A stretch of DNA of 64,000 nucleotides from Lama guanicoe (lineage: Eukaryota). A program made the position numbers and the translations under genes. Positions 1 through 64,000 of this stretch are shown one piece after another. The notes under the pieces were generated by a model. That model was not told the origin of the DNA. It did no database searches and saw nothing but the letters and a program-made list of their open reading frames with translations. The stretch is taken from NCBI GenBank assembly GCA_013239625.1, contig MU053156.1, positions 436,467 to 500,466 of the forward strand, in the 5' to 3' direction. The stretch's first letter is position 1; each line of letters starts with the position of its first letter.

Positions 1-2768
1 AAAATGACGTTTGTTCACCATCAAAAATGAACAAGAGTAAACTCCAGTAAAGAGAAAAATCAATGAATTTAAAAGGGTGCAGAATCTGAAAACAAACTAG
101 CTGCAATGTACGTTTAATTGCTCTTAATTGTAAACTACTTAAATCGCCCTTCTCAGGGTTTAATAATTTAGAATCATTAGTTCCCTTCAAAACATAATAA
201 AATATTTACAGTTAGTAAAATATTAACCGACTAACAGCGTGGCTGTGTTGTTTATAAGAGTGTAACTGAAGTCCCGTAATCATGCTGTTGACATAAGCCT
301 GTGAGGTTAGCGAAGTCATCCTTCGCAAAAATGTAAATGAAGATCTTCAGACCATGGTGTTTATAAAATAGCTCATTAATGACCTAAGATTGAATCTCTC
401 CAACTATTTGCATCATCAGATACAGTAACAGTGATGAATCGGACCGGAAAAATCCTGGCTAAAACCATTTGCATTTTTTTCCAGAAATACCGAAGTCCTA
501 ATATCACCAATTCTAAGTTCCTGGACACTGATCTGGAGGAGGATTCTGCAGTTCAACACCAAGGTAAGGAAAGAAACAGCATTATTATCGTTAAGATATT
601 AGTAAAAAATGCGCCTCTCCCCATTTTGAAACGGTTTCAAACGTGGGCAGTGTTAGTAGTTGGTTTTTGCAACACCTCCTCATTCTGACTTGATATTACA
701 GATTAAAAAAAGGTTGTTGATGGAACTTGGTTTGTTTCTTTGCAGCTCCCAGCCTTTTAGCTCTCACCTTGAGTTGTGTTACTTGTGTCACTTTGTTCTC
801 ATAGACTTGTGTTTTGCTTTTTCTCTAACTCCTTCATTTGGGGAGGTGGGAGAGGATGGGGTTTGGCAGGGGGTGGGAACCAGGGGGAAGGAAATGCAAG
901 TTATGCTTCTGAATTTCTGAACCTGTGTCCACAGTTCCATACTTATTAGCCACGTAGATTCATTTCCATGTGCTTTATTTTCCTATCTCAAAAAAAAAAA
1001 GGTAACCAGTCAGTAACAGTAGCAAAATGTATGTTAAGAATAAGGATAGAACAGATCTAAGCAGGAGAAAATACACTATGCACATGCTAAATTCTGTGTA
1101 AGTTGTAAGATAATACATATTTCTTGGAGCTATAGATTGTAGCTTATTTATGTTTAGTTCAGGAAAGCCTACTTTCCCCTGGTATTATTTTAAAAAGTCA
1201 CTCTGCATTTCCTCTTACTGCTTTTACGATTCTGTTTGTTTTGATTGTCAGCCCAGCTGTAACATACTCTGGCGCATGTTTTAAGACAGGGATTGTGTCT
1301 GATGGTGTCAGCATCAGTCACTGAATCCTCTTCCAATTACTTTAAAAGATAGTTATATCAAATTCTGAACTCCCCTGAACACCTGGGTATGTTTCTGGTA
1401 CATGGACTTTGCAGGTACCAAAATGTTTTAGTTACTGTAGCTTTCTATTATTTTCTGATACTTGGTATATTAAATAAAAAATCTCTTGCCTATTTTAGAG
1501 AATTTAGAGTCAACATGTCATAATCATTAAAGAATTTCATTTAGGTTCTGGTTAAGAATATGTTGAATCTATAGGTGTATCTGGGACAGTTGGCAGTTTC
1601 ATACTTTAAAAAAATTTTTTTTCTTTAATCAAAGCTATTTAGCTTTGTCTTTTATTTTTGAAACAGAAAAGGCCTTAATAAAGACAAAACTCAACAAAAA
1701 AAGGAACAGGTATATATCACAAAATTAGAATTCTCCTTTTTTAAATCAAATTTGTTAAATTTCTAAACACAAATCCACACGCATTCAAAATACATTTCTG
1801 GTAATAATTCACGGTATTTTACATTTTCTTCTATGTTAAATGCAGTTTATAATTTTTGCATTCTTTTGCCCAAAATGACGTTTGTTCACCATCAAAAATG
1901 AACAAGAGTAAACTCCAGTAAAGAGAAAAATCAATGAATTTAAAAGGGTGCAGAATCTGAAAACAAACTAGCTGCAATGTACGTTTAATTGCTCTTAATT
2001 GTAAACTACTTAAATCGCCCTTCTCAGGGTTTAATAATTTAGAATCATTAGTTCCCTTCAAAACATAATAAAATATTTACAGTTAGTAAAATATTAACCG
2101 ACTAACAGCGTGGCTGTGTTGTTTATAAGAGTGTAACTGAAGTCCCGTAATCATGCTGTTGACATAAGCCTGTGAGGTTAGCGAAGTCATCCTTCGCAAA
2201 AATGTAAATGAAGATCTTCAGACCATGGTGTTTATAAAATAGCTCATTAATGACCTAAGATTGAATCTCTCCAACTATTTGCATCATCAGATACAGTAAC
2301 AGTGATGAATCGGACCGGAAAAATCCTGGCTAAAACCATTTGCATTTTTTTCCAGAAATACCGAAGTCCTAATATCACCAATTCTAAGTTCCTGGACACT
2401 GATCTGGAGGAGGATTCTGCAGTTCAACACCAAGGTAAGGAAAGAAACAGCATTATTATCGTTAAGATATTAGTAAAAAATGTGCCTCTCCCCATTTTGA
2501 AACGGTTTCAAATGTGGGCAGTGTTAGTAGTTGGTTTTTGCAACACCTCCTCATTCTGACTTGATATTACAGATTAAAAAAAGGTTGTTGATGGAACTTG
2601 GTTTGTTTCTTTGCAGCTCCCAGCCTTTTAGCTCTCACCTTGAGTTGTGTTACTTGTGTCACTTTGTTCTCATAGACTTGTGTTTTGCTTTTTCTCTAAC
2701 TCCTTCATTTGGGGAGGTGGGAGAGGATGGGGTTTGGCAGGGGGTGGGAACCAGGGGGAAGGAAATGC
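1..2768 (+). repeat. Direct duplication: 1-897 is repeated at 1872-2768 (offset 1871)
   Basis: Near-identical sequence and duplicated ORFs (431..688 vs 2302..2559). The differences I saw are two C/T changes at CpG (612 vs 2483; 642 vs 2513). Identity ends after GAAATGC (897/2768). Confidence 0.95.
485..563 (+). other. Candidate 79-nt internal exon of an unidentified transcript (second copy 2356-2434)
   Basis: Acceptor TTTGCATTTTTTTCCAG, donor AAG|GTAAGG; two of three frames are open. No homologue recognised. Confidence 0.35.
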
Positions 2769-2912
2769 TACCTACGGCTCCCAGGGTGGCTCCCTGAAGG
2801 TTTACTGTCCAGCTCACTCCCTTCCTTTCCCAGCTGGTCTTGGACTGAACCCACCGCTGTGCTGGTGCTCTCTCTGTCTCTATATATATATTTTAATTTG
2901 TGGGTTTTTATG

Positions 2913-3027
2913 TGGGGGAGTAATTAGGTTTATTTACTCACTTATTTTAACAGAGGTACCGGGGGGTTGAACCCAGGGCCTCATGCAGGCTGAGCAGGCA
3001 CTTTGCCCCTGAGCTATACCCTTCCCC
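2913..3027 (-). mobile_element. tRNA-derived SINE, Vic-1-like (camelid)
   Basis: The reverse complement starts GGGGAAGGGTATAGCTCAG (A box), contains GGTTCAACCCC (B box) and ends AAATAAACCTAATTACTCCCCC. Confidence 0.8.
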
Positions 3028-3221
3028 AGCAATTTCATACTATTGAACGTCCTTATGCAAGAACATAGTCTATTTAGGTGCCCTCTTGTGTCTTTCAATT
3101 CTTTAGCTGGAACATAACCTGACTATGTTTAGAGAAGAAACAAAACAAAAAGCACCTCCATGATACTTGTATTCGGCCAAATCAAGAGTTCTTTCTTTTT
3201 TTTTTTTTTAAGAAAAAAATT

Positions 3222-3298
3222 TAGGTGTAATTAGGTTTATTTATTTATTCTTAGAGGAGGTCCTGGGACTCTTACCACTTGAGCTACCCCCTGCCCCC
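3222..3298 (-). mobile_element. Internally deleted Vic-1-like SINE
   Basis: GTAATTAGGTTTATTTATTT tail joined to a ...TTGAGCTACCCCCTGCCCC head. Confidence 0.6.
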
Positions 3299-5289
3299 AG
3301 GAGTTCCTTTTGTGATTGTTGTTCTAGAAGAGGTCAAATTACTAAATGTGTTAGTTTTTAAAATTAAAAAAAAATACACTAGCTTTGGCCATTTGCACAC
3401 ATAATCTCAGTCCTCTTGTATCACAAAATATCACTCAATAAATACTTGTTATTAGTTGGGAAACGGGGAAGGTTATTTCCAGACCTGTCAGCTTCCACCT
3501 CCGGATTTACACCACCTCTCCCTGTGGTCAGAGCAGGTGCTCCTGCAGCAACAGGCCCTCTCTCAGTGCTGACTCCTGACACATTTCAAACCTTAGGAAG
3601 TATTGGTTTATCAGTTATCAACTGCAGTTCTCACACATCCTAACAGACTCACATCTATGGGCATTTTATGTAGAAGACAAGTAATGGGAGAAGGTGAGAT
3701 CTTCAGTGTCTTGTAATCGAAGGAGACCTGGATTATGATAAGCACAGAAGGCCGAAAGGGGTTGTGACAACTTGTGTTTGGGCTACAAGTGGAGGCTCTG
3801 CTTTTAGGGGCTGTTCTTCTGAGCCCCGGTACCAGCAGACTGCTTTGTGAGCTGTTAAGTTTCCTGATATTAGTCCTTTAAGGGCAACGCTTTTAAGCAG
3901 TACTTTAAATGGGTAGACGAACTCGGGAGAGCCATGAGTTGGGGGCTGTGGAAGGAAACGGGTCTGGCTACAGACAATCCTGTGGGAGGAATTCTGGTTC
4001 TGTCTACTGGCTTTGGAGCAGCTGCCCTCTTTGTTGATGGTGGGGATGCTCACAGAAGTGTGTCACTCTCCACCTCCCCCAGCCAGGCAGAGCTCAGTGC
4101 TTCCTCCTCATGCTCCCAAGCCATCCAGCGTTTATTCTGACTTTGCAGATAACACGTTTCGTGATACTCACCTATGTGTTTGTTAGACCCCCACTACATT
4201 AAGCTACATGAAGGCAGGATCGTGTTGTATTTGTCTAGCCCCTACTGAAATTCAGATATTGCAGCATCAACTCACAATTCCCTCTGTGGCTCTTAGTTGA
4301 GTGGAATTTTTCTTACCTCTCTCTTTCTTAATAAAGCACCAGAAATTCATTAATTGAGGTTAGTTCAGGTGTTCACATTCATAATTCTCTTCCAGTAATA
4401 CTATGAGCTTTCCTTATCTTCAAGCAACAGCAAACAGGAGAGTTTGAAGAATCTTCATTCTTCTGGAGAGTTCATTATCCAATAACCTAGTCTATGAGAA
4501 TTGCTTGTGGAACACCTAAGATTTAACTGGATGATATAAATGCTGTTTTGCATAGAACAACTTCTAAAGATGCTCCCACTCAAGAGTTTCATGTTTATTA
4601 ATTTGATAGAAGTAATTATATTGTCTATACAGTATTCACTTCCTCTGTTTACCTAAATAGGCAATTAAAATTATGAAAATTACCCAACAAAGATTCATCT
4701 TGACCTTAAAGCAGCGTGTACAAGGCAGCCAAAACAGAACAGTTTTATTTTTAATATTTTAAGAATTTTTTTAATTAAAAGAATGAGAAACTAATCCACA
4801 TAATCTTTGACTCTTTGAAGCACCTTTGGATCCATTTCACTTTGTTTATTTAGTGTCAATTAAGAGATTCCCCAAGAAATGGAAGGAGGGCTGCTGAGGA
4901 AGCTGGCTTTGGGAGATGAAGCTATGTTCCTATGGATCGTAAATCTGTTGATGGGTTTCTTCCCCCCACGCCTTTTTTTTTTTATAAAACTGCCAGGCCC
5001 ACTCACTCCCTGTATACAGGATTCTGTGGTTTGTGGAAATTGCCAAGTGTTGTTTGATATGTTGTGTTTCATTAATTTGATATATTATTTACATTAATTT
5101 GTTACACCATTTTCAAACACAAACATAGTTGTCTGATTTCTTTCTTTCTCGGGTGATGCAATGAACAGAGAGCAGGAGGATAAAATGTTTTCCTTTAAAA
5201 AAGTCCGCTTATACAGGTATTTGTTGAGCGTCTCCTTTGCAGGCAGAATGGGCTGCTGTGGCTCCAGCACCAGCCGTGCTGCTTCAGGG

Positions 5290-5450
5290 TTAGGGGGCCT
5301 CTCAGCCTTAGTCTCCTTGTCTGGGATGAGCAATTAAAATCATGATTTCTACAGTTGTCGGAGGATAAATGAGACGATTCATACAGAGCAGTTGGCATAG
5401 TGCCTACCACATGGGGGAATGCTCGGTAAATGGTACCTGCTACATTCTTA
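5290..5450 (+). mobile_element. MIR SINE fragment
   Basis: CCTCTCAGCCTTAGTCTCCTTGTCTG...GAGGATAAATGAGA...ATAGTGCCT...GCTCGGTAAATGGTA resembles the MIR core and tail. Confidence 0.55.
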
Positions 5451-5815
5451 TCACTGTGCCAGGCCTGGGGGGTGACATAGAAGATGTTTAAGACGTTGAC
5501 TATGTTTAAAGAGCTTACACTATTAATAATACTTGCTGTATTACATTAAGAATCTTGGGCTCTCCACAACAGGTTGAAACATTATACATGATTCATTTAA
5601 AAAGTATCCTTGCCTACAAAATGTACCGTTCATGTAGATGTATAAATTACATTTGATACAGGATATACTTGTACTTTATTATATTGCCTTTTATTGTAAG
5701 ATTAAAAACACAGCTACAGAAAAATGCATACACAAAAATGTACAGTTTAAGAAATTATTATAAGGCAGACAACCGTGAAGCACCACTCATTTTAAGAACT
5801 AAGAATATTGCCAGC

Positions 5816-6248
5816 TGTGATGGCTGATTTTGTGTGCTAACGGGGCAGGTTGCAGAAAGCTCAATGAAACACTGCTTTCTGGGCATGTGTCTGCGAGGAT
5901 GTTTCCAGATGAGACTGCATTTGAATCTGTGGACTCAGTAAGGTAGATGAGCCTCTTCAATGTGGATGGGAATCATCCAATCCACTGAGGGTCTGAATAG
6001 AACAAAAAGCAGAGAAGAGACATTTGACTCTTTGCTGCTGCCTCACTGTTGAGCTGGGACATCCCCCAACCCATGGACTGGGATTTGCACCGTTGGCTCT
6101 CCTGGGTCTCCAGTTGAAGACTGCAGCTCAGATGGTGTGACTTCTCGGCCTCAATAACTGCATGAACCTTCATATGTCTGTCTCTGTCTCTATTCTCTGT
6201 GTATCCTGTTGGTTCTTTCCCTCTAGACTTCCTTTCCTGACTAACACA
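5816..6248 (+). mobile_element. Solo LTR, MLT2-like (ERVL)
   Basis: Begins TGTGATGG(C)TGATTTTGTGTG and ends CCTGACTAACACA; internal GTGGACTCAGTAAGG and CAATCCACTGAGGGTCTGAATAGAACAAAAAG are typical of MLT2. Confidence 0.75.
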
Positions 6249-7840
6249 GCACCCTTTTCAGATAAACCTTTGTGAACATGTCCCAATCACAGCACCTTCA
6301 TCCCTCCCAACGTAACCACAATCCTGCTGTGTGTAGTAAGCCCTTCCTTTCCTTTCTTTTGTCATCCAAGTGAGCATCTTTAGTTCAGCCTTGCCCATTT
6401 TGTTCAACTTGATACATCTTTTATGCCTCTTTTAATCTATAGGTTCCTCGGCCATTCCTTTCTTTTACAGTGTATCTGTGAAGAACTCAGTCCACAGTCT
6501 GGATTTTGCTGATTGAGCACTCATGATGCATTTCAGCATGTTCTTCTGTCCTTTGTATTTTCTGTAGTTTGGCAGCTGGATCCAGACACTCAGACTTGGG
6601 TTCAATCTCTTTGGCAATACTATGGTTTTCATCAGGAGGTTCGTAATGTTTGAATTTTGCTCTTTTGTAATGTTTATAGCACTTGATGTTTAAAGTTTAG
6701 ATATATTTATTGAGGTTGCAAAAAGGCAATGTTTAATTCTACCACTTCTCTGTTTATTAGTTGGCATAATTTTATAAGGAGATGCTCACTCTCACCTCCT
6801 AATTGGTTACCCAATGGTAGAGTTCAGATAGGAGTGGCAGTATAAGGATTTGATTCTTTTTTTGTTTATTTACCCAATTTTCAAGATAATGAAGTGGTTC
6901 TCTATTATTCTGAGGAGATGACCAATTAGTTTATCTTAATATCATTACAGAATATAAATATATTTGATGGGTTTCTATTGATTGTTATTTTAATCCTCAA
7001 TATTCATTGTCCTATATTCTTTCAAGTTGGCTCCAAAGTCTTCTGATATCAGAATGACCTTTCCTTGCTCTCTGGTGGTATGTCAAAATATTTCAGGTTA
7101 TCTGTGTATTGCTTGCTCCTGACCTGGAATCAGCCATTTCTCCAAGAAGCTCTGGTGTCTTTTAATAGGAAATGGTATATCAGGACCACAGTTGAGGCTT
7201 CAGAATCACTCATTGGAACTGGGGTTGTCATTGTTCCGAGGTTTTATCAGAGAATTCGTTCTAATATTTCCAGTTTAAATATAGGACTACAGGCTTTGTC
7301 CTTTACCTTGTCTTTATTACATCTGGATTTTCTTCTGCCTGTACTGGAGATCTTGGTTCTCAAGGCCTTAGGGGATGATAGATCTGGAATGTCCCCACAT
7401 TACTCGTTTCCTTTATCCCATGTTACACATGGACAGTCTCAGAGTAACAGAGCTTCTGTTGAGATTTGCTGTCATGATTCCTGAAAGCAGTTAGGTTTGT
7501 TTCCATATACTCTGGCTATTTGCCCCCCTTTTAATAACTGTATTGTATCTACATCGTCAGATCATGTTACTCTTTACCGTCTCAAACACCTTTTCTCATT
7601 AAATCTTAGTTCCATAAGTAACAACATATTTAGTGCTCAACTCCAGTCTTTCTGTCCATGTCTTTGTAGTCATTTTAGCTGCCTGAAGATCATTCTCTAT
7701 CAATTCCCAAGGAAAGACCTACGGGAATGATATTCTCTGAGCTCCTACATGCTGGCAGCAGTTTGTGAATGGCCTTTATACATTTTACATTCTTTCCCTT
7801 GAGTGTCTTCAATGTGTTACTTCATTTATCTATTTTTTTT

Positions 7841-8335
7841 NNNNNNNNNNNNNNNNNNNNNNNNNNNNNNNNNNNNNNNNNNNNNNNNNNNNNNNNNNNN
7901 NNNNNNNNNNNNNNNNNNNNNNNNNNNNNNNNNNNNNNNNNNNNNNNNNNNNNNNNNNNNNNNNNNNNNNNNNNNNNNNNNNNNNNNNNNNNNNNNNNNN
8001 NNNNNNNNNNNNNNNNNNNNNNNNNNNNNNNNNNNNNNNNNNNNNNNNNNNNNNNNNNNNNNNNNNNNNNNNNNNNNNNNNNNNNNNNNNNNNNNNNNNN
8101 NNNNNNNNNNNNNNNNNNNNNNNNNNNNNNNNNNNNNNNNNNNNNNNNNNNNNNNNNNNNNNNNNNNNNNNNNNNNNNNNNNNNNNNNNNNNNNNNNNNN
8201 NNNNNNNNNNNNNNNNNNNNNNNNNNNNNNNNNNNNNNNNNNNNNNNNNNNNNNNNNNNNNNNNNNNNNNNNNNNNNNNNNNNNNNNNNNNNNNNNNNNN
8301 NNNNNNNNNNNNNNNNNNNNNNNNNNNNNNNNNNN
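7841..8335. other. Assembly gap (N run)
   Basis: N run flanked by poly-T. Confidence 1.
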
Positions 8336-9431
8336 TTTTTTTTTTTTTTGCTGTATTTATTTCCTTTTGTGATCCTTCTGTTCTGTGAGTCTTCATTTCT
8401 GAAGTGATAATTTTCGTTTCAACTTTTCTTTAAATCTGTCACCTCATTTCTGAATTCGAATTCTGACTTAGGTCAGTCTTTCATGTCTAGTACCATCATT
8501 TTCTTAATGTCTTTTAGTTCATTCTGAAATGCTGCATTACAATTTTGTTCTGTTATTTTGAGCATGTTTCTGGAATGCTGTAACTATTTACAGGATTGTG
8601 ATTCTATTTCTTCTCTTTTTTTCTTATAGTAATTTACCGTGGGATTTGACCTTCGTAGCTGTCTGTTGCTTGTTTCTGTGTGAATTGAGTTTTCCAGAAC
8701 TTCAGAAGGAGGGCTTGGCTCAGGTGGATTTTCTGACTTTACAGAACTCCCCCTTCTGTTGTTTTCACGTGATATTAAAAAATATGGTGGCTTGATTTTT
8801 GAGCTTTCTTGGCTCCTTTCTTCTCCTGCACTTCATCTGAATTTTTCCTTTCCTTTGTCTCCATTGTCTTGTTCTGCTTGATTTTTGCTCCACTCCCAGA
8901 AGTGTCCGCTCACTGTGAAGCCCTGTCCTTACAATGATCTGCCTGGTCACGTTGGAGAGTTCACGAGTGTAGGGATGGATCTCAGTACCGCTGGAGTGGG
9001 CAAAGTCATGCCTGATTGCAGCTTCTCTTCTCAGCTTGGCCTGACACACTTTCCCGGAAATGCCTGTTGCTTATTTCTCAGGGTTGTCAGATGCTTTGCT
9101 GCATCCCTCTGGTTTCTCTCACAAAGATGGTGATAACTAGTAGGATTTTATGCCTATTAATGGTTTGTCTCCACCTTCTTGTATCTTGGGGTTTGTGGAG
9201 ATATCTTGCTTAGTTTTATTGGGAAATGTTGTTCATGAGACTTTTGATTTACTACATAAATTGCTTTCTCTGTTTTTATCTGGAGGTTAGGGGAGGTCCA
9301 CAAACTTTGTTGCCAACTCTGGCACCAACTTCGCAGTATCCTCACATATTTCACTATAGTCTTTTATTACCATATTTTCATTTGAGATTAAATTAAAAAT
9401 GTAAAAAAATACATCCCAATTAATAGAAATA

Positions 9432-9930
9432 AGAGTTCTGAAGGCAGAGCCTTAAGCAATCTTCTCTGCAGGTAGTCGATCTGAAAGTGATCCCAGAGAG
9501 TCAGGGTGTGGGGCAGGGACAGTAAAGAGGAAGAAGGAAAACCAGCACAAGGGTCTGTTATGGGGATGCCTGCCTTACAGACAGCTACCTGAGGCTGGAA
9601 CCTCTCACAGAGCTTCATGAAATGCGTCTCAGTACTCAGAAACACCTGGACAGCATAAGAACAAAGTGTTCATACACCTGCCCCATTCTCCATTGAGCAG
9701 GGCTGGCCCACAGTGTAGGTCCCCACCCTTCTGCGTTGCGCACGGGCACAGGCAGAGTGGATTCCCTTGGGCATCACAAGCCAGGCTCTGAGAAACATCA
9801 GGTAGGAAGAGATAGATCCTGTTGACAATGCAGGATGCTGTTTGATTACAGCATCTCATGAAGCTGGTCAAAACCTGTGTGGAACCAGCTAGCATAGCAG
9901 TGGATGGAGTAAACTCTGGGAGCATGAGGG
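9432..9930. mobile_element. Old ERVL/MaLR-type LTR (LTR16-like); also present in each tandem copy
   Basis: GGCAGAGCCTTAAGCAA...GCAGGTAG...AAGTGATCCCAG...GTGGGGCAGGG...AAGGAAAACCA motif order resembles LTR16-class LTRs. Confidence 0.45.
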
Positions 9931-12900
9931 TATTGAAAGTGTCTCAGGAGGTATTCATAAAGGTTGGGTGAAAGCTTAGTAAAGCATCTAAAAACAGCGT
10001 TTTCTTAATCAATAGCCTAAGCAAGTTTCAGAGGAAACGCTTAAAGCACCTGGGAGTAGATTTGAGGTAATGAAACAAATTTTAAATAAACCTAATGCAA
10101 TCAGCCCTGCTCACCTACGGATATTTTGAAGTATTCTCATGTCTTTGTTGACTTAAGTCTCTAGAGTTATCTTGGAGGTAACCACATGGAAAGTTAGTGT
10201 AAGTGTAAGTGACTCTGCTATGGTGAGCCACAGGAGCTATTAGCAACGTATAATCAAATACAGTATGCGAGGAGACATGCATGTACGTACGTATGGGGGG
10301 TGTGTGTGTGTGTGTCTGAGTTCGTATACGGATATTCTGTTCAAAAATATCATTTTATTCAGACTTTAGAAAGGGGCAGGGATACCAGGGTTGTGGCTGG
10401 AGGTGCTTTCCTGAGTTCACAGCCAGTCAGCTCAGGATAATCAGATCTTCACCTCTCAACACACTTCAGCCAGGCTTCTGCCCCAATTCCATGAAACTAC
10501 TTTTCCCTAGGTCACTGTTAACCCTCATGTTCCAGGATATGGTTAGTAAAATCTAATGGAAGTCATTTAAAATTAATCTCTTGGAAACTGACCAATATTT
10601 ATATGTCTATGTGTATGACAGACAAAAATTATTGTATGAATACAACCATATAGCAGGCAGAACCTTAACCCTAGGTAAGTTAGACATATTTTATTTGATT
10701 TTATCTGAGAGCACCTAGGTACCTTTTGTTAAGACACTCATTAAAGTTCTTAAAGTGTTCAGTATTACTACAAATGCTTATATTTTATTTGTCAGTGTCC
10801 TGTTTAATTTGTTATTTGTCACTAACCAAGTCATTTTGTAATTAGTATATAATGGGCCTAATTTTATTCAATCTATATAGCACAAAGATGTAATTATTAC
10901 AGTCTTCCCAGGGAGGTGTCGGGCTGGCAGGCATGGTGGCCCCTAGCTGGGCCAGGTGTGTGCCTGGCTTCAGCCAGGAGGACATGGAGCAGAGTGCACG
11001 TGATCTGGGGGGCCAGAGAAAGAGTCAGGAGTGGAGAGGGGCAGCAGGTGCAGAGCCCCTGGGCCTGGCAGGTTTGCAGGGGGAGAGCAGCGAGAGCCAG
11101 CTCTGAGGGGCAGCCTGCATTGGGAACTCAGGAACAACTCTCCTGCGCTAGCTCTCCTCTAAAGTGTTGTGGCCCCCTGTGTGTCGCTTCCCCCCTGAAT
11201 GGTGACTAGGCTGGGCTCTGGGTTCGGGACTTAATTGGTGCGGCTGGCTCGTATGGAGCAAAACTATAAAGCGATGGGCAGGGATTCCTCCCTGTGATGA
11301 ATCCTGCTAGTGCAGGCTATGGGTGGTTTTGGAGCCAGAAGTGTAAAGTGCACCTGCTTTTTCTGTCATCAGAGGACTTCAGACAAGGGCTTTCCTGAGG
11401 GGCCTCAGCGTGGGGGTCGTGGGGCTTTGCTCATAGTAACCAGCGTGTGTGTCCTGGTGGACAGTGTATCTGACTGAAACTGGCAGGCCTGGTAATCTGT
11501 GACTGCAAGAGGACTCTTATTTGTAGATGTGAATTAATTGTATTAGTTATAAGACTATCCCAACAGCCTCATCCAAAAGGAGTCTCATCAGAGCTGACAC
11601 CACAGAACCCTTTCCCCTCTCCCACACCTTGCAATGAACAGCATTTGAATTTGAGGTTAATGTATATTAAAAACACCATTTTCATTTTACTTCCTTTGTA
11701 TTCTCAGTGAAAGGTAATAGGTAACCAAAGCAAAAAATGGTGAACTGATGAAAAAATGGTCATTTTTGGCAGGTCAAGTTGTTACTCTGGTGCTTAAAAA
11801 AATGTCATTAATCAGGATTTTCCAGTAGCCAGATTGTCTGGTACAGGTGGCTGGGTGACTCACAGATTTGGCTCTGATAGTAATTGTAGACTTTGTGACC
11901 TTCTCATGGCTTGGAAGGGACCGACTTAGAGTATTTTACACCCCACATCTGGCAACGTGACCAGCAGGCTGTGGGGAGTACTCTGCCCAGGCACATCTGG
12001 GCTGGGAGGGCTGTGGACCTACTGAACTGGAATAGTACCAAACACTCCCATCCTGGAGCACACTGCCCCTTTCCCCCACCACCTCGCATCTGTCCTGAGT
12101 CAGGAGCTCCACAAGTGGGGACTTACTCTCCCTGATCACCTGTCAAGGGAGGCTGCTTTGTGTCTGTGAGCCTCTCCTGCCACCCCCTTGTGGCCTCCCC
12201 TCACTAATTTCCTCTGCTCTTGGTTAAGACGTCCATAAGCATTGAATGACTTACCCCAGTGATCAGGGTTAGCTTCACGAGCACAGTGAATTCTTCATCA
12301 AATCATACAAAGTGATGACATAATTAGAGGTTTCTCATCAGAAAGATGTTTTCTGAAATATGACTTCTACGTCACCTTCCAATGCTGTTAATCATTTACT
12401 CCCATTCCTTCCAAAGAGCTTTGCACTTACAGTATAGCTGTCCTAAGTGGTGCTGCTGGAGACAGAAATAAACATGGATTTATTTAGCAGTGTTTTTGTG
12501 AGCCTTAGGTTTCCTGTGCTGGAAATGAATTAATAACAAAGAGTTTATTTTTATGCAGTTCAGATTACTTTGCATGATTTCTCCCCAGCAATGTGAATGT
12601 CTTCCTGTGCCAATCTGTAGCTTCTTTTATTTTTGTCTACTTCATTTTTGAAATTGGTGGAAATTTCACATTAAACATTAAAAGCAGAAAAGCACTTTGC
12701 AAAATTTGAGTCACATTGGATTCTGAATACCCAGAATCCAACCAATTCTGAAAATAAATTCTAACATTTTAAAGATTGTTAGAGGATTTGTTACCTGTGG
12801 TTTTAGCAGAGTATCTCCCATCATGTGCCTGCATGATGAAATTGAAGAAATTCTGTAATGCTTTTATACTTGAGGAAAAACTTCATGGTTTCTCAGTTAC

Positions 12901-13350
12901 TCAAACAGTTGAACGATACACACACTGATCACAGGTATTAAAGGGAAATTAATCAAAATATTATTTATTGACCTTTGGAATGGATATGCCATGGTCATTC
13001 ACTGGACACAATAAAAATAACTATGATTCGCCATTTTGGCCAGGTGGAAATCATATTTCAAGCATTGCCACATGTTGGTTATAAGAATTACAAGCCACCA
13101 AACAGGAAGTTAGCAGGCAAAGCATTCTCTTAACCGTGGTTAAGAATCATTCTGATCAACCACAGGTTTACGCATATTGTTTTTATTCAGTAACCATCTT
13201 CCCAGCCGATCGCCATCTTTTCAAGTAGGTGCTGTTGTCTTTGGTCACAAAGCTTGATCTGGGTGATTTCAGGTTTATTCACAACAAACGCGCTGGTTTC
13301 TGGGAGCTAAGCTGTGAGCCTCGGGATGGATGGTGGGGATGTGGGGCTGC

Positions 13351-13444
13351 NNNNNNNNNNNNNNNNNNNNNNNNNNNNNNNNNNNNNNNNNNNNNNNNNN
13401 NNNNNNNNNNNNNNNNNNNNNNNNNNNNNNNNNNNNNNNNNNNN
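13351..13444. other. Assembly gap (N run)
   Basis: N run; the sequence after it restarts at the equivalent of 9432. Confidence 1.
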
Positions 13445-16400
13445 AGAGTTCTGAAGGCAGAGCCTTAAGCAATCTTCTCTGCAGGTAGTCGATCTGAAAG
13501 TGATCCCAGAGAGTCAGGGTGTGGGGCAGGGACAGTAAAGAGGAAGAAGGAAAACCAGCACAAGGGTCTGTTATGGGGATGCCTGCCTTACAGACAGCTA
13601 CCTGAGGCTGGAACCTCTCACAGAGCTTCATGAAATGCGTCTCAGTACTCAGAAACACCTGGACAGCATAAGAACAAAGTGTTCATACACCTGCCCCATT
13701 CTCCATTGAGCAGGGCTGGCCCACAGTGTAGGTCCCCACCCTTCTGCGTTGCGCACGGGCACAGGCAGAGTGGATTCCCTTGGGCATCACAAGCCAGGCT
13801 CTGAGAAACATCAGGTAGGAAGAGATAGATCCTGTTGACAATGCAGGATGCTGTTTGATTACAGCATCTCATGAAGCTGGTCAAAACCTGTGTGGAACCA
13901 GCTAGCATAGCAGTGGATGGAGTAAACACTGGAGCATGAGGGTATTGAAAGTGTCTCAGGAGGTATTCATAAAGGTTGGGTGAAAGCTTAGTAAAGCATC
14001 TAAAAACAGCGTTTTCTTAATCAATAGCCTAAGCAAGTTTCAGAGGAAACGCTTAAAGCACCTGGGAGTAGATTTGAGGTAATGAAACAAATTTTAAATA
14101 AACCTAATGCAATCAGCCCTGCTCACCTAAGGATATTTTGAAGTATTCTCATGTCTTTGTTGACTTAAGTCTCTAGAGTTATCTTGGAGGTAACCACATG
14201 GAAAGTTAGTGTAAGTGTAAGTGACTCTGCTATGGTGAGCCACAGGAGCTATTAGCAACGTATAATCAAATACAGTATGCGAGGAGACATGCATGTACGT
14301 ACGTATTGGGGGTGTGTGTGTGTGTGTCTGAGTTCGTATATGGATATTCTGTTCAAAAATATCATTTTATTCAGACTTTAGAAAGGGGCAGGGATACCAG
14401 GGTTGTGGCTGGAGGTGCTTTCCTGAGTTCACAGCCAGTCAGCTCAGGATAATCAGATCTTCACCTCTCAACACACTTCAGCCAGGCTTCTGCCCCAATT
14501 CCATGAAACTACTTTTCCCTAGGTCACTGTTAACCCTCATGTTCCAGGATATGGTTAGTAAAATCTAATGGAAGTCATTTAAAATTAATCTCTTGGAAAC
14601 TGACCAATATTTATATGTCTATGTGTATGACAGACAAAAATTATTGTATGAATACAACCATATAGCAGGCAGAACCTTAACCCTAGGTAAGTTAGACATA
14701 TTTTATTTGATTTTATCTGAGAGCACCTAGGTACCTTTTGTTAAGACACTCATTAAAGTTCTTAAAGTGTTCAGTATTACTACAAATGCTTATATTTTAT
14801 TTGTCAGTGTCCTGTTTAATTTGTTATTTGTCACTAACCAAGTCATTTTGTAATTAGTATATAATGGGCCTAATTTTATTCAATCTGTATAGCACAAAGA
14901 TGTAATTATTACAGTCTTCCCAGGGAGGTGTCGGGCTGGCAGGCATGGTGGCCCCTAGCTGGGCCAGGTGTGTGCCTGGCTTCAGCCAGGAGGACATGGA
15001 GCAGAGTGCACGTGATCTGGGGGGCCAGAGAAAGAGTCAGGAGTGGAGAGGGGCAGCAGGTGCAGAGCCCCTGGGCCTGGCAGGTTTGCAGGGGGAGAGC
15101 AGCGAGAGCCAGCTCTGAGGGGCAGCCTGCATTGGGAACTCAGGAACAACTCTCCTGCGCTAGCTCTCCTCTAAAGTGTTGTGGCCCCCTGTGTGTCGCT
15201 TCCCCCCTGAATGGTGACTAGGCTGGGCTCTGGGTTCGGGACTTAATTGGTGCGGCTGGCTCGTATGGAGCAAAACTATAAAGCGATGGGCAGGGATTCC
15301 TCCCTGTGATGAATCCTGCTAGTGCAGGCTATGGGTGGTTTTGGAGCCAGAAGTGTAAAGTGCACCTGCTTTTTCTGTCATCAGAGGAATTGAGCACTCA
15401 TGATGCATTTCAGCATGTTCTTCTGTCCTTTGTATTTTCTGTAGTTTGGCAGCTGGATCCAGACACTCAGACTTGGGTTCAATCTCTTTGGCAATACTAT
15501 GGTTTTCATCAGGAGGTTCGTAATGTTTGAATTTTGCTCTTTTGTAATGTTTATAGCACTTGATGTTTAAAGTTTAGATATATTTATTGAGGTTGCAAAA
15601 AGGCAATGTTTAATTCTACCACTTCTCTGTTTATTAGTTGGCATAATTTTATAAGGAGATGCTCACTCTCACCTCCTAATTGGTTACCCAATGGTAGAGT
15701 TCAGATAGGAGTGGCAGTATAAGGATTTGATTCTTTTTTTGTTTATTTACCCAATTTTCAAGATAATGAAGTGGTTCTCTATTATTCTGAGGAGATGACC
15801 AATTAGTTTATCTTAATATCATTACAGAATATAAATATATTTGATGGGTTTCTATTGATTGTTATTTTAATCCTCAATATTCATTGTCCTATATTCTTTC
15901 AAGTTGGCTCCAAAGTCTTCTGATATCAGAATGACCTTTCCTTGCTCTCTGGTGGTATGTCAAAATATTTCAGGTTATCTGTGTATTGCTTGCTCCTGAC
16001 CTGGAATCAGCCATTTCTCCAAGAAGCTCTGGTGTCTTTTAATAGGAAATGGTATATCAGGACCACAGTTGAGGCTTCAGAATCACTCATTGGAACTGGG
16101 GTTGTCATTGTTCCGAGGTTTTATCAGAGAATTCGTTCTAATATTTCCAGTTTAAATATAGGACTACAGGCTTTGTCCTTTACCTTGTCTTTATTACATC
16201 TGGATTTTCTTCTGCCTGTACTGGAGATCTTGGTTCTCAAGGCCTTAGGGGATGATAGATCTGGAATGTCCCCACATTACTCGTTTCCTTTATCCCATGT
16301 TACACATGGACAGTCTCAGAGTAACAGAGCTTCTGTTGAGATTTGCTGTCATGATTCCTGAAAGCAGTTAGGTTTGTTTCCATATACTCTGGCTATTTGC

Positions 16401-17242
16401 CCCCCTTTTAATAACTGTATTGTATCTACATCATCAGATCATGTTACTCTTTACCGTCTCAAACACCTTTTCTCATTAAATCTTAGTTCCATAAGTAACA
16501 ACATATTTAGTGCTCAACTCCAGTCTTTCTGTCCATGTCTTTGTAGTCATTTTAGCTGCCTGAAGATCATTCTCTATCAATTCCAAAGGAAAGACCTACG
16601 GGAATGATATTCTCTGAGCTCCTACATGCTGGCAGCAGTTTGTGAATGGCCTTTATACATTTTACATTCTTTCCCTTGAGTGTCTTCAATGTGTTACTTC
16701 ATTTATCTATTTTTTTTCTGTTGTTACGTGCTGCTGTCAAGAAGTCTATGATCACCTCGTTTTTCCCTTTATAAATCATGTGCTATTTTAGCATAGATGC
16801 AAAAGCATTTTTTTCTGTATTCAAAAGTTCATTGGTTTTACTAAATTATGTGTAGCTAATGGTTGTTCTGAGTCAGTATTCTTAGATGCATGTGTTCTAA
16901 TACGTCGTTTCAATTTTTTTTAAATTTCAGGAATGTTTTCTTGAATCATACTGTTTATGTTTGTTCATTTTCTTGTCTTTTTTCTTTTTCAGGAACTTTT
17001 TTTTTCCATTTTACTTTTTAATCCCTTTCAGAATGTAAAATGTACCATTTAACCATTTTTAAGTGGACAACCTAGTGGCATGAAGCACATTCATAATGTT
17101 GTGCAGCCATGATCACATCACTGTCCACTGTTTCATGTTCCCAAACTGATACTCTCTGCCCATTCAGCAATAACTCTCCATTCCTTCTTACGTCTTCATT
17201 TACTTTTAAAAAATTTTATATGTATATATATATATATATTTG

Positions 17243-17369
17243 AAGGGGAGGTAATTAGGTTTGATTATTTATTTATTCATAATTATTTTTAATGGAGGTG
17301 GTTGGGATTGAACCCAGGACCTCATGCCTGCTAAACACACTACCACTGAGCTATATATACCCTCTCCCA
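17243..17369 (-). mobile_element. Vic-1-like SINE preceded by (TA)n; second copy at about 21790-21915
   Basis: GGGGAGGTAATTAGG...GGGATTGAACCCAGGACCTCATG...CCACTGAGCTATAT; A and B boxes on the minus strand. Confidence 0.8.
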
Positions 17370-17441
17370 CTTCATTTACTTTTGATTTTCAGATGCTTCA
17401 TCCTTTTCATCTAGTTCTTTTGAGTTGTTTTTTTTTTTTTT

Positions 17442-17473
17442 NNNNNNNNNNNNNNNNNNNNNNNNNNNNNNNN
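17442..17473. other. Assembly gap inside a poly-T tract
   Basis: N run. Confidence 1.
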
Positions 17474-20400
17474 TTTTTTTTTTTTTTTGCTGTATTTATT
17501 TCCTTTTGTGATCCTTCTGTTCTGTGAGTCTTCATATCTGAAGTGATAATTTTCGTTTCAACTTTTCTTTAAATCTGTCACCTCATTTCTGAATTCGAAT
17601 TCTGACTTAGGTCAGTCTTTCATGTCTAGTACCATCATTTTCTTAATGTCTTTTAGTTCATTCTGAAATGCTGCATTACAATTTTGTTCTGTTATTTTGA
17701 GCATGTTTCTGGAATGCTGTAACTATTTACAGGATTGTGATTCTATTTCTTCTCTTTTTTTCTTATAGTAATTTACCGTGGGATTTGACCTTCGTAGCTG
17801 TCTGTTGCTTGTTTCTGTGTGAATTGAGTTTTCCAGAACTTCAGAAGGAGGGCTTGGCTCAGGTGGATTTTCTGTCTTTACAGAACTCCCCCTTCTGTTG
17901 TTTTCACGTGATATTAAAAAATATGGTGGCTTGATTTTTGAGCTTTCTTGGCTCCTTTCTTCTCCTGCACTTCATCTGAATTTTTCCTTTCCTTTGTCTC
18001 CATTGTCTTGTTCTGCTTGATTTTTGCTCCACTCCCAGAAGTGTCCGCTCACTGTGAAGCCCTGTCCTTACAATGATCTGCCTGGTCACGTTGGAGAGTT
18101 CACGAGTGTAGGGATGGATCTCAGTACCGCTGGAGTGGGCAAAGTCATGCCTGATTGCAGCTTCTCTTCTCAGCTTGGCCTGACACACTTTCCCGGAAAT
18201 GCCTGTTGCTTATTTCTCAGGGTTGTCAGATGCTTTGCTGCATCCCTCTGGTTTCTCTCACAAAGATGGTGATAACTAGTAGGATTTTATGCCTATTAAT
18301 GGTTTGTCTCCACCTTCTTGTATCTTGGGGTTTGTGGAGATATCTTGCTTAGTTTTATTGGGAAATGTTGTTCATGAGACTTTTGATTTACTACATAAAT
18401 TGCTTTCTCTGTTTTTATCTGGAGGTTAGGGGAGGTCCACAAACTTTGTTGCCAACTCTGGCACCAACTTCGCAGTATCCTCACATATTTCACTATAGTC
18501 TTTTATTACCATATTTTCATTTGAGATTAAATTAAAAATGTAAAAAAATACATCCCAATTAATAGAAATAGAGTTCTGAAGGCAGAGCCTTAAGCAATCT
18601 TCTCTGCAGGTAGTCGATCTGAAAGTGATCCCAGAGAGTCAGGGTGTGGGGCAGGGACAGTAAAGAGGAAGAAGGAAAACCAGCACAAGGGTCTGTTATG
18701 GGGATGCCTGCCTTACAGACAGCTACCTGAGGCTGGAACCTCTCACAGAGCTTCATGAAATGCGTCTCAGTACTCAGAAACACCTGGACAGCATAAGAAC
18801 AAAGTGTTCATACACCTGCCCCATTCTCCATTGAGCAGGGCTGGCCCACAGTGTAGGTCCCCACCCTTCTGCGTTGCGCACGGGCACAGGCAGAGTGGAT
18901 TCCCTTGGGCATCACAAGCCAGGCTCTGAGAAACATCAGGTAGGAAGAGATAGATCCTGTTGACAATGCAGGATGCTGTTTGATTACAGCATCTCATGAA
19001 GCTGGTCAAAACCTGTGTGGAACCAGCTAGCATAGCAGTGGATGGAGTAAACACTGGAGCATGAGGGTATTGAAAGTGTCTCAGGAGGTATTCATAAAGG
19101 TTGGGTGAAAGCTTAGTAAAGCATCTAAAAACAGCGTTTTCTTAATCAATAGCCTAAGCAAGTTTCAGAGGAAACGCTTAAAGCACCTGGGAGTAGATTT
19201 GAGGTAATGAAACAAATTTTAAATAAACCTAATGCAATCAGCCCTGCTCACCTAAGGATATTTTGAAGTATTCTCATGTCTTTGTTGACTTAAGTCTCTA
19301 GAGTTATCTTGGAGGTAACCACATGGAAAGTTAGTGTAAGTGTAAGTGACTCTGCTATGGTGAGCCACAGGAGCTATTAGCAACGTATAATCAAATACAG
19401 TATGCGAGGAGACATGCATGTACGTACGTATGGGGGGTGTGTGTGTGTGTGTCTGAGTTCGTATACGGATATTCTGTTCAAAAATATCATTTTATTCAGA
19501 CTTTAGAAAGGGGCAGGGATACCAGGGTTGTGGCTGGAGGTGCTTTCCTGAGTTCACAGCCAGTCAGCTCAGGATAATCAGATCTTCACCTCTCAACACA
19601 CTTCAGCCAGGCTTCTGCCCCAATTCCATGAAACTACTTTTCCCTAGGTCACTGTTAACCCTCATGTTCCAGGATATGGTTAGTAAAATCTAATGGAAGT
19701 CATTTAAAATTAATCTCTTGGAAACTGACCAATATTTATATGTCTATGTGTATGACAGACAAAAATTATTGTATGAATACAACCATATAGCAGGCAGAAC
19801 CTTAACCCTAGGTAAGTTAGACATATTTTATTTGATTTTATCTGAGAGCACCTAGGTACCTTTTGTTAAGACACTCATTAAAGTTCTTAAAGTGTTCAGT
19901 ATTACTACAAATGCTTATATTTTATTTGTCAGTGTCCTGTTTAATTTGTTATTTGTCACTAACCAAGTCATTTTGTAATTAGTATATAATGGGCCTAATT
20001 TTATTCAATCTATATAGCACAAAGATGTAATTATTACAGTCTTCCCAGGGAGGTGTCGGGCTGGCAGGCATGGTGGCCCCTAGCTGGGCCAGGTGTGTGC
20101 CTGGCTTCAGCCAGGAGGACATGGAGCAGAGTGCACGTGATCTGGGGGGCCAGAGAAAGAGTCAGGAGTGGAGAGGGGCAGCAGGTGCAGAGCCCCTGGG
20201 CCTGGCAGGTTTGCAGGGGGAGAGCAGCGAGAGCCAGCTCTGAGGGGCAGCCTGCATTGGGAACTCAGGAACAACTCTCCTGCGCTAGCTCTCCTCTAAA
20301 GTGTTGTGGCCCCCTGTGTGTCGCTTCCCCCCTGAATGGTGACTAGGCTGGGCTCTGGGTTCGGGACTTAATTGGTGCGGCTGGCTCGTATGGAGCAAAA

Positions 20401-21996
20401 CTATAAAGCGATGGGCAGGGATTCCTCCCTGTGATGAATCCTGCTAGTGCAGGCTATGGGTGGTTTTGGAGCCAGAAGTGTAAAGTGCACCTGCTTTTTC
20501 TGTCATCAGAGGAGGACTTCAGACAAGGGCTTTCCTGAGGGGCCTCAGCGTGGGGGTCGTGGGGCTTTGCTCACAGTAACCAGCTTGTGTGTCCTGGTGG
20601 ACAGTGTATCTGACTGAAACTGGCAGGCCTGGTAATCTGTGACTGCAAGAGGACTCTTATTTGTAGATGTGAATTAATTGTATTAGTTATAAGGCTATCC
20701 CAACAGCCTCATCCAAAAGGAGTCTCATCAGAGCTGACACCACAGAACCCTTTCCCCTCTCCCACACCTTGCAATGAACAGCATTTGAATTTGAGGTTAA
20801 TGTATATTAAAAACACCATTTTCATTTTACTTCCTTTGTATTCTCAGTGAAAGGTAATAGGTAACCAAAGCAAAAAATGGTGAACTGATGAAAAAATGGT
20901 CATTTTTGGCAGGTCAAGTTGTTACTCTGGTGCTTAAAAAAATGTCATTAATCAGGATTTTCCAGTAGCCAGATTGTCTGGTACAGGTGGCTGGGTGACT
21001 CACAGATTTGGCTCTGATAGTAATTGTAGACTTTGTGACCTTCTCATGGCTTGGAAGGGACCGACTTAGAGTATTTTACACCCCACATCTGGCAACGTGA
21101 CCAGCAGGCTGTGGGGAGTACTCTGCCCAGGCACATCTGGGCTGGGAGGGCTGTGGACCTACTGAACTGGAATAGTACCAAACACTCCCATCCTGGAGCA
21201 CACTGCCCCTTTCCCCCACCACCTCGCATCTGTCCTGAGTCAGGAGCTCCACAAGTGGGGACTTACTCTCCCTGATCACCTGTCAAGGGAGGCTGCTTTG
21301 TGTCTGTGAGCCTCTCCTGCCACCCCCTTGTGGCCTCCCCTCACTAATTTCCTCTGCTCTTGGTTAAGACGTCCATAAGCATTGAATGACTTACCCCAGT
21401 GATCAGGGTTAGCTTCACGAGCACAGTGAATTCTTCATCAAATCATACAAAGTGATGACATAATTAGAGGTTTCTCATCAGAAAGATGTTTTCTGAAATA
21501 TGACTTCTACGTCACCTTCCAATGCTGTTAATCATTTACTCCCATTCCTTCCAAAGAGCTTTGCACTTACAGTATAGCTGTCCTAAGTGGTGCTATAACC
21601 ATTTTTAAGTGGACAACCTAGTGGCATGAAGCACATTCATAATGTTGTGCAGCCATGATCACATCACTGTCCACTGTTTCATCTTCCCAAACTGATACTC
21701 TCTGCCCATTCAGCAATAACTCTCCATTCCTTCTTACGTCTTCATTTACTTTTAAAAAATTTTATATGTATATATATATATATATTTGAAGGGGAGGTGA
21801 TTAGGTTTGATTATTTATTTATTCATAATTATTTTTAATGGAGGTGGTTGGGATTGAACCCAGGACCTCATGCCTGCTAAACACACTACCACTGAGCTAT
21901 ATATACCCTCTCCCACTTCATTTACTTTTGATTTTCAGATGCTTCATCCTTTTCATCTAGTTCTTTTGAGTTGTTTTTTTTTTTTTTGCTGTATTT

Positions 21997-22068
21997 NNNN
22001 NNNNNNNNNNNNNNNNNNNNNNNNNNNNNNNNNNNNNNNNNNNNNNNNNNNNNNNNNNNNNNNNNNNN
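21997..22068. other. Assembly gap with overlapping flanks
   Basis: T(n)GCTGTATTT occurs on both sides of the gap. Confidence 1.
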
Positions 22069-25000
22069 TTTTTTTTTTTTTTTGCTGTATTTATTTCCTT
22101 TTGTGATCCTTCTGTTCTGTGAGTCTTCATATCTGAAGTGATAATTTTCGTTTCAACTTTTCTTTAAATCTGTCACCTCATTTCTGAATTCGAATTCTGA
22201 CTTAGGTCAGTCTTTCATGTCTAGTACCATCATTTTCTTAATGTCTTTTAGTTCATTCTGAAATGCTGCATTACAATTTTGTTCTGTTATTTTGAGCATG
22301 TTTCTGGAATGCTGTAACTATTTACAGGATTGTGATTCTATTTCTTCTCTTTTTTTCTTATAGTAATTTACCGTGGGATTTGACCTTCGTAGCTGTCTGT
22401 TGCTTGTTTCTGTGTGAATTGAGTTTTCCAGAACTTCAGAAGGAGGGCTTGGCTCAGGTGGATTTTCTGTCTTTACAGAACTCCCCCTTCTGTTGTTTTC
22501 ACGTGATATTAAAAAATATGGTGGCTTGATTTTTGAGCTTTCTTGGCTCCTTTCTTCTCCTGCACTTCATCTGAATTTTTCCTTTCCTTTGTCTCCATTG
22601 TCTTGTTCTGCTTGATTTTTGCTCCACTCCCAGAAGTGTCCGCTCACTGTGAAGCCCTGTCCTTACAATGATCTGCCTGGTCACGTTGGAGAGTTCACGA
22701 GTGTAGGGATGGATCTCAGTACCGCTGGAGTGGGCAAAGTCATGCCTGATTGCAGCTTCTCTTCTCAGCTTGGCCTGACACACTTTCCCGGAAATGCCTG
22801 TTGCTTATTTCTCAGGGTTGTCAGATGCTTTGCTGCATCCCTCTGGTTTCTCTCACAAAGATGGTGATAACTAGTAGGATTTTATGCCTATTAATGGTTT
22901 GTCTCCACCTTCTTGTATCTTGGGGTTTGTGGAGATATCTTGCTTAGTTTTATTGGGAAATGTTGTTCATGAGACTTTTGATTTACTACATAAATTGCTT
23001 TCTCTGTTTTTATCTGGAGGTTAGGGGAGGTCCACAAACTTTGTTGCCAACTCTGGCACCAACTTCGCAGTATCCTCACATATTTCACTATAGTCTTTTA
23101 TTACCATATTTTCATTTGAGATTAAATTAAAAATGTAAAAAAATACATCCCAATTAATAGAAATAGAGTTCTGAAGGCAGAGCCTTAAGCAATCTTCTCT
23201 GCAGGTAGTCGATCTGAAAGTGATCCCAGAGAGTCAGGGTGTGGGGCAGGGACAGTAAAGAGGAAGAAGGAAAACCAGCACAAGGGTCTGTTATGGGGAT
23301 GCCTGCCTTACAGACAGCTACCTGAGGCTGGAACCTCTCACAGAGCTTCATGAAATGCGTCTCAGTACTCAGAAACACCTGGACAGCATAAGAACAAAGT
23401 GTTCATACACCTGCCCCATTCTCCATTGAGCAGGGCTGGCCCACAGTGTAGGTCCCCACCCTTCTGCGTTGCGCACGGGCACAGGCAGAGTGGATTCCCT
23501 TGGGCATCACAAGCCAGGCTCTGAGAAACATCAGGTAGGAAGAGATAGATCCTGTTGACAATGCAGGATGCTGTTTGATTACAGCATCTCATGAAGCTGG
23601 TCAAAACCTGTGTGGAACCAGCTAGCATAGCAGTGGATGGAGTAAACACTGGAGCATGAGGGTATTGAAAGTGTCTCAGGAGGTATTCATAAAGGTTGGG
23701 TGAAAGCTTAGTAAAGCATCTAAAAACAGCGTTTTCTTAATCAATAGCCTAAGCAAGTTTCAGAGGAAACGCTTAAAGCACCTGGGAGTAGATTTGAGGT
23801 AATGAAACAAATTTTAAATAAACCTAATGCAATCAGCCCTGCTCACCTAAGGATATTTTGAAGTATTCTCATGTCTTTGTTGACTTAAGTCTCTAGAGTT
23901 ATCTTGGAGGTAACCACATGGAAAGTTAGTGTAAGTGTAAGTGACTCTGCTATGGTGAGCCACAGGAGCTATTAGCAACGTATAATCAAATACAGTATGC
24001 GAGGAGACATGCATGTACGTACGTATGGGGGGTGTGTGTGTGTGTGTCTGAGTTCGTATACGGATATTCTGTTCAAAAATATCATTTTATTCAGACTTTA
24101 GAAAGGGGCAGGGATACCAGGGTTGTGGCTGGAGGTGCTTTCCTGAGTTCACAGCCAGTCAGCTCAGGATAATCAGATCTTCACCTCTCAACACACTTCA
24201 GCCAGGCTTCTGCCCCAATTCCATGAAACTACTTTTCCCTAGGTCACTGTTAACCCTCATGTTCCAGGATATGGTTAGTAAAATCTAATGGAAGTCATTT
24301 AAAATTAATCTCTTGGAAACTGACCAATATTTATATGTCTATGTGTATGACAGACAAAAATTATTGTATGAATACAACCATATAGCAGGCAGAACCTTAA
24401 CCCTAGGTAAGTTAGACATATTTTATTTGATTTTATCTGAGAGCACCTAGGTACCTTTTGTTAAGACACTCATTAAAGTTCTTAAAGTGTTCAGTATTAC
24501 TACAAATGCTTATATTTTATTTGTCAGTGTCCTGTTTAATTTGTTATTTGTCACTAACCAAGTCATTTTGTAATTAGTATATAATGGGCCTAATTTTATT
24601 CAATCTATATAGCACAAAGATGTAATTATTACAGTCTTCCCAGGGAGGTGTCGGGCTGGCAGGCATGGTGGCCCCTAGCTGGGCCAGGTGTGTGCCTGGC
24701 TTCAGCCAGGAGGACATGGAGCAGAGTGCACGTGATCTGGGGGGCCAGAGAAAGAGTCAGGAGTGGAGAGGGGCAGCAGGTGCAGAGCCCCTGGGCCTGG
24801 CAGGTTTGCAGGGGGAGAGCAGCGAGAGCCAGCTCTGAGGGGCAGCCTGCATTGGGAACTCAGGAACAACTCTCCTGCGCTAGCTCTCCTCTAAAGTGTT
24901 GTGGCCCCCTGTGTGTCGCTTCCCCCCTGAATGGTGACTAGGCTGGGCTCTGGGTTCGGGACTTAATTGATGCGGCTGGCTCGTATGGAGCAAAACTATA

Positions 25001-28000
25001 AAGCGATGGGCAGGGATTCCTCCCTGTGATGAATCCTGCTAGTGCAGGCTATGGGTGGGTTTGGAGCCAGAAGTGTAAAGTGCACCTGCTTTTTCTGTCA
25101 TCAGAGGACTTCAGACAAGGGCTTTCCTGAGGGGCCTCAGCGTGGGGGTCGTGGGGCTTTGCTCATAGTAACCAGCGTGTGTGTCCTGGTGGACAGTGTA
25201 TCTGACTGAAACTGGCAGGCCTGGTAATCTGTGACTGCAAGAGGACTCTTATTTGTAGATGTGAATTAATTGTATTAGTTATAAGACTATCCCAACAGCC
25301 TCATCCAAAAGGAGTCTCATCAGAGCTGACACCACAGAACCCTTTCCCCTCTCCCACACCTTGCAATGAACAGCATTTGAATTTGAGGTTAATGTATATT
25401 AAAAACACCATTTTCATTTTACTTCCTTTGTATTCTCAGTGAAAGGTAATAGGTAACCAAAGCAAAAAATGGTGAACTGATGAAAAAATGGTCATTTTTG
25501 GCAGGTCAAGTTGTTACTCTGGTGCTTAAAAAAATGTCATTAATCAGGATTTTCCAGTAGCCAGATTGTCTGGTACAGGTGGCTGGGTGACTCACAGATT
25601 TGGCTCTGATAGTAATTGTAGACTTTGTGACCTTCTCATGGCTTGGAAGGGACCGACTTAGAGTATTTTACACCCCACATCTGGCAACGTGACCAGCAGG
25701 CTGTGGGGAGTACTCTGCCCAGGCACATCTGGGCTGGGAGGGCTGTGGACCTACTGAACTGGAATAGTACCAAACACTCCCATCCTGGAGCACACTGCCC
25801 CTTTCCCCCACCACCTCGCATCTGTCCTGAGTCAGGAGCTCCACAAGTGGGGACTTACTCTCCCTGATCACCTGTCAAGGGAGGCTGCTTTGTGTCTGTG
25901 AGCCTCTCCTGCCACCCCCTTGTGGCCTCCCCTCACTAATTTCCTCTGCTCTTGGTTAAGACGTCCATAAGCATTGAATGACTTACCCCAGTGATCAGGG
26001 TTAGCTTCACGAGCACAGTGAATTCTTCATCAAATCATACAAAGTGATGACATAATTAGAGGTTTCTCATCAGAAAGATGTTTTCTGAAATATGACTTCT
26101 ACGTCACCTTCCAATGCTGTTAATCATTTACTCCCATTCCTTCCAAAGAGCTTTGCACTTACAGTATAGCTGTCCTAAGTGGTGCTGCTGGAGACAGAAA
26201 TAAACATGGATTTATTTAGCAGTGTTTTTGTGAGCCTTAGGTTTCCTGTGCTGGAAATGAATTAATAACAAAGAGTTTATTTTTATGCAGTTCAGATTAC
26301 TTTGCATGATTTCTCCCCAGCAATGTGAATGTCTTCCTGTGCCAATCTGTAGCTTCTTTTATTTTTGTCTACTTCATTTTTGAAATTGGTGGAAATTTCA
26401 CATTAAACATTAAAAGCAGAAAAGCACTTTGCAAAATTTGAGTCACATTGGATTCTGAATACCCAGAATCCAACCAATTCTGAAAATAAATTCTAACATT
26501 TTAAAGATTGTTAGAGGATTTGTTACCTGTGGTTTTAGCAGAGTATCTCCCATCATGTGCCTGCATGATGAAATTGAAGAAATTCTGTAATGCTTTTATA
26601 CTTGAGGAAAAACTTCATGGTTTCTCAGTTACTCAAACAGTTGAACGATACACACACTGATCACAGGTATTAAAGGGAAATTAATCAAAATATTATTTAT
26701 TGACCTTTGGAATGGATATGCCATGGTCATTCACTGGACACAATAAAAATAACTATGATTCGCCATTGTGGCCAGGTGGAAATCATATTTCAAGCATTGC
26801 CACATGTTGGTTATAAGAATTACAAGCCACCAAACAGGAAGTTAGCAGGCAAAGCATTCTCTTAACCGTGGTTAAGAATCATTCTGATCAACCACAGGTT
26901 TACGCATATTGTTTTTATTCAGTAACCATCTTCCCAGCCGATCGCCATCTTTTCAAGTAGGTGCTGTTGTCTTTGGTCACAAAGCTTGATCTGGGTGATT
27001 TCAGGTTTATTCACAACAAACGCGCTGGTTTCTGGGAGCTAAGCTGTGAGCCTCGGGGTGGATGGTGGGGATGTGGGGCTGCGGACTCCTCTTTAACTCC
27101 TGCACATGCTGTTAGAAGGGCGGTTATGTTTAAGGCACGAGCCCCTTCCAGGGCTTAGCAGCAGCTGCAAACAGTAGGTCTGAGCCGACGTGGCCCTCCT
27201 GGGAGAAAGGCAGGGGGCGTCCACGTGCAGAGCCAGCTCTGCTTTTCTCTGTGTGGTTTGTGCACTGGCCGCACCTGTGATAAGAGCCTTGGTCAGGCAG
27301 CCCTTCGAGGGGTCCCTCACTCTCAGGCCACTATCAGGGAGGGGGGAATGTCTGTTTCTGGCAGTTCCCACACTTGCCCCGAGGAGCTTCAGTTGGGTGA
27401 CTTAGGGACCACGTCTCCGGATTCGGCACTGACGGTTCCCCATGCTGGGCTGGACTGTGTGTGTTCTTGAAGGCTCTGCCTTCCTTGGAGCATCTCCAAG
27501 GAGTTCAGGTCACCAGTCCGATGAGGACAGCTTCTGTGGCCTGTGCCATCTGGCCTTCCAGGACAGCTGCACGGTGACTTCTCTGGAGAGCCGGCCTGGC
27601 CCACTTGCGGGATCTGGCGGTGGTGGACTCACTCTCTGCTTGAGAATGGCTCCTGGTGGGCTGATGGGCTCAGGAAGTCGGGACCCCACCTCTCTCCCAG
27701 GAGTAAGTGCCTCCATGAGGAACACGGCATTTGTTTGTAGCCAAGAATGGTACCTGCCTTTGAGGGAAGTTTAGGAAGTAAATCTGAAGGATGTGGGGCC
27801 ATCACTGCACAGCCTCCAGGGCTGGGACAGGGTGGCCAGTCTGGAAAGGAAACTGGTACCCAGGGCAGCACGACCTGGCCATGGGTGGGCAGCAGGGATG
27901 GAGACACCTGGTCTTGCGACTTCATTGATGTCAAGTTGGACCTGAAATTGTCACTTCCACTTCATTTTCAGTTCTGTATTTGTCAACCAAGAAATCCCTC

Positions 28001-31000
28001 TTTGAAGTAGTTTCTGTCCAGCCACCACATGGGATTTAAGGGCTTTTATTTCCCTAAAAATTTCCTCTTACAGGTCTCATTGTGGGGTGACATTTGTTGC
28101 TAAAAAGGAATAAACATTTGCAACCAGTCCATGCTGGTTACAGCAAAAAAATTTTAAAAGTAACTTTGTGAATGTCAGTGGTCATTGTCTTTAAAATACG
28201 TGCTATACTCTGCACAAAAGAGAAAAAATATTGAAACAACCTCTTAGAGCCCATGGAGGATGTATTCTAAGCCAGGCAACATAAAATGATCATCTTAACG
28301 CTTCATGGAAATTTGTCCTAAGATTTTCACATGATGCTAGCCAGCAGCTTTATATTGGCCATGTAGGTAGCAGTCGGGAGGGAGGATTCTGGAGTTAGCT
28401 GGCTTGGGTGGCTGGATGGCTCTGGTGGTCTGTTTGCCCTCATTATGTTTTAGTCCTCTCATCACTAAACGAGGGACAGATGGAATGTTAATGTAATAGT
28501 GTTGTCAGGAGAATTACATTAATTTATGATTAAGGCAGAACAGAGTACATGGTAAATAGTCACTATGTGTTCACCATTATGATCATGAAGAAATAAATTC
28601 AGGTTCCAGTTTGAGCCGTCCTGCATTGGGCATAATCAAGCCACTTGCTGACTTCCCGTAAAACTTAGATGTTTGTTATTTCAGTCTTTTTTTTTTTTTT
28701 ACTTACTTACATATGGTTTGCCGCCACTTTCCAAAAAGCATTTTGGCTCAGCTTAACCACAGAAGGACAAGGCAGAAGTATAAAAGAGAAATAAACAATC
28801 AGAGCAAAGGAATATGGTAAGCACAAGGGTTACTCTAATCCTTTGACATCAGCTCTGAGTCTGAGTTTCCTGGCAGGCAAGTCAGCAAAACCATGAAACA
28901 CAAGCCCTGATGGGGGCACACTGCATGCTCATTTTTCAGTGAGGACATTTTCTCTAGTGCTAAGTTGTAAAAGATGCTCTCATGGTAGACTTAGTTTAAA
29001 GGGGTCGGTTTACATAACATACATCAGTTTTACAAATACAGAGTGTTTTTCATGGTTGTATCTTATAGCAGACTGGGAAGGAAACCAAAAGCAAAATGTG
29101 CATAGACAACCCACGAGAGGGTGTAATGACCTTTTCCTCATATTTCCAGGATCTCTGCAGGACCAGATGGGAAACGGTTCTGGAGCTGGTCTTTGGGCTC
29201 TGGCTGTCCCCCAGTCTCCTTCAGTTTAGTGTCTGTGTGTCTGGTGGATAACTCGAATTTCTTGGTCTTGTGTTCCTTCTTTTTTCCCACAGCGCTTTCA
29301 GGGAGATGCCTAGGAATGTGTCTTAGCCGGAGATGGGGGCTCTTGTCCTGAGTGTGACTGTTGTCCCCCTGCTGCTGCTTCCTCCCAGTCCCCCCACCCC
29401 ACACCTTCAGGAGGGTGGTCCCTGTCCCTGTGCACCTGCGATGGTGCCTGCCCGCTGTGAGCATCTTGCCCGTCTGTCTTCCCCTTCTGGAAGCACGGTT
29501 AGAGGTAGCGTGCCTGGCCGCGTTGTCCCTTGGTCTCCCTAACCGTCTGCGGCTGTGAAGGAACTGCGAGCCAGGGAAGTGTGGGCTCCTCCGTGTGGGC
29601 TCCACGTCCCACACTGACCTCCACTGTCTCTCCTCACTGGTCCCTGCCGCCCCTGCCTGGTGGGAGGACTCACCGTCTTGTCCATGTGTCCTGATTCCGA
29701 CGCACAGCGGCGAGACCCTGTGCTCTTGCTCACTTGTCACCGTTTCTCTTTTCTGTGTTTCCCCCGTATTTACCCTCCCAGACCTGGTTGAAGGGTGCGT
29801 CCCCTGTGGTGTGAGAATGGCTGCTTCAGCTTGGTCACCCCGGGGGTCCTTTGTGCCTCTCAAGGACACTCATGGGGACATCCTGCTCCTGCTCCTGCCC
29901 CGAGAAATGGGGAGCCTGACAGACTTGGCAACCCCCCCATTTCCCCCAGAGTGTTTTAGATCCTATCACTCGGTAAGTATTTGAATAAGCAAATCCCCAA
30001 CCAGCTGACCCTTCGCGCCCTCCAGAGGTTCCTCAGTCACATGCCTTTCCTCTTGCTTCTCTGGCTTGTGTGTCTCACTGAGATACAGACCTTACGAGCA
30101 CATCAGTGGATTTGCCTGTTTTATGAAACTTTGTCTTCTTTAAAAATAATCTCCATTCTCCTGCATTCTTCGTAGTATTTTGACGGCTTCTGAACAAATT
30201 TCTGATTGTTTTCTGATTATATTAAAAACTTAATACAGAATTTATATTATAGATAATGTAGAAATTTTCGTAAGTAGTTGGTGTACTTTGAAACTTCCAT
30301 TGTGGCCGCTGTATCGCATTCCTTAGTTAAACATAACTGTACATGTGGGTGTTTGGTGCCCGCTTCTGCTGGTGAGACTGACATTTTCTGAGCTCATATT
30401 CTGTGTCACGTGCCCTGCGGAGCATGGTATGTGCACTGGCTTGTTCGCAGCACCAGCCCCGTGAGATCAGCCTCTCAGAATAGGGGCCAAACTAGGAGGA
30501 AGGTCAGTCCTGCGTGGGGTCTGGCGGAGCCGGCTCTGTAGCCGCTGTCCCCAGGGCCCCTCACTGCAGTGCGCTGCGTCTGGCTCAGGGCAGGTGCCGG
30601 CCCGGGGACCTGCATGCAGTGCTTGCTGAGCGAGGGGACAGAATCAAAGTACTAACACTCCTTATCTGGGGGTGCCGAGCCTAGAGGTGGTTTTGGTTTC
30701 CTTTTCTTTTTTTCCTGTTTGCATCAGACAAAGTGGCCTCAGCAGGACTGTCTGTTAACTCCTAGTGAGGCTGGGGCAGAATGTGCGAGAACCCCGGTTC
30801 TCCTCGCCTTCCTGCTCTGTGGCTCTCGCAGTGGTGGCTTGACTCTCTGCGTTGCATAGGGCCATCACCATTCAAGGCTGTCACTCCCAGGTGTGACAGA
30901 GATGGTGAAACAGGGGGACTTGTCCCTCGCTGAGGTCCCTGAGCTGCCATATCAAAGACCCTCTGGAGCACATGTGCGGAAACAGAGCACAGGTTGTCCT

Positions 31001-33417
31001 CAGCTCAGGTCAAGTCAGAGGAGGTTTTCTTGGTCCCCTGAGTAGCCGTTCTGTAACCAGGCTCTTCCTGCCTTGTGGCTTTGCCACTGTCGCCCTGATC
31101 CAGCCCAGAGAGGGGCGAGCTGGGGGCCACGTGGGCTCTTCTGCTCCAGCTCCCTTGGCTTCTGTCCTGTGCGCGCTGGCCTCAAGGCCGCAAGGGAGGC
31201 GGGGAAGCAGCAGAAGGGATTGTGATGGGCTGTTTCTGGGAAGCCTTCCTGGTTTCATTTTTGGAGTGAAGACACCTCACCTGGAAGTTCCTCAGAAGTG
31301 TTTTCCCTCCTGTCCCGTCATGCTGGACCAGGTGTAGCAGGAAGGATGGGACCATCGTTGGGGCTTAGATTCATCTTCAGGCACCTTTGGGTTGAGCTGC
31401 ACCTGGTGCCCTGAGGCTACGTGGAGGAGGCCCAGCCCTGGGGGCCAAGCCCACTCCTCCTAGAAATCAGGAGGGGGTGGCTGTTTGGTTATTTACCAAC
31501 AGTGTCTAGTACACGGCTGTTCTGGATTTATAAATTGTCTAGGGCATGTAACACTTCTGTCATTTAATGTCGTAAAGGAACCTTTATGCATCATCCATCT
31601 GGTAAATATTTCAAAGATGTTGTAAAGTGAATAGGACAGAGAAGCACCTTCTGAGGACCCACTGAACCCAGTGTTGCGAGTCCCTCTGTGATCCATCAAT
31701 CACAGGGTTGTTGTCTGATGGATTCATGTGTCTGTCCGTCAGGATTCTCTGCTCACGGCTCCTAGAAACTGTGGCTAACGCTAGCACCATAGAATCCACA
31801 GAATCCACCAGAAGAACGTGGACCAGCCTCCATCCTGAGGGAAGGTCGGAGCCCCATGGCAGGTCCTGCGGGAGCCTCTCTGCACTATGTTCCGGCCTTG
31901 CTCTGCCAGGTCGAGCGTCCACGGGCTGATCTCTTCCACCCTGAGGTGTGCAAGGCACCTGGGTGGGGGTGGCGCTGGTCCAGGCATACCTACCCAGTCT
32001 TGTTCTGTGGCCCCAGGAGACAACCTGTACTTGGCCTTGCCCCAGGAGAACACTGGAGTGCAGATGAGGGGGATGGCGAGAGGCACCAGGTCTCAGGTCA
32101 TCTCATAGCGTGTCTCGTTCTGTTAAGACAGATGCCACATAGACAGGCAGGTGAGACCAGGGTCTGTAGTCCTGAAGTGCAGGGGCGTTCCCAGGGGCCA
32201 CTCAGGCTGTGACTGTGGCGTGTGCATGGCGTTCTTGGGTGCTGCCTCTCAGCCACTGTCCCTCCTTCACAGTTCCCTCTGTTCTAGGTTAAGGGTGTGC
32301 TTTGCAGAGTATTCAGTGTTTTCCCAGGAAGCCAGAATAGGGAAAACCCGGAGGTCAGTGTTTTGTTGTCAGATTCGGTAACTCATTTCCTTGGCTCCCA
32401 GGTCTTCCCTTTGTCATGTTGATCCCACTTCTGGAAGCTCGTCATCTGTATCTTCCCAGCCATCCCTATGTAACAGAGCCCTTGTCCACTTTACCTTGCT
32501 TGCTTTAGTTGTCTGTCTTTGAACCATCTCCAGCTTTGCCTGTATGAGACGTGTGACTAGAACTGCACCACAATTTTACACAGACAGGGTGATGCTTTCT
32601 GATTTATTCCAAATACCTCTTTGATGAGGGCTAGCATTTTGTTGATGTTTTGGAGGCTGTCGTATTTCCTCAGCTAGCCTGAGAGAGAGGTGAGTGTTCA
32701 CCTTTAATCATCTGACTTGCTGAGCTCCAGCAAATGAGTTACACCTGTTACCATGTTGGAGGTGCTAGCAGAGGTGGCTGCTGGCAGTGGTTACAGGTCT
32801 CTGTACTGCACAGTAAGTGGGTTTAGCTGAATAAGCGCCCCTCCTGGCCCCAGTGTGACTTGTGAGTTGCCCTGTTGTGGTTTCCATGGAACTAGACTTA
32901 GGTAGTATGATAGACTTGGATTAAGAATCTGTCCTGTAGGTTATCAGTAATAAACTAAATACCAACAGTGATCAACTGGCTTTTATATAAAAGAAGACAC
33001 ATTTGATAGATTGGTATTTTAGTGGCAGAAACAGAACTTCTGTCTGTGTCAGGCCAGATTTAGGCAAAGCTTAGCATTTCTGTTGCTGGTGATACTGACC
33101 CTCCAACTGCTGCTCTGAGTCGCTCTTACTGTCTCTCAGCTGTTTATCATAATTGGAAGGCGTCTCATAAACTTACCCCGTGTAGCATGTTAGCTGATAA
33201 TCCCTTAAGATTTGTTAGTCTTCAGCATATTTGCATTGTAATGCTAGTCCAACTCCCTGGTGCTGGAATGATTTGGAGAGTTGAGTGGGAGAAGTAGGCA
33301 CACACCCTTCTGCTTCCTCGTGAGGCTGCTTCTACTAAATGGATGCTCTCAGATCATTAAGTAACAAAAATGTCGATGCTTTGCTCTCATAACCTCACAC
33401 ACGAATTTTTTCTAGTG

Positions 33418-33625
33418 TTTTTTTTATGTTGAAGTATAGTCTGTTACAGTGTGTCAATTTCTGGTGTACAGCATAATGTCTCAGTCATGCATATATATAC
33501 ATATGTTCATTTTCATACTCTTCTGATAAAGATTACAAGATATTGAATATAGTTCCCTGTGCTATACAGAAAAATTTGTTTTTTTAATCTGTTTTTAACA
33601 TTTGCAAATCTCAAACTCCCAAATT
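33418..33625 (-). mobile_element. LINE-1 3' end fragment
   Basis: TTTTATGTTGAAGTATAG...TTTCTGGTGTACAGCATAATG...TACAAGATATTGAATATAGTTCCCTGTGCTATACAG; similar to the L1 3' ends at 46508 and 55740. Confidence 0.8.
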
Positions 33626-34559
33626 TACAAAACTTGTCCAAATTAGCCGCTGTAGCTCAGCTCGCTCGTCATGACGATGAGTCCAGTGATCCACTGAGGT
33701 TTTCTCTGAAACCCAGACTGCTCGAGTGCACGGTGCTCGGTGGGAAACATCTGGACTATGCTAGTGCATCCAGCCATCCGCATGTGCACCCGCTCCGGGC
33801 AGCCTACCATTTTCATGTGATTTTAATTAGTATGGCATAAACATCTGAGTTCAGTAGACAGTTAACAAAGCATCTGAATTTTCTTTCAACAGGATAGCGA
33901 GGTGGCCTTAAGCAGTGAATTAAAAAAAAAAAACAAAAAACCTTCAAACTCCGTAACCAAAGGGTATTGAAGATGCTTCATTCCAGCAGGCTGGAATCAG
34001 GGAGAGGACTGGGATGCCCTGCCTGAGTGTGGCCTGGCAGGGTGTCCTGTCATGCAGTCTGTACAGCTAATGCTGGTTGGGGAGCAGTTTTGGAGGGGGG
34101 AACCAAAAAACTTTAAATCTTTTGCTGAATCATTTTAACGTGCTTCTAAAGCAAGTAAAAACCATCTGTAAAAAGGTGAGAATAATACTGAGTGCCCTCT
34201 AGTATTACACAGTTCTTTGCTGTGTTTTCAAGGTCCCTTGCAGCTCACTTAGGACTAATGCCTTTTCGGAGAAGAGATCCGTGAGATGTGTTTTGGATGA
34301 AATTTTGCAGTGCTGGCCGCTTGCCAGTTGGAATATCTTTTTAATGTCACCAGTTTAAGGCTTCAAATCCTTTTTATGATGTAAGGGGCCTAGTTTACAT
34401 TTAAAATGATCCCCTAAGATACATTTTACACTTTCATGTTGGAACGCATTTCCAGATCTTGGCAAAGTTCTCAAACAACTCCCCCGTAGAAAGAGCTTTT
34501 TCTAATAGATGAGTAAGCTGGAGAGAGCGAAGCTGATGCTTATCCCTGTTTTACTCCAG

Positions 34560-37500
34560 ACCAGGATAGGCGGATGACAGAACGTGTGGTCCTGCAGAAG
34601 CTGAAGCCCATTGCTCCTTACACCATCACCCTGTCCTCCCTGCATCCTGATGTGGAAGGAGGTCGGATGATGGGAAGAGGCGAGACCAGTAAGTGAACCT
34701 GGACTCCTGTGGCTGTTTTAGTAACCGTCATGGGGATGGAGTCACATCTTCCACTGCAAACACTGGGGTGGCACAGAGTTTTGTTAACCTTTAAAAATGC
34801 ATGTTAGTAATGATCTTCATTGTTTCTGGTGGTTGTTTTTTTTTGTCGGTGGGGGCGGGGGGTAATTAGGCTTTATTTATTTGTTTTTAATGGAGATACT
34901 GGGGGTTGAACCCAGGACCTCGTGCACACTAAGCACACACTTTACCCCTGAGCTATACCCTTCCCCCCAAGAGCTAAATTGTTTTTAATATCCTTACTGC
35001 AGTTATCTGTCTCTGGTCTTGGAGAAAGATGTTCATTACCTTCTAGGATAACAGACAATGCTGTGAGGCCACAATACATTGTGGAGGGATGAGACATGTA
35101 CCAGATGATCCCTGCCTTTTTTTTCCTTTATTCACTACTTCAACAGATATTTGTGGGGTGCATACTACAGGGGTTCTGCTGTAGGATTCCCGGGACCCCT
35201 CAGTAAACCTGGGCTTCATGTGTGCTGGGTTGTTAGGGTCACATGTGATGTGCTTTCTGTGCCTTTCAGAACCTTTGACTACCGTGAGGAACCGCAGAGT
35301 GCATGGCCCTGCCACCAGCACTTTGCACGTTCTCTGGGACCACGCGGAGGGAAATCCTGGTCAGTACAAGCTCGTCTCTGCACTAACAGCAGGTGCTCTG
35401 GAGGAACTGGTCATTATTTCCTATAGGGAAGAGTGTGTACTAGTTTCAGCTGTAGCTTGCAAAGTGGCGCTCAAGAGTTAACCAGCTTACTGTAGCACTG
35501 AACGAGTTCATGTTCCTTCAGTAGAACGTGAAGGAGGGTAGTTGGTTCGGGCCTTAGAGCCTGGGTGATGGGGGCTTTCGGAAGACTGGGGCTGGGGAGT
35601 CGAATCATTCCAGGGACTTTTCAAGAAGGAGTGAGGGCATGTGTAGGTAAGTCTTCATCAACTCTTAACAACAGTTTGTATGGGGTACATCCTTAGCTCC
35701 CAGTATTACAGAACCTGCTTCTTGACTTGGCCTTGAGTTAATATTTTGAGTGTTTTATTGTTCAATGTATTATTTCTCATGCAAGGTTTTCAAATCAAGT
35801 ACTTTACATTTTATTAAAATCTTCAGATGCCGATCCCTGGGAATACCAATGATGCCATTCTTAGGAGTGTGCAGCTGGATGCCCTGTACACCATTACAGT
35901 GGTTCCCCTTTATCCTGAGGGCGATGGAGGGCGTACACCAGACACTGGAAGGACATGGAAGTAAGAAGGCAGAAAAATGTAGCGTTTTCATGATGCATTT
36001 TGCTTTTTAGTATAGTGTAAAGTTTAAAGTGTAAAGAAAATTTGGGGAATTCATTACGATGGAATAAAAATGTAACAATTACCCATAGTTTACCTCCCAA
36101 CTCCCACCAGTTGTTAATATTTTAGTGTATGAAATACAAATGTATGACATTCTTCTGAAATAACTTCAGGATTCTTAAGTGTGTATACAGTTATCAGTAT
36201 TCTCTGTCACTGACAAAAAGTTCATGAGCTTTGCTTTGTGCTTGATAGATTTGGGTGAAGCAGTGTTTTGTCACTGGCTTTCAGTGTCAGTTGTTGAAAT
36301 CTGTTGGTCATATTAATTGATAGCACATGTCTGCTGATGAAGTGCTTTTTGGCTTTGAAAATTTGTGTGTGTTCATTTGCTATTGACATTTTGAGAAACC
36401 AGTTTATAGCGGTTTTACAGTTCTTTGCAGTATTGTTTAAAGGCTTTGGTGCATACCTCTAAATACTATTTGGCTTAAAAACATACGTGCTGATGGCTTA
36501 AAGAAAGCAAGTGTGGATGGCTTCTTTTGGCAACAGATTAGTGGTCTAGAAAAACGATGTTATTGCTAAACTGGAGTTTGGAGTTAATACATGGATTTAA
36601 TTTGCATGTCTTTCTAAGTTCCTTTTGGGGCAGTTAATTGAGAACTGAGTGTATCTTTGATTTGTCCCTATGTTTGCCTTTTCTTTGAATCACAGAAGAC
36701 ATTCAGTGTCTGTTGAATGAGAAGAAATGAATGATTGAAACCAGCTAACCTAGCTGCCCGGATTAGATGGGCGTCCTCGGGTGTTGTCAGTTCTCATTTA
36801 GAGGCGGAGATAGTAGAATCCTCTTGTCTCTCTCTCCTTGACCTGTGCTGGAAAGCTGCAGCTGCTTTTCCAGTTTCTTGCCCTTGTCCTTGTCCCTTGT
36901 CCTTTTTTGGCCAACCCAAAGTACTACTACTTTTACTCCCTTGTTTTAATTGGCAACAACTTAGCGTCTGTAGAGACCAAGGCCCTAGTTGGCTGTTTGG
37001 CTAAATTTGGGTTCGGAGGGTTTTCATCTGCTTTTGTGTGTAGATAATTCAGAGTTTAAGGACGACAGTGTTTTATCCTGCTGCAGAGCGGAAGTTCGGG
37101 AGGAGTGATAACAAATGCTCGACACGTGTAAACAGATGTAAGAAATGTGTGTTGGCTTTTCTTTCCTCAGTGGTGGGAAGACTGGCCAGAGATGTCCAAG
37201 TGTACAGTCCGATGCCAAACAGCCGGGCCGTTGGCTGGACCCCGCCCCTGGCCAGTGCAACAGCACTGCGTGTGTGTGCTCCCCTGGCTGGCACAAGGCC
37301 CCCGGAACCTGTAAGTACTGTTGTCATCGCAGAGCTGGCAGAAGAATTTTGTAGACTTTACGGCGCCTCCTGCTGTGGTTGTGGTGCAGGGCAGTAGATG
37401 AGTTGGTGTGGCCCTGGGTCACATGCACTCATTTCCTAATGAACTTAGTCTCGTGTTTGTGTCATGCTTGGGAGCCTGTGAGAACACAGGCCACAAACAT

Positions 37501-39264
37501 GCCCACATACAGTGCTTAAGTGATTGCTTTTGATGAATTAAATCATAAGGGTATTAACTAACTGTAGGGTTAGTAAGCAAAAATGAATTTGGGGAAAATG
37601 CAAATTAGCTATATGGGTTAAAAAAACCCAGTAGTAAATGCAAGTCATTGATTGACCTTGTCAGTACGCGCTTTCATTGTAACACACATGTCTTTGTTTG
37701 GAACCTACCTGAGTTTTGCCTTCACTGGCTCTTAACAGATCGCCCATCTATCTTGGTACTATTCCGTTTTCTAAGTGGATTAATAATACAGAGAGCAGAA
37801 ATTACTAATTTGAGTAGGGAGAGTATCAGAACACGTGAGGGAAAGTAAATTCATGAGACTTTACAAGAAGAAGCAGGGACCGTGAACAAAGATAAACAGA
37901 CACTGAGCCTGTTCCAGTGTTGATTTGCACCCTTGTGTGCGGCAGGGCATGTTCAGACAACACTGCCCTTGGCCATCGCATGGAGAAGCTCTCCATTTTA
38001 ATAAAAAAATCTCTCCCTGAGTAGTGTAGTGTACGTGTACGTGTCTCTAACATTTGGGATGCTTTGGGGTCACTGTCGTAAACCCTGGATGTTGTATGTG
38101 AGAACCTTCCCCAGGAACCTAAATGGGAGGTTGTTGAAGTTGCTAAGGGTCAAGTGTGGACTGACATTTAGTGGAGAGGGAATTTCTGAGGGTAAAGTGC
38201 ATCTAACGCTGTGGCCTGGGCGGATGTCACAAGGTAGCACAGAGGTTGGCTTCTGCTGTGTCTGGGCTCAGCCCTTTGCTATAAACACTATTATGCTGAC
38301 TTTAATAAGAGACTCGGTAAGCATTCGGGTTGTCATCAGACAGAATTTGTCATGTCCTTCCGTTCCAGATTGTGGTGCCAGGAAACACCCACACGGGGCA
38401 CTTGGAGCAGCTGATTCCAGACACACCCTGTTCTGTGAACATCATTGTGCTCCACTCGGATGGAGAGGGGAATCCCAGCCTCGGCCGGGGCCAAACACTT
38501 GAGGCTGAAATCCTTTCCACCCAGTTCCCTTGTGGACTCAGTGAGGAAGGCTGGGCAGGTGAGGGAGGGGTGCTGAAAGCTGCCTCCACCTTGCGCAAGT
38601 GAGGGGAGGCCTGGCGCCCACTTCTGCCCGGGTCCCCTGTGTTCACATTTAGGCTGAAGGCCCTCTGGGCTGAGTGAGTGTCATTGGGCCATTTTCTCAT
38701 CTGGGACCTGAGTTAAGGAGAGATTTCTTCCCTCCTTTTGCCCTGTGTTGGGTCTTCTCACCAACTGGGCACTTTTGAAATGTGAGGGCTTGGCCTGTTT
38801 CATTCAGCAGGAAGTAGTCAGGGTAGTTGAAATCCCTTTCTCTCCCGGTCTGTGCATTTAGGTTCCAGCCTAGGCTCTGTCTAGGGAAGTTCAGCACGTA
38901 ACCGTAGCTCTGAATGGAGCACTTTCTACTGTTCACAGGTCCACGTGAGAAAGGTAGGAGATGCGGATTTTATCACAGGGGAGGAAACACCCCAGAGAGT
39001 GGTGAAACCCCTGGGTGCAGTTACTCTGACCTGCATACAGTTCTTTTATACCCCTCCCTTCACCCCCATGTCCACCATGCTCACAGACAGGCCACTAAGT
39101 CTATTGTGTTTTATTTATTTAGGACCATGAAGTGGACCGAGGAATCTGAGTCTTTAGAAGAGACAACCAGCAGCCTCTCCGTACCCTGGGATCACGCTGA
39201 TGGGCCAGTTCAGCAGCACAGGATCATTTTTTCTCCCACCGTTGGTGACCCAGTCGATGAATAT
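34560..39264 (+). pseudogene. COL12A1: Unprocessed partial pseudogene of collagen XII alpha-1: six consecutive FN3-encoding exons (34560-34688, 35270-35409, 35827-35956, 37171-37310, 38369-38498, 39123-39264)
   Basis: Translations [34 protein letters not shown] / [34 protein letters not shown] / [43 protein letters not shown] / LARDVQVYSPMPNS / [37 protein letters not shown] / [35 protein letters not shown] match recalled COL12A1 FN3 repeats in order. All have AG acceptors. Lesions: TGA at 34575 and 39128, frameshifts in exons 1, 4 and 6, donors GGAAGT (35957) and TTGAGG (38499). Confidence 0.93.
34852..34968 (-). mobile_element. Vic-1-like SINE inside an intron of the COL12A1 fragment
   Basis: GGTAATTAGGCTTTATTT...GGGGTTGAACCCAGGACCTCG...CTGAGCTATACCCTTCCCC. 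Confidence 0.8.
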
Positions 39265-40364
39265 GTGAGTCTGATACTGTTTATTTGAGCATTTTGTAAT
39301 CTGTTGCCTGGTTGGAGGGTGGAATTAAGATTTCTTCTTTAGAAGTGCTGTGATGACTGTTGAGCCCTATCTTCTTGTGTGACACTGACAGTGTCCTGTG
39401 TCTCTTGTGTGACAGTCACATTTTACATGGTTTCTCTGACCTGGGGTCATGGTGACGTAGGGCTGTGCTTGGTGGTGCAGTGGGGGCCAAGACTGAGGTA
39501 GGAGACCTGGAGCCCCCACTGGAAGTCCTGGACCCGGGACCCTACCCCACAGCAGGGGTCACTGTCTACTCCCTGGTGGTCCTCCCTCCTGGCCTCCTGT
39601 CCTGGGGTCCTGCTGGGGTCCTCTCACCTGGCCCTGCATCAGGTGAGTTGCCTTTCAGGAGGTCTGTCAGCCTCCTGGGCTTATTTTTCTTCATAGTGCC
39701 TGCTACTTCCCTGTTGGTTCTTTGTGTTTTCTTACATTGATTTGAAGACTTATTTTTAAAATTTGTTACCCGGAGCCACTGGACATCTGACCAGGGGCAG
39801 TGTGGTGCGCGAGTGCCAGCTGCACAGGGAGGCCGATGTTGGGCCCCTGCTGGCCTGTGCACAGCGCCTCACAGCCTGGGCTGGACCCAGCCTGGCTGGG
39901 GAGACCTCACAGCCCCTACAGGGTGGCCAGGCCAGCCCCATGAGGCCTGAGGCATTTTTTTAAATGTGGTAAAAGTTAATCTTGTATTGGGTCTTTTCTC
40001 CTGTGGATACACTTCCTGGTCTGGTGTTTGCAGGTTAATTTAATTTTGTTTGTTTCTTGCTCATGCAGAATACAGTTGATTTTATATACTGATCCTCAAT
40101 CCAGTAACCATGCCTTAATTCACTTCCTAATTGTGAATGTCTTTGGATTATGGTGGATTTTCCATGCATATAATAATGCCATGCACACACGACAGTTTTC
40201 TTGCTTAAAATTTGATCTTTATGTCTCCTGTTTTGCTGCTGCTGTTACTGCATTATTATCCTGACAGTGTCTTCAGTACAGTATCTCTAATAGAAGGTGT
40301 GAAAGCTGGCATCTGGTCTGTTTACAGAGAAATTTCTTTCAATATTTGCACACTAGTTGTATTG

Positions 40365-40908
40365 TTTGTTACTGTACTGAGTCCAGACTCATTCTGCTCA
40401 CTGCATGACAGGCCAGTAAATCAGGAGACAAGTTGTTGGGACAAGGAATAGCAACTTGAGAAAGCTGGCTGACCCAGAAGATGGCAGACTGATGTCCTGG
40501 AGAACCATCTTCTCCAAGTCAGAATTCAGGCTCCTTTTCTACTAAAAAGGGGAAGGGGAATGCTTGGTTCTTGCAAACTTGTTGGTGTAGAAATTCTTTG
40601 TTCTTGGAATCCTGTGTTCTTGTAGCTGTCCATGTGGATCAGATCATGGTGTCTCTGTAAACCTCCAACCAAACAAATGTTATTGTCTGTATTGCAACTT
40701 GTTATCTTTATATGAATGAAAATGTGTTAATATCCTTAAAGGTCAGAGCCTTGGGAACAGGCTCTCCTGTATAATTCAGGCTACTGGCAACATTGTTTTG
40801 CAAAAGCTGCAAAGCTGGCAAGACTAAGTCTAGGAAACAGCACAGGGTTAAAGCCAAAGTAACAGATCTAATGTGGAGTCAGATTTGTTCTTTTTTTTTC
40901 CATTATCA
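40365..40908 (-). mobile_element. Solo ERV LTR (ERV1-like)
   Basis: TGTTAC...TATCA termini (TG...CA); GAGTCCAGACTCATTCTGCTC, CAAGGAATAGCAACTT and AACCTCCAACCAAACAAATGTTATT resemble cetartiodactyl ERV1 LTRs. Confidence 0.65.
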
Positions 40909-42139
40909 GTTCACTTAGATGATCAGATTCAGGAGGTTGCTTTCTTTCCTTTTATTTTCTTTCTGGTTCATGCTTCTCTGAGTGTGTTTCTTCTTGTCTT
41001 GATTCTAAATATTATTGGACTCATCGTGCTCACTCACGTTGGATCAGTTTTTGTATTTACTTCCTCTGATGTCACTTTGCATTCCTGTCTAGTAAGAAAA
41101 CAGTTTTCAGTCTATTTCCTTCCAAAGAATTTGAACAATACTGTGAATGGAATTTCTGTTGGTAAAGCAATAAAGATGGCAGTCTTTATTAGAGATCTTG
41201 TACCTCAGAGGGAGGAGTAACTACAGCTGAAGCACCTGGGTAATTGCAACTGCCTACAGGACCTGCCTGCACAGTTGCAGATTTCTGTAAAGGGGAATGG
41301 AATTGTCACTTTTGTTTCTGAACAAAAGGCAAAAACTTTGCTGTCTTTTTGTGTTCCTCTCCCGTGCTGTTTGCATTTTCTGGGACTGCTGAATGTGTGA
41401 TTCCTGTACTTGGGCACCTGGAGTCTTGAAAATTAATGCCTGGTGCAGGATGCCTTCTCTTTATTTTCACGTTGCTCATCCTAAAGTGTTTGCACTGACT
41501 CATCAGGATGGGGTGTTAGTGCGGACACATGTTACTGTGCAATAGAGTAAGCCCGTCCCTGCCACCCCTGCCTTCCTCACCAACTCCAGGAATTGCAAGA
41601 ATAGGGCCCAAAATATATTTTCTTACAGAACCACAATTAGTTGCTCAGAGTTAATGATAGCAGCCTTCCTTTATGTAGCAAAACAAAACAAACACGTGTA
41701 TCAAACCCTCAACACTTCTAATGAGCTGATTCTGGATGTGCTGTTCTTCATTTAAGCTTCATTTAGCTATTTTTATTTAGCAGGAAGATGCCTAAGAACA
41801 ATGGAGTGTCTGCATTTTATCTTATCAGAGCGAACTTGTGTTGATGCTGTTACTGTGGCTTCTGTGGCCTATGCTCCCACTGTGCTGTGACCACTGCCTG
41901 TCTTCCTTGTATTTATTCATCTTATTACAGTTTTCAAAGCATCGTTAACCCTGTTCTTTCTCAATACAATTTTGCAGGATAGGAAACGCAGGTTTTCATA
42001 CTCTTAAGTTTTATATATAACTGAAAATTGAAGTTCAGAGACTTGAAGTGGCCAGGACCAGAAGTGATTAGGTAGTAAGATGTGGTCTAGTAGGGTGAAA
42101 ATCAGTCTGTACTTTTGCTCTGGTTTCAAGTTTTAGCTA

Positions 42140-42335
42140 CTTGAAAGACGGGTCTGAGTCCTGGCTCTGCCACTGGCTGTCTTGGGAACATTGCTTAACT
42201 TCTCCAAGCCACGGTTTCATTCTCTATAAAATTATCTGTGATACAGGTCTTTTTACAGTTGATTGTCTTGTGAGTAAGATAAAATGAATTAAACCCGTAG
42301 TATAATGATCACCAAAGGAAGTGTCCAGGGTTACT
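42140..42335 (+). mobile_element. MIR SINE
   Basis: GGGTCTGAGTCCTGGCTCTGCCACT...CTTAACTTCTCCAAGCC..GTTTCATTCTCTATAAAA...GATAAAATGA. Confidence 0.65.
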
Positions 42336-42394
42336 ATTATTATTGTCGTCGTTAAATTTTCACATTATCCCAAATTGCACAGTGCTCTTGTTTG

Positions 42395-43885
42395 CTTTAT
42401 ATTGAGATACAGTAGACATATAACTATATATTAGGTTAGGGTAAACAACATAATGACTTGGTATTTTTATATATATAATGAAATGATTACTACAGTAAGT
42501 TTAGCTAACTTTCATTATTTATATTCACATGCTTTTTTTGTGCTAAGACTCTACTCTGTTAGTAACATCAGATGTTTTGGGTGTTAGTGTTACTTAGTCA
42601 CCATGTTGTGTATGTGTCATGACCCTGTGTTACTTATTTTGTAAATGGAAGTTTGTATCCTTTGACCCTGTTCAGCAGTGTTGCCCGCTCCTCCTTGCCA
42701 CACCTTGCATCCACTAGTCTGTTCTCAGGATCTATGAGCTCCTTTGTGGTTTTGTCTTATTTTAGTTTCCACCTGTAAGTGAAATCATGCATGTTTATCT
42801 GTCTGATTTATTTCATTTATCATAACGCTCTCAGGGCCAATCCACGTTGACACAAATAGCAAGATTTCATTCTTTTTAATGACTTAGTGGTATTTTGTTA
42901 GATATATGCATGCAATGCGTGCCAGACTTTCTTTGTCCATTCATCCAGTGATGGACACTTCAGTTGTTTCCGTGTCTTGATTATTGTAATTAGTGCTACA
43001 GTGAAGATGGGCATGCAGATCTCTCAAATTTGTGTTTTCATTTCTTTCAGATAAATAAGAGTGGGATTGCTGGATCATACAGTAGCCCTATTTTTTAATA
43101 TTTGGGGGAACTTCCATGTTGTTTTACATTGTGGCTCCACTAATTTACGTTCCCGGCAGTCCCAGGTTTCCCTTTTCTCTGTGTCTTGCCAGCACTTGTT
43201 TATGTCTTGTCTTTTTGATAATAGCCATCCTAACACATGTGAGGTGATACCTTGTTGTGGTATTGATTTCTGTTTCCCTGATGACTAGTGATACTGGTCC
43301 TTTTCATGTTTTAATCAGATTGGGGTTTCTGTGTTGTTGTTACTGAGTTGTAGGAATTCTTTATATACTTCGCCTATCAGCCCCTTTCAGTTTTATTATT
43401 TACAGTTCTTTTCTCCCATTCAGTAAGGTACCTTTGCATTCTATGGTTAATTTCCTTTCCTGTGTGGAAGCTTGGAAGCTTGATGTAATCCTACTTGCTT
43501 ATTTTTAATTTTGTTTCCTTTGCTTTTGGTGTCAAATCCAAAAATGTACCACCAAGATTGATGTCAAGGAGCTTCCTGCCTATGATTTCTTAACAGTACT
43601 TTTATGGTTTCAGGTCTTACATTCAAGTCCTTCGTGTATTTTGAGTTGACTTTTGTCAAGATAGGGGTCCATTTTCATTCTTGTGCATGTACTATACAGG
43701 ATTCCCCAAACCGTTGAGTGAAGAAATTGTCCTTTCCCCATTGTATATCTTGGCTCCCTTGTCATAAATTATTCATGATATGTGCATGGGTTTATTTATG
43801 AGCTTTATTCTGTTCCATTGATTGATACATGTGTCTGTTACCAAGCCAAGGCCATATTGTTGTGGTTGTTTTCACTTTGTAATGG
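42395..43885 (-). mobile_element. LINE-1 3' portion (older subfamily)
   Basis: CCATTCATCCAGTGATGGACAC, GGGATTGCTGGATCATA, TGTGAGGTGATACCT and GATGTCAAGGAGC are ORF2 3'/3'UTR antisense motifs. Confidence 0.85.
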
Positions 43886-44174
43886 AAGTTGCTGTTTTAC
43901 AGTTTTGCTAAGAGTTACTTTCATGACTAGTCAATGAATTTTATTAAATACCTTTTTACATTTATCCTAGTTAATCATTATAGTCTCATTGTGCTTTTCT
44001 GCTAATTTATATTTATTTTTGAATCTTAACCAGTATTGCATTTTCTAATATAGTCTACTATTATTCTGTTATGTTTACATAATGGCTTAACTCATGTAAT
44101 AATATTTTGTTTGAATATATACAGCATAGTCCCTTAGTTTTATATATATATATATTTATATATATATATATATA

Positions 44175-46078
44175 TTCCTTTTCATACTTTTTCATTATGG
44201 TTTATTACAGGATATTGAAAAAATTTCCCTGTGCTATGCAGTAGGACCTTGTTTTTTTATTTATTTCATATGTGATAATTTGTATCTATAGTAGTTTGTA
44301 TCTTCTCATCCCAAATGTCTAATTTATTCCCCTGCCTGCTTTCCACTTGGTAATCATAAGTTTGTCTTTTATGTCTGTGAGTCTGCTTCTGTTTTGTAAA
44401 TAAGTTCACTTGTGGCATATTTTAAATTCAACATAGAAATGGTATCATATGGTGTTTGTCTTTCTCTAACCAAGTTAGTATAATCTCTAGGTCCATGCAT
44501 GTTGCTGCAAATAGTATCATTTTATTCTTTTTCATGGCTGAATAGTATTCTAGTGTGTGTATGTATAAAATATATGTATATATAAAACACTTCTTCTTTA
44601 TCCATTTATTTGACAAGGGTCATTTAGGTTATTTCCATGTCTTGGCTATTGGAAATAATGCTGCTTGAACTTTGGGAGGCATGTATCTTTTTAATTTAGT
44701 GTTTTCTCTTGATAAGCCCAAGAATGGAATTGCTGGATCACATGGTAGCTTTATTTTTAGTTTTTTAAGGAATTTCCATACTGTTTTTCATAGTGGTTGT
44801 ACCAAGATGCAGTCCCACTGACAGTGTAGGAGGGTTCCCTTTGCCCATTGTCTCCAGCATTTCTTACTTGTAGGCATTTTGATGATGGCCATTCTGACTC
44901 ATGTGAGGTGATGCCTCATTGTAGTTTTGATGTGAATCTCTCTAATAATTGCCAATGTTGACCATCTTTTCATGTCATGTGCCTGTTGGCCATTTGTAGT
45001 TTTCTTTGGAGAAATGACTGTTTAGGTCTTCAGCCTGTTTGGGGGTTTGGGTCATCTGTTTTGTTGTTGTTATTGAGTTTTATGTGCTATTTGTATATTT
45101 TGGAAATTAAGACTTTTTTGGTCACATTGATTGAAAATATTTTCTTCAGTTTCGTAGTTTATCTTTTCATTTTTTTATGGTTTGCTTTCCTATGCAGAAA
45201 AACTTGTAAGTTTGATTAGGTCCCATCTGTTTTTTGTGCTTTTATTTCTTGCCTTGGGAGACTGACCTCAGAACACATTGCTACAATTTATGTCAGAATG
45301 TTTTGTCTATGTTCTCTTTGAGGAGTTTTATGGTATCATATCTTATATTTAAATCTTTAAGCCATTTTGAGTTTATTTTTGTGTATGGTATGAGGGAGTG
45401 TCCTAACTTCATTGATTAACATGCTGCTGTCCAGTTTTCCCAACACCACTTGCTGAAGAGACTGTCTTTTCTCCATTGTATATTCCTGCCTCCTTTGCCA
45501 AAGATTAATTTACTGTAGGTCTGTGTGTTTATTTCTGGGCTCTCTGTTCTGTTCTATTGATCCATATGTCTGTTTTTATGCCAGTACCTCAGTTTTTATT
45601 ACTGTAGCTCTGCAGTATTGTCTGACGTTTGGGAGGGTTATTCCCCCAGCTTCAGTATTTTTCTTAAATACTGCTTTGGTAATTCTGCATCTTTTGTGAT
45701 TCTATATAAATTTTAGGATTATTTGTTCTAGTTTTGTAAAAAAAAATGTCCTGGGTAACTTGATAGGGATCACATTAAATCTGTAGATTGCCTTGGGCAG
45801 TATGGCCATTTTAACAATATTAATTCTTCCCATCCAAAAGTATAGGGTATCTTTCCATTTCTTTAAGTCATCTCTAATTTCTTTAATCAGTGTTTTGTTG
45901 TTCTCCATATATAAGTGTTTCAGCTGCTTGGTCAGATTTATTCCTAAATATTTTATTGTTTTGGATGTGATTTTAAAAGGGATTGTTTCTTTACTTTCTT
46001 TTCCTATTTCATCGTTAGTGTAAAGAAATGCCACTGATTTGTGCATGTTAATGTTGTATCCTGCCACCTTGCCGAATG
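44175..46078 (-). mobile_element. LINE-1 3' portion with an ORF2 fragment; (TA)n at its tail (44140-44174)
   Basis: ORF 45702..46067 ([17 protein letters not shown]...GINLTK...[26 protein letters not shown]) is L1 ORF2; ORF 44428..44616 is the L1 ORF2 C-terminus. Confidence 0.93.
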
Positions 46079-46507
46079 TTTTTGTAGTTCTTCTCTGTCC
46101 TTCTTGTTTTATACTCTTCCCTTATGGTTAGTTGATTTTTCTTTATTGTTATATTTGTGTTTTCTCTCACTTGTTTTTGCATATCTGATTGTTAAGTAAT
46201 TATAATTTAAGGTCGTATAATTTCTAAAAGGTCTACTGTTTTACTCCCCCCTCTTTTTTTTGTTTTGTTTTTCTTTTTGATTTTATTTTTTACATCCTCA
46301 TGTGCCTTGTGTAAGTGTTTACTGTAATTACAGTTTTTTTGTTTTGTTTTTGTTTTTTACAATTTTTGTCTTTTAGTCTTTGTAGTGACTTATTTAGGTG
46401 GTTGATTGACAGCCATTGCTTCATTTTTGCCTTTAAAGTGGGACTTCCCCCTTCACATAAGTTCTTATTTCTTGTTCTTTTGCACATAAAGAAAAGCTTT
46501 TATTACT

Positions 46508-47194
46508 ATTTTTTAACATTTTTTATTGAGTAATAGTCATTTTACAGTGCTGTGTCAAGTTCCAGTATAGAGCACAATTTTTCAGTTATACATGAAAGTA
46601 CATATATTCATTGTCACATTTTTTTCACTGTGAGCTACCACAACATCTTGTATATATTTCCCTGTGCTATACAGTATAATCTTGTTTCTCTATTCTACAT
46701 TTTAAAATCCCAGTCTGTCTCTTCCCACCCCCCAACCCCTTGGCAACCACAAGTTTATATTCTATGTCTATGAGGCTGTTTCTGTTTTGTATTTCTGTTT
46801 TGTCAGTAAGTTCATTTGTATCATTTTTTTAGTTTTCACATATAAGTGATATCATGCGATATTTGTCTTTCTCTTTTTAACTTAATTGACTTCATATGAT
46901 AATCTCTAGGTCCATCCATGTTGCTGCAAATGGCATTATTTCACTCTTTTTTAATGGATGAGTAGTATCCCAGTGTGTCAATATACTACAAGTTCTTTAT
47001 CCAGTCATCTGTCATGGACATTTAGGTTGTTTCCATGTCTTGGCTAAATAGTGCTGCTATGAACATTGGGGTGCAGGTGTCATCCTGAAGTAGGGTTCCT
47101 TCTGGATATGTGCCCAGGAGCAGAATGACTGGGTCATATGGTAAGTCTATGCCTAGTCTTTTGAGGAATCTCCATACTGTTTTCCACAGTGGCT
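46508..47194 (-). mobile_element. 5'-truncated LINE-1 with a 19-bp target-site duplication
   Basis: TSD AAGAAAAGCTTTTATTACT (46489-46507) vs AAGAAAACCTTTTATTACT (47195-47213); L1 3' end motifs in between. Confidence 0.88.
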
Positions 47195-47414
47195 AAGAAA
47201 ACCTTTTATTACTTCTTGTAAAGTCAGTTCAGCATTGATGAACTCTTAGTTTTTGCTTATCTGAGAAGCTCTTTAACTGTCTTTCAATTGTGATTAATAA
47301 CTTTGCTGAGTAGGTGGCCTAGATTCTAGGTTTTCCCCCTTTGAGTACTTTAAATATATCATGGCTGTTCCTTCTGGCCTGCAGTGACTGCTGAAAACCA
47401 GCTGAAGGGCTTCC

Positions 47415-49350
47415 ATGAGCTCACCTCTCCTCGTGACTACAGTGAAACCACAACTGACTGCTAAACAAGCATTGAAAAAAAGACTAGAACCTAGCAAAAA
47501 AGATCTTCAACTGGAATCATAAAGAGAGAACCACAGCAGGATGGTAGGAGGGGCATTCTTACGATATAATTAGGCCCGTACCCCCTGGGGTGGGCTTACC
47601 CACAAGCCGAAGAATAAATCACAAAGACCCTCCCACAGGAGTGAGAGTTCTAAGCCCCGTGTCAGGCTTCCCACCCTGAAGTCCCGACATTGAGAGGAGA
47701 AGCAGACCCCGGGACACCTGGTTTTGAAGGCCAGCAGGGCTTAGCTCTAGGAGCCCCCTGGGACTGGGGGAGACAGAGACTTCATTCTCTTGGGAAGCAT
47801 ACACACAATCTCATGTGCGCCAGGTTCAAGGGCAGAGGCAGTGATTTCATAGGAACCTGGACCAGACCTGCCTGCTTGCTTTGGAAGGTCTCCTGGGGAC
47901 ATAGGGGAAGGCTGTGGCTCACCCAGGGGGGCGTAAAAGCTGGTGGCTGACATTCTGGGCGTGTTCATCTATATGAGCTTTCCTGGAAGCTGACATTTTG
48001 TTTGGATCATTAGCACCAAAATGTAGCCGCACCCAACAGCCTGTAGGGAAGCCTCAGGCCAAACATACTGGGTGGGAACACAACCCTACCCATCAGTGGA
48101 TTTCCTGAGACAAATACACCTCTGTACACAGCCCTACCCACCAGAGGTCCAGAAACAGGCTTCACCCAGCAGTGGGCAGGCCCCGGCTCCTCCTGCCAGG
48201 AAACCTGCATAAGGCTCTAGTCCAGCCTCCTCCAGCAGGGGCAGATACCAGAAATAAGAAAACAACAATCCCACAGCCTGTGGAAGGAGCTCACAAACAC
48301 AAAGCAGATTCTACACTGGGACTGGCCGGACCCTGGCGCTTGGGTGACAAGAGAGGAGTGTGCTTCTCAGACACATAGGTCGTCTCCCACAGAGGGCCAC
48401 TTCTCCAAGGTTGAGAAACATATAAAAATACAAATAGAAAGACAAAATGAGGCAGCAGAAGAGTATCTCCCAGGCCAAGGCACAAGATAAAATCCCAGAA
48501 GAAGAAATATGATGAGGAGATGGGCAATTTATCTGAGAGTTTAAAGTAATGATGGCGAAGATGTTCAGAGAACTCAAGAGGAGTATAGATGCACAGAATG
48601 AAGTTTTTAGCAGAGTTGTAAAATATAAAGAATACCCAAACAGAATTGAAGAATAAGATCACTGAAATGAATAACACACTAGAAGGAACCAAGAACAGAC
48701 TAAATGCGGCAGAAGAATAGATCAGTGAGCTAGACGACAGGTTAGTGGAAATCACTACTGCAGAGAAAAAAGAAAAGAGAATGAAAAGAAATGAGGAGTA
48801 TAAGAGAACTCTGGGACATCATGAAGTGCTCTAATACTCACATTATAGGAGGCCCAGAAAGTGAAGAGAGAAAGGACCTGAGAAAATTTTTGGAGAGATA
48901 ATAACCCAAAACTTCCCCAACTTGGGAAAGGAAATGTCGCCCAAGGCCAGGAAGCGCAGAGTACCACACAGGATCAGCCCAGAGAGGAACACACACCAAG
49001 GCACATGGTCATCAAACTGACAAGGATGAGGAGAAAATATTAAAATTAGCAAGAGGAAAGCAACAAAATGACACACAAAGGAGCTCCCATAAGGTTGTCA
49101 GCTGGTTTCTCAGCAGAAACTCTACAGGCCAGAAGAGAGTGGCATGACATATTTAAAGTGATGAAAGAGAAAAATTCACAGCCAAGAATACTCTATCCAG
49201 CAAGGCTCTTGTTCAGATTTGATGGAGAAATCATAAGCTTCACAGATAAACAAAAGCTAAAAGGATTCAGCACCACCAAGCCAGCTTTATAGGGAATGTT
49301 AAACGGCATTCTCTAGTCATCAAACGACAAGAAAAGAGAACAAAAAGAAG
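47415..49350 (+). mobile_element. LINE-1 5'UTR plus degraded ORF1
   Basis: ORF 49068..49292 (PIRLSAGFSAETLQARREWHDIFKVMKEKNSQPRILYPARLLFRFDGEI..F.DKQKL) is the L1 ORF1p C-terminal domain; coiled-coil-coding A-rich sequence lies upstream. Confidence 0.92.
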
Positions 49351-49370
49351 GTGAGGGGGGAGGACATACA

Positions 49371-49905
49371 CAAGATTGCTGTGGCTGTTCGGGGTCTTTT
49401 GTGGTTCCTTATAAATTGTGGGATTGTTTGTTCTAGTTCTGTGAAAACTGTTGTGAGTGTTTTGACAGGGGTTGCACAGGATCTATAGACTGCTTTGGGT
49501 AGTGTGGCCATTTTGATAGTGTTGATGCTTCCAATCCAAGAGCACAAGGTATCTCCATTTCTTTGTGTCATCTTCATTTTACTTCATCAGTGTTTTGCAG
49601 TTTTCACAGTATAGGTAACCTCCTTGGCTAAGTTTATTTCTAGGTATTTTGTTGTTTTTGATGCAATGGAAATGTTTATGCCTGTTACAAAATTCTGGTT
49701 CTTGAAGTGAGGGGGGAAAAAAGTGAATGAAAGGCTACAAATGGCAAAGTATCCTTCTCTTTTATGGGTGGGTTGTATTCCGTTACATATATATGGCACA
49801 TCCTCTTTGTCCGTTCGTCTGTTGTGCGCTTGGGGTGCTTTGTGTCTTCGCAGTCGTAAATAGTGCTGCTGTTAATAGTGGGGTGTGTGTGTCTTTTTGA
49901 ATTAA
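49371..49905 (-). mobile_element. LINE-1 ORF2/3' fragments
   Basis: ORF 49320..49577 (CSWIGSINTIKMATLPKAVYR...FTELEQTI..FIRNHKRPR) is L1 ORF2. Confidence 0.85.
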
Positions 49906-50024
49906 TTCTTATTTTGTGGTTGGCTTTGTTCCTTTAATAATAACTATGTAAGGTTAAAAAGCTAAAGCTCTAAACCTTCTTAGAGACAATGAACAGTGCA
50001 TATATGTAAATTGAAAACATGTGC

Positions 50025-51612
50025 AGTAAAAACAGCTGATAGGCTCATGAGGGATTTCCTTTTCTGTGACACTTTCCTCTTCTCTTGCTGCCTTTAGAAT
50101 TCTGTCATCTTTCAGTTTTGCTTTCTGAGTGATGACATGTCTTGGTGTTGGTTTGTTTGAGCTGATCCCGTCTGAGACTCTGATTCCTGTGCCTGGGATA
50201 CCTGTTTGCTTTTTCAGATCAGGGAAGTTTTCAGCCATCATTTTTTCCAGTGTTTTCTCAGCCCTTCTCTCTCTCCCTGCAGGGACCTCTATAATGTGAG
50301 TGTTACTATGCTTGAGCTGTCTCAGAAGTCCTTTAGACTCAGGTAACATGCTTTTTCTTCCTGCTTTTCTGATTGGATGTTTCTCATTATTCTAACTTCC
50401 AGATTGCTGATGGGTCATCTGTGTTGCCTGATCTTCTGTATGACCTGCAGTTCTTCTCTGACTGGTTCTTTTTTGTGTTTCCTAGTTCTTTTTAAAAATT
50501 CTCCGTGCTCATCTGTTCCTTTTCCCAGTGCAGTTATTCTTACTACATTTGCTTTGACCTCTTTGTCATGCACATTATTTCTCTCTTTTCACTATGTTTT
50601 TTACTTAAAACATGTTTCTGTGTCTTCTCATTTTAGCTTGCATATATACCTCTGTGAAACTAGGTGAAACAGTTACCTGTCCCAGGATTAGAGGCGTGTC
50701 CTTGTGTGAGAGCACTCCTGTGCAGCCTTCTGTGCCCGGCGGGCTTGTTGGGAAGAGCTGGACCTGAAGTGATCCTGCGCTGCCGTCTTCCCTCAGGAAA
50801 TGCTGGCAGCCCCTGCAATGGGGGCGGCAGGGCTGGAGTCAGGAACTGGAGCCAGTTTCAGGTTCAAGCAGGGGCTTCTCCTCTGCTCAGTGACTGTTCC
50901 AGCTCTATCAGGGGGTGACACAGGGTCCCGTGGGGCTGGAGCAGGATCTCTGTGGTGTTGGGTTCTCCTGGGTGAGATGGCAGTCTCTGCTTTGGTTTGG
51001 GAGGTAGCTGAGGCCCCTGAGGGCTTGCAGCGGCCCTCCTGTGCTTGTTTTACCTTTTCCCCAGTGTGCACACCTTGGCTAGAGGGTGGGTCGGGACCAG
51101 AGAGATTGGGGCTGCAGCCCTGAGCTGGCCCCACTCCGTCAGGCGTGCACAGGAAAGTAAGTTCTGGGGGTGGCAGGCTCTGCCCTGATGCTAGTGCTGT
51201 TCCCTGCAGCGTGTGCAGGGACACTCTAGCTGGCAGTGACTAACTGCCTTTTCAGGGGCAGGGCCACACCCAGGCCAGTGCCACTTTCTCCCATGGTGTG
51301 CACTCTCACTGGCAGTGGAAGCCTCCGCCTGAGTGGGGAGCAGCATCAGAACACGGAGGGCTGGAGCAGAAGCCTAGGGGAGTCTGGGGGCCCTGCCTGA
51401 GCCACCCCTGCAAGCCGGCTGGAGCCCCAGGCAGTGTTCAGCCTGCTGTGTCCCTGCTGTGACGGGGAGTCCGCGAGTCTCTGCACAGCTCTTCAAGAGC
51501 AGAGTCTCGGTTTCTTACAGCGCTCCAGCAAGCCCTCTGATTTTCACCCAGCTGAGGGGCCTCATAGTCCCAGTGCTGGACCCCGTGCCTGGGTGCCTGA
51601 CGCGCGGTTCAG
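50025..51612 (-). mobile_element. LINE-1 5'UTR plus degraded ORF1
   Basis: ORF 49954..50349 (SNTHIIEVP...AENFPDL...PTPRHVI...RILKAARE) is L1 ORF1p; a GC-rich 5'UTR extends to about 51610. Confidence 0.8.
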
Positions 51613-51615
51613 ACC

Positions 51616-52546
51616 ATGACGTAAGGCGCGGGTGGTTGTCAGGGCTGGAGCACTGCTAGGACCTCACTCTGTCTGCGCACGGATGCCCACAGCTCCTAGT
51701 GTGTGTGGCTGGTGGAGGGCCTTGCGGGGGAGTGGTTGTAACTCTGTTTGGCACAGATAGATGGGGCTCATTGTGATTATTCCTCGCAAAGATGGTTACA
51801 ATGACAGGACATGCCGTCTGGTTTTCCAAGGGCTTGAAAATTATAATGCGTGATGTGCCCCAGCTGCCTAGTGTGAGCAGCATGACTGCAGGTGCTCTGG
51901 GTCCAGGAATGCAAACTCCAGTTATGCTCTTGGAACCAAAGGAGCAGGTCCTAAAGGTGCATATTTACCATAAATGCTCTTAGACGTGTCAGTCATAGGG
52001 AAACACCAGATTAAGAAATGGATGCTGTCTGAGATTAGCATTGAATTATTATAAAATGTAATGAACCTGTAAGATTCTGGATCAAAATTAGTGCAGTGAC
52101 CAGTGGAAGTGATCCAGATAGTACATACAATAAGAAATGAAGTCCTGAATCTTGTCTGATTTTCTCATTGAGTAGTAAATGATTAGGGTTTTGACTAATG
52201 TTTTGATTAAATTATAGAATGTGATGAGTTGTGTGAAAGTCTAAGGATGTTTGTAGTAAGATTAGCATTGTCATGATATAGTCTTGGGGGTTAATGATTC
52301 CTGGGATAGATGAAATTGGCTGGCTACGTGTGCTGGGGGAAGAAGACAGCTTGCTAATGCAAGCAGAGACACTGACAGAGAGGAAGGCTAGTGAAAAGTG
52401 AGGGCTAGTGTCACTCAGTTGATTCAGGAAGAATGAGCTGATAAGGCTGGTTAAAAGGCTGTAAGGTGTAATATTAATTCAGAAGATACAATTTTTGATA
52501 ATCATGTTAATGGTATTACTATGTTTGGAATAATGAGTTTTAGCCT
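51616..52546 (-). pseudogene. ND4: NUMT ND4 fragment
   Basis: (A)GGCTAAAACTCATTATTCCA start (ATG mutated to AGG); GGATCACTTCCACT; GCATTTATGGTAAATATG; GGAATAATCACAATGAGC; many indels. Confidence 0.85.
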
Positions 52547-52825
52547 TGAAGAAGGGTAAGACTTTGTACATAATCAGTACTGTAGGCGTTGGATCCCACA
52601 GCTGCTAATGATCGTCCTGGTGCAGCCTCACAGGTGGGGAGCACTGATAGTAGGTGTTACGGTAGCTGATGCAGAATGGGTGCTGAGCGTGGTGACAGTT
52701 GCTGTAATGAGTAACGATGATATTGTGCCATCTGAGCATAGTAATGAGAGTTTTGTGATTTACATATTAGTATCCACAGAAGACACTGTAAATGCCAAAA
52801 TGATAGTAATATAGACTAATGCCGT
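52540..52825 (-). pseudogene. ND4L: NUMT ND4L
   Basis: ACG GCA TTA GTC TAT ATT ... TTG GCA TTT ACA GTG TCT; TGT GAG GCT GCA; ACT GAT TAT GTA CAA; 7-nt overlap with the ND4 start as in mtDNA. Confidence 0.85.
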
Positions 52826-52887
52826 TTGATAATTGTGAAGTTAATTATTGTATGAGTCAAGATAATGTTTTTGTTTTAACTAATTAT
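52826..52887 (-). pseudogene. NUMT mitochondrial tRNA-Arg remnant
   Basis: TAATTAGTTAAAACAAAAACATTATCTTGACTCAT...CACAATTATCAA lies between ND3 and ND4L. Confidence 0.75.
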
Positions 52888-53105
52888 TCATCCTAATCCT
52901 TTTTAATTCACTCATAGGCTAACCTGATGGCTGCTAGCAGTGAGATTACAGTTTGTGCCATGAAGAGTTTAGTTTTTAGGTTATTGTTTTGATATGCTCA
53001 GGGTAGGGGTAGGAGGAGGGCCATTTCTAGGTCAAATAACAGAGAAGTAGTGACAACTGAGAGTGAAAAAATGGAGAAGGTGGGCGTGCTGACCATATAG
53101 AGTCA
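52888..53105 (-). pseudogene. ND3: NUMT ND3 3' part
   Basis: TTATTTGACCTAGAAATGGCCCTCCTCCTACCCCTACCCTGAGCA...TTAGCCTATGAGTGA. Confidence 0.88.
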
Positions 53106-54614
53106 CGGCCACGTGTTTGGGCTTGGTTTTTCTGGATAGACACTTACTAGAGGAGGTCAGAGTGTGAGCAGGACAAGCTGTGAGTCTGGCAGTGCACTGG
53201 GGAGTGACGGCAGCACAAGCTTTATTGCTCTTCCTCCAGTTACACGGAAAGCCGTAGGTTGGAAGTCAGTTGTACTGTTTAAGTCTAAAGAATAAAATGC
53301 CCATCAGTAGACAGCGGCCTGTAGGAACAATCACACTTCATCTACAAAATGCTCTATCAGGCCGCTGATTGAAATCCAAAATGATTAGATGTAAAGGGAA
53401 ATTTCAGTTGGTGTAGAAAGCACAGAATGAGAAAAGTAGAGCCAGTAATTTTGTGTGGTCAGTGGAAGCTTTTAGCCATGAAAACTACTAAGCCAGAACT
53501 CCATCTGCAGTTGTGAATTTTGTGTTCTCCTGAGGCTTGTCGTGATGTAGAACAAGTTCCCAGAGGAACTGTAATGACTCAGACACGTACTGTTTATGAC
53601 TTCTTTCTGTTAGATGATGGTGAGCGCAAGTGAGGGGAACTTCAGAGGCTCACAGACTGAAGTATTGTTATAGGACCCTTGTGTGTGGTCAGTGTGGTGG
53701 TGGTAGGTGGTGTGTGCACACACTTTATCTTTTTTCTGATCAGAGGTAGAAGGTCGTTTTAGGATCTGTGTGCGTTTGCCTGGAGTTGGGGTTCCTGGGG
53801 CCAGCTGGCAGGGCAGGGCTGGGGCCCACAGCCTGGATTAGTGTGAGGCCCTCTCACTGGACTCCAGCAGCCACCCCGGGCACCTCATCCCTTCCTCACT
53901 GTCAGCACTTGGCCACTTCACGGGGACAGAAATGAGGGTCTCTTTGACTGGCAGGCCCCGCGTGCTCAGTATTTCTAGATTGAGTGAACACCCCCCCATA
54001 TCTAGACACCAGATCTTCCCACCGCCCCAGAAGGGTTTCTCAGGCCCCCTCGCAGCCAGTACTGCCCCAAAGCACAATTTTGCTTCTGCCCCACCCTGGT
54101 AGTTTCTGCCTCCTTGGACCTGGGTGTATGTGAATCATCCAAGTGCAGTGTAGGGGGTGACAATATATAATTATAATCTATAGTTATATATATTTTTGAC
54201 GAAAATAATAGGGCTTATTTATATGCATGTATCGTATGTACTTAAAATTAATGTCATCTACACGTGTACTACAGGTAAGGACGGCCATATGGGTGTGGTG
54301 ATACGATTAAGATGGTGTGCTGTTAAGATCTCCTCCGTCTTGTGGACGTTCTGTGTGCCTTTTGCATGCAGTGCTGAGCGAGGGGGAGTGAAGACCTCCC
54401 ACTCTGCTTGTGCAGTTGGTTCCTCTTGGTTCTGTCATTCTTTACCTCACGTTTTTCAGCTACTGCCGAAGGGAGACCCTGGGAATCTGGAGGAAGTGAA
54501 GGGAGCACCCAGCAGCAGGGGGTGGGGGACCTGGATTGGGCAGGACCAGAAAGCATAAGGTCGGAAAAGTTTGCAGAGAGGACTCAGGGTTGGATGGCAG
54601 TTGGTGGGGGATCA

Positions 54615-54740
54615 GGTAGTGGGGCGCATTCTAAAAGTGAGGTCGCCCGGAATGTCCACTGTGAGGATGAGGGGCAAAGGCAGGTGATTGGTCGAGAGAG
54701 GGCATAAAGCATCGGGCGTTGCTAAGGCAGCGTTCAGACA
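54615..54740 (+). promoter_or_regulatory. Putative Pol II promoter of the MIA3-like gene
   Basis: Local CpG enrichment; CCGGAA (54647), ATTGG (inverted CCAAT, 54687), CATAAA (54703) and X-box-like GTTGCTAAGGCAGC (54718-54731), about 260 bp upstream of a Kozak-context ATG. Confidence 0.5.
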
Positions 54741-54989
54741 GGAGAAGGCTTGGAGGGAGGCGTCTTGTCCCCTTCAACTGCTCCTGAGAGTCCGCTTGAC
54801 CTGCCGTTTGTTTTCCTGACCTGCTGACCTGCGCCCCTGACTGAACCCTCCTTCTTCCCCTCAAGAGCTTGATTGACCCTCATCCTTTCTGTGACCCCCC
54901 TTCCCCTCTCAAGTCCCCAGCCCCTCTTCCTGTCGCACTCCCTCCCCAATCCCATCCCCAACCCCTGCCCCCTCCAAAAGGACCAGGAC

Positions 54990-55055
54990 ATGGAGGTGAT
55001 GAGACTGCTGTTCTGGCCCCACGTGCTGGAGTGTATTGGATACGATAATCTGTCT
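54990..55055 (+). CDS. Putative first coding exon (22 aa) of the MIA3-like gene
   Basis: GACATGG Kozak context, 66 nt open, phase-0 donor TCT|GTGAGT compatible with the phase-0 acceptor at 58909; not recognisably MIA3. Confidence 0.55.
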
Positions 55056-58000
55056 GTGAGTAAACATCGGGCATCAGGCGTCCTCCTTTTTCCTGGGCTC
55101 TTTCACACTGTGGTTAAATCCCTGCTTTCTCACGGGGTCCTTGATGGGAACGCATCGTTGGTACAGACCGAGGCCCTCAGGGCAGGTTTCTTGACCAGCC
55201 TGGAGCGGCCCTGGCCACTGGTGTCCTCATCAAGATCTGGGTCCTGTCATGACCGCTTGGACCAAACACAGCAGGGTTGACAGGATGAAACCTGAAATGG
55301 TTATTTTACTGCATCAAAGAAGGAAGTGTGAATGTACTAAAAGCCATTGAGTTGTATGCCTAAAATGGGGGAATGTGTGAATTGTATCTCAATAAAGCTG
55401 TTTTTTAAAAAGTGAGAAACTCTTACTCACTAGAAGTCATAGTGAAACTGGCTCCTGGAAAGCTTGTCAGAATCCTACTTCAGGCTGTGCACGTTCGAGT
55501 CCAGTCCCCGTGCAGTGTGCTCTCCTGTGAGTGCGCCCTTCCTGGTGGTGACGTCTGGCAGTCCTGGGAGCAGTGGGGTCTCAGCACTGGGTTGGTGCTG
55601 GTCTGTTAAACAGTGAAGTATCATCTGTGCTCTGTGCTTTCTCGTTTAACTTAGAGCAACTTTTTTTTTTCTTTGAAGTGTATTCTTTTCAGAAATTTTA
55701 ATGTAACAAATATTCAATAGCCCTTTAATTTTAAAAATATTTTTATTGAAGTATAGTCAGTTTACAATGTTATGTCAACAGTTTACAACATTCTGTGTAC
55801 AACAGAATGCTTCAGTCATATAGGAACATACATATATTCATTTTCATATTCTTTTTTTATCAAATTACTACAAAATATTGAATATAGTTCCCTGTGTTGT
55901 ACAGTATAAGCTAGTTGTTCATATACTTTATATAGATTAGTATCTGCGAATTTCAAACTCCCAATTTTTCCCTTCCCACCCCTTTTCCCCCTTTGGTAAC
56001 CATAGTTTGTTTGTTTTCTATGTCTGTGAGTCTGTTTTTGTTTTGTAAGTCAGTTTGTTTGTGATTGTTTGTGTTTTTATATTCCACGTGTAAGTGGTAT
56101 GGTATTTGACATTTACTTTGTCTATTTCAGTTAGAATGACAATCTCCAGGTCCATCCATGTTGCTGCAAATGGCATAATTTTATTATTTTTTGTGGCTGA
56201 GTAGTATTCCATTACATGAATATACCACAGCTTCTCTACCCCATCATCTGTCGATGAACATTTGGGTTGTTTCCATGTCTTGGCTATTGTAAATGGTGCT
56301 GCTGTGAACATTGGGGTGCATATGTGTTTTTGAATTAAGGTTCCCTCTGGACATATGCCCAGGAGTGGGATTGCTGGGTCATTGGTAAGTCTGTTTTTAG
56401 TCTTTTGAGGAATCTCCATACTGTTTTCCACAGTGGCTGCACGAAACTGCATTCCCAGCAGCAGTGTAGGAGCGTCCCCTTTTCTCCACAGTCTCTCCAG
56501 CATTTCACGTTTGTGGACTTTTGAGTGATGGGCATCCTGACTGTTGTGAGGTGATACCTCATTGTAGTTTTGATTTGCATTTCTCTGATAATTAGTGATA
56601 TTGAGCATTTTTTCATGTGTCTATTGGCCATTTGTATGTCTTCACTGGAGAATTGCTTGTTTAGGTCTTTGGCCCATTTTTAGGTTGGGTTTTTTTTTCT
56701 TATTAAGTTGTATGAACTGTTTATATAGTCTTGGAATTAAGCCCTTGTCAGTCTCATCTTTTGCAAATATTTTATCCCATTTTGTAGGTTGTCTTTTTGT
56801 TTTGCTTATGGTTTCCTTTAGTTAGGTCCCATTTGTTTATTTTTGCTTTTATTTCTGTTGGACTGCTAGCAACTTCTGAGTCATCCCTTTCCTTCTCATC
56901 TTGGAGGCTGCCCCCAGGGACTCTGTGTCCAGCTAGGCAGACGGGAGCCCTGAGAGCCCAGCCGATGTGACATTGAGTGGCTGCAGCTTGCTGGGATGTT
57001 TATAATGGGGAAATGCCTAGGAGCGACATGACCAGGAGGTGGACAAGTTTTCATCTTTTCTTTAGTGAAGTGTCCACGTGCAGAGTGTTGATTTTACCGA
57101 AGCGGAAAGGGTCCTACGTGTCCTTAGAATTGTCCAAATATAAAGAAAATTCAGGTACATGCTGTGAAATTTTCACTCTCCCCCGAAAAAGCACCTCCAC
57201 ACCCCAAAAAAGACTTGAGAACACCCCATGGACTTAAGTGGGTTTGTTCTGATGGGCGTGCACCAGATTCTTAGGGATCTGGAAGAATCAAGTGTCAGGA
57301 ACACTTTGCACTGAGGCGGAATCATGCCACATGAACACTCCACCCAAAGAAGAGCCTGTTCTGTGTCCTCTGAGCCCGCGAAGGAGGGCGTTTCTAGGTC
57401 ATCTTTGTTGGGATTTCTTCCCTCAAAGGGAATGAGGCTGAGTTCTCACAGGTTAGTTAAGCCCTCTTTCCCACCACAGCTTTGAGCATTTGGATAAACT
57501 AACTTGTCCTCCTCCTCCGTTGCTCATGGCCGCTGACTGTCAGGACCTGAGTCCACCGGCCCTGCTGGGTAGAGTCTGGGTCGGAGGCAGCTACTGACGC
57601 CAGCGCTGAGTGCCGTGTGTGACAAGCATGCCCGCGACAGAGGGGGTTTTACCAGTTAGCAACTAGATGCTGTTTGTCTCTTTATGCCTTTGATCTGCGT
57701 GTCTTTCCTTTGTGCTGAGACCCACTGCTCTCTCAGACAGTGGCTACTCAAAGACAGTGCATGTTTCACACCACACATCTTACTGACCTCAACTGTGAGA
57801 GCAGCTGGCAATGACAATGTTACCGACTCCAGAGGCTGCTTTCTAGAGAGGTTTTATTTGCACAAAACGGAAGCTTGGTGTCTAGATTCATACAAATTAC
57901 ATTGTGCATTTATCCCCCTCCTACAGTACTTAGAAATCAGATTTTTACAAAACTATGTGTTTGCCTTTTGTTTTGGTGACCATACATTCCAGAAGTACAA

Positions 58001-61000
58001 ATTAATTTTCATGGTGGCTGTTAATGGATGTAGGTGCAGTACTGTGAAATATGCATGCGAATTCTTTCTGCTGATTATTTTGAATTCTGTTCTTATGCAA
58101 CTTCATTCTTATAATTTTAATCACATTATACAAGATTATCAATTATACAAATCCTTATTTATTTCAGAAGTCTGACGTTACGTGCTCTGGTTCAGAATCA
58201 AAGTGAACATTGAAATAAAACATGGCTTTTAGAAAGTTGGGCTAAAATAAATCATTAATTTTTGCTAGAATAGTAATTTTGGCATTATTACTAGAGCAAG
58301 TCTGCTTTCTCACTCATGTCCAATCTATAAACATACAAATAGATCTCTGTACATCTCTCTGTATTTTAACATATTTTCATTGCTATTTTTCTATACGCTT
58401 TGGGTGTATTTTTGGCGATATTTCATAGGGATTTATCCAGGTACTTTGTGAACATACAATAGAAGATGGAGGCCTCCCATGCCCTGTAGGTTTGTGTTTG
58501 CTGATTTTCAATTTCAAGTTGGCTTCTACATTCATAAGTTAAGTTCTGTTAACTATTTTTGAAATATTTGCAATGTGTGTCAGCAAAGTCATATCTCTAA
58601 CGTTTTGTAGATCAGGCTTTTTTCTCCAGCTTTAGTGTAGTGTATTTACATGTAATATCAGCACCAGTGAATACGGTTTGTTGATATTTGACATGTGTAC
58701 ACAGCAACGAAACTATCACCAAACAAAGGCAGCAAACATACCCACACTCCCAAGAGCATCCTCCTGCTCCTTTTGAACTCAAGTGTCCCTTCTGTCCTCT
58801 CTGAGGGGCTACTTGAGGGTGTGGTTGAGGGTTTCTCAAGATGATTCTCTGTGACAGATAGACTATGAATGTCTTTGAGGTTCCTCATTATCTCCAATAT
58901 TGTTTCAGGTCGTCCACACTCTGCCTGTCCTTTTCAATCCTGGGCCTGATGTTTATGGGATTCTGTGGAAGGTTATTGTTGTTACTGCCTTCTGGGGAGT
59001 TTTTGGTTTTCTCGTTTTCATCTGGAGGACCGTCCTCGCTGTGAGTATTACTAAAGTACCTGACAGTGTCCTTTTAATCACACCTAACAGGAAGTGTTAC
59101 AGTCACTGGACATTTTATTTGCCTGCCTGGGCCAGAATCCAGGAGTCCAACCCTCTTCTTTGTTTCCTTATAGATTGCTAACTTGAACAGAAATTAATTT
59201 TGAATGGAAATTTGTTGCAAAATGCTATCTTTATAGTAAGAACTCAGTGAGCAAGACAACAATATAAGAAGTAGTAATGAGAAAATGACAATTTATAAAC
59301 CCTTTTCTTCAGTAATGAAACAAACATACCAAGTATTTGGTGAGCCCGTCTCTCCCCAGCTGCCCCTGCCTGTGTGTTGGGTGACAAGGGACAGGGAGGC
59401 TCAGTGTTCCCTGAGTGACGTGTGACGTTAAGGGAACATGGCGATTTTGTTTGCCCCCCATGGATGCATTCTTCCATAACCACATTATTGCCACTGAATT
59501 TTCGACACGGTGATGATACTCCAGTATGTTGGCAAGGTTAGGGGCTGGCCGCAGTCTCTGATCATCACTTAGAGTTTTGAATGAAGAAATATGTTTTAAG
59601 GGTCAGGAAAATGTGTCTTTACATGGCGTCACAGTGGAGTCCTGCCTGGACCTTACTGAGCCGTACCTCCTCAGGTGATGACTCGTGTCTGAGTCAGGAA
59701 GCACTTGCGCTTCGTGGCGGTGGCCGCCGTCTGCCCTGCTGCTGCTTGTGCTTGTATTACAGCCGTTGCTCACGTTCATTCTCACCTGACGTCTCATTTG
59801 ATGTCCGTTTGTTTTTAGTGGTCTTGACAAATCTTACGATCTTGTATGTTACAATTGCTTATCGATTCAACAGTCAACTCTGTATACGATTTCAGGAAAG
59901 CTTTCATTGAATGAAGGGGTGTATCTTAGTGTAAAGACTTTGCCTTTATTTTTCTTGTAGTTTCTCCTCTCTCGAAGGTTATACAACAGTCCAGGTTCTG
60001 GACTTCAGTGTGGATATTTAGTTTGACAAAAGAAAAACAAATCAGATAAATGATGCGTTGGTGTATTTACAACAACATATTATGAAAATAAAATAGTTCA
60101 GTGTTATCAAACATAAATATGCATTATGAAAATTAGATTGTTTAATAAAATGTAAACAGATGTTTTGTTCTAGAATAAGATATTTACCATTGTGCTCTCT
60201 ATCAGAAATGGTGAGTGAAAGATCGTGCCTTAAGTAGGAAATGCTGATTTTTCCTGATTTTTAATCATATGAATCGTTACGCTGAAGAAAAATGATAATT
60301 GTAAATTCAATGGATTACTGTTTTGATAGTTTATTAGAAACTATGTATTTACAAATTATATATTTTGATATCAAATTCAATGTTTCTCCCTCTCCTAGGT
60401 AAAGCCTCCAATGTATCAAGGTAAGATACTAGGGTCTACTTTTCTTTGTAATGTTTTCTCAGTATCAGGATTTGATGTGGGTTTTAATTCAACTAAGAGT
60501 AAACACAATGACTTCTAATGTCAGACTTCTTAACTCTTGAAAATTTTACTCCTGGGGTGGTGTCTAAATGACACTTCAGAGGACGTTGGCATCTATTGAG
60601 ATAAGAGACCAGGAGGGTCTGAGGAGTAGGGAGACTAGGATGAGTTTAATTTTGCATAGAAACCTTTAGGAAGCAGGTGAAGAGAAGAGTCTAACGTTTG
60701 GAGTGAGCACCTGACCTGACCTGGTCCTTGGTGAAAAGGAAAGACGCTGAAACACTGCTTGAGCCTGTCAGGACTCTTCAGGCTGAGGGAAGGATGCAGA
60801 TTGCAGCCAGGCATGTGTGTCACAGCCAAGGGGAAACCACCGTAAAGCTAAAAGGTTCATTACACTCATACTGCCAGGCAGATACATCTCTGCTGCTAAT
60901 TGGGATAATTCAGTTGTACTGGATTTTCCTACCAGTATGAGAAATTGCTTTATCTCCTTTCAGTTACTTTAAAGCAGATAACTGAGAAGATCAAGACTGT

Positions 61001-63479
61001 TGAGAAAGAAAACAGAAAACTTGAGGAAAATCTATCAGCTTGGGAGCCGAAGGTATTATTGTCCTTTTGATATTTTTTGTGATTTCACCTTCAGTTCCTT
61101 GCCCCTCTGGTAGTTCAGTTCTTTGGCTCTCTTTTCTTTCGTCCTGCTGTCCTGTTCCGTATGTTCCATAAGGGGTCTAGATTCACAGCAAGTGTCCTAG
61201 ATAAAAAAACAGCACAGGGAGCTCTACTTGATGTCTCGCAGTAACCTATGATGAAAAAGAACGTGGAGACAAATAGAGGTACATACATGTGTGAGTGAAA
61301 CGTGATGCTGTGCGCCAGAAACTGACATATACTTCAGTAAAGAAGTAAATGAAGCAGGTGTCATATATGTACAGCACCACTTTCTGTATTAGTGGAAGGG
61401 GTCACACACAAGATAGGTTCGGCTAGCAGCGTAATTAGTATTTGTAATTCTGTTTCCTTTATTACATACTTGCACAGGCCAACGACACAAAGAAATGCAT
61501 GGAGGAGACCATTAGGCAAAAGATGCTCTCTGAGGAAGCACTGAAGTTTAAGGTACGAGCCTCTTCTTTTCCTGGATTACATTCTGAAAGCAGAAATGAA
61601 AATAATGAGTAACTGTTACTGATTCAATATGTTCTGTTGAAGGAGTACATGCCAACCATGGAGAGGGTTAATGAGAGTTTGAAAGGCTTCATTCAAAGTG
61701 CTCGAGCTAAGCTGCAGGCAGCACTGGAGCAGACCGCCCCGCGTCCGCGCTCGGTAAGCGCTTGGCTGCTGCACTGGCTGCGGCTGGGCTACAGAGGCTT
61801 TCCGTGCCCTGGGTGGGCTGCGCGCTCCCGCTCCTCCCACTTTTGGCCACGGCAGAGGGTGGGAGCCTGGGAGCAGAACCTCCCTGTGAACGACGACCCA
61901 GAATTTCACGGACTAAATGAACCTGCGTGACTTTTTAACTTCAGAGACTAGGAAATAGGTCTTACTTCCACAACCTGGGGAGTTTTCTCACCACTCACAC
62001 TGCCCTCCAAGATACATAGAAAATGCCAGGAGACACCTGAGAGACGAAGGAAGTTATCTAGCCGAGGTGCACAGCCCTTAGCCCTGTTTATGTTAAAGAG
62101 AGAATTTTCCGTGTGAATTTGGGAAAACTTTATATTCCACTAGGAACACTCATTTGTGAGCTCTTTGACATGAGCAGTTTCCCACCCTTGCTTTCCGCTT
62201 GTCGTCCAGCCATGTCTTCCGTTGTCCAGTGAGGAGGAAATCTGGAGGCTAGGGAATATCTGTGCCTGAATGTCTTTGTTCTACATGTCTTCGTGGGCTT
62301 GACATTTGTCCTGGGCCCAGCCTGGATCAGCCGCCATCACAGGAAACTTAGGGGTGGCTGTGGGTCCTGGCTGAGAAGGGGCAGGATTCCACATGGGTTG
62401 AAGAGAAGCAACTGCCCATCAGAACAAACCAAGACTTGCTGGAAGAGATTGACAGGCTGGCAGTGGAAGAGGACCAGCTGAAGAAGGAAATGCAAAGCAC
62501 GAAGGGTCAGAACGAGCTGCTGGGACTCCAGTGCTAGAACTTGAAGAGACCCTGTCTGCTGTGAACTCTCAAATGGAGCAGACACTGTCTTTGACCCCAC
62601 ACTGAGATTCATGCGAAGTCCCAGATGCTTTGAAGCATGTGTAACGGGACGTATGACACTTGCTTTCTGTTCTTTTTAAAATGTGTGTGTTCAGAATCAT
62701 TTCACTGCCTTCTAGAGAGACTGCTCACCAAAGTCTTGGGACGTGTACCAGAGCTAATATATTTATTTTCTATGGTTTGTTTTGCACTTAACACAATAAT
62801 TTGTTTTTGAAAAAAAAAAGTTACACCTTTAAGCAGATCACCCTGAGTTTTCATTGAAATCTAAGTTCATGCTTTCTTTGTGTCCTGTGTGAAGATACTG
62901 GAAAAAGGAACGTCTCCAGAGACCTTGAAAGACGCTATTTCAATAAACACTTCAGGAATTTCAGAGGGAAATGCCTCCAGTTGCAGCAGGATTTCCACTG
63001 TACACATGAGCTTTCACAAGGAACAACAATCTCATGTCTTAGAAGATTAAATGTTGATGTCTATTCAAGTTACTTTTCTTGGGATTTAGTCATCAATGGG
63101 AATGTTCTCTTTTGAAATTGCTCTTAATAAAGCTTGTGTCCACAAAGCCACAGTGATACCTGAAGAAGTGTGTGTGCAGGAGAATGTCCAGCTCAGCAGC
63201 AAGAAGAGGGTAAGAAACATTCCTCACCCCAGAGATGCTTACATCAGAGAGTTGAGCGTCACTGTGTTTGTGTCTGTGCTGTAACACATATAAAGCAGAT
63301 GACCCGTCTTAGCCGTTTCCAAGTGTACGATCCTCTCGTGTTACGTACATTCACGTTGCTGGGCATCAGTGCTTCCTGAACGTCTTTTCTCACATCTGTC
63401 TTGCAGGCAGGCACTTTGAAGACCAGATCTGAGGGTTCTATGCAGAGAGCCATGATGACTGAAGAATGCAACCTGGAAG
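54990..63479 (+). CDS. MIA3: Diverged intron-containing MIA3/TANGO1 paralogue (TM plus partial coiled coil). Exons 54990-55055, 58909-59040, 60399-60420, 60964-61052, 61478-61552, 61643-61753, 62895-62966 (reads through to TAA at 63048-63050); relic exons 63111-63209 and 63407-63479. Functional truncated gene or young pseudogene.
   Basis: Spliced frame: [189 protein letters not shown]. From the second exon on, this aligns with recalled TANGO1 [22 protein letters not shown]...WRTVLV|VKDRVYQ|VTEQQISEKLKT...; introns 1-6 are GT-AG. Confidence 0.8.
55730..56860 (-). mobile_element. LINE-1 3' portion (relatively young) in intron 1 of the MIA3-like gene
   Basis: ORFs 56335..56631 ([24 protein letters not shown]) and 56018..56608 ([20 protein letters not shown]...FAATWMDLE) are the L1 ORF2 C-terminus. 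Confidence 0.93.
58909..59040 (+). CDS. MIA3: MIA3-like transmembrane exon (132 nt)
   Basis: TTTCAG acceptor, GTGAGT donor; PGPDVYG.LWK..VTAF.G..F..F.WRTVL is the TANGO1/cTAGE membrane signature. Confidence 0.9.
61200..61345 (+). mobile_element. Short LINE-1 3' end fragment in an intron
   Basis: AGCACAGGGAGCT...GTAACCTATGATGAAAAAGAA...ATGCTGTGCGCCAGAAACTGACA..TATACTTCA. Confidence 0.65.
62367..62819 (+). pseudogene. JAKMIP1: 5'-truncated processed pseudogene of JAKMIP1 (short-isoform 3' end)
   Basis: [52 protein letters not shown], then after frameshifts [24 protein letters not shown]. This matches recalled JAKMIP1 ...[83 protein letters not shown] 3'UTR and an A10 tail (62810-62819) follow. 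Confidence 0.88.
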
Positions 63480-63512
63480 GTATGTTGCTTGTTGGGAAGA
63501 AAACCTCATATG

Positions 63513-64000
63513 CAGGCTTCCTGGGAGATGTTGTGGCTTCAGTCCTAGACCCCTAGAATAAAATAAATATCATAGTAAAGAGAGTGAAATGATTTTTAAT
63601 TTGGCTTTCCAGTGCATGTAACAGTTATGTTTACGCTACATTGCAGTCTATTAAGTGAGCAATAACCACTGTGTCTACAAACCCCAATGGTCATAATTTA
63701 ATGAAAATATACTTTCTTACTAAAAACTACTATCCACCACCGGAGCCTTCAGTGAGGTGTTGTCTTTTCATTGGTGGATGGTCTGGAATTGATGTTGGTG
63801 GCTGCTGACCCATCATTGTGGCAGTTGCTGAAGATTGATGTGGCTTTTGCAACTTAACGTAAGACCACAGTGAAGTTTGTCACAGGGCAACTCTCCCTTT
63901 CAGGAAGAAGTCCTCTGTAGTAGGCAATGCTGTTTGATAGATTTTACACACAGGAGAACATCTTTCCAAATTGGAGTCAGTCCTCTCAAACCCTGCGGTG
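63513..64000 (-). mobile_element. Tigger1 DNA transposon (3' end; runs off the window)
   Basis: CAGGC..CCT.GGAGAT.TTG.GG.TTCAGT.C.AGACC...AATAAA...TTTCCAGTGCATGTAA.AGTTATGTTTAC.CTA...AGTCTATTAAGTG matches the Tigger1 terminus. Confidence 0.85.

What the first reader, a model, noticed from the sequence alone, without database searches (positions are those of the whole stretch)
54990..63050. Rebuilt TANGO1 (MIA3) paralogue: new N-terminal exon, membrane segment and part of coiled coil 1, with no SH3 domain
Seen in sequence: seven exons splice GT-AG (introns 1-6) into a stop-free frame of 189 codons, or 216 with read-through to the TAA at 63048. Exon sizes 132/22/89/75/111/72 nt fit the MIA3 structure as I recall it (the 75-nt exon is one codon short). 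Only about half of the TM-exon residues match by eye, and fewer in the coiled-coil exons. The neighbouring COL12A1 copy, by contrast, is full of stops and frameshifts. Established: TANGO1 organises ER exit sites via a luminal SH3 domain, cytosolic coiled coils and a Sec23-binding proline-rich domain; primate CTAGE expansions derive from MIA2/cTAGE5 largely by retroposition. Inference: this is a DNA-level MIA3 duplicate that evolved fast while keeping its frame, possibly a lineage-specific ER membrane protein family. The 216-aa form would lack the proline-rich domain and could modulate or compete with TANGO1.
Basis: partly seen in the sequence, partly recalled or inferred. Interest (0 to 1): 0.78.

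Follow-up and report, generated by a model that had tools for sequence, protein, structure and literature searches.

The report
Fast-evolving TANGO1-like gene family in camelids
This is one intact copy of a many-copy camelid gene family descended from the ER-exit-site protein TANGO1; it keeps its reading frame while its amino acids change at least as fast as neutral DNA, and it runs on past the end of the window.

Summary
The seven GT-AG exons and the 216-codon frame are there exactly as described.

- **Extent.** The gene does not end at 63050. The coding sequence goes from exon 6 to 63407-63479 and on through eight or more exons beyond the window, encoding coiled coil 2 and a short proline-rich tail.
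- **Exon 1.** It is not new. It is the signal-peptide-like first exon of a placental-wide short "MIA3-like" family that matches Pfam NPIP.
- **Copy number.** This genome holds at least 13 loci. Each lies in a mosaic duplicon of 36 kb or more that carries a dead COL12A1 fragment upstream.
- **Selection.** Against the closest paralogue, all 26 splice sites and the frame are kept, and all four exon indels are multiples of 3. Yet exons differ more than introns (9.2% against 6.6%) and dN/dS is about 1.
- **Orthology.** The real MIA3 lies on another contig.
- **Expression.** It could not be tested.
- **Status.** Automated gene models exist. My searches found no paper.

The parts
34162..64000 (+). 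Part of a mosaic duplicon of 36 kb or more. It is collinear with contig C811 at about 91% identity and runs on to about 69790 in window-extended coordinates.
   Evidence: blastn blocks 34162-39971 (91.1%), 41639-45357 (91.8%), 45350-53832 (91.0%), 54202-68131 (91.0%) and 68084-69788 (90.7%).
34577..39273 (+). COL12A1-derived fragment of about six FN3-coding exons. These are decayed pseudo-exons.
   Evidence: tblastn to collagen XII residues about 1771-2033 of P0011. Against C811 it differs at the neutral rate, 54 of 793, with frameshifts (1- and 13-nt gaps) and stops. The 5.3-kb piece matches 35 contigs of the genome.
37165..37310 (+). Alternative 5' exon used by alpaca model P0001. It is not conserved as coding sequence.
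   Evidence: It maps at 98% to P0001 residues 2-49. The dromedary models read the same DNA in another frame. The C811 copy has stops and a 13-nt gap here.
39123..39264 (+). Second alternative 5' exon of alpaca model P0001, FN3-derived.
   Evidence: C811 has a 1-nt gap that shifts the frame.
54990..55055 (+). Exon 1. It holds the ATG and a 22-codon signal-peptide-like leader, and is the conserved start of the family.
   Evidence: It is 74% identical to the start of P0007 and 58% to P0008. The same leader pattern occurs in horse, ferret, bear, zebu, rabbit, lemur, anteater, dog and tree shrew proteins. It differs from C811 at 11 of 66 bases, more than the intron rate (p=0.004).
58909..59040 (+). 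Exon 2. It encodes the TANGO1-type transmembrane segment (132 nt).
   Evidence: Pfam NPIP scores 24.8 bits and 28.8 bits in the genome scan. It is 41-47% identical to three full-length MIA3 proteins. The real MIA3 exon is the same size.
60399..60420 (+). Exon 3 (22 nt).
   Evidence: It keeps AG/GT in 9 of the 9 paralogous loci where it is covered by one alignment block.
60964..61052 (+). Exon 4 (89 nt), the start of coiled coil 1.
   Evidence: It is identical to C811 at 89 of 89 bases, while the flanking introns differ by 5-7% (p=0.002).
61478..61552 (+). Exon 5 (75 nt; 78 nt in MIA3 and in five paralogues).
61643..61753 (+). Exon 6 (111 nt).
   Evidence: It differs from C811 at 16 of 111 bases (p=0.003 against the intron rate).
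61856..61930 (+). Alternative terminal exon inside intron 6, used by an older alpaca model (P0030, 119 aa).
   Evidence: The P0030 sequence read against the window sequence. Named.
62418..62613 (+). JAKMIP-like fragment inside intron 6, with stops in this copy.
   Evidence: tblastn to dromedary P0006 residues 418-484 gives 84% and 70% identity. P0006 matches Pfam JAKMIP_CC3 (29.6 bits). The stops are visible.
62895..63050 (+). It is the ancestral 72-nt MIA3 exon (62895-62966), whose donor is now GG, so the frame reads through to the TAA at 63048.
   Evidence: It is 54% identical to mink TANGO1 residues 182-205 (E=0.001) and matches zebu and rabbit family proteins. The real MIA3 exon is 72 nt with a GT donor. 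C811 shares the GG and the TAA. The peptide is absent from all camelid family proteins fetched.
63111..63209 (+). Relic of the next ancestral exon. The acceptor is lost here by a 3-nt deletion relative to C811. C811 has extra frame-breaking indels and a stop.
   Evidence: alignment and the MIA3 comparison.
63407..63479 (+). The true next coding exon after exon 6. The gene then continues beyond the window.
   Evidence: 24 of 24 residues identical to P0001 residues 240-263. AG/GT is kept in C811. Further exons lie at 65495-65630, 66994-67092, 67779-67839, 67952-67987, 68063-68151, 68268-68362, 69539-69609 and from 69966 on, in window-extended coordinates.

Best explanation
The window holds the 5' half of a protein-coding gene. 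It is one copy of a subfamily amplified in camelids. That subfamily descends from an old placental 'short MIA3-like' paralogue of TANGO1, the same protein type that Pfam files under NPIP.

**Gene structure.** The conserved coding sequence starts at the ATG of 54990.

**Protein.** It is about 440 aa and consists of:
- a short leader;
- one TANGO1-type transmembrane helix;
- the first 85 or so residues of coiled coil 1;
- a coiled-coil-2-like region;
- a short proline-rich tail.

It has no SH3 domain and lacks the second half of coiled coil 1.

**Genomic setting.** The gene sits in a duplicon of 36 kb or more. The duplicon also carries a dead COL12A1 fragment and a JAKMIP-like fragment, and it has been copied to many places in the genome.

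**What is shown.** Selection has kept the frame and the splice sites, while amino-acid change runs at or above the neutral rate and unevenly between exons.

**What is inferred.** The protein is probably anchored in the ER membrane with its coiled coils in the cytosol. Through the CC2-like part and the proline-rich tail it could associate with TANGO1/cTAGE5 or COPII. Its rapid change may reflect a germline or conflict-type role, as is usual for such families.
For: **The gene extends beyond the window**
- Alpaca model P0001 maps exon by exon onto the window and its contig up to about 70130 at 98-100% identity.
- Exons 2-14 (363 aa) differ at 6 positions from P0001 and at 3 from P0249.

**Frame and splicing are under selection (window against C811, 14 exons)**
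- All 26 splice sites are kept.
- Exon indels are 3, 3, 3 and 63 nt. In introns only 17 of 81 indels are multiples of 3.
- Simulated neutral expectations are P(no stop)=0.017, P(no frameshift)=0.003 and P(splice sites kept)=0.029.
- Matched controls in the same duplicon do decay. The relic exon has 1-, 3- and 1-nt indels and a new stop. The COL12A1 exons have frameshifts and stops.

**Amino-acid change is fast and uneven**
- Exons differ at 106 of 1156 sites and introns at 842 of 12778 (Fisher p=0.0015).
- At non-CpG sites the figures are 80 of 1079 and 629 of 12165 (p=0.003).
- dN/dS for this pair is 0.70-1.20 depending on the method.
- Among six copies, exons 2-6 differ more than introns in 15 of 15 pairs, 12 of them at p<0.05.
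- dN/dS is at least 1 in 12 of 15 pairs by NG86 and above 1 in 13 of 15 by ML.
- Exons are heterogeneous (chi-square p=0.03). Exon 4 shows 0 of 89 differences; exons 1 and 6 show an excess.

**The other copies**
- In the 12 other loci, 43 exon instances were covered. Fifteen changed length and 12 of those changes are multiples of 3. The three that are not lie in two loci, C6062 and C9102.

**Family placement**
- The short family (18 rows) and MIA3 (6 rows) are each 100/100 clades.
- The five camelid amplified copies form a 100/100 clade on a long stem.

**Retained domains**
- P0001 residues 97-233 match mink TANGO1-short 38-175 at 45% identity.
- P0001 from about residue 240 to 508, inside a longer BLASTP block (152-508), aligns to mink about 340-592 at 29% identity.
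Against: **No transcript evidence.**
- Every protein record found is an automated genome annotation.

**Other points against.**
- dN/dS near 1, with differences spread evenly over codon positions (38/31/37), is also what neutral decay gives.
- The dead relic exon differs from C811 by 29 of 315 (9.2%), as much as the live exons. So the exon-over-intron excess may partly reflect local mutability, not positive selection.
- Alpaca models of this particular gene use other 5' exons, not the ATG at 54990.
- Exon 1's hydrophobic core is interrupted (P, H, E), so it may not act as a signal peptide.
- At least one copy (C6062) is a pseudogene, and exon 6 of C9102 is broken.
- Intron indel rates include repeat-rich DNA and may overstate the expected number of frameshifts.
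- The pairwise comparisons among six copies are not independent.
- The function is inferred only.
Confidence: 0.72

Rival explanations
1. The main product is a 216-aa (or 189-aa) protein that ends in the 72-nt exon and its read-through. It would lack CC2 and the proline-rich domain and would act as a competitor of TANGO1.
For: - The acceptor at 62893-62894 is AG and the frame is open to the TAA at 63048.
- An AATAAA lies at 63126-63131.
- C811 keeps the same open read-through and the same TAA.
- Short alternative ends do occur in annotated models, for example P0030 (119 aa), which ends in intron 6.
Against: - The donor is GG in both copies and the following ancestral exon is broken.
- No camelid family protein fetched contains this exon's peptide.
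- The alpaca models join exon 6 to 63407.
- The eight downstream exons keep their frame and splice sites against C811, with 59 differences in 660 nt and only in-frame indels. That is not expected if translation ended at 63050.
Confidence: 0.1
2. It is a non-functional duplicate, a pseudogene or a non-coding transcript, whose frame has survived by chance and recency.
For: - dN/dS is about 1 and differences are even over codon positions.
- The dog relatives of NPIP were reported to evolve neutrally (PMC7419210, passages read).
- Some copies are broken.
- There is no expression evidence.
Against: - The joint neutral probability of no stop, no frameshift and intact splice sites is of the order of 1e-6, the product of the three values.
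- Twelve of 15 exon length changes across the copies are multiples of 3.
- Neighbouring dead sequence in the same duplicon does accumulate frameshifts and stops.
- Exon 4 is identical over 89 nt (p=0.002).
Confidence: 0.12
3. The conserved product is a chimeric COL12A1(FN3)-MIA3-like fusion protein, as in alpaca model P0001 and the dromedary models named 'Collagen alpha-1 chain'.
For: - The gene models exist.
- The COL12A1 piece lies 7-27 kb upstream on the same strand at eight other loci.
- The exons at 37165-37310 and 39123-39264 have GT donors, and 39123-39264 has an AG acceptor.
Against: - Alpaca and dromedary models read the same DNA in different frames.
- Between the window and C811 these exons differ at the neutral rate (54 of 793) and carry 1- and 13-nt gaps and stops in the P0001 frame.
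- The first two residues of P0001 (M, E) read P, Q at the mapped place in this genome.
Confidence: 0.08

Closest known systems
TANGO1 / MIA3, in particular the TANGO1-short isoform
   Same: - Same exon structure (132/22/89/78/111/72 nt).
- Homologous transmembrane segment and early CC1 (45% identity, E=1e-33).
- A CC2-like region (29% identity) and a proline-rich end.
- Like TANGO1-short, it has no luminal SH3 domain.
   Different: - It is not at the MIA3 locus, which is on C8876.
- It lacks about 165 residues of CC1, because two or more ancestral exons are dead.
- The proline-rich part is short.
- It has a different first exon from TANGO1-short.
- It is multi-copy and fast-evolving, whereas MIA3 is single-copy and conserved (69-88% to mink).
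Placental short 'MIA3-like' genes, named by NCBI 'transport and Golgi organization protein 1 homolog' or 'MIA3-like' (270-540 aa)
   Same: - Same leader exon spliced straight to the TM exon, and the same coiled-coil layout.
- One 100/100 clade containing anteater, tree shrew, horse, rabbit, lemur, zebu, dog, bear, seal, ferret and otter proteins.
   Different: - The camelid copies form their own long-stemmed clade.
- They have lost the 72-nt exon and the exon after it, both of which zebu and rabbit still use.
- They are amplified to at least 13 loci, with a COL12A1 fragment attached.
NPIP / morpheus family on the primate LCR16a core duplicon (Pfam PF06409)
   Same: - The Pfam NPIP profile matches the family. 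Scores are lemur P0213 66.8 bits, zebu 44.3, rabbit 38.1 and this window's TM exon 24.8-28.8.
- It shares interspersed multi-copy spread, mosaic flanks and a kept ORF with rapid amino-acid change. For NPIP these features are described in PMC7419210 (abstract and passages).
- A weak NPIP-MIA3 similarity is noted in preprint 10.1101/116087 (passage).
   Different: - Orthology to NPIP is not shown.
- Whole protein P0001 gives no NPIP hit at E<=0.01.
- The profile's first 50 positions also match true TANGO1.
- No family copy was found on the contig that carries NTAN1 and RRN3. That these two genes neighbour human NPIPA1 is my recollection.
- This expansion is in camelids, not primates.
Primate cTAGE family
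   Same: It is a lineage-specific multi-copy family of SH3-less TANGO1-like membrane coiled-coil proteins.
   Different: By my recollection, cTAGE copies derive from MIA2 and are mostly intronless retrocopies. Here the introns are kept and are alignable between copies at 74-92%, and the parent is MIA3-like. No named MIA2 sequence was fetched, so distance to MIA2 was not measured.

Membership tests
TANGO1/MIA3 proper | Luminal SH3 domain | tested here: not met
   tblastn with the first 1300 residues of four full-length MIA3 proteins found only the TM exon in the window. No SH3 hit appeared in the Pfam scans of P0001, P0007 or P0008.
TANGO1/MIA3 proper | TANGO1-type transmembrane region followed by coiled coil 1 | tested here: met
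   45% identity over 138 residues to mink TANGO1-short, E=1e-33. Only the first 85 or so residues of CC1 remain.
TANGO1/MIA3 proper | Coiled coil 2 and a long proline-rich domain | tested here: inconclusive
   The CC2-like region aligns at 29% identity, E=7e-26. The proline-rich tail is about 50 residues and aligns only in part (E=7e-7). Binding to cTAGE5 or Sec23 was not tested.
TANGO1/MIA3 proper | Orthologous position (the single conserved MIA3 locus) | tested here: not met
   Thirteen exon matches at 69-88% identity covering residues 1-785 of mink TANGO1-short lie on C8876. The window is on C243.
Placental short MIA3-like family | Hydrophobic leader exon spliced directly to the TM exon, with no luminal domain | tested here: met
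   Exon 1 to exon 2. The same leader pattern occurs in 13 family proteins listed.
Placental short MIA3-like family | Groups with the family, apart from MIA3, in a tree | tested here: met
   18-row clade at 100/100 and MIA3 clade at 100/100, from 24 rows and 392 columns. The root is midpoint only.
NPIP (Pfam PF06409) | Score at or above the gathering cut-off of 27.5 bits | tested here: inconclusive
   The TM exon alone scores 24.8 bits and 28.8 bits in the six-frame genome scan. Whole P0001 shows no hit at E<=0.01. Relatives pass: P0213 66.8, P0042 44.3, P0035 38.1.
NPIP (Pfam PF06409) | Orthology or synteny with the ancestral primate NPIP locus | tested here: inconclusive
   NTAN1 and RRN3 are on contig C4016. 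No family copy was detected there. The contig's extent is unknown, and the neighbour relation in human is recalled.
Core-duplicon type gene family | Many interspersed copies with mosaic flanking duplications | tested here: met
   At least 13 loci with the TM exon lie on 12 contigs. Alpaca models lie on 9 different contigs. The COL12A1 and JAKMIP fragments are co-duplicated.
Core-duplicon type gene family | Positive selection on the embedded gene | tested here: inconclusive
   Exon divergence exceeds intron divergence in 15 of 15 pairs, and dN/dS is 0.76-2.28. However, the dead relic exon is equally divergent, and no site or branch model could be run.
cTAGE (MIA2-derived retrogenes) | Intronless retrocopy structure | tested here: not met
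   The introns are present and homologous between copies.

The most novel reading that the evidence does not exclude
Camelids have their own counterpart of the primate LCR16a/NPIP 'core duplicon'. On this reading the same ancient MIA3-like/NPIP-type gene independently became the core of an interspersed, mosaic segmental duplication that spread to a dozen or more sites on many chromosomes. It has picked up COL12A1 and JAKMIP fragments, and its protein is under diversifying selection. The tendency of this gene to seed dispersed duplications would then be an old mammalian property and not a primate peculiarity.
Probability: 0.3. Interest if true: 0.85.

Novelty: new variant of a known kind. Interest (0 to 1): 0.62.

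Why it matters
**For cell biology.** TANGO1-family proteins organise ER exit sites. A dozen SH3-less, fast-changing relatives in one mammalian lineage are untested modulators of that machinery, or a set re-used for something else.

**For genome evolution.** Interspersed mosaic duplications built around a rapidly evolving gene are regarded as a primate hallmark, according to the background section of PMC7419210 (read). A camelid family with the same features, built on a protein of the NPIP/MIA3-like type, would give an independent natural replicate. It could be used to ask why such 'core' genes spread and what selection acts on them.

**For annotation.** The family's conserved coding start is the leader exon at 54990. 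The collagen-derived 5' exons in current automated models are probably not conserved coding sequence.

Tried and rejected
**RNA evidence**
- The look-up of sequencing runs listed six runs marked RNA or 'RNA?'. Each holds only 5-9% of the sampled words, and two of them are labelled reproductive system. None was laid, so they count as no evidence.

**Searches that gave nothing useful**
- PDB sequence search with the TM exon gave only a chance hit, E=1.3.
- Pfam on the other five exon peptides gave nothing below E=0.02.
- The profile search of the word-indexed protein database with alignment A1 was crowded out, returned 4 proteins and gave no NPIP names.
- The ESM Atlas gave only 'TGO1 fragment / NPIP 77%' as the nearest named cluster (score 0.96). 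That is a lead and not a test.
- The earlier-findings look-up returned nothing.
- The synteny test for NPIP orthology through NTAN1 and RRN3 was inconclusive.

**Data I could not get**
The multi-copy analysis therefore rests on exons 2-6 and on the pieces already held.

**My own errors, corrected**
- I first read the stretch between 62966 and 63111 as an insertion into one exon. The real MIA3 gene shows a short intron there, so these are two ancestral exons.
- An automatic splice search misplaced one junction. It was corrected to 63479/65495.
- A semi-global exon extraction gave unusable output and was replaced by a BLAST-block method.

**Interpretation rejected**
- The dromedary proteins at 68% identity are not orthologues of this copy. 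They match the copy on C8676 at 135 of 143 residues, against 92 of 140 for the window.

**Literature**
- No paper holds NPIP+TANGO1, MIA3+alpaca or COL12A1+'segmental duplication'+camel.
- Fifteen listed papers for TANGO1/MIA3/paralog/camel and 15 for MIA3/alpaca/dromedary/camelid showed none on this family. I saw the listings only.


Full report
**1. The observation**

The seven exons are in the sequence as described:
- 54990-55055, 58909-59040, 60399-60420, 60964-61052, 61478-61552, 61643-61753 and 62895-63050;
- all six introns are GT-AG;
- the frame runs 216 codons from ATG to the TAA at 63048-63050.

In the real MIA3 gene of this same genome I measured 132, 89, 78, 111 and 72 nt. The 22-nt exon was not located there.

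The similarity to TANGO1 is real:
- The TM exon is 41-47% identical to three full-length MIA3 proteins.
- The region from the TM exon to exon 6 is 45% identical (62 of 138, E=1e-33) to mink TANGO1-short.
- No SH3 or other luminal MIA3 exon was found in the window.

**2. What the gene really looks like**

A database search with the TM exon found an alpaca protein model (P0001, 514 aa) at 98% identity, and camel models at 68%.

P0001 maps exon by exon on the window and on the next 6 kb of its contig. After exon 6 the models go to 63407-63479, not to 62895. They continue through eight more exons that encode a CC2-like region and a short proline-rich tail.

- It is 54% identical to mink TANGO1 (E=0.001), and zebu and rabbit relatives still use it.
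- Its donor is GG in this copy and in the closest paralogue.
- The next ancestral exon has lost its acceptor here and is frame-broken in the paralogue.
- None of the camelid family proteins I fetched contains this exon's peptide.

So the 216-aa form is at best a minor product, and the protein is not devoid of a proline-rich end. Relative to TANGO1-short it lacks about 165 residues of CC1.

**3. The N-terminus**

Exon 1 is not new:
- Alpaca paralogue models start with the same leader (74% and 58% identity).
- The same pattern opens short TANGO1-like proteins of horse, ferret, bear, zebu, rabbit, lemur, anteater, dog and tree shrew.
- The tree-shrew protein still carries a remnant resembling the end of the SH3 exon after this leader. 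This suggests, by inference, that the leader descends from the MIA3 signal-peptide exon.

The alpaca models of this particular gene use other 5' exons, two of them from the COL12A1 fragment. Those exons are not conserved coding sequence:
- Alpaca and dromedary models read them in different frames.
- Between the window and its paralogue they differ at the neutral rate (54 of 793 against 376 of 5722).
- They carry 1- and 13-nt gaps and stops.

**4. A multi-copy family in a mosaic duplicon**

The window's own assembly (2.05 Gb) holds at least 13 loci with the TM exon, on 12 contigs. They align across exons and introns at 74-92% identity, and these counts are lower bounds.

The closest copy, on contig C811, is collinear from 34162 to about 69790 at about 91%. 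That span of at least 36 kb includes the COL12A1 fragment.

That fragment covers about six FN3 exons. It matches 35 contigs of the genome. At eight other loci it lies 7-27 kb upstream of the TANGO1-like gene on the same strand.

A JAKMIP-like fragment sits in intron 6.

Alpaca models of the family lie on nine different contigs, and camel models on many.

The dromedary proteins are orthologues of the copy on C8676 (135 of 143 residues identical), not of this one (92 of 140). The amplification therefore predates the split of Old and New World camelids.

The real MIA3 is on C8876.

**5. Selection**

*Window against C811, 14 exons*
- All 26 splice sites are kept.
- Exon indels are 3, 3, 3 and 63 nt, while only 17 of 81 intron indels are multiples of 3.
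- At intron rates the chance of no frameshift is 0.003, of no stop 0.017-0.05, and of unchanged splice sites 0.029.

*Exons against introns*
- Exons differ more than introns: 106 of 1156 against 842 of 12778 (p=0.0015).
- At non-CpG sites the figures are 80 of 1079 and 629 of 12165 (p=0.003).
- dN/dS is 0.70-1.20.
- Exons are heterogeneous (p=0.03). Exon 4 is identical over 89 nt, while exons 1 and 6 are in excess.

*Six copies, exons 2-6*
- Exons exceed introns in 15 of 15 pairs, 12 of them at p<0.05.
- dN/dS is 0.76-1.59 by NG86 and 0.89-2.28 by ML.

*Twelve other loci*
- Forty-three exon instances were covered, and 12 of 15 length changes are multiples of 3.
- C6062 is a pseudogene, and exon 6 of C9102 is broken.

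*Caveats*
- The pairs are not independent.
- The dead relic exon is as divergent as the live exons (29 of 315). Positive selection is therefore suggested, not proven.
- Selection for an open, spliceable frame is well supported.

**6. Family placement**

A full-library search gave 253 relatives at E<=0.001.

In a tree of 24 rows, the short family forms a 100/100 clade apart from MIA3 (100/100). It contains anteater, tree shrew, horse, rabbit, lemur, zebu, carnivores and an old alpaca copy. The five amplified camelid copies form a 100/100 clade on a long stem (midpoint root only).

Pfam files this protein type under NPIP. Scores are:

| Protein | Bits |
|---|---|
| lemur P0213 | 66.8 |
| zebu P0042 | 44.3 |
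| rabbit P0035 | 38.1 |
| this window's TM exon | 24.8 to 28.8 |

The cut-off is 27.5 bits. True TANGO1 also matches the start of that profile.

In the literature:
- A 2017 preprint notes weak NPIP-MIA3 similarity (10.1101/116087, passage).
- PMC7419210 reports dog orthologues of NPIP that evolve neutrally (passages).

Orthology of the camelid family to NPIP is not shown, and a synteny check was inconclusive.

**7. Mechanism**

*Shown*
- It is a conserved open, spliced coding frame that encodes a leader, a TANGO1-type TM helix, part of CC1, a CC2-like region and a proline-rich end.

*Inferred*
- The protein is anchored in the ER membrane with cytosolic coiled coils.
- It may associate with TANGO1/cTAGE5 or COPII.
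- It may have a germline or conflict-type role.

*Not tested*
- Expression was not tested, because the one read-laying run was lost.
- Localisation and binding were not tested.

**8. Novelty**

Automated gene models exist, named 'uncharacterized protein' or 'TANGO1 homolog'. My searches found no paper on the camelid family.

I file it as a new variant of a known kind: a camelid amplification of the placental MIA3-like/NPIP-type gene inside a mosaic duplicon.

Noticed in passing
window 62418-62613: A JAKMIP-like coiled-coil fragment lies inside intron 6. Dromedary models use it as a coding exon (Pfam JAKMIP_CC3, 29.6 bits), but this copy has stops. It is a third gene fragment in the duplicon.
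   Followed up: partly
window 61856-61930: An alternative exon inside intron 6 ends an older 119-aa alpaca model (P0030) after exon 6.
   Followed up: partly
window 54857-54985: The C-rich stretch just upstream of the ATG weakly resembles the family's own proline-rich C-terminal repeats (tblastn E 0.005-0.08). It is low-complexity sequence, so this may be chance or the tail of a neighbouring copy.
   Followed up: no
It could serve a short isoform.
   Followed up: no
window 48460-48825: A coiled-coil-like match with stops appears between the COL12A1 piece and the gene. I take it for a LINE-1 ORF1 remnant, but this was judged by eye only.
   Followed up: no
G000 contig C55225:11228772-11230001: An apparently intronless TANGO1-like open frame (463 aa open, 33-37% identical to mink TANGO1-short). 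It may be a retrocopy of a MIA2/MIA3-type gene.
   Followed up: no
G000 contig C1686:1338393-1343664: This copy of the COL12A1 piece is closer to the window's (94-98%) than the one on C811. No TANGO1-like part was detected on that contig. The collagen piece matches more contigs (35) than the gene part does.
   Followed up: no
proteins P0009, P0018, P0040, P0198 (bears): Bear models carry two TM motifs in one protein and lie on several contigs. The short family may therefore also be multi-copy in Ursus.
   Followed up: no
proteins P0001 and P0249 (alpaca, same 25.3-Mb contig): Alpaca has two nearly identical genes of this type on one contig. The window's copy is closer to P0249 (3 differences in 363 aa) than to P0001 (6 differences).
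   Followed up: partly
Pfam PF06409 (NPIP), profile positions 1-50: The start of the NPIP profile matches the TM exon of true TANGO1 from fish to mammals (for example P0014 at 26.5 bits and P0056 at 36.1 bits, the latter with an SH3 domain). NPIP hits on this region alone therefore do not separate NPIP from TANGO1.
   Followed up: partly
window 7841-8335, 13351-13444, 17442-17473, 21997-22068: There are four runs of N, which are assembly gaps or withheld stretches, in the left part of the window.
   Followed up: no
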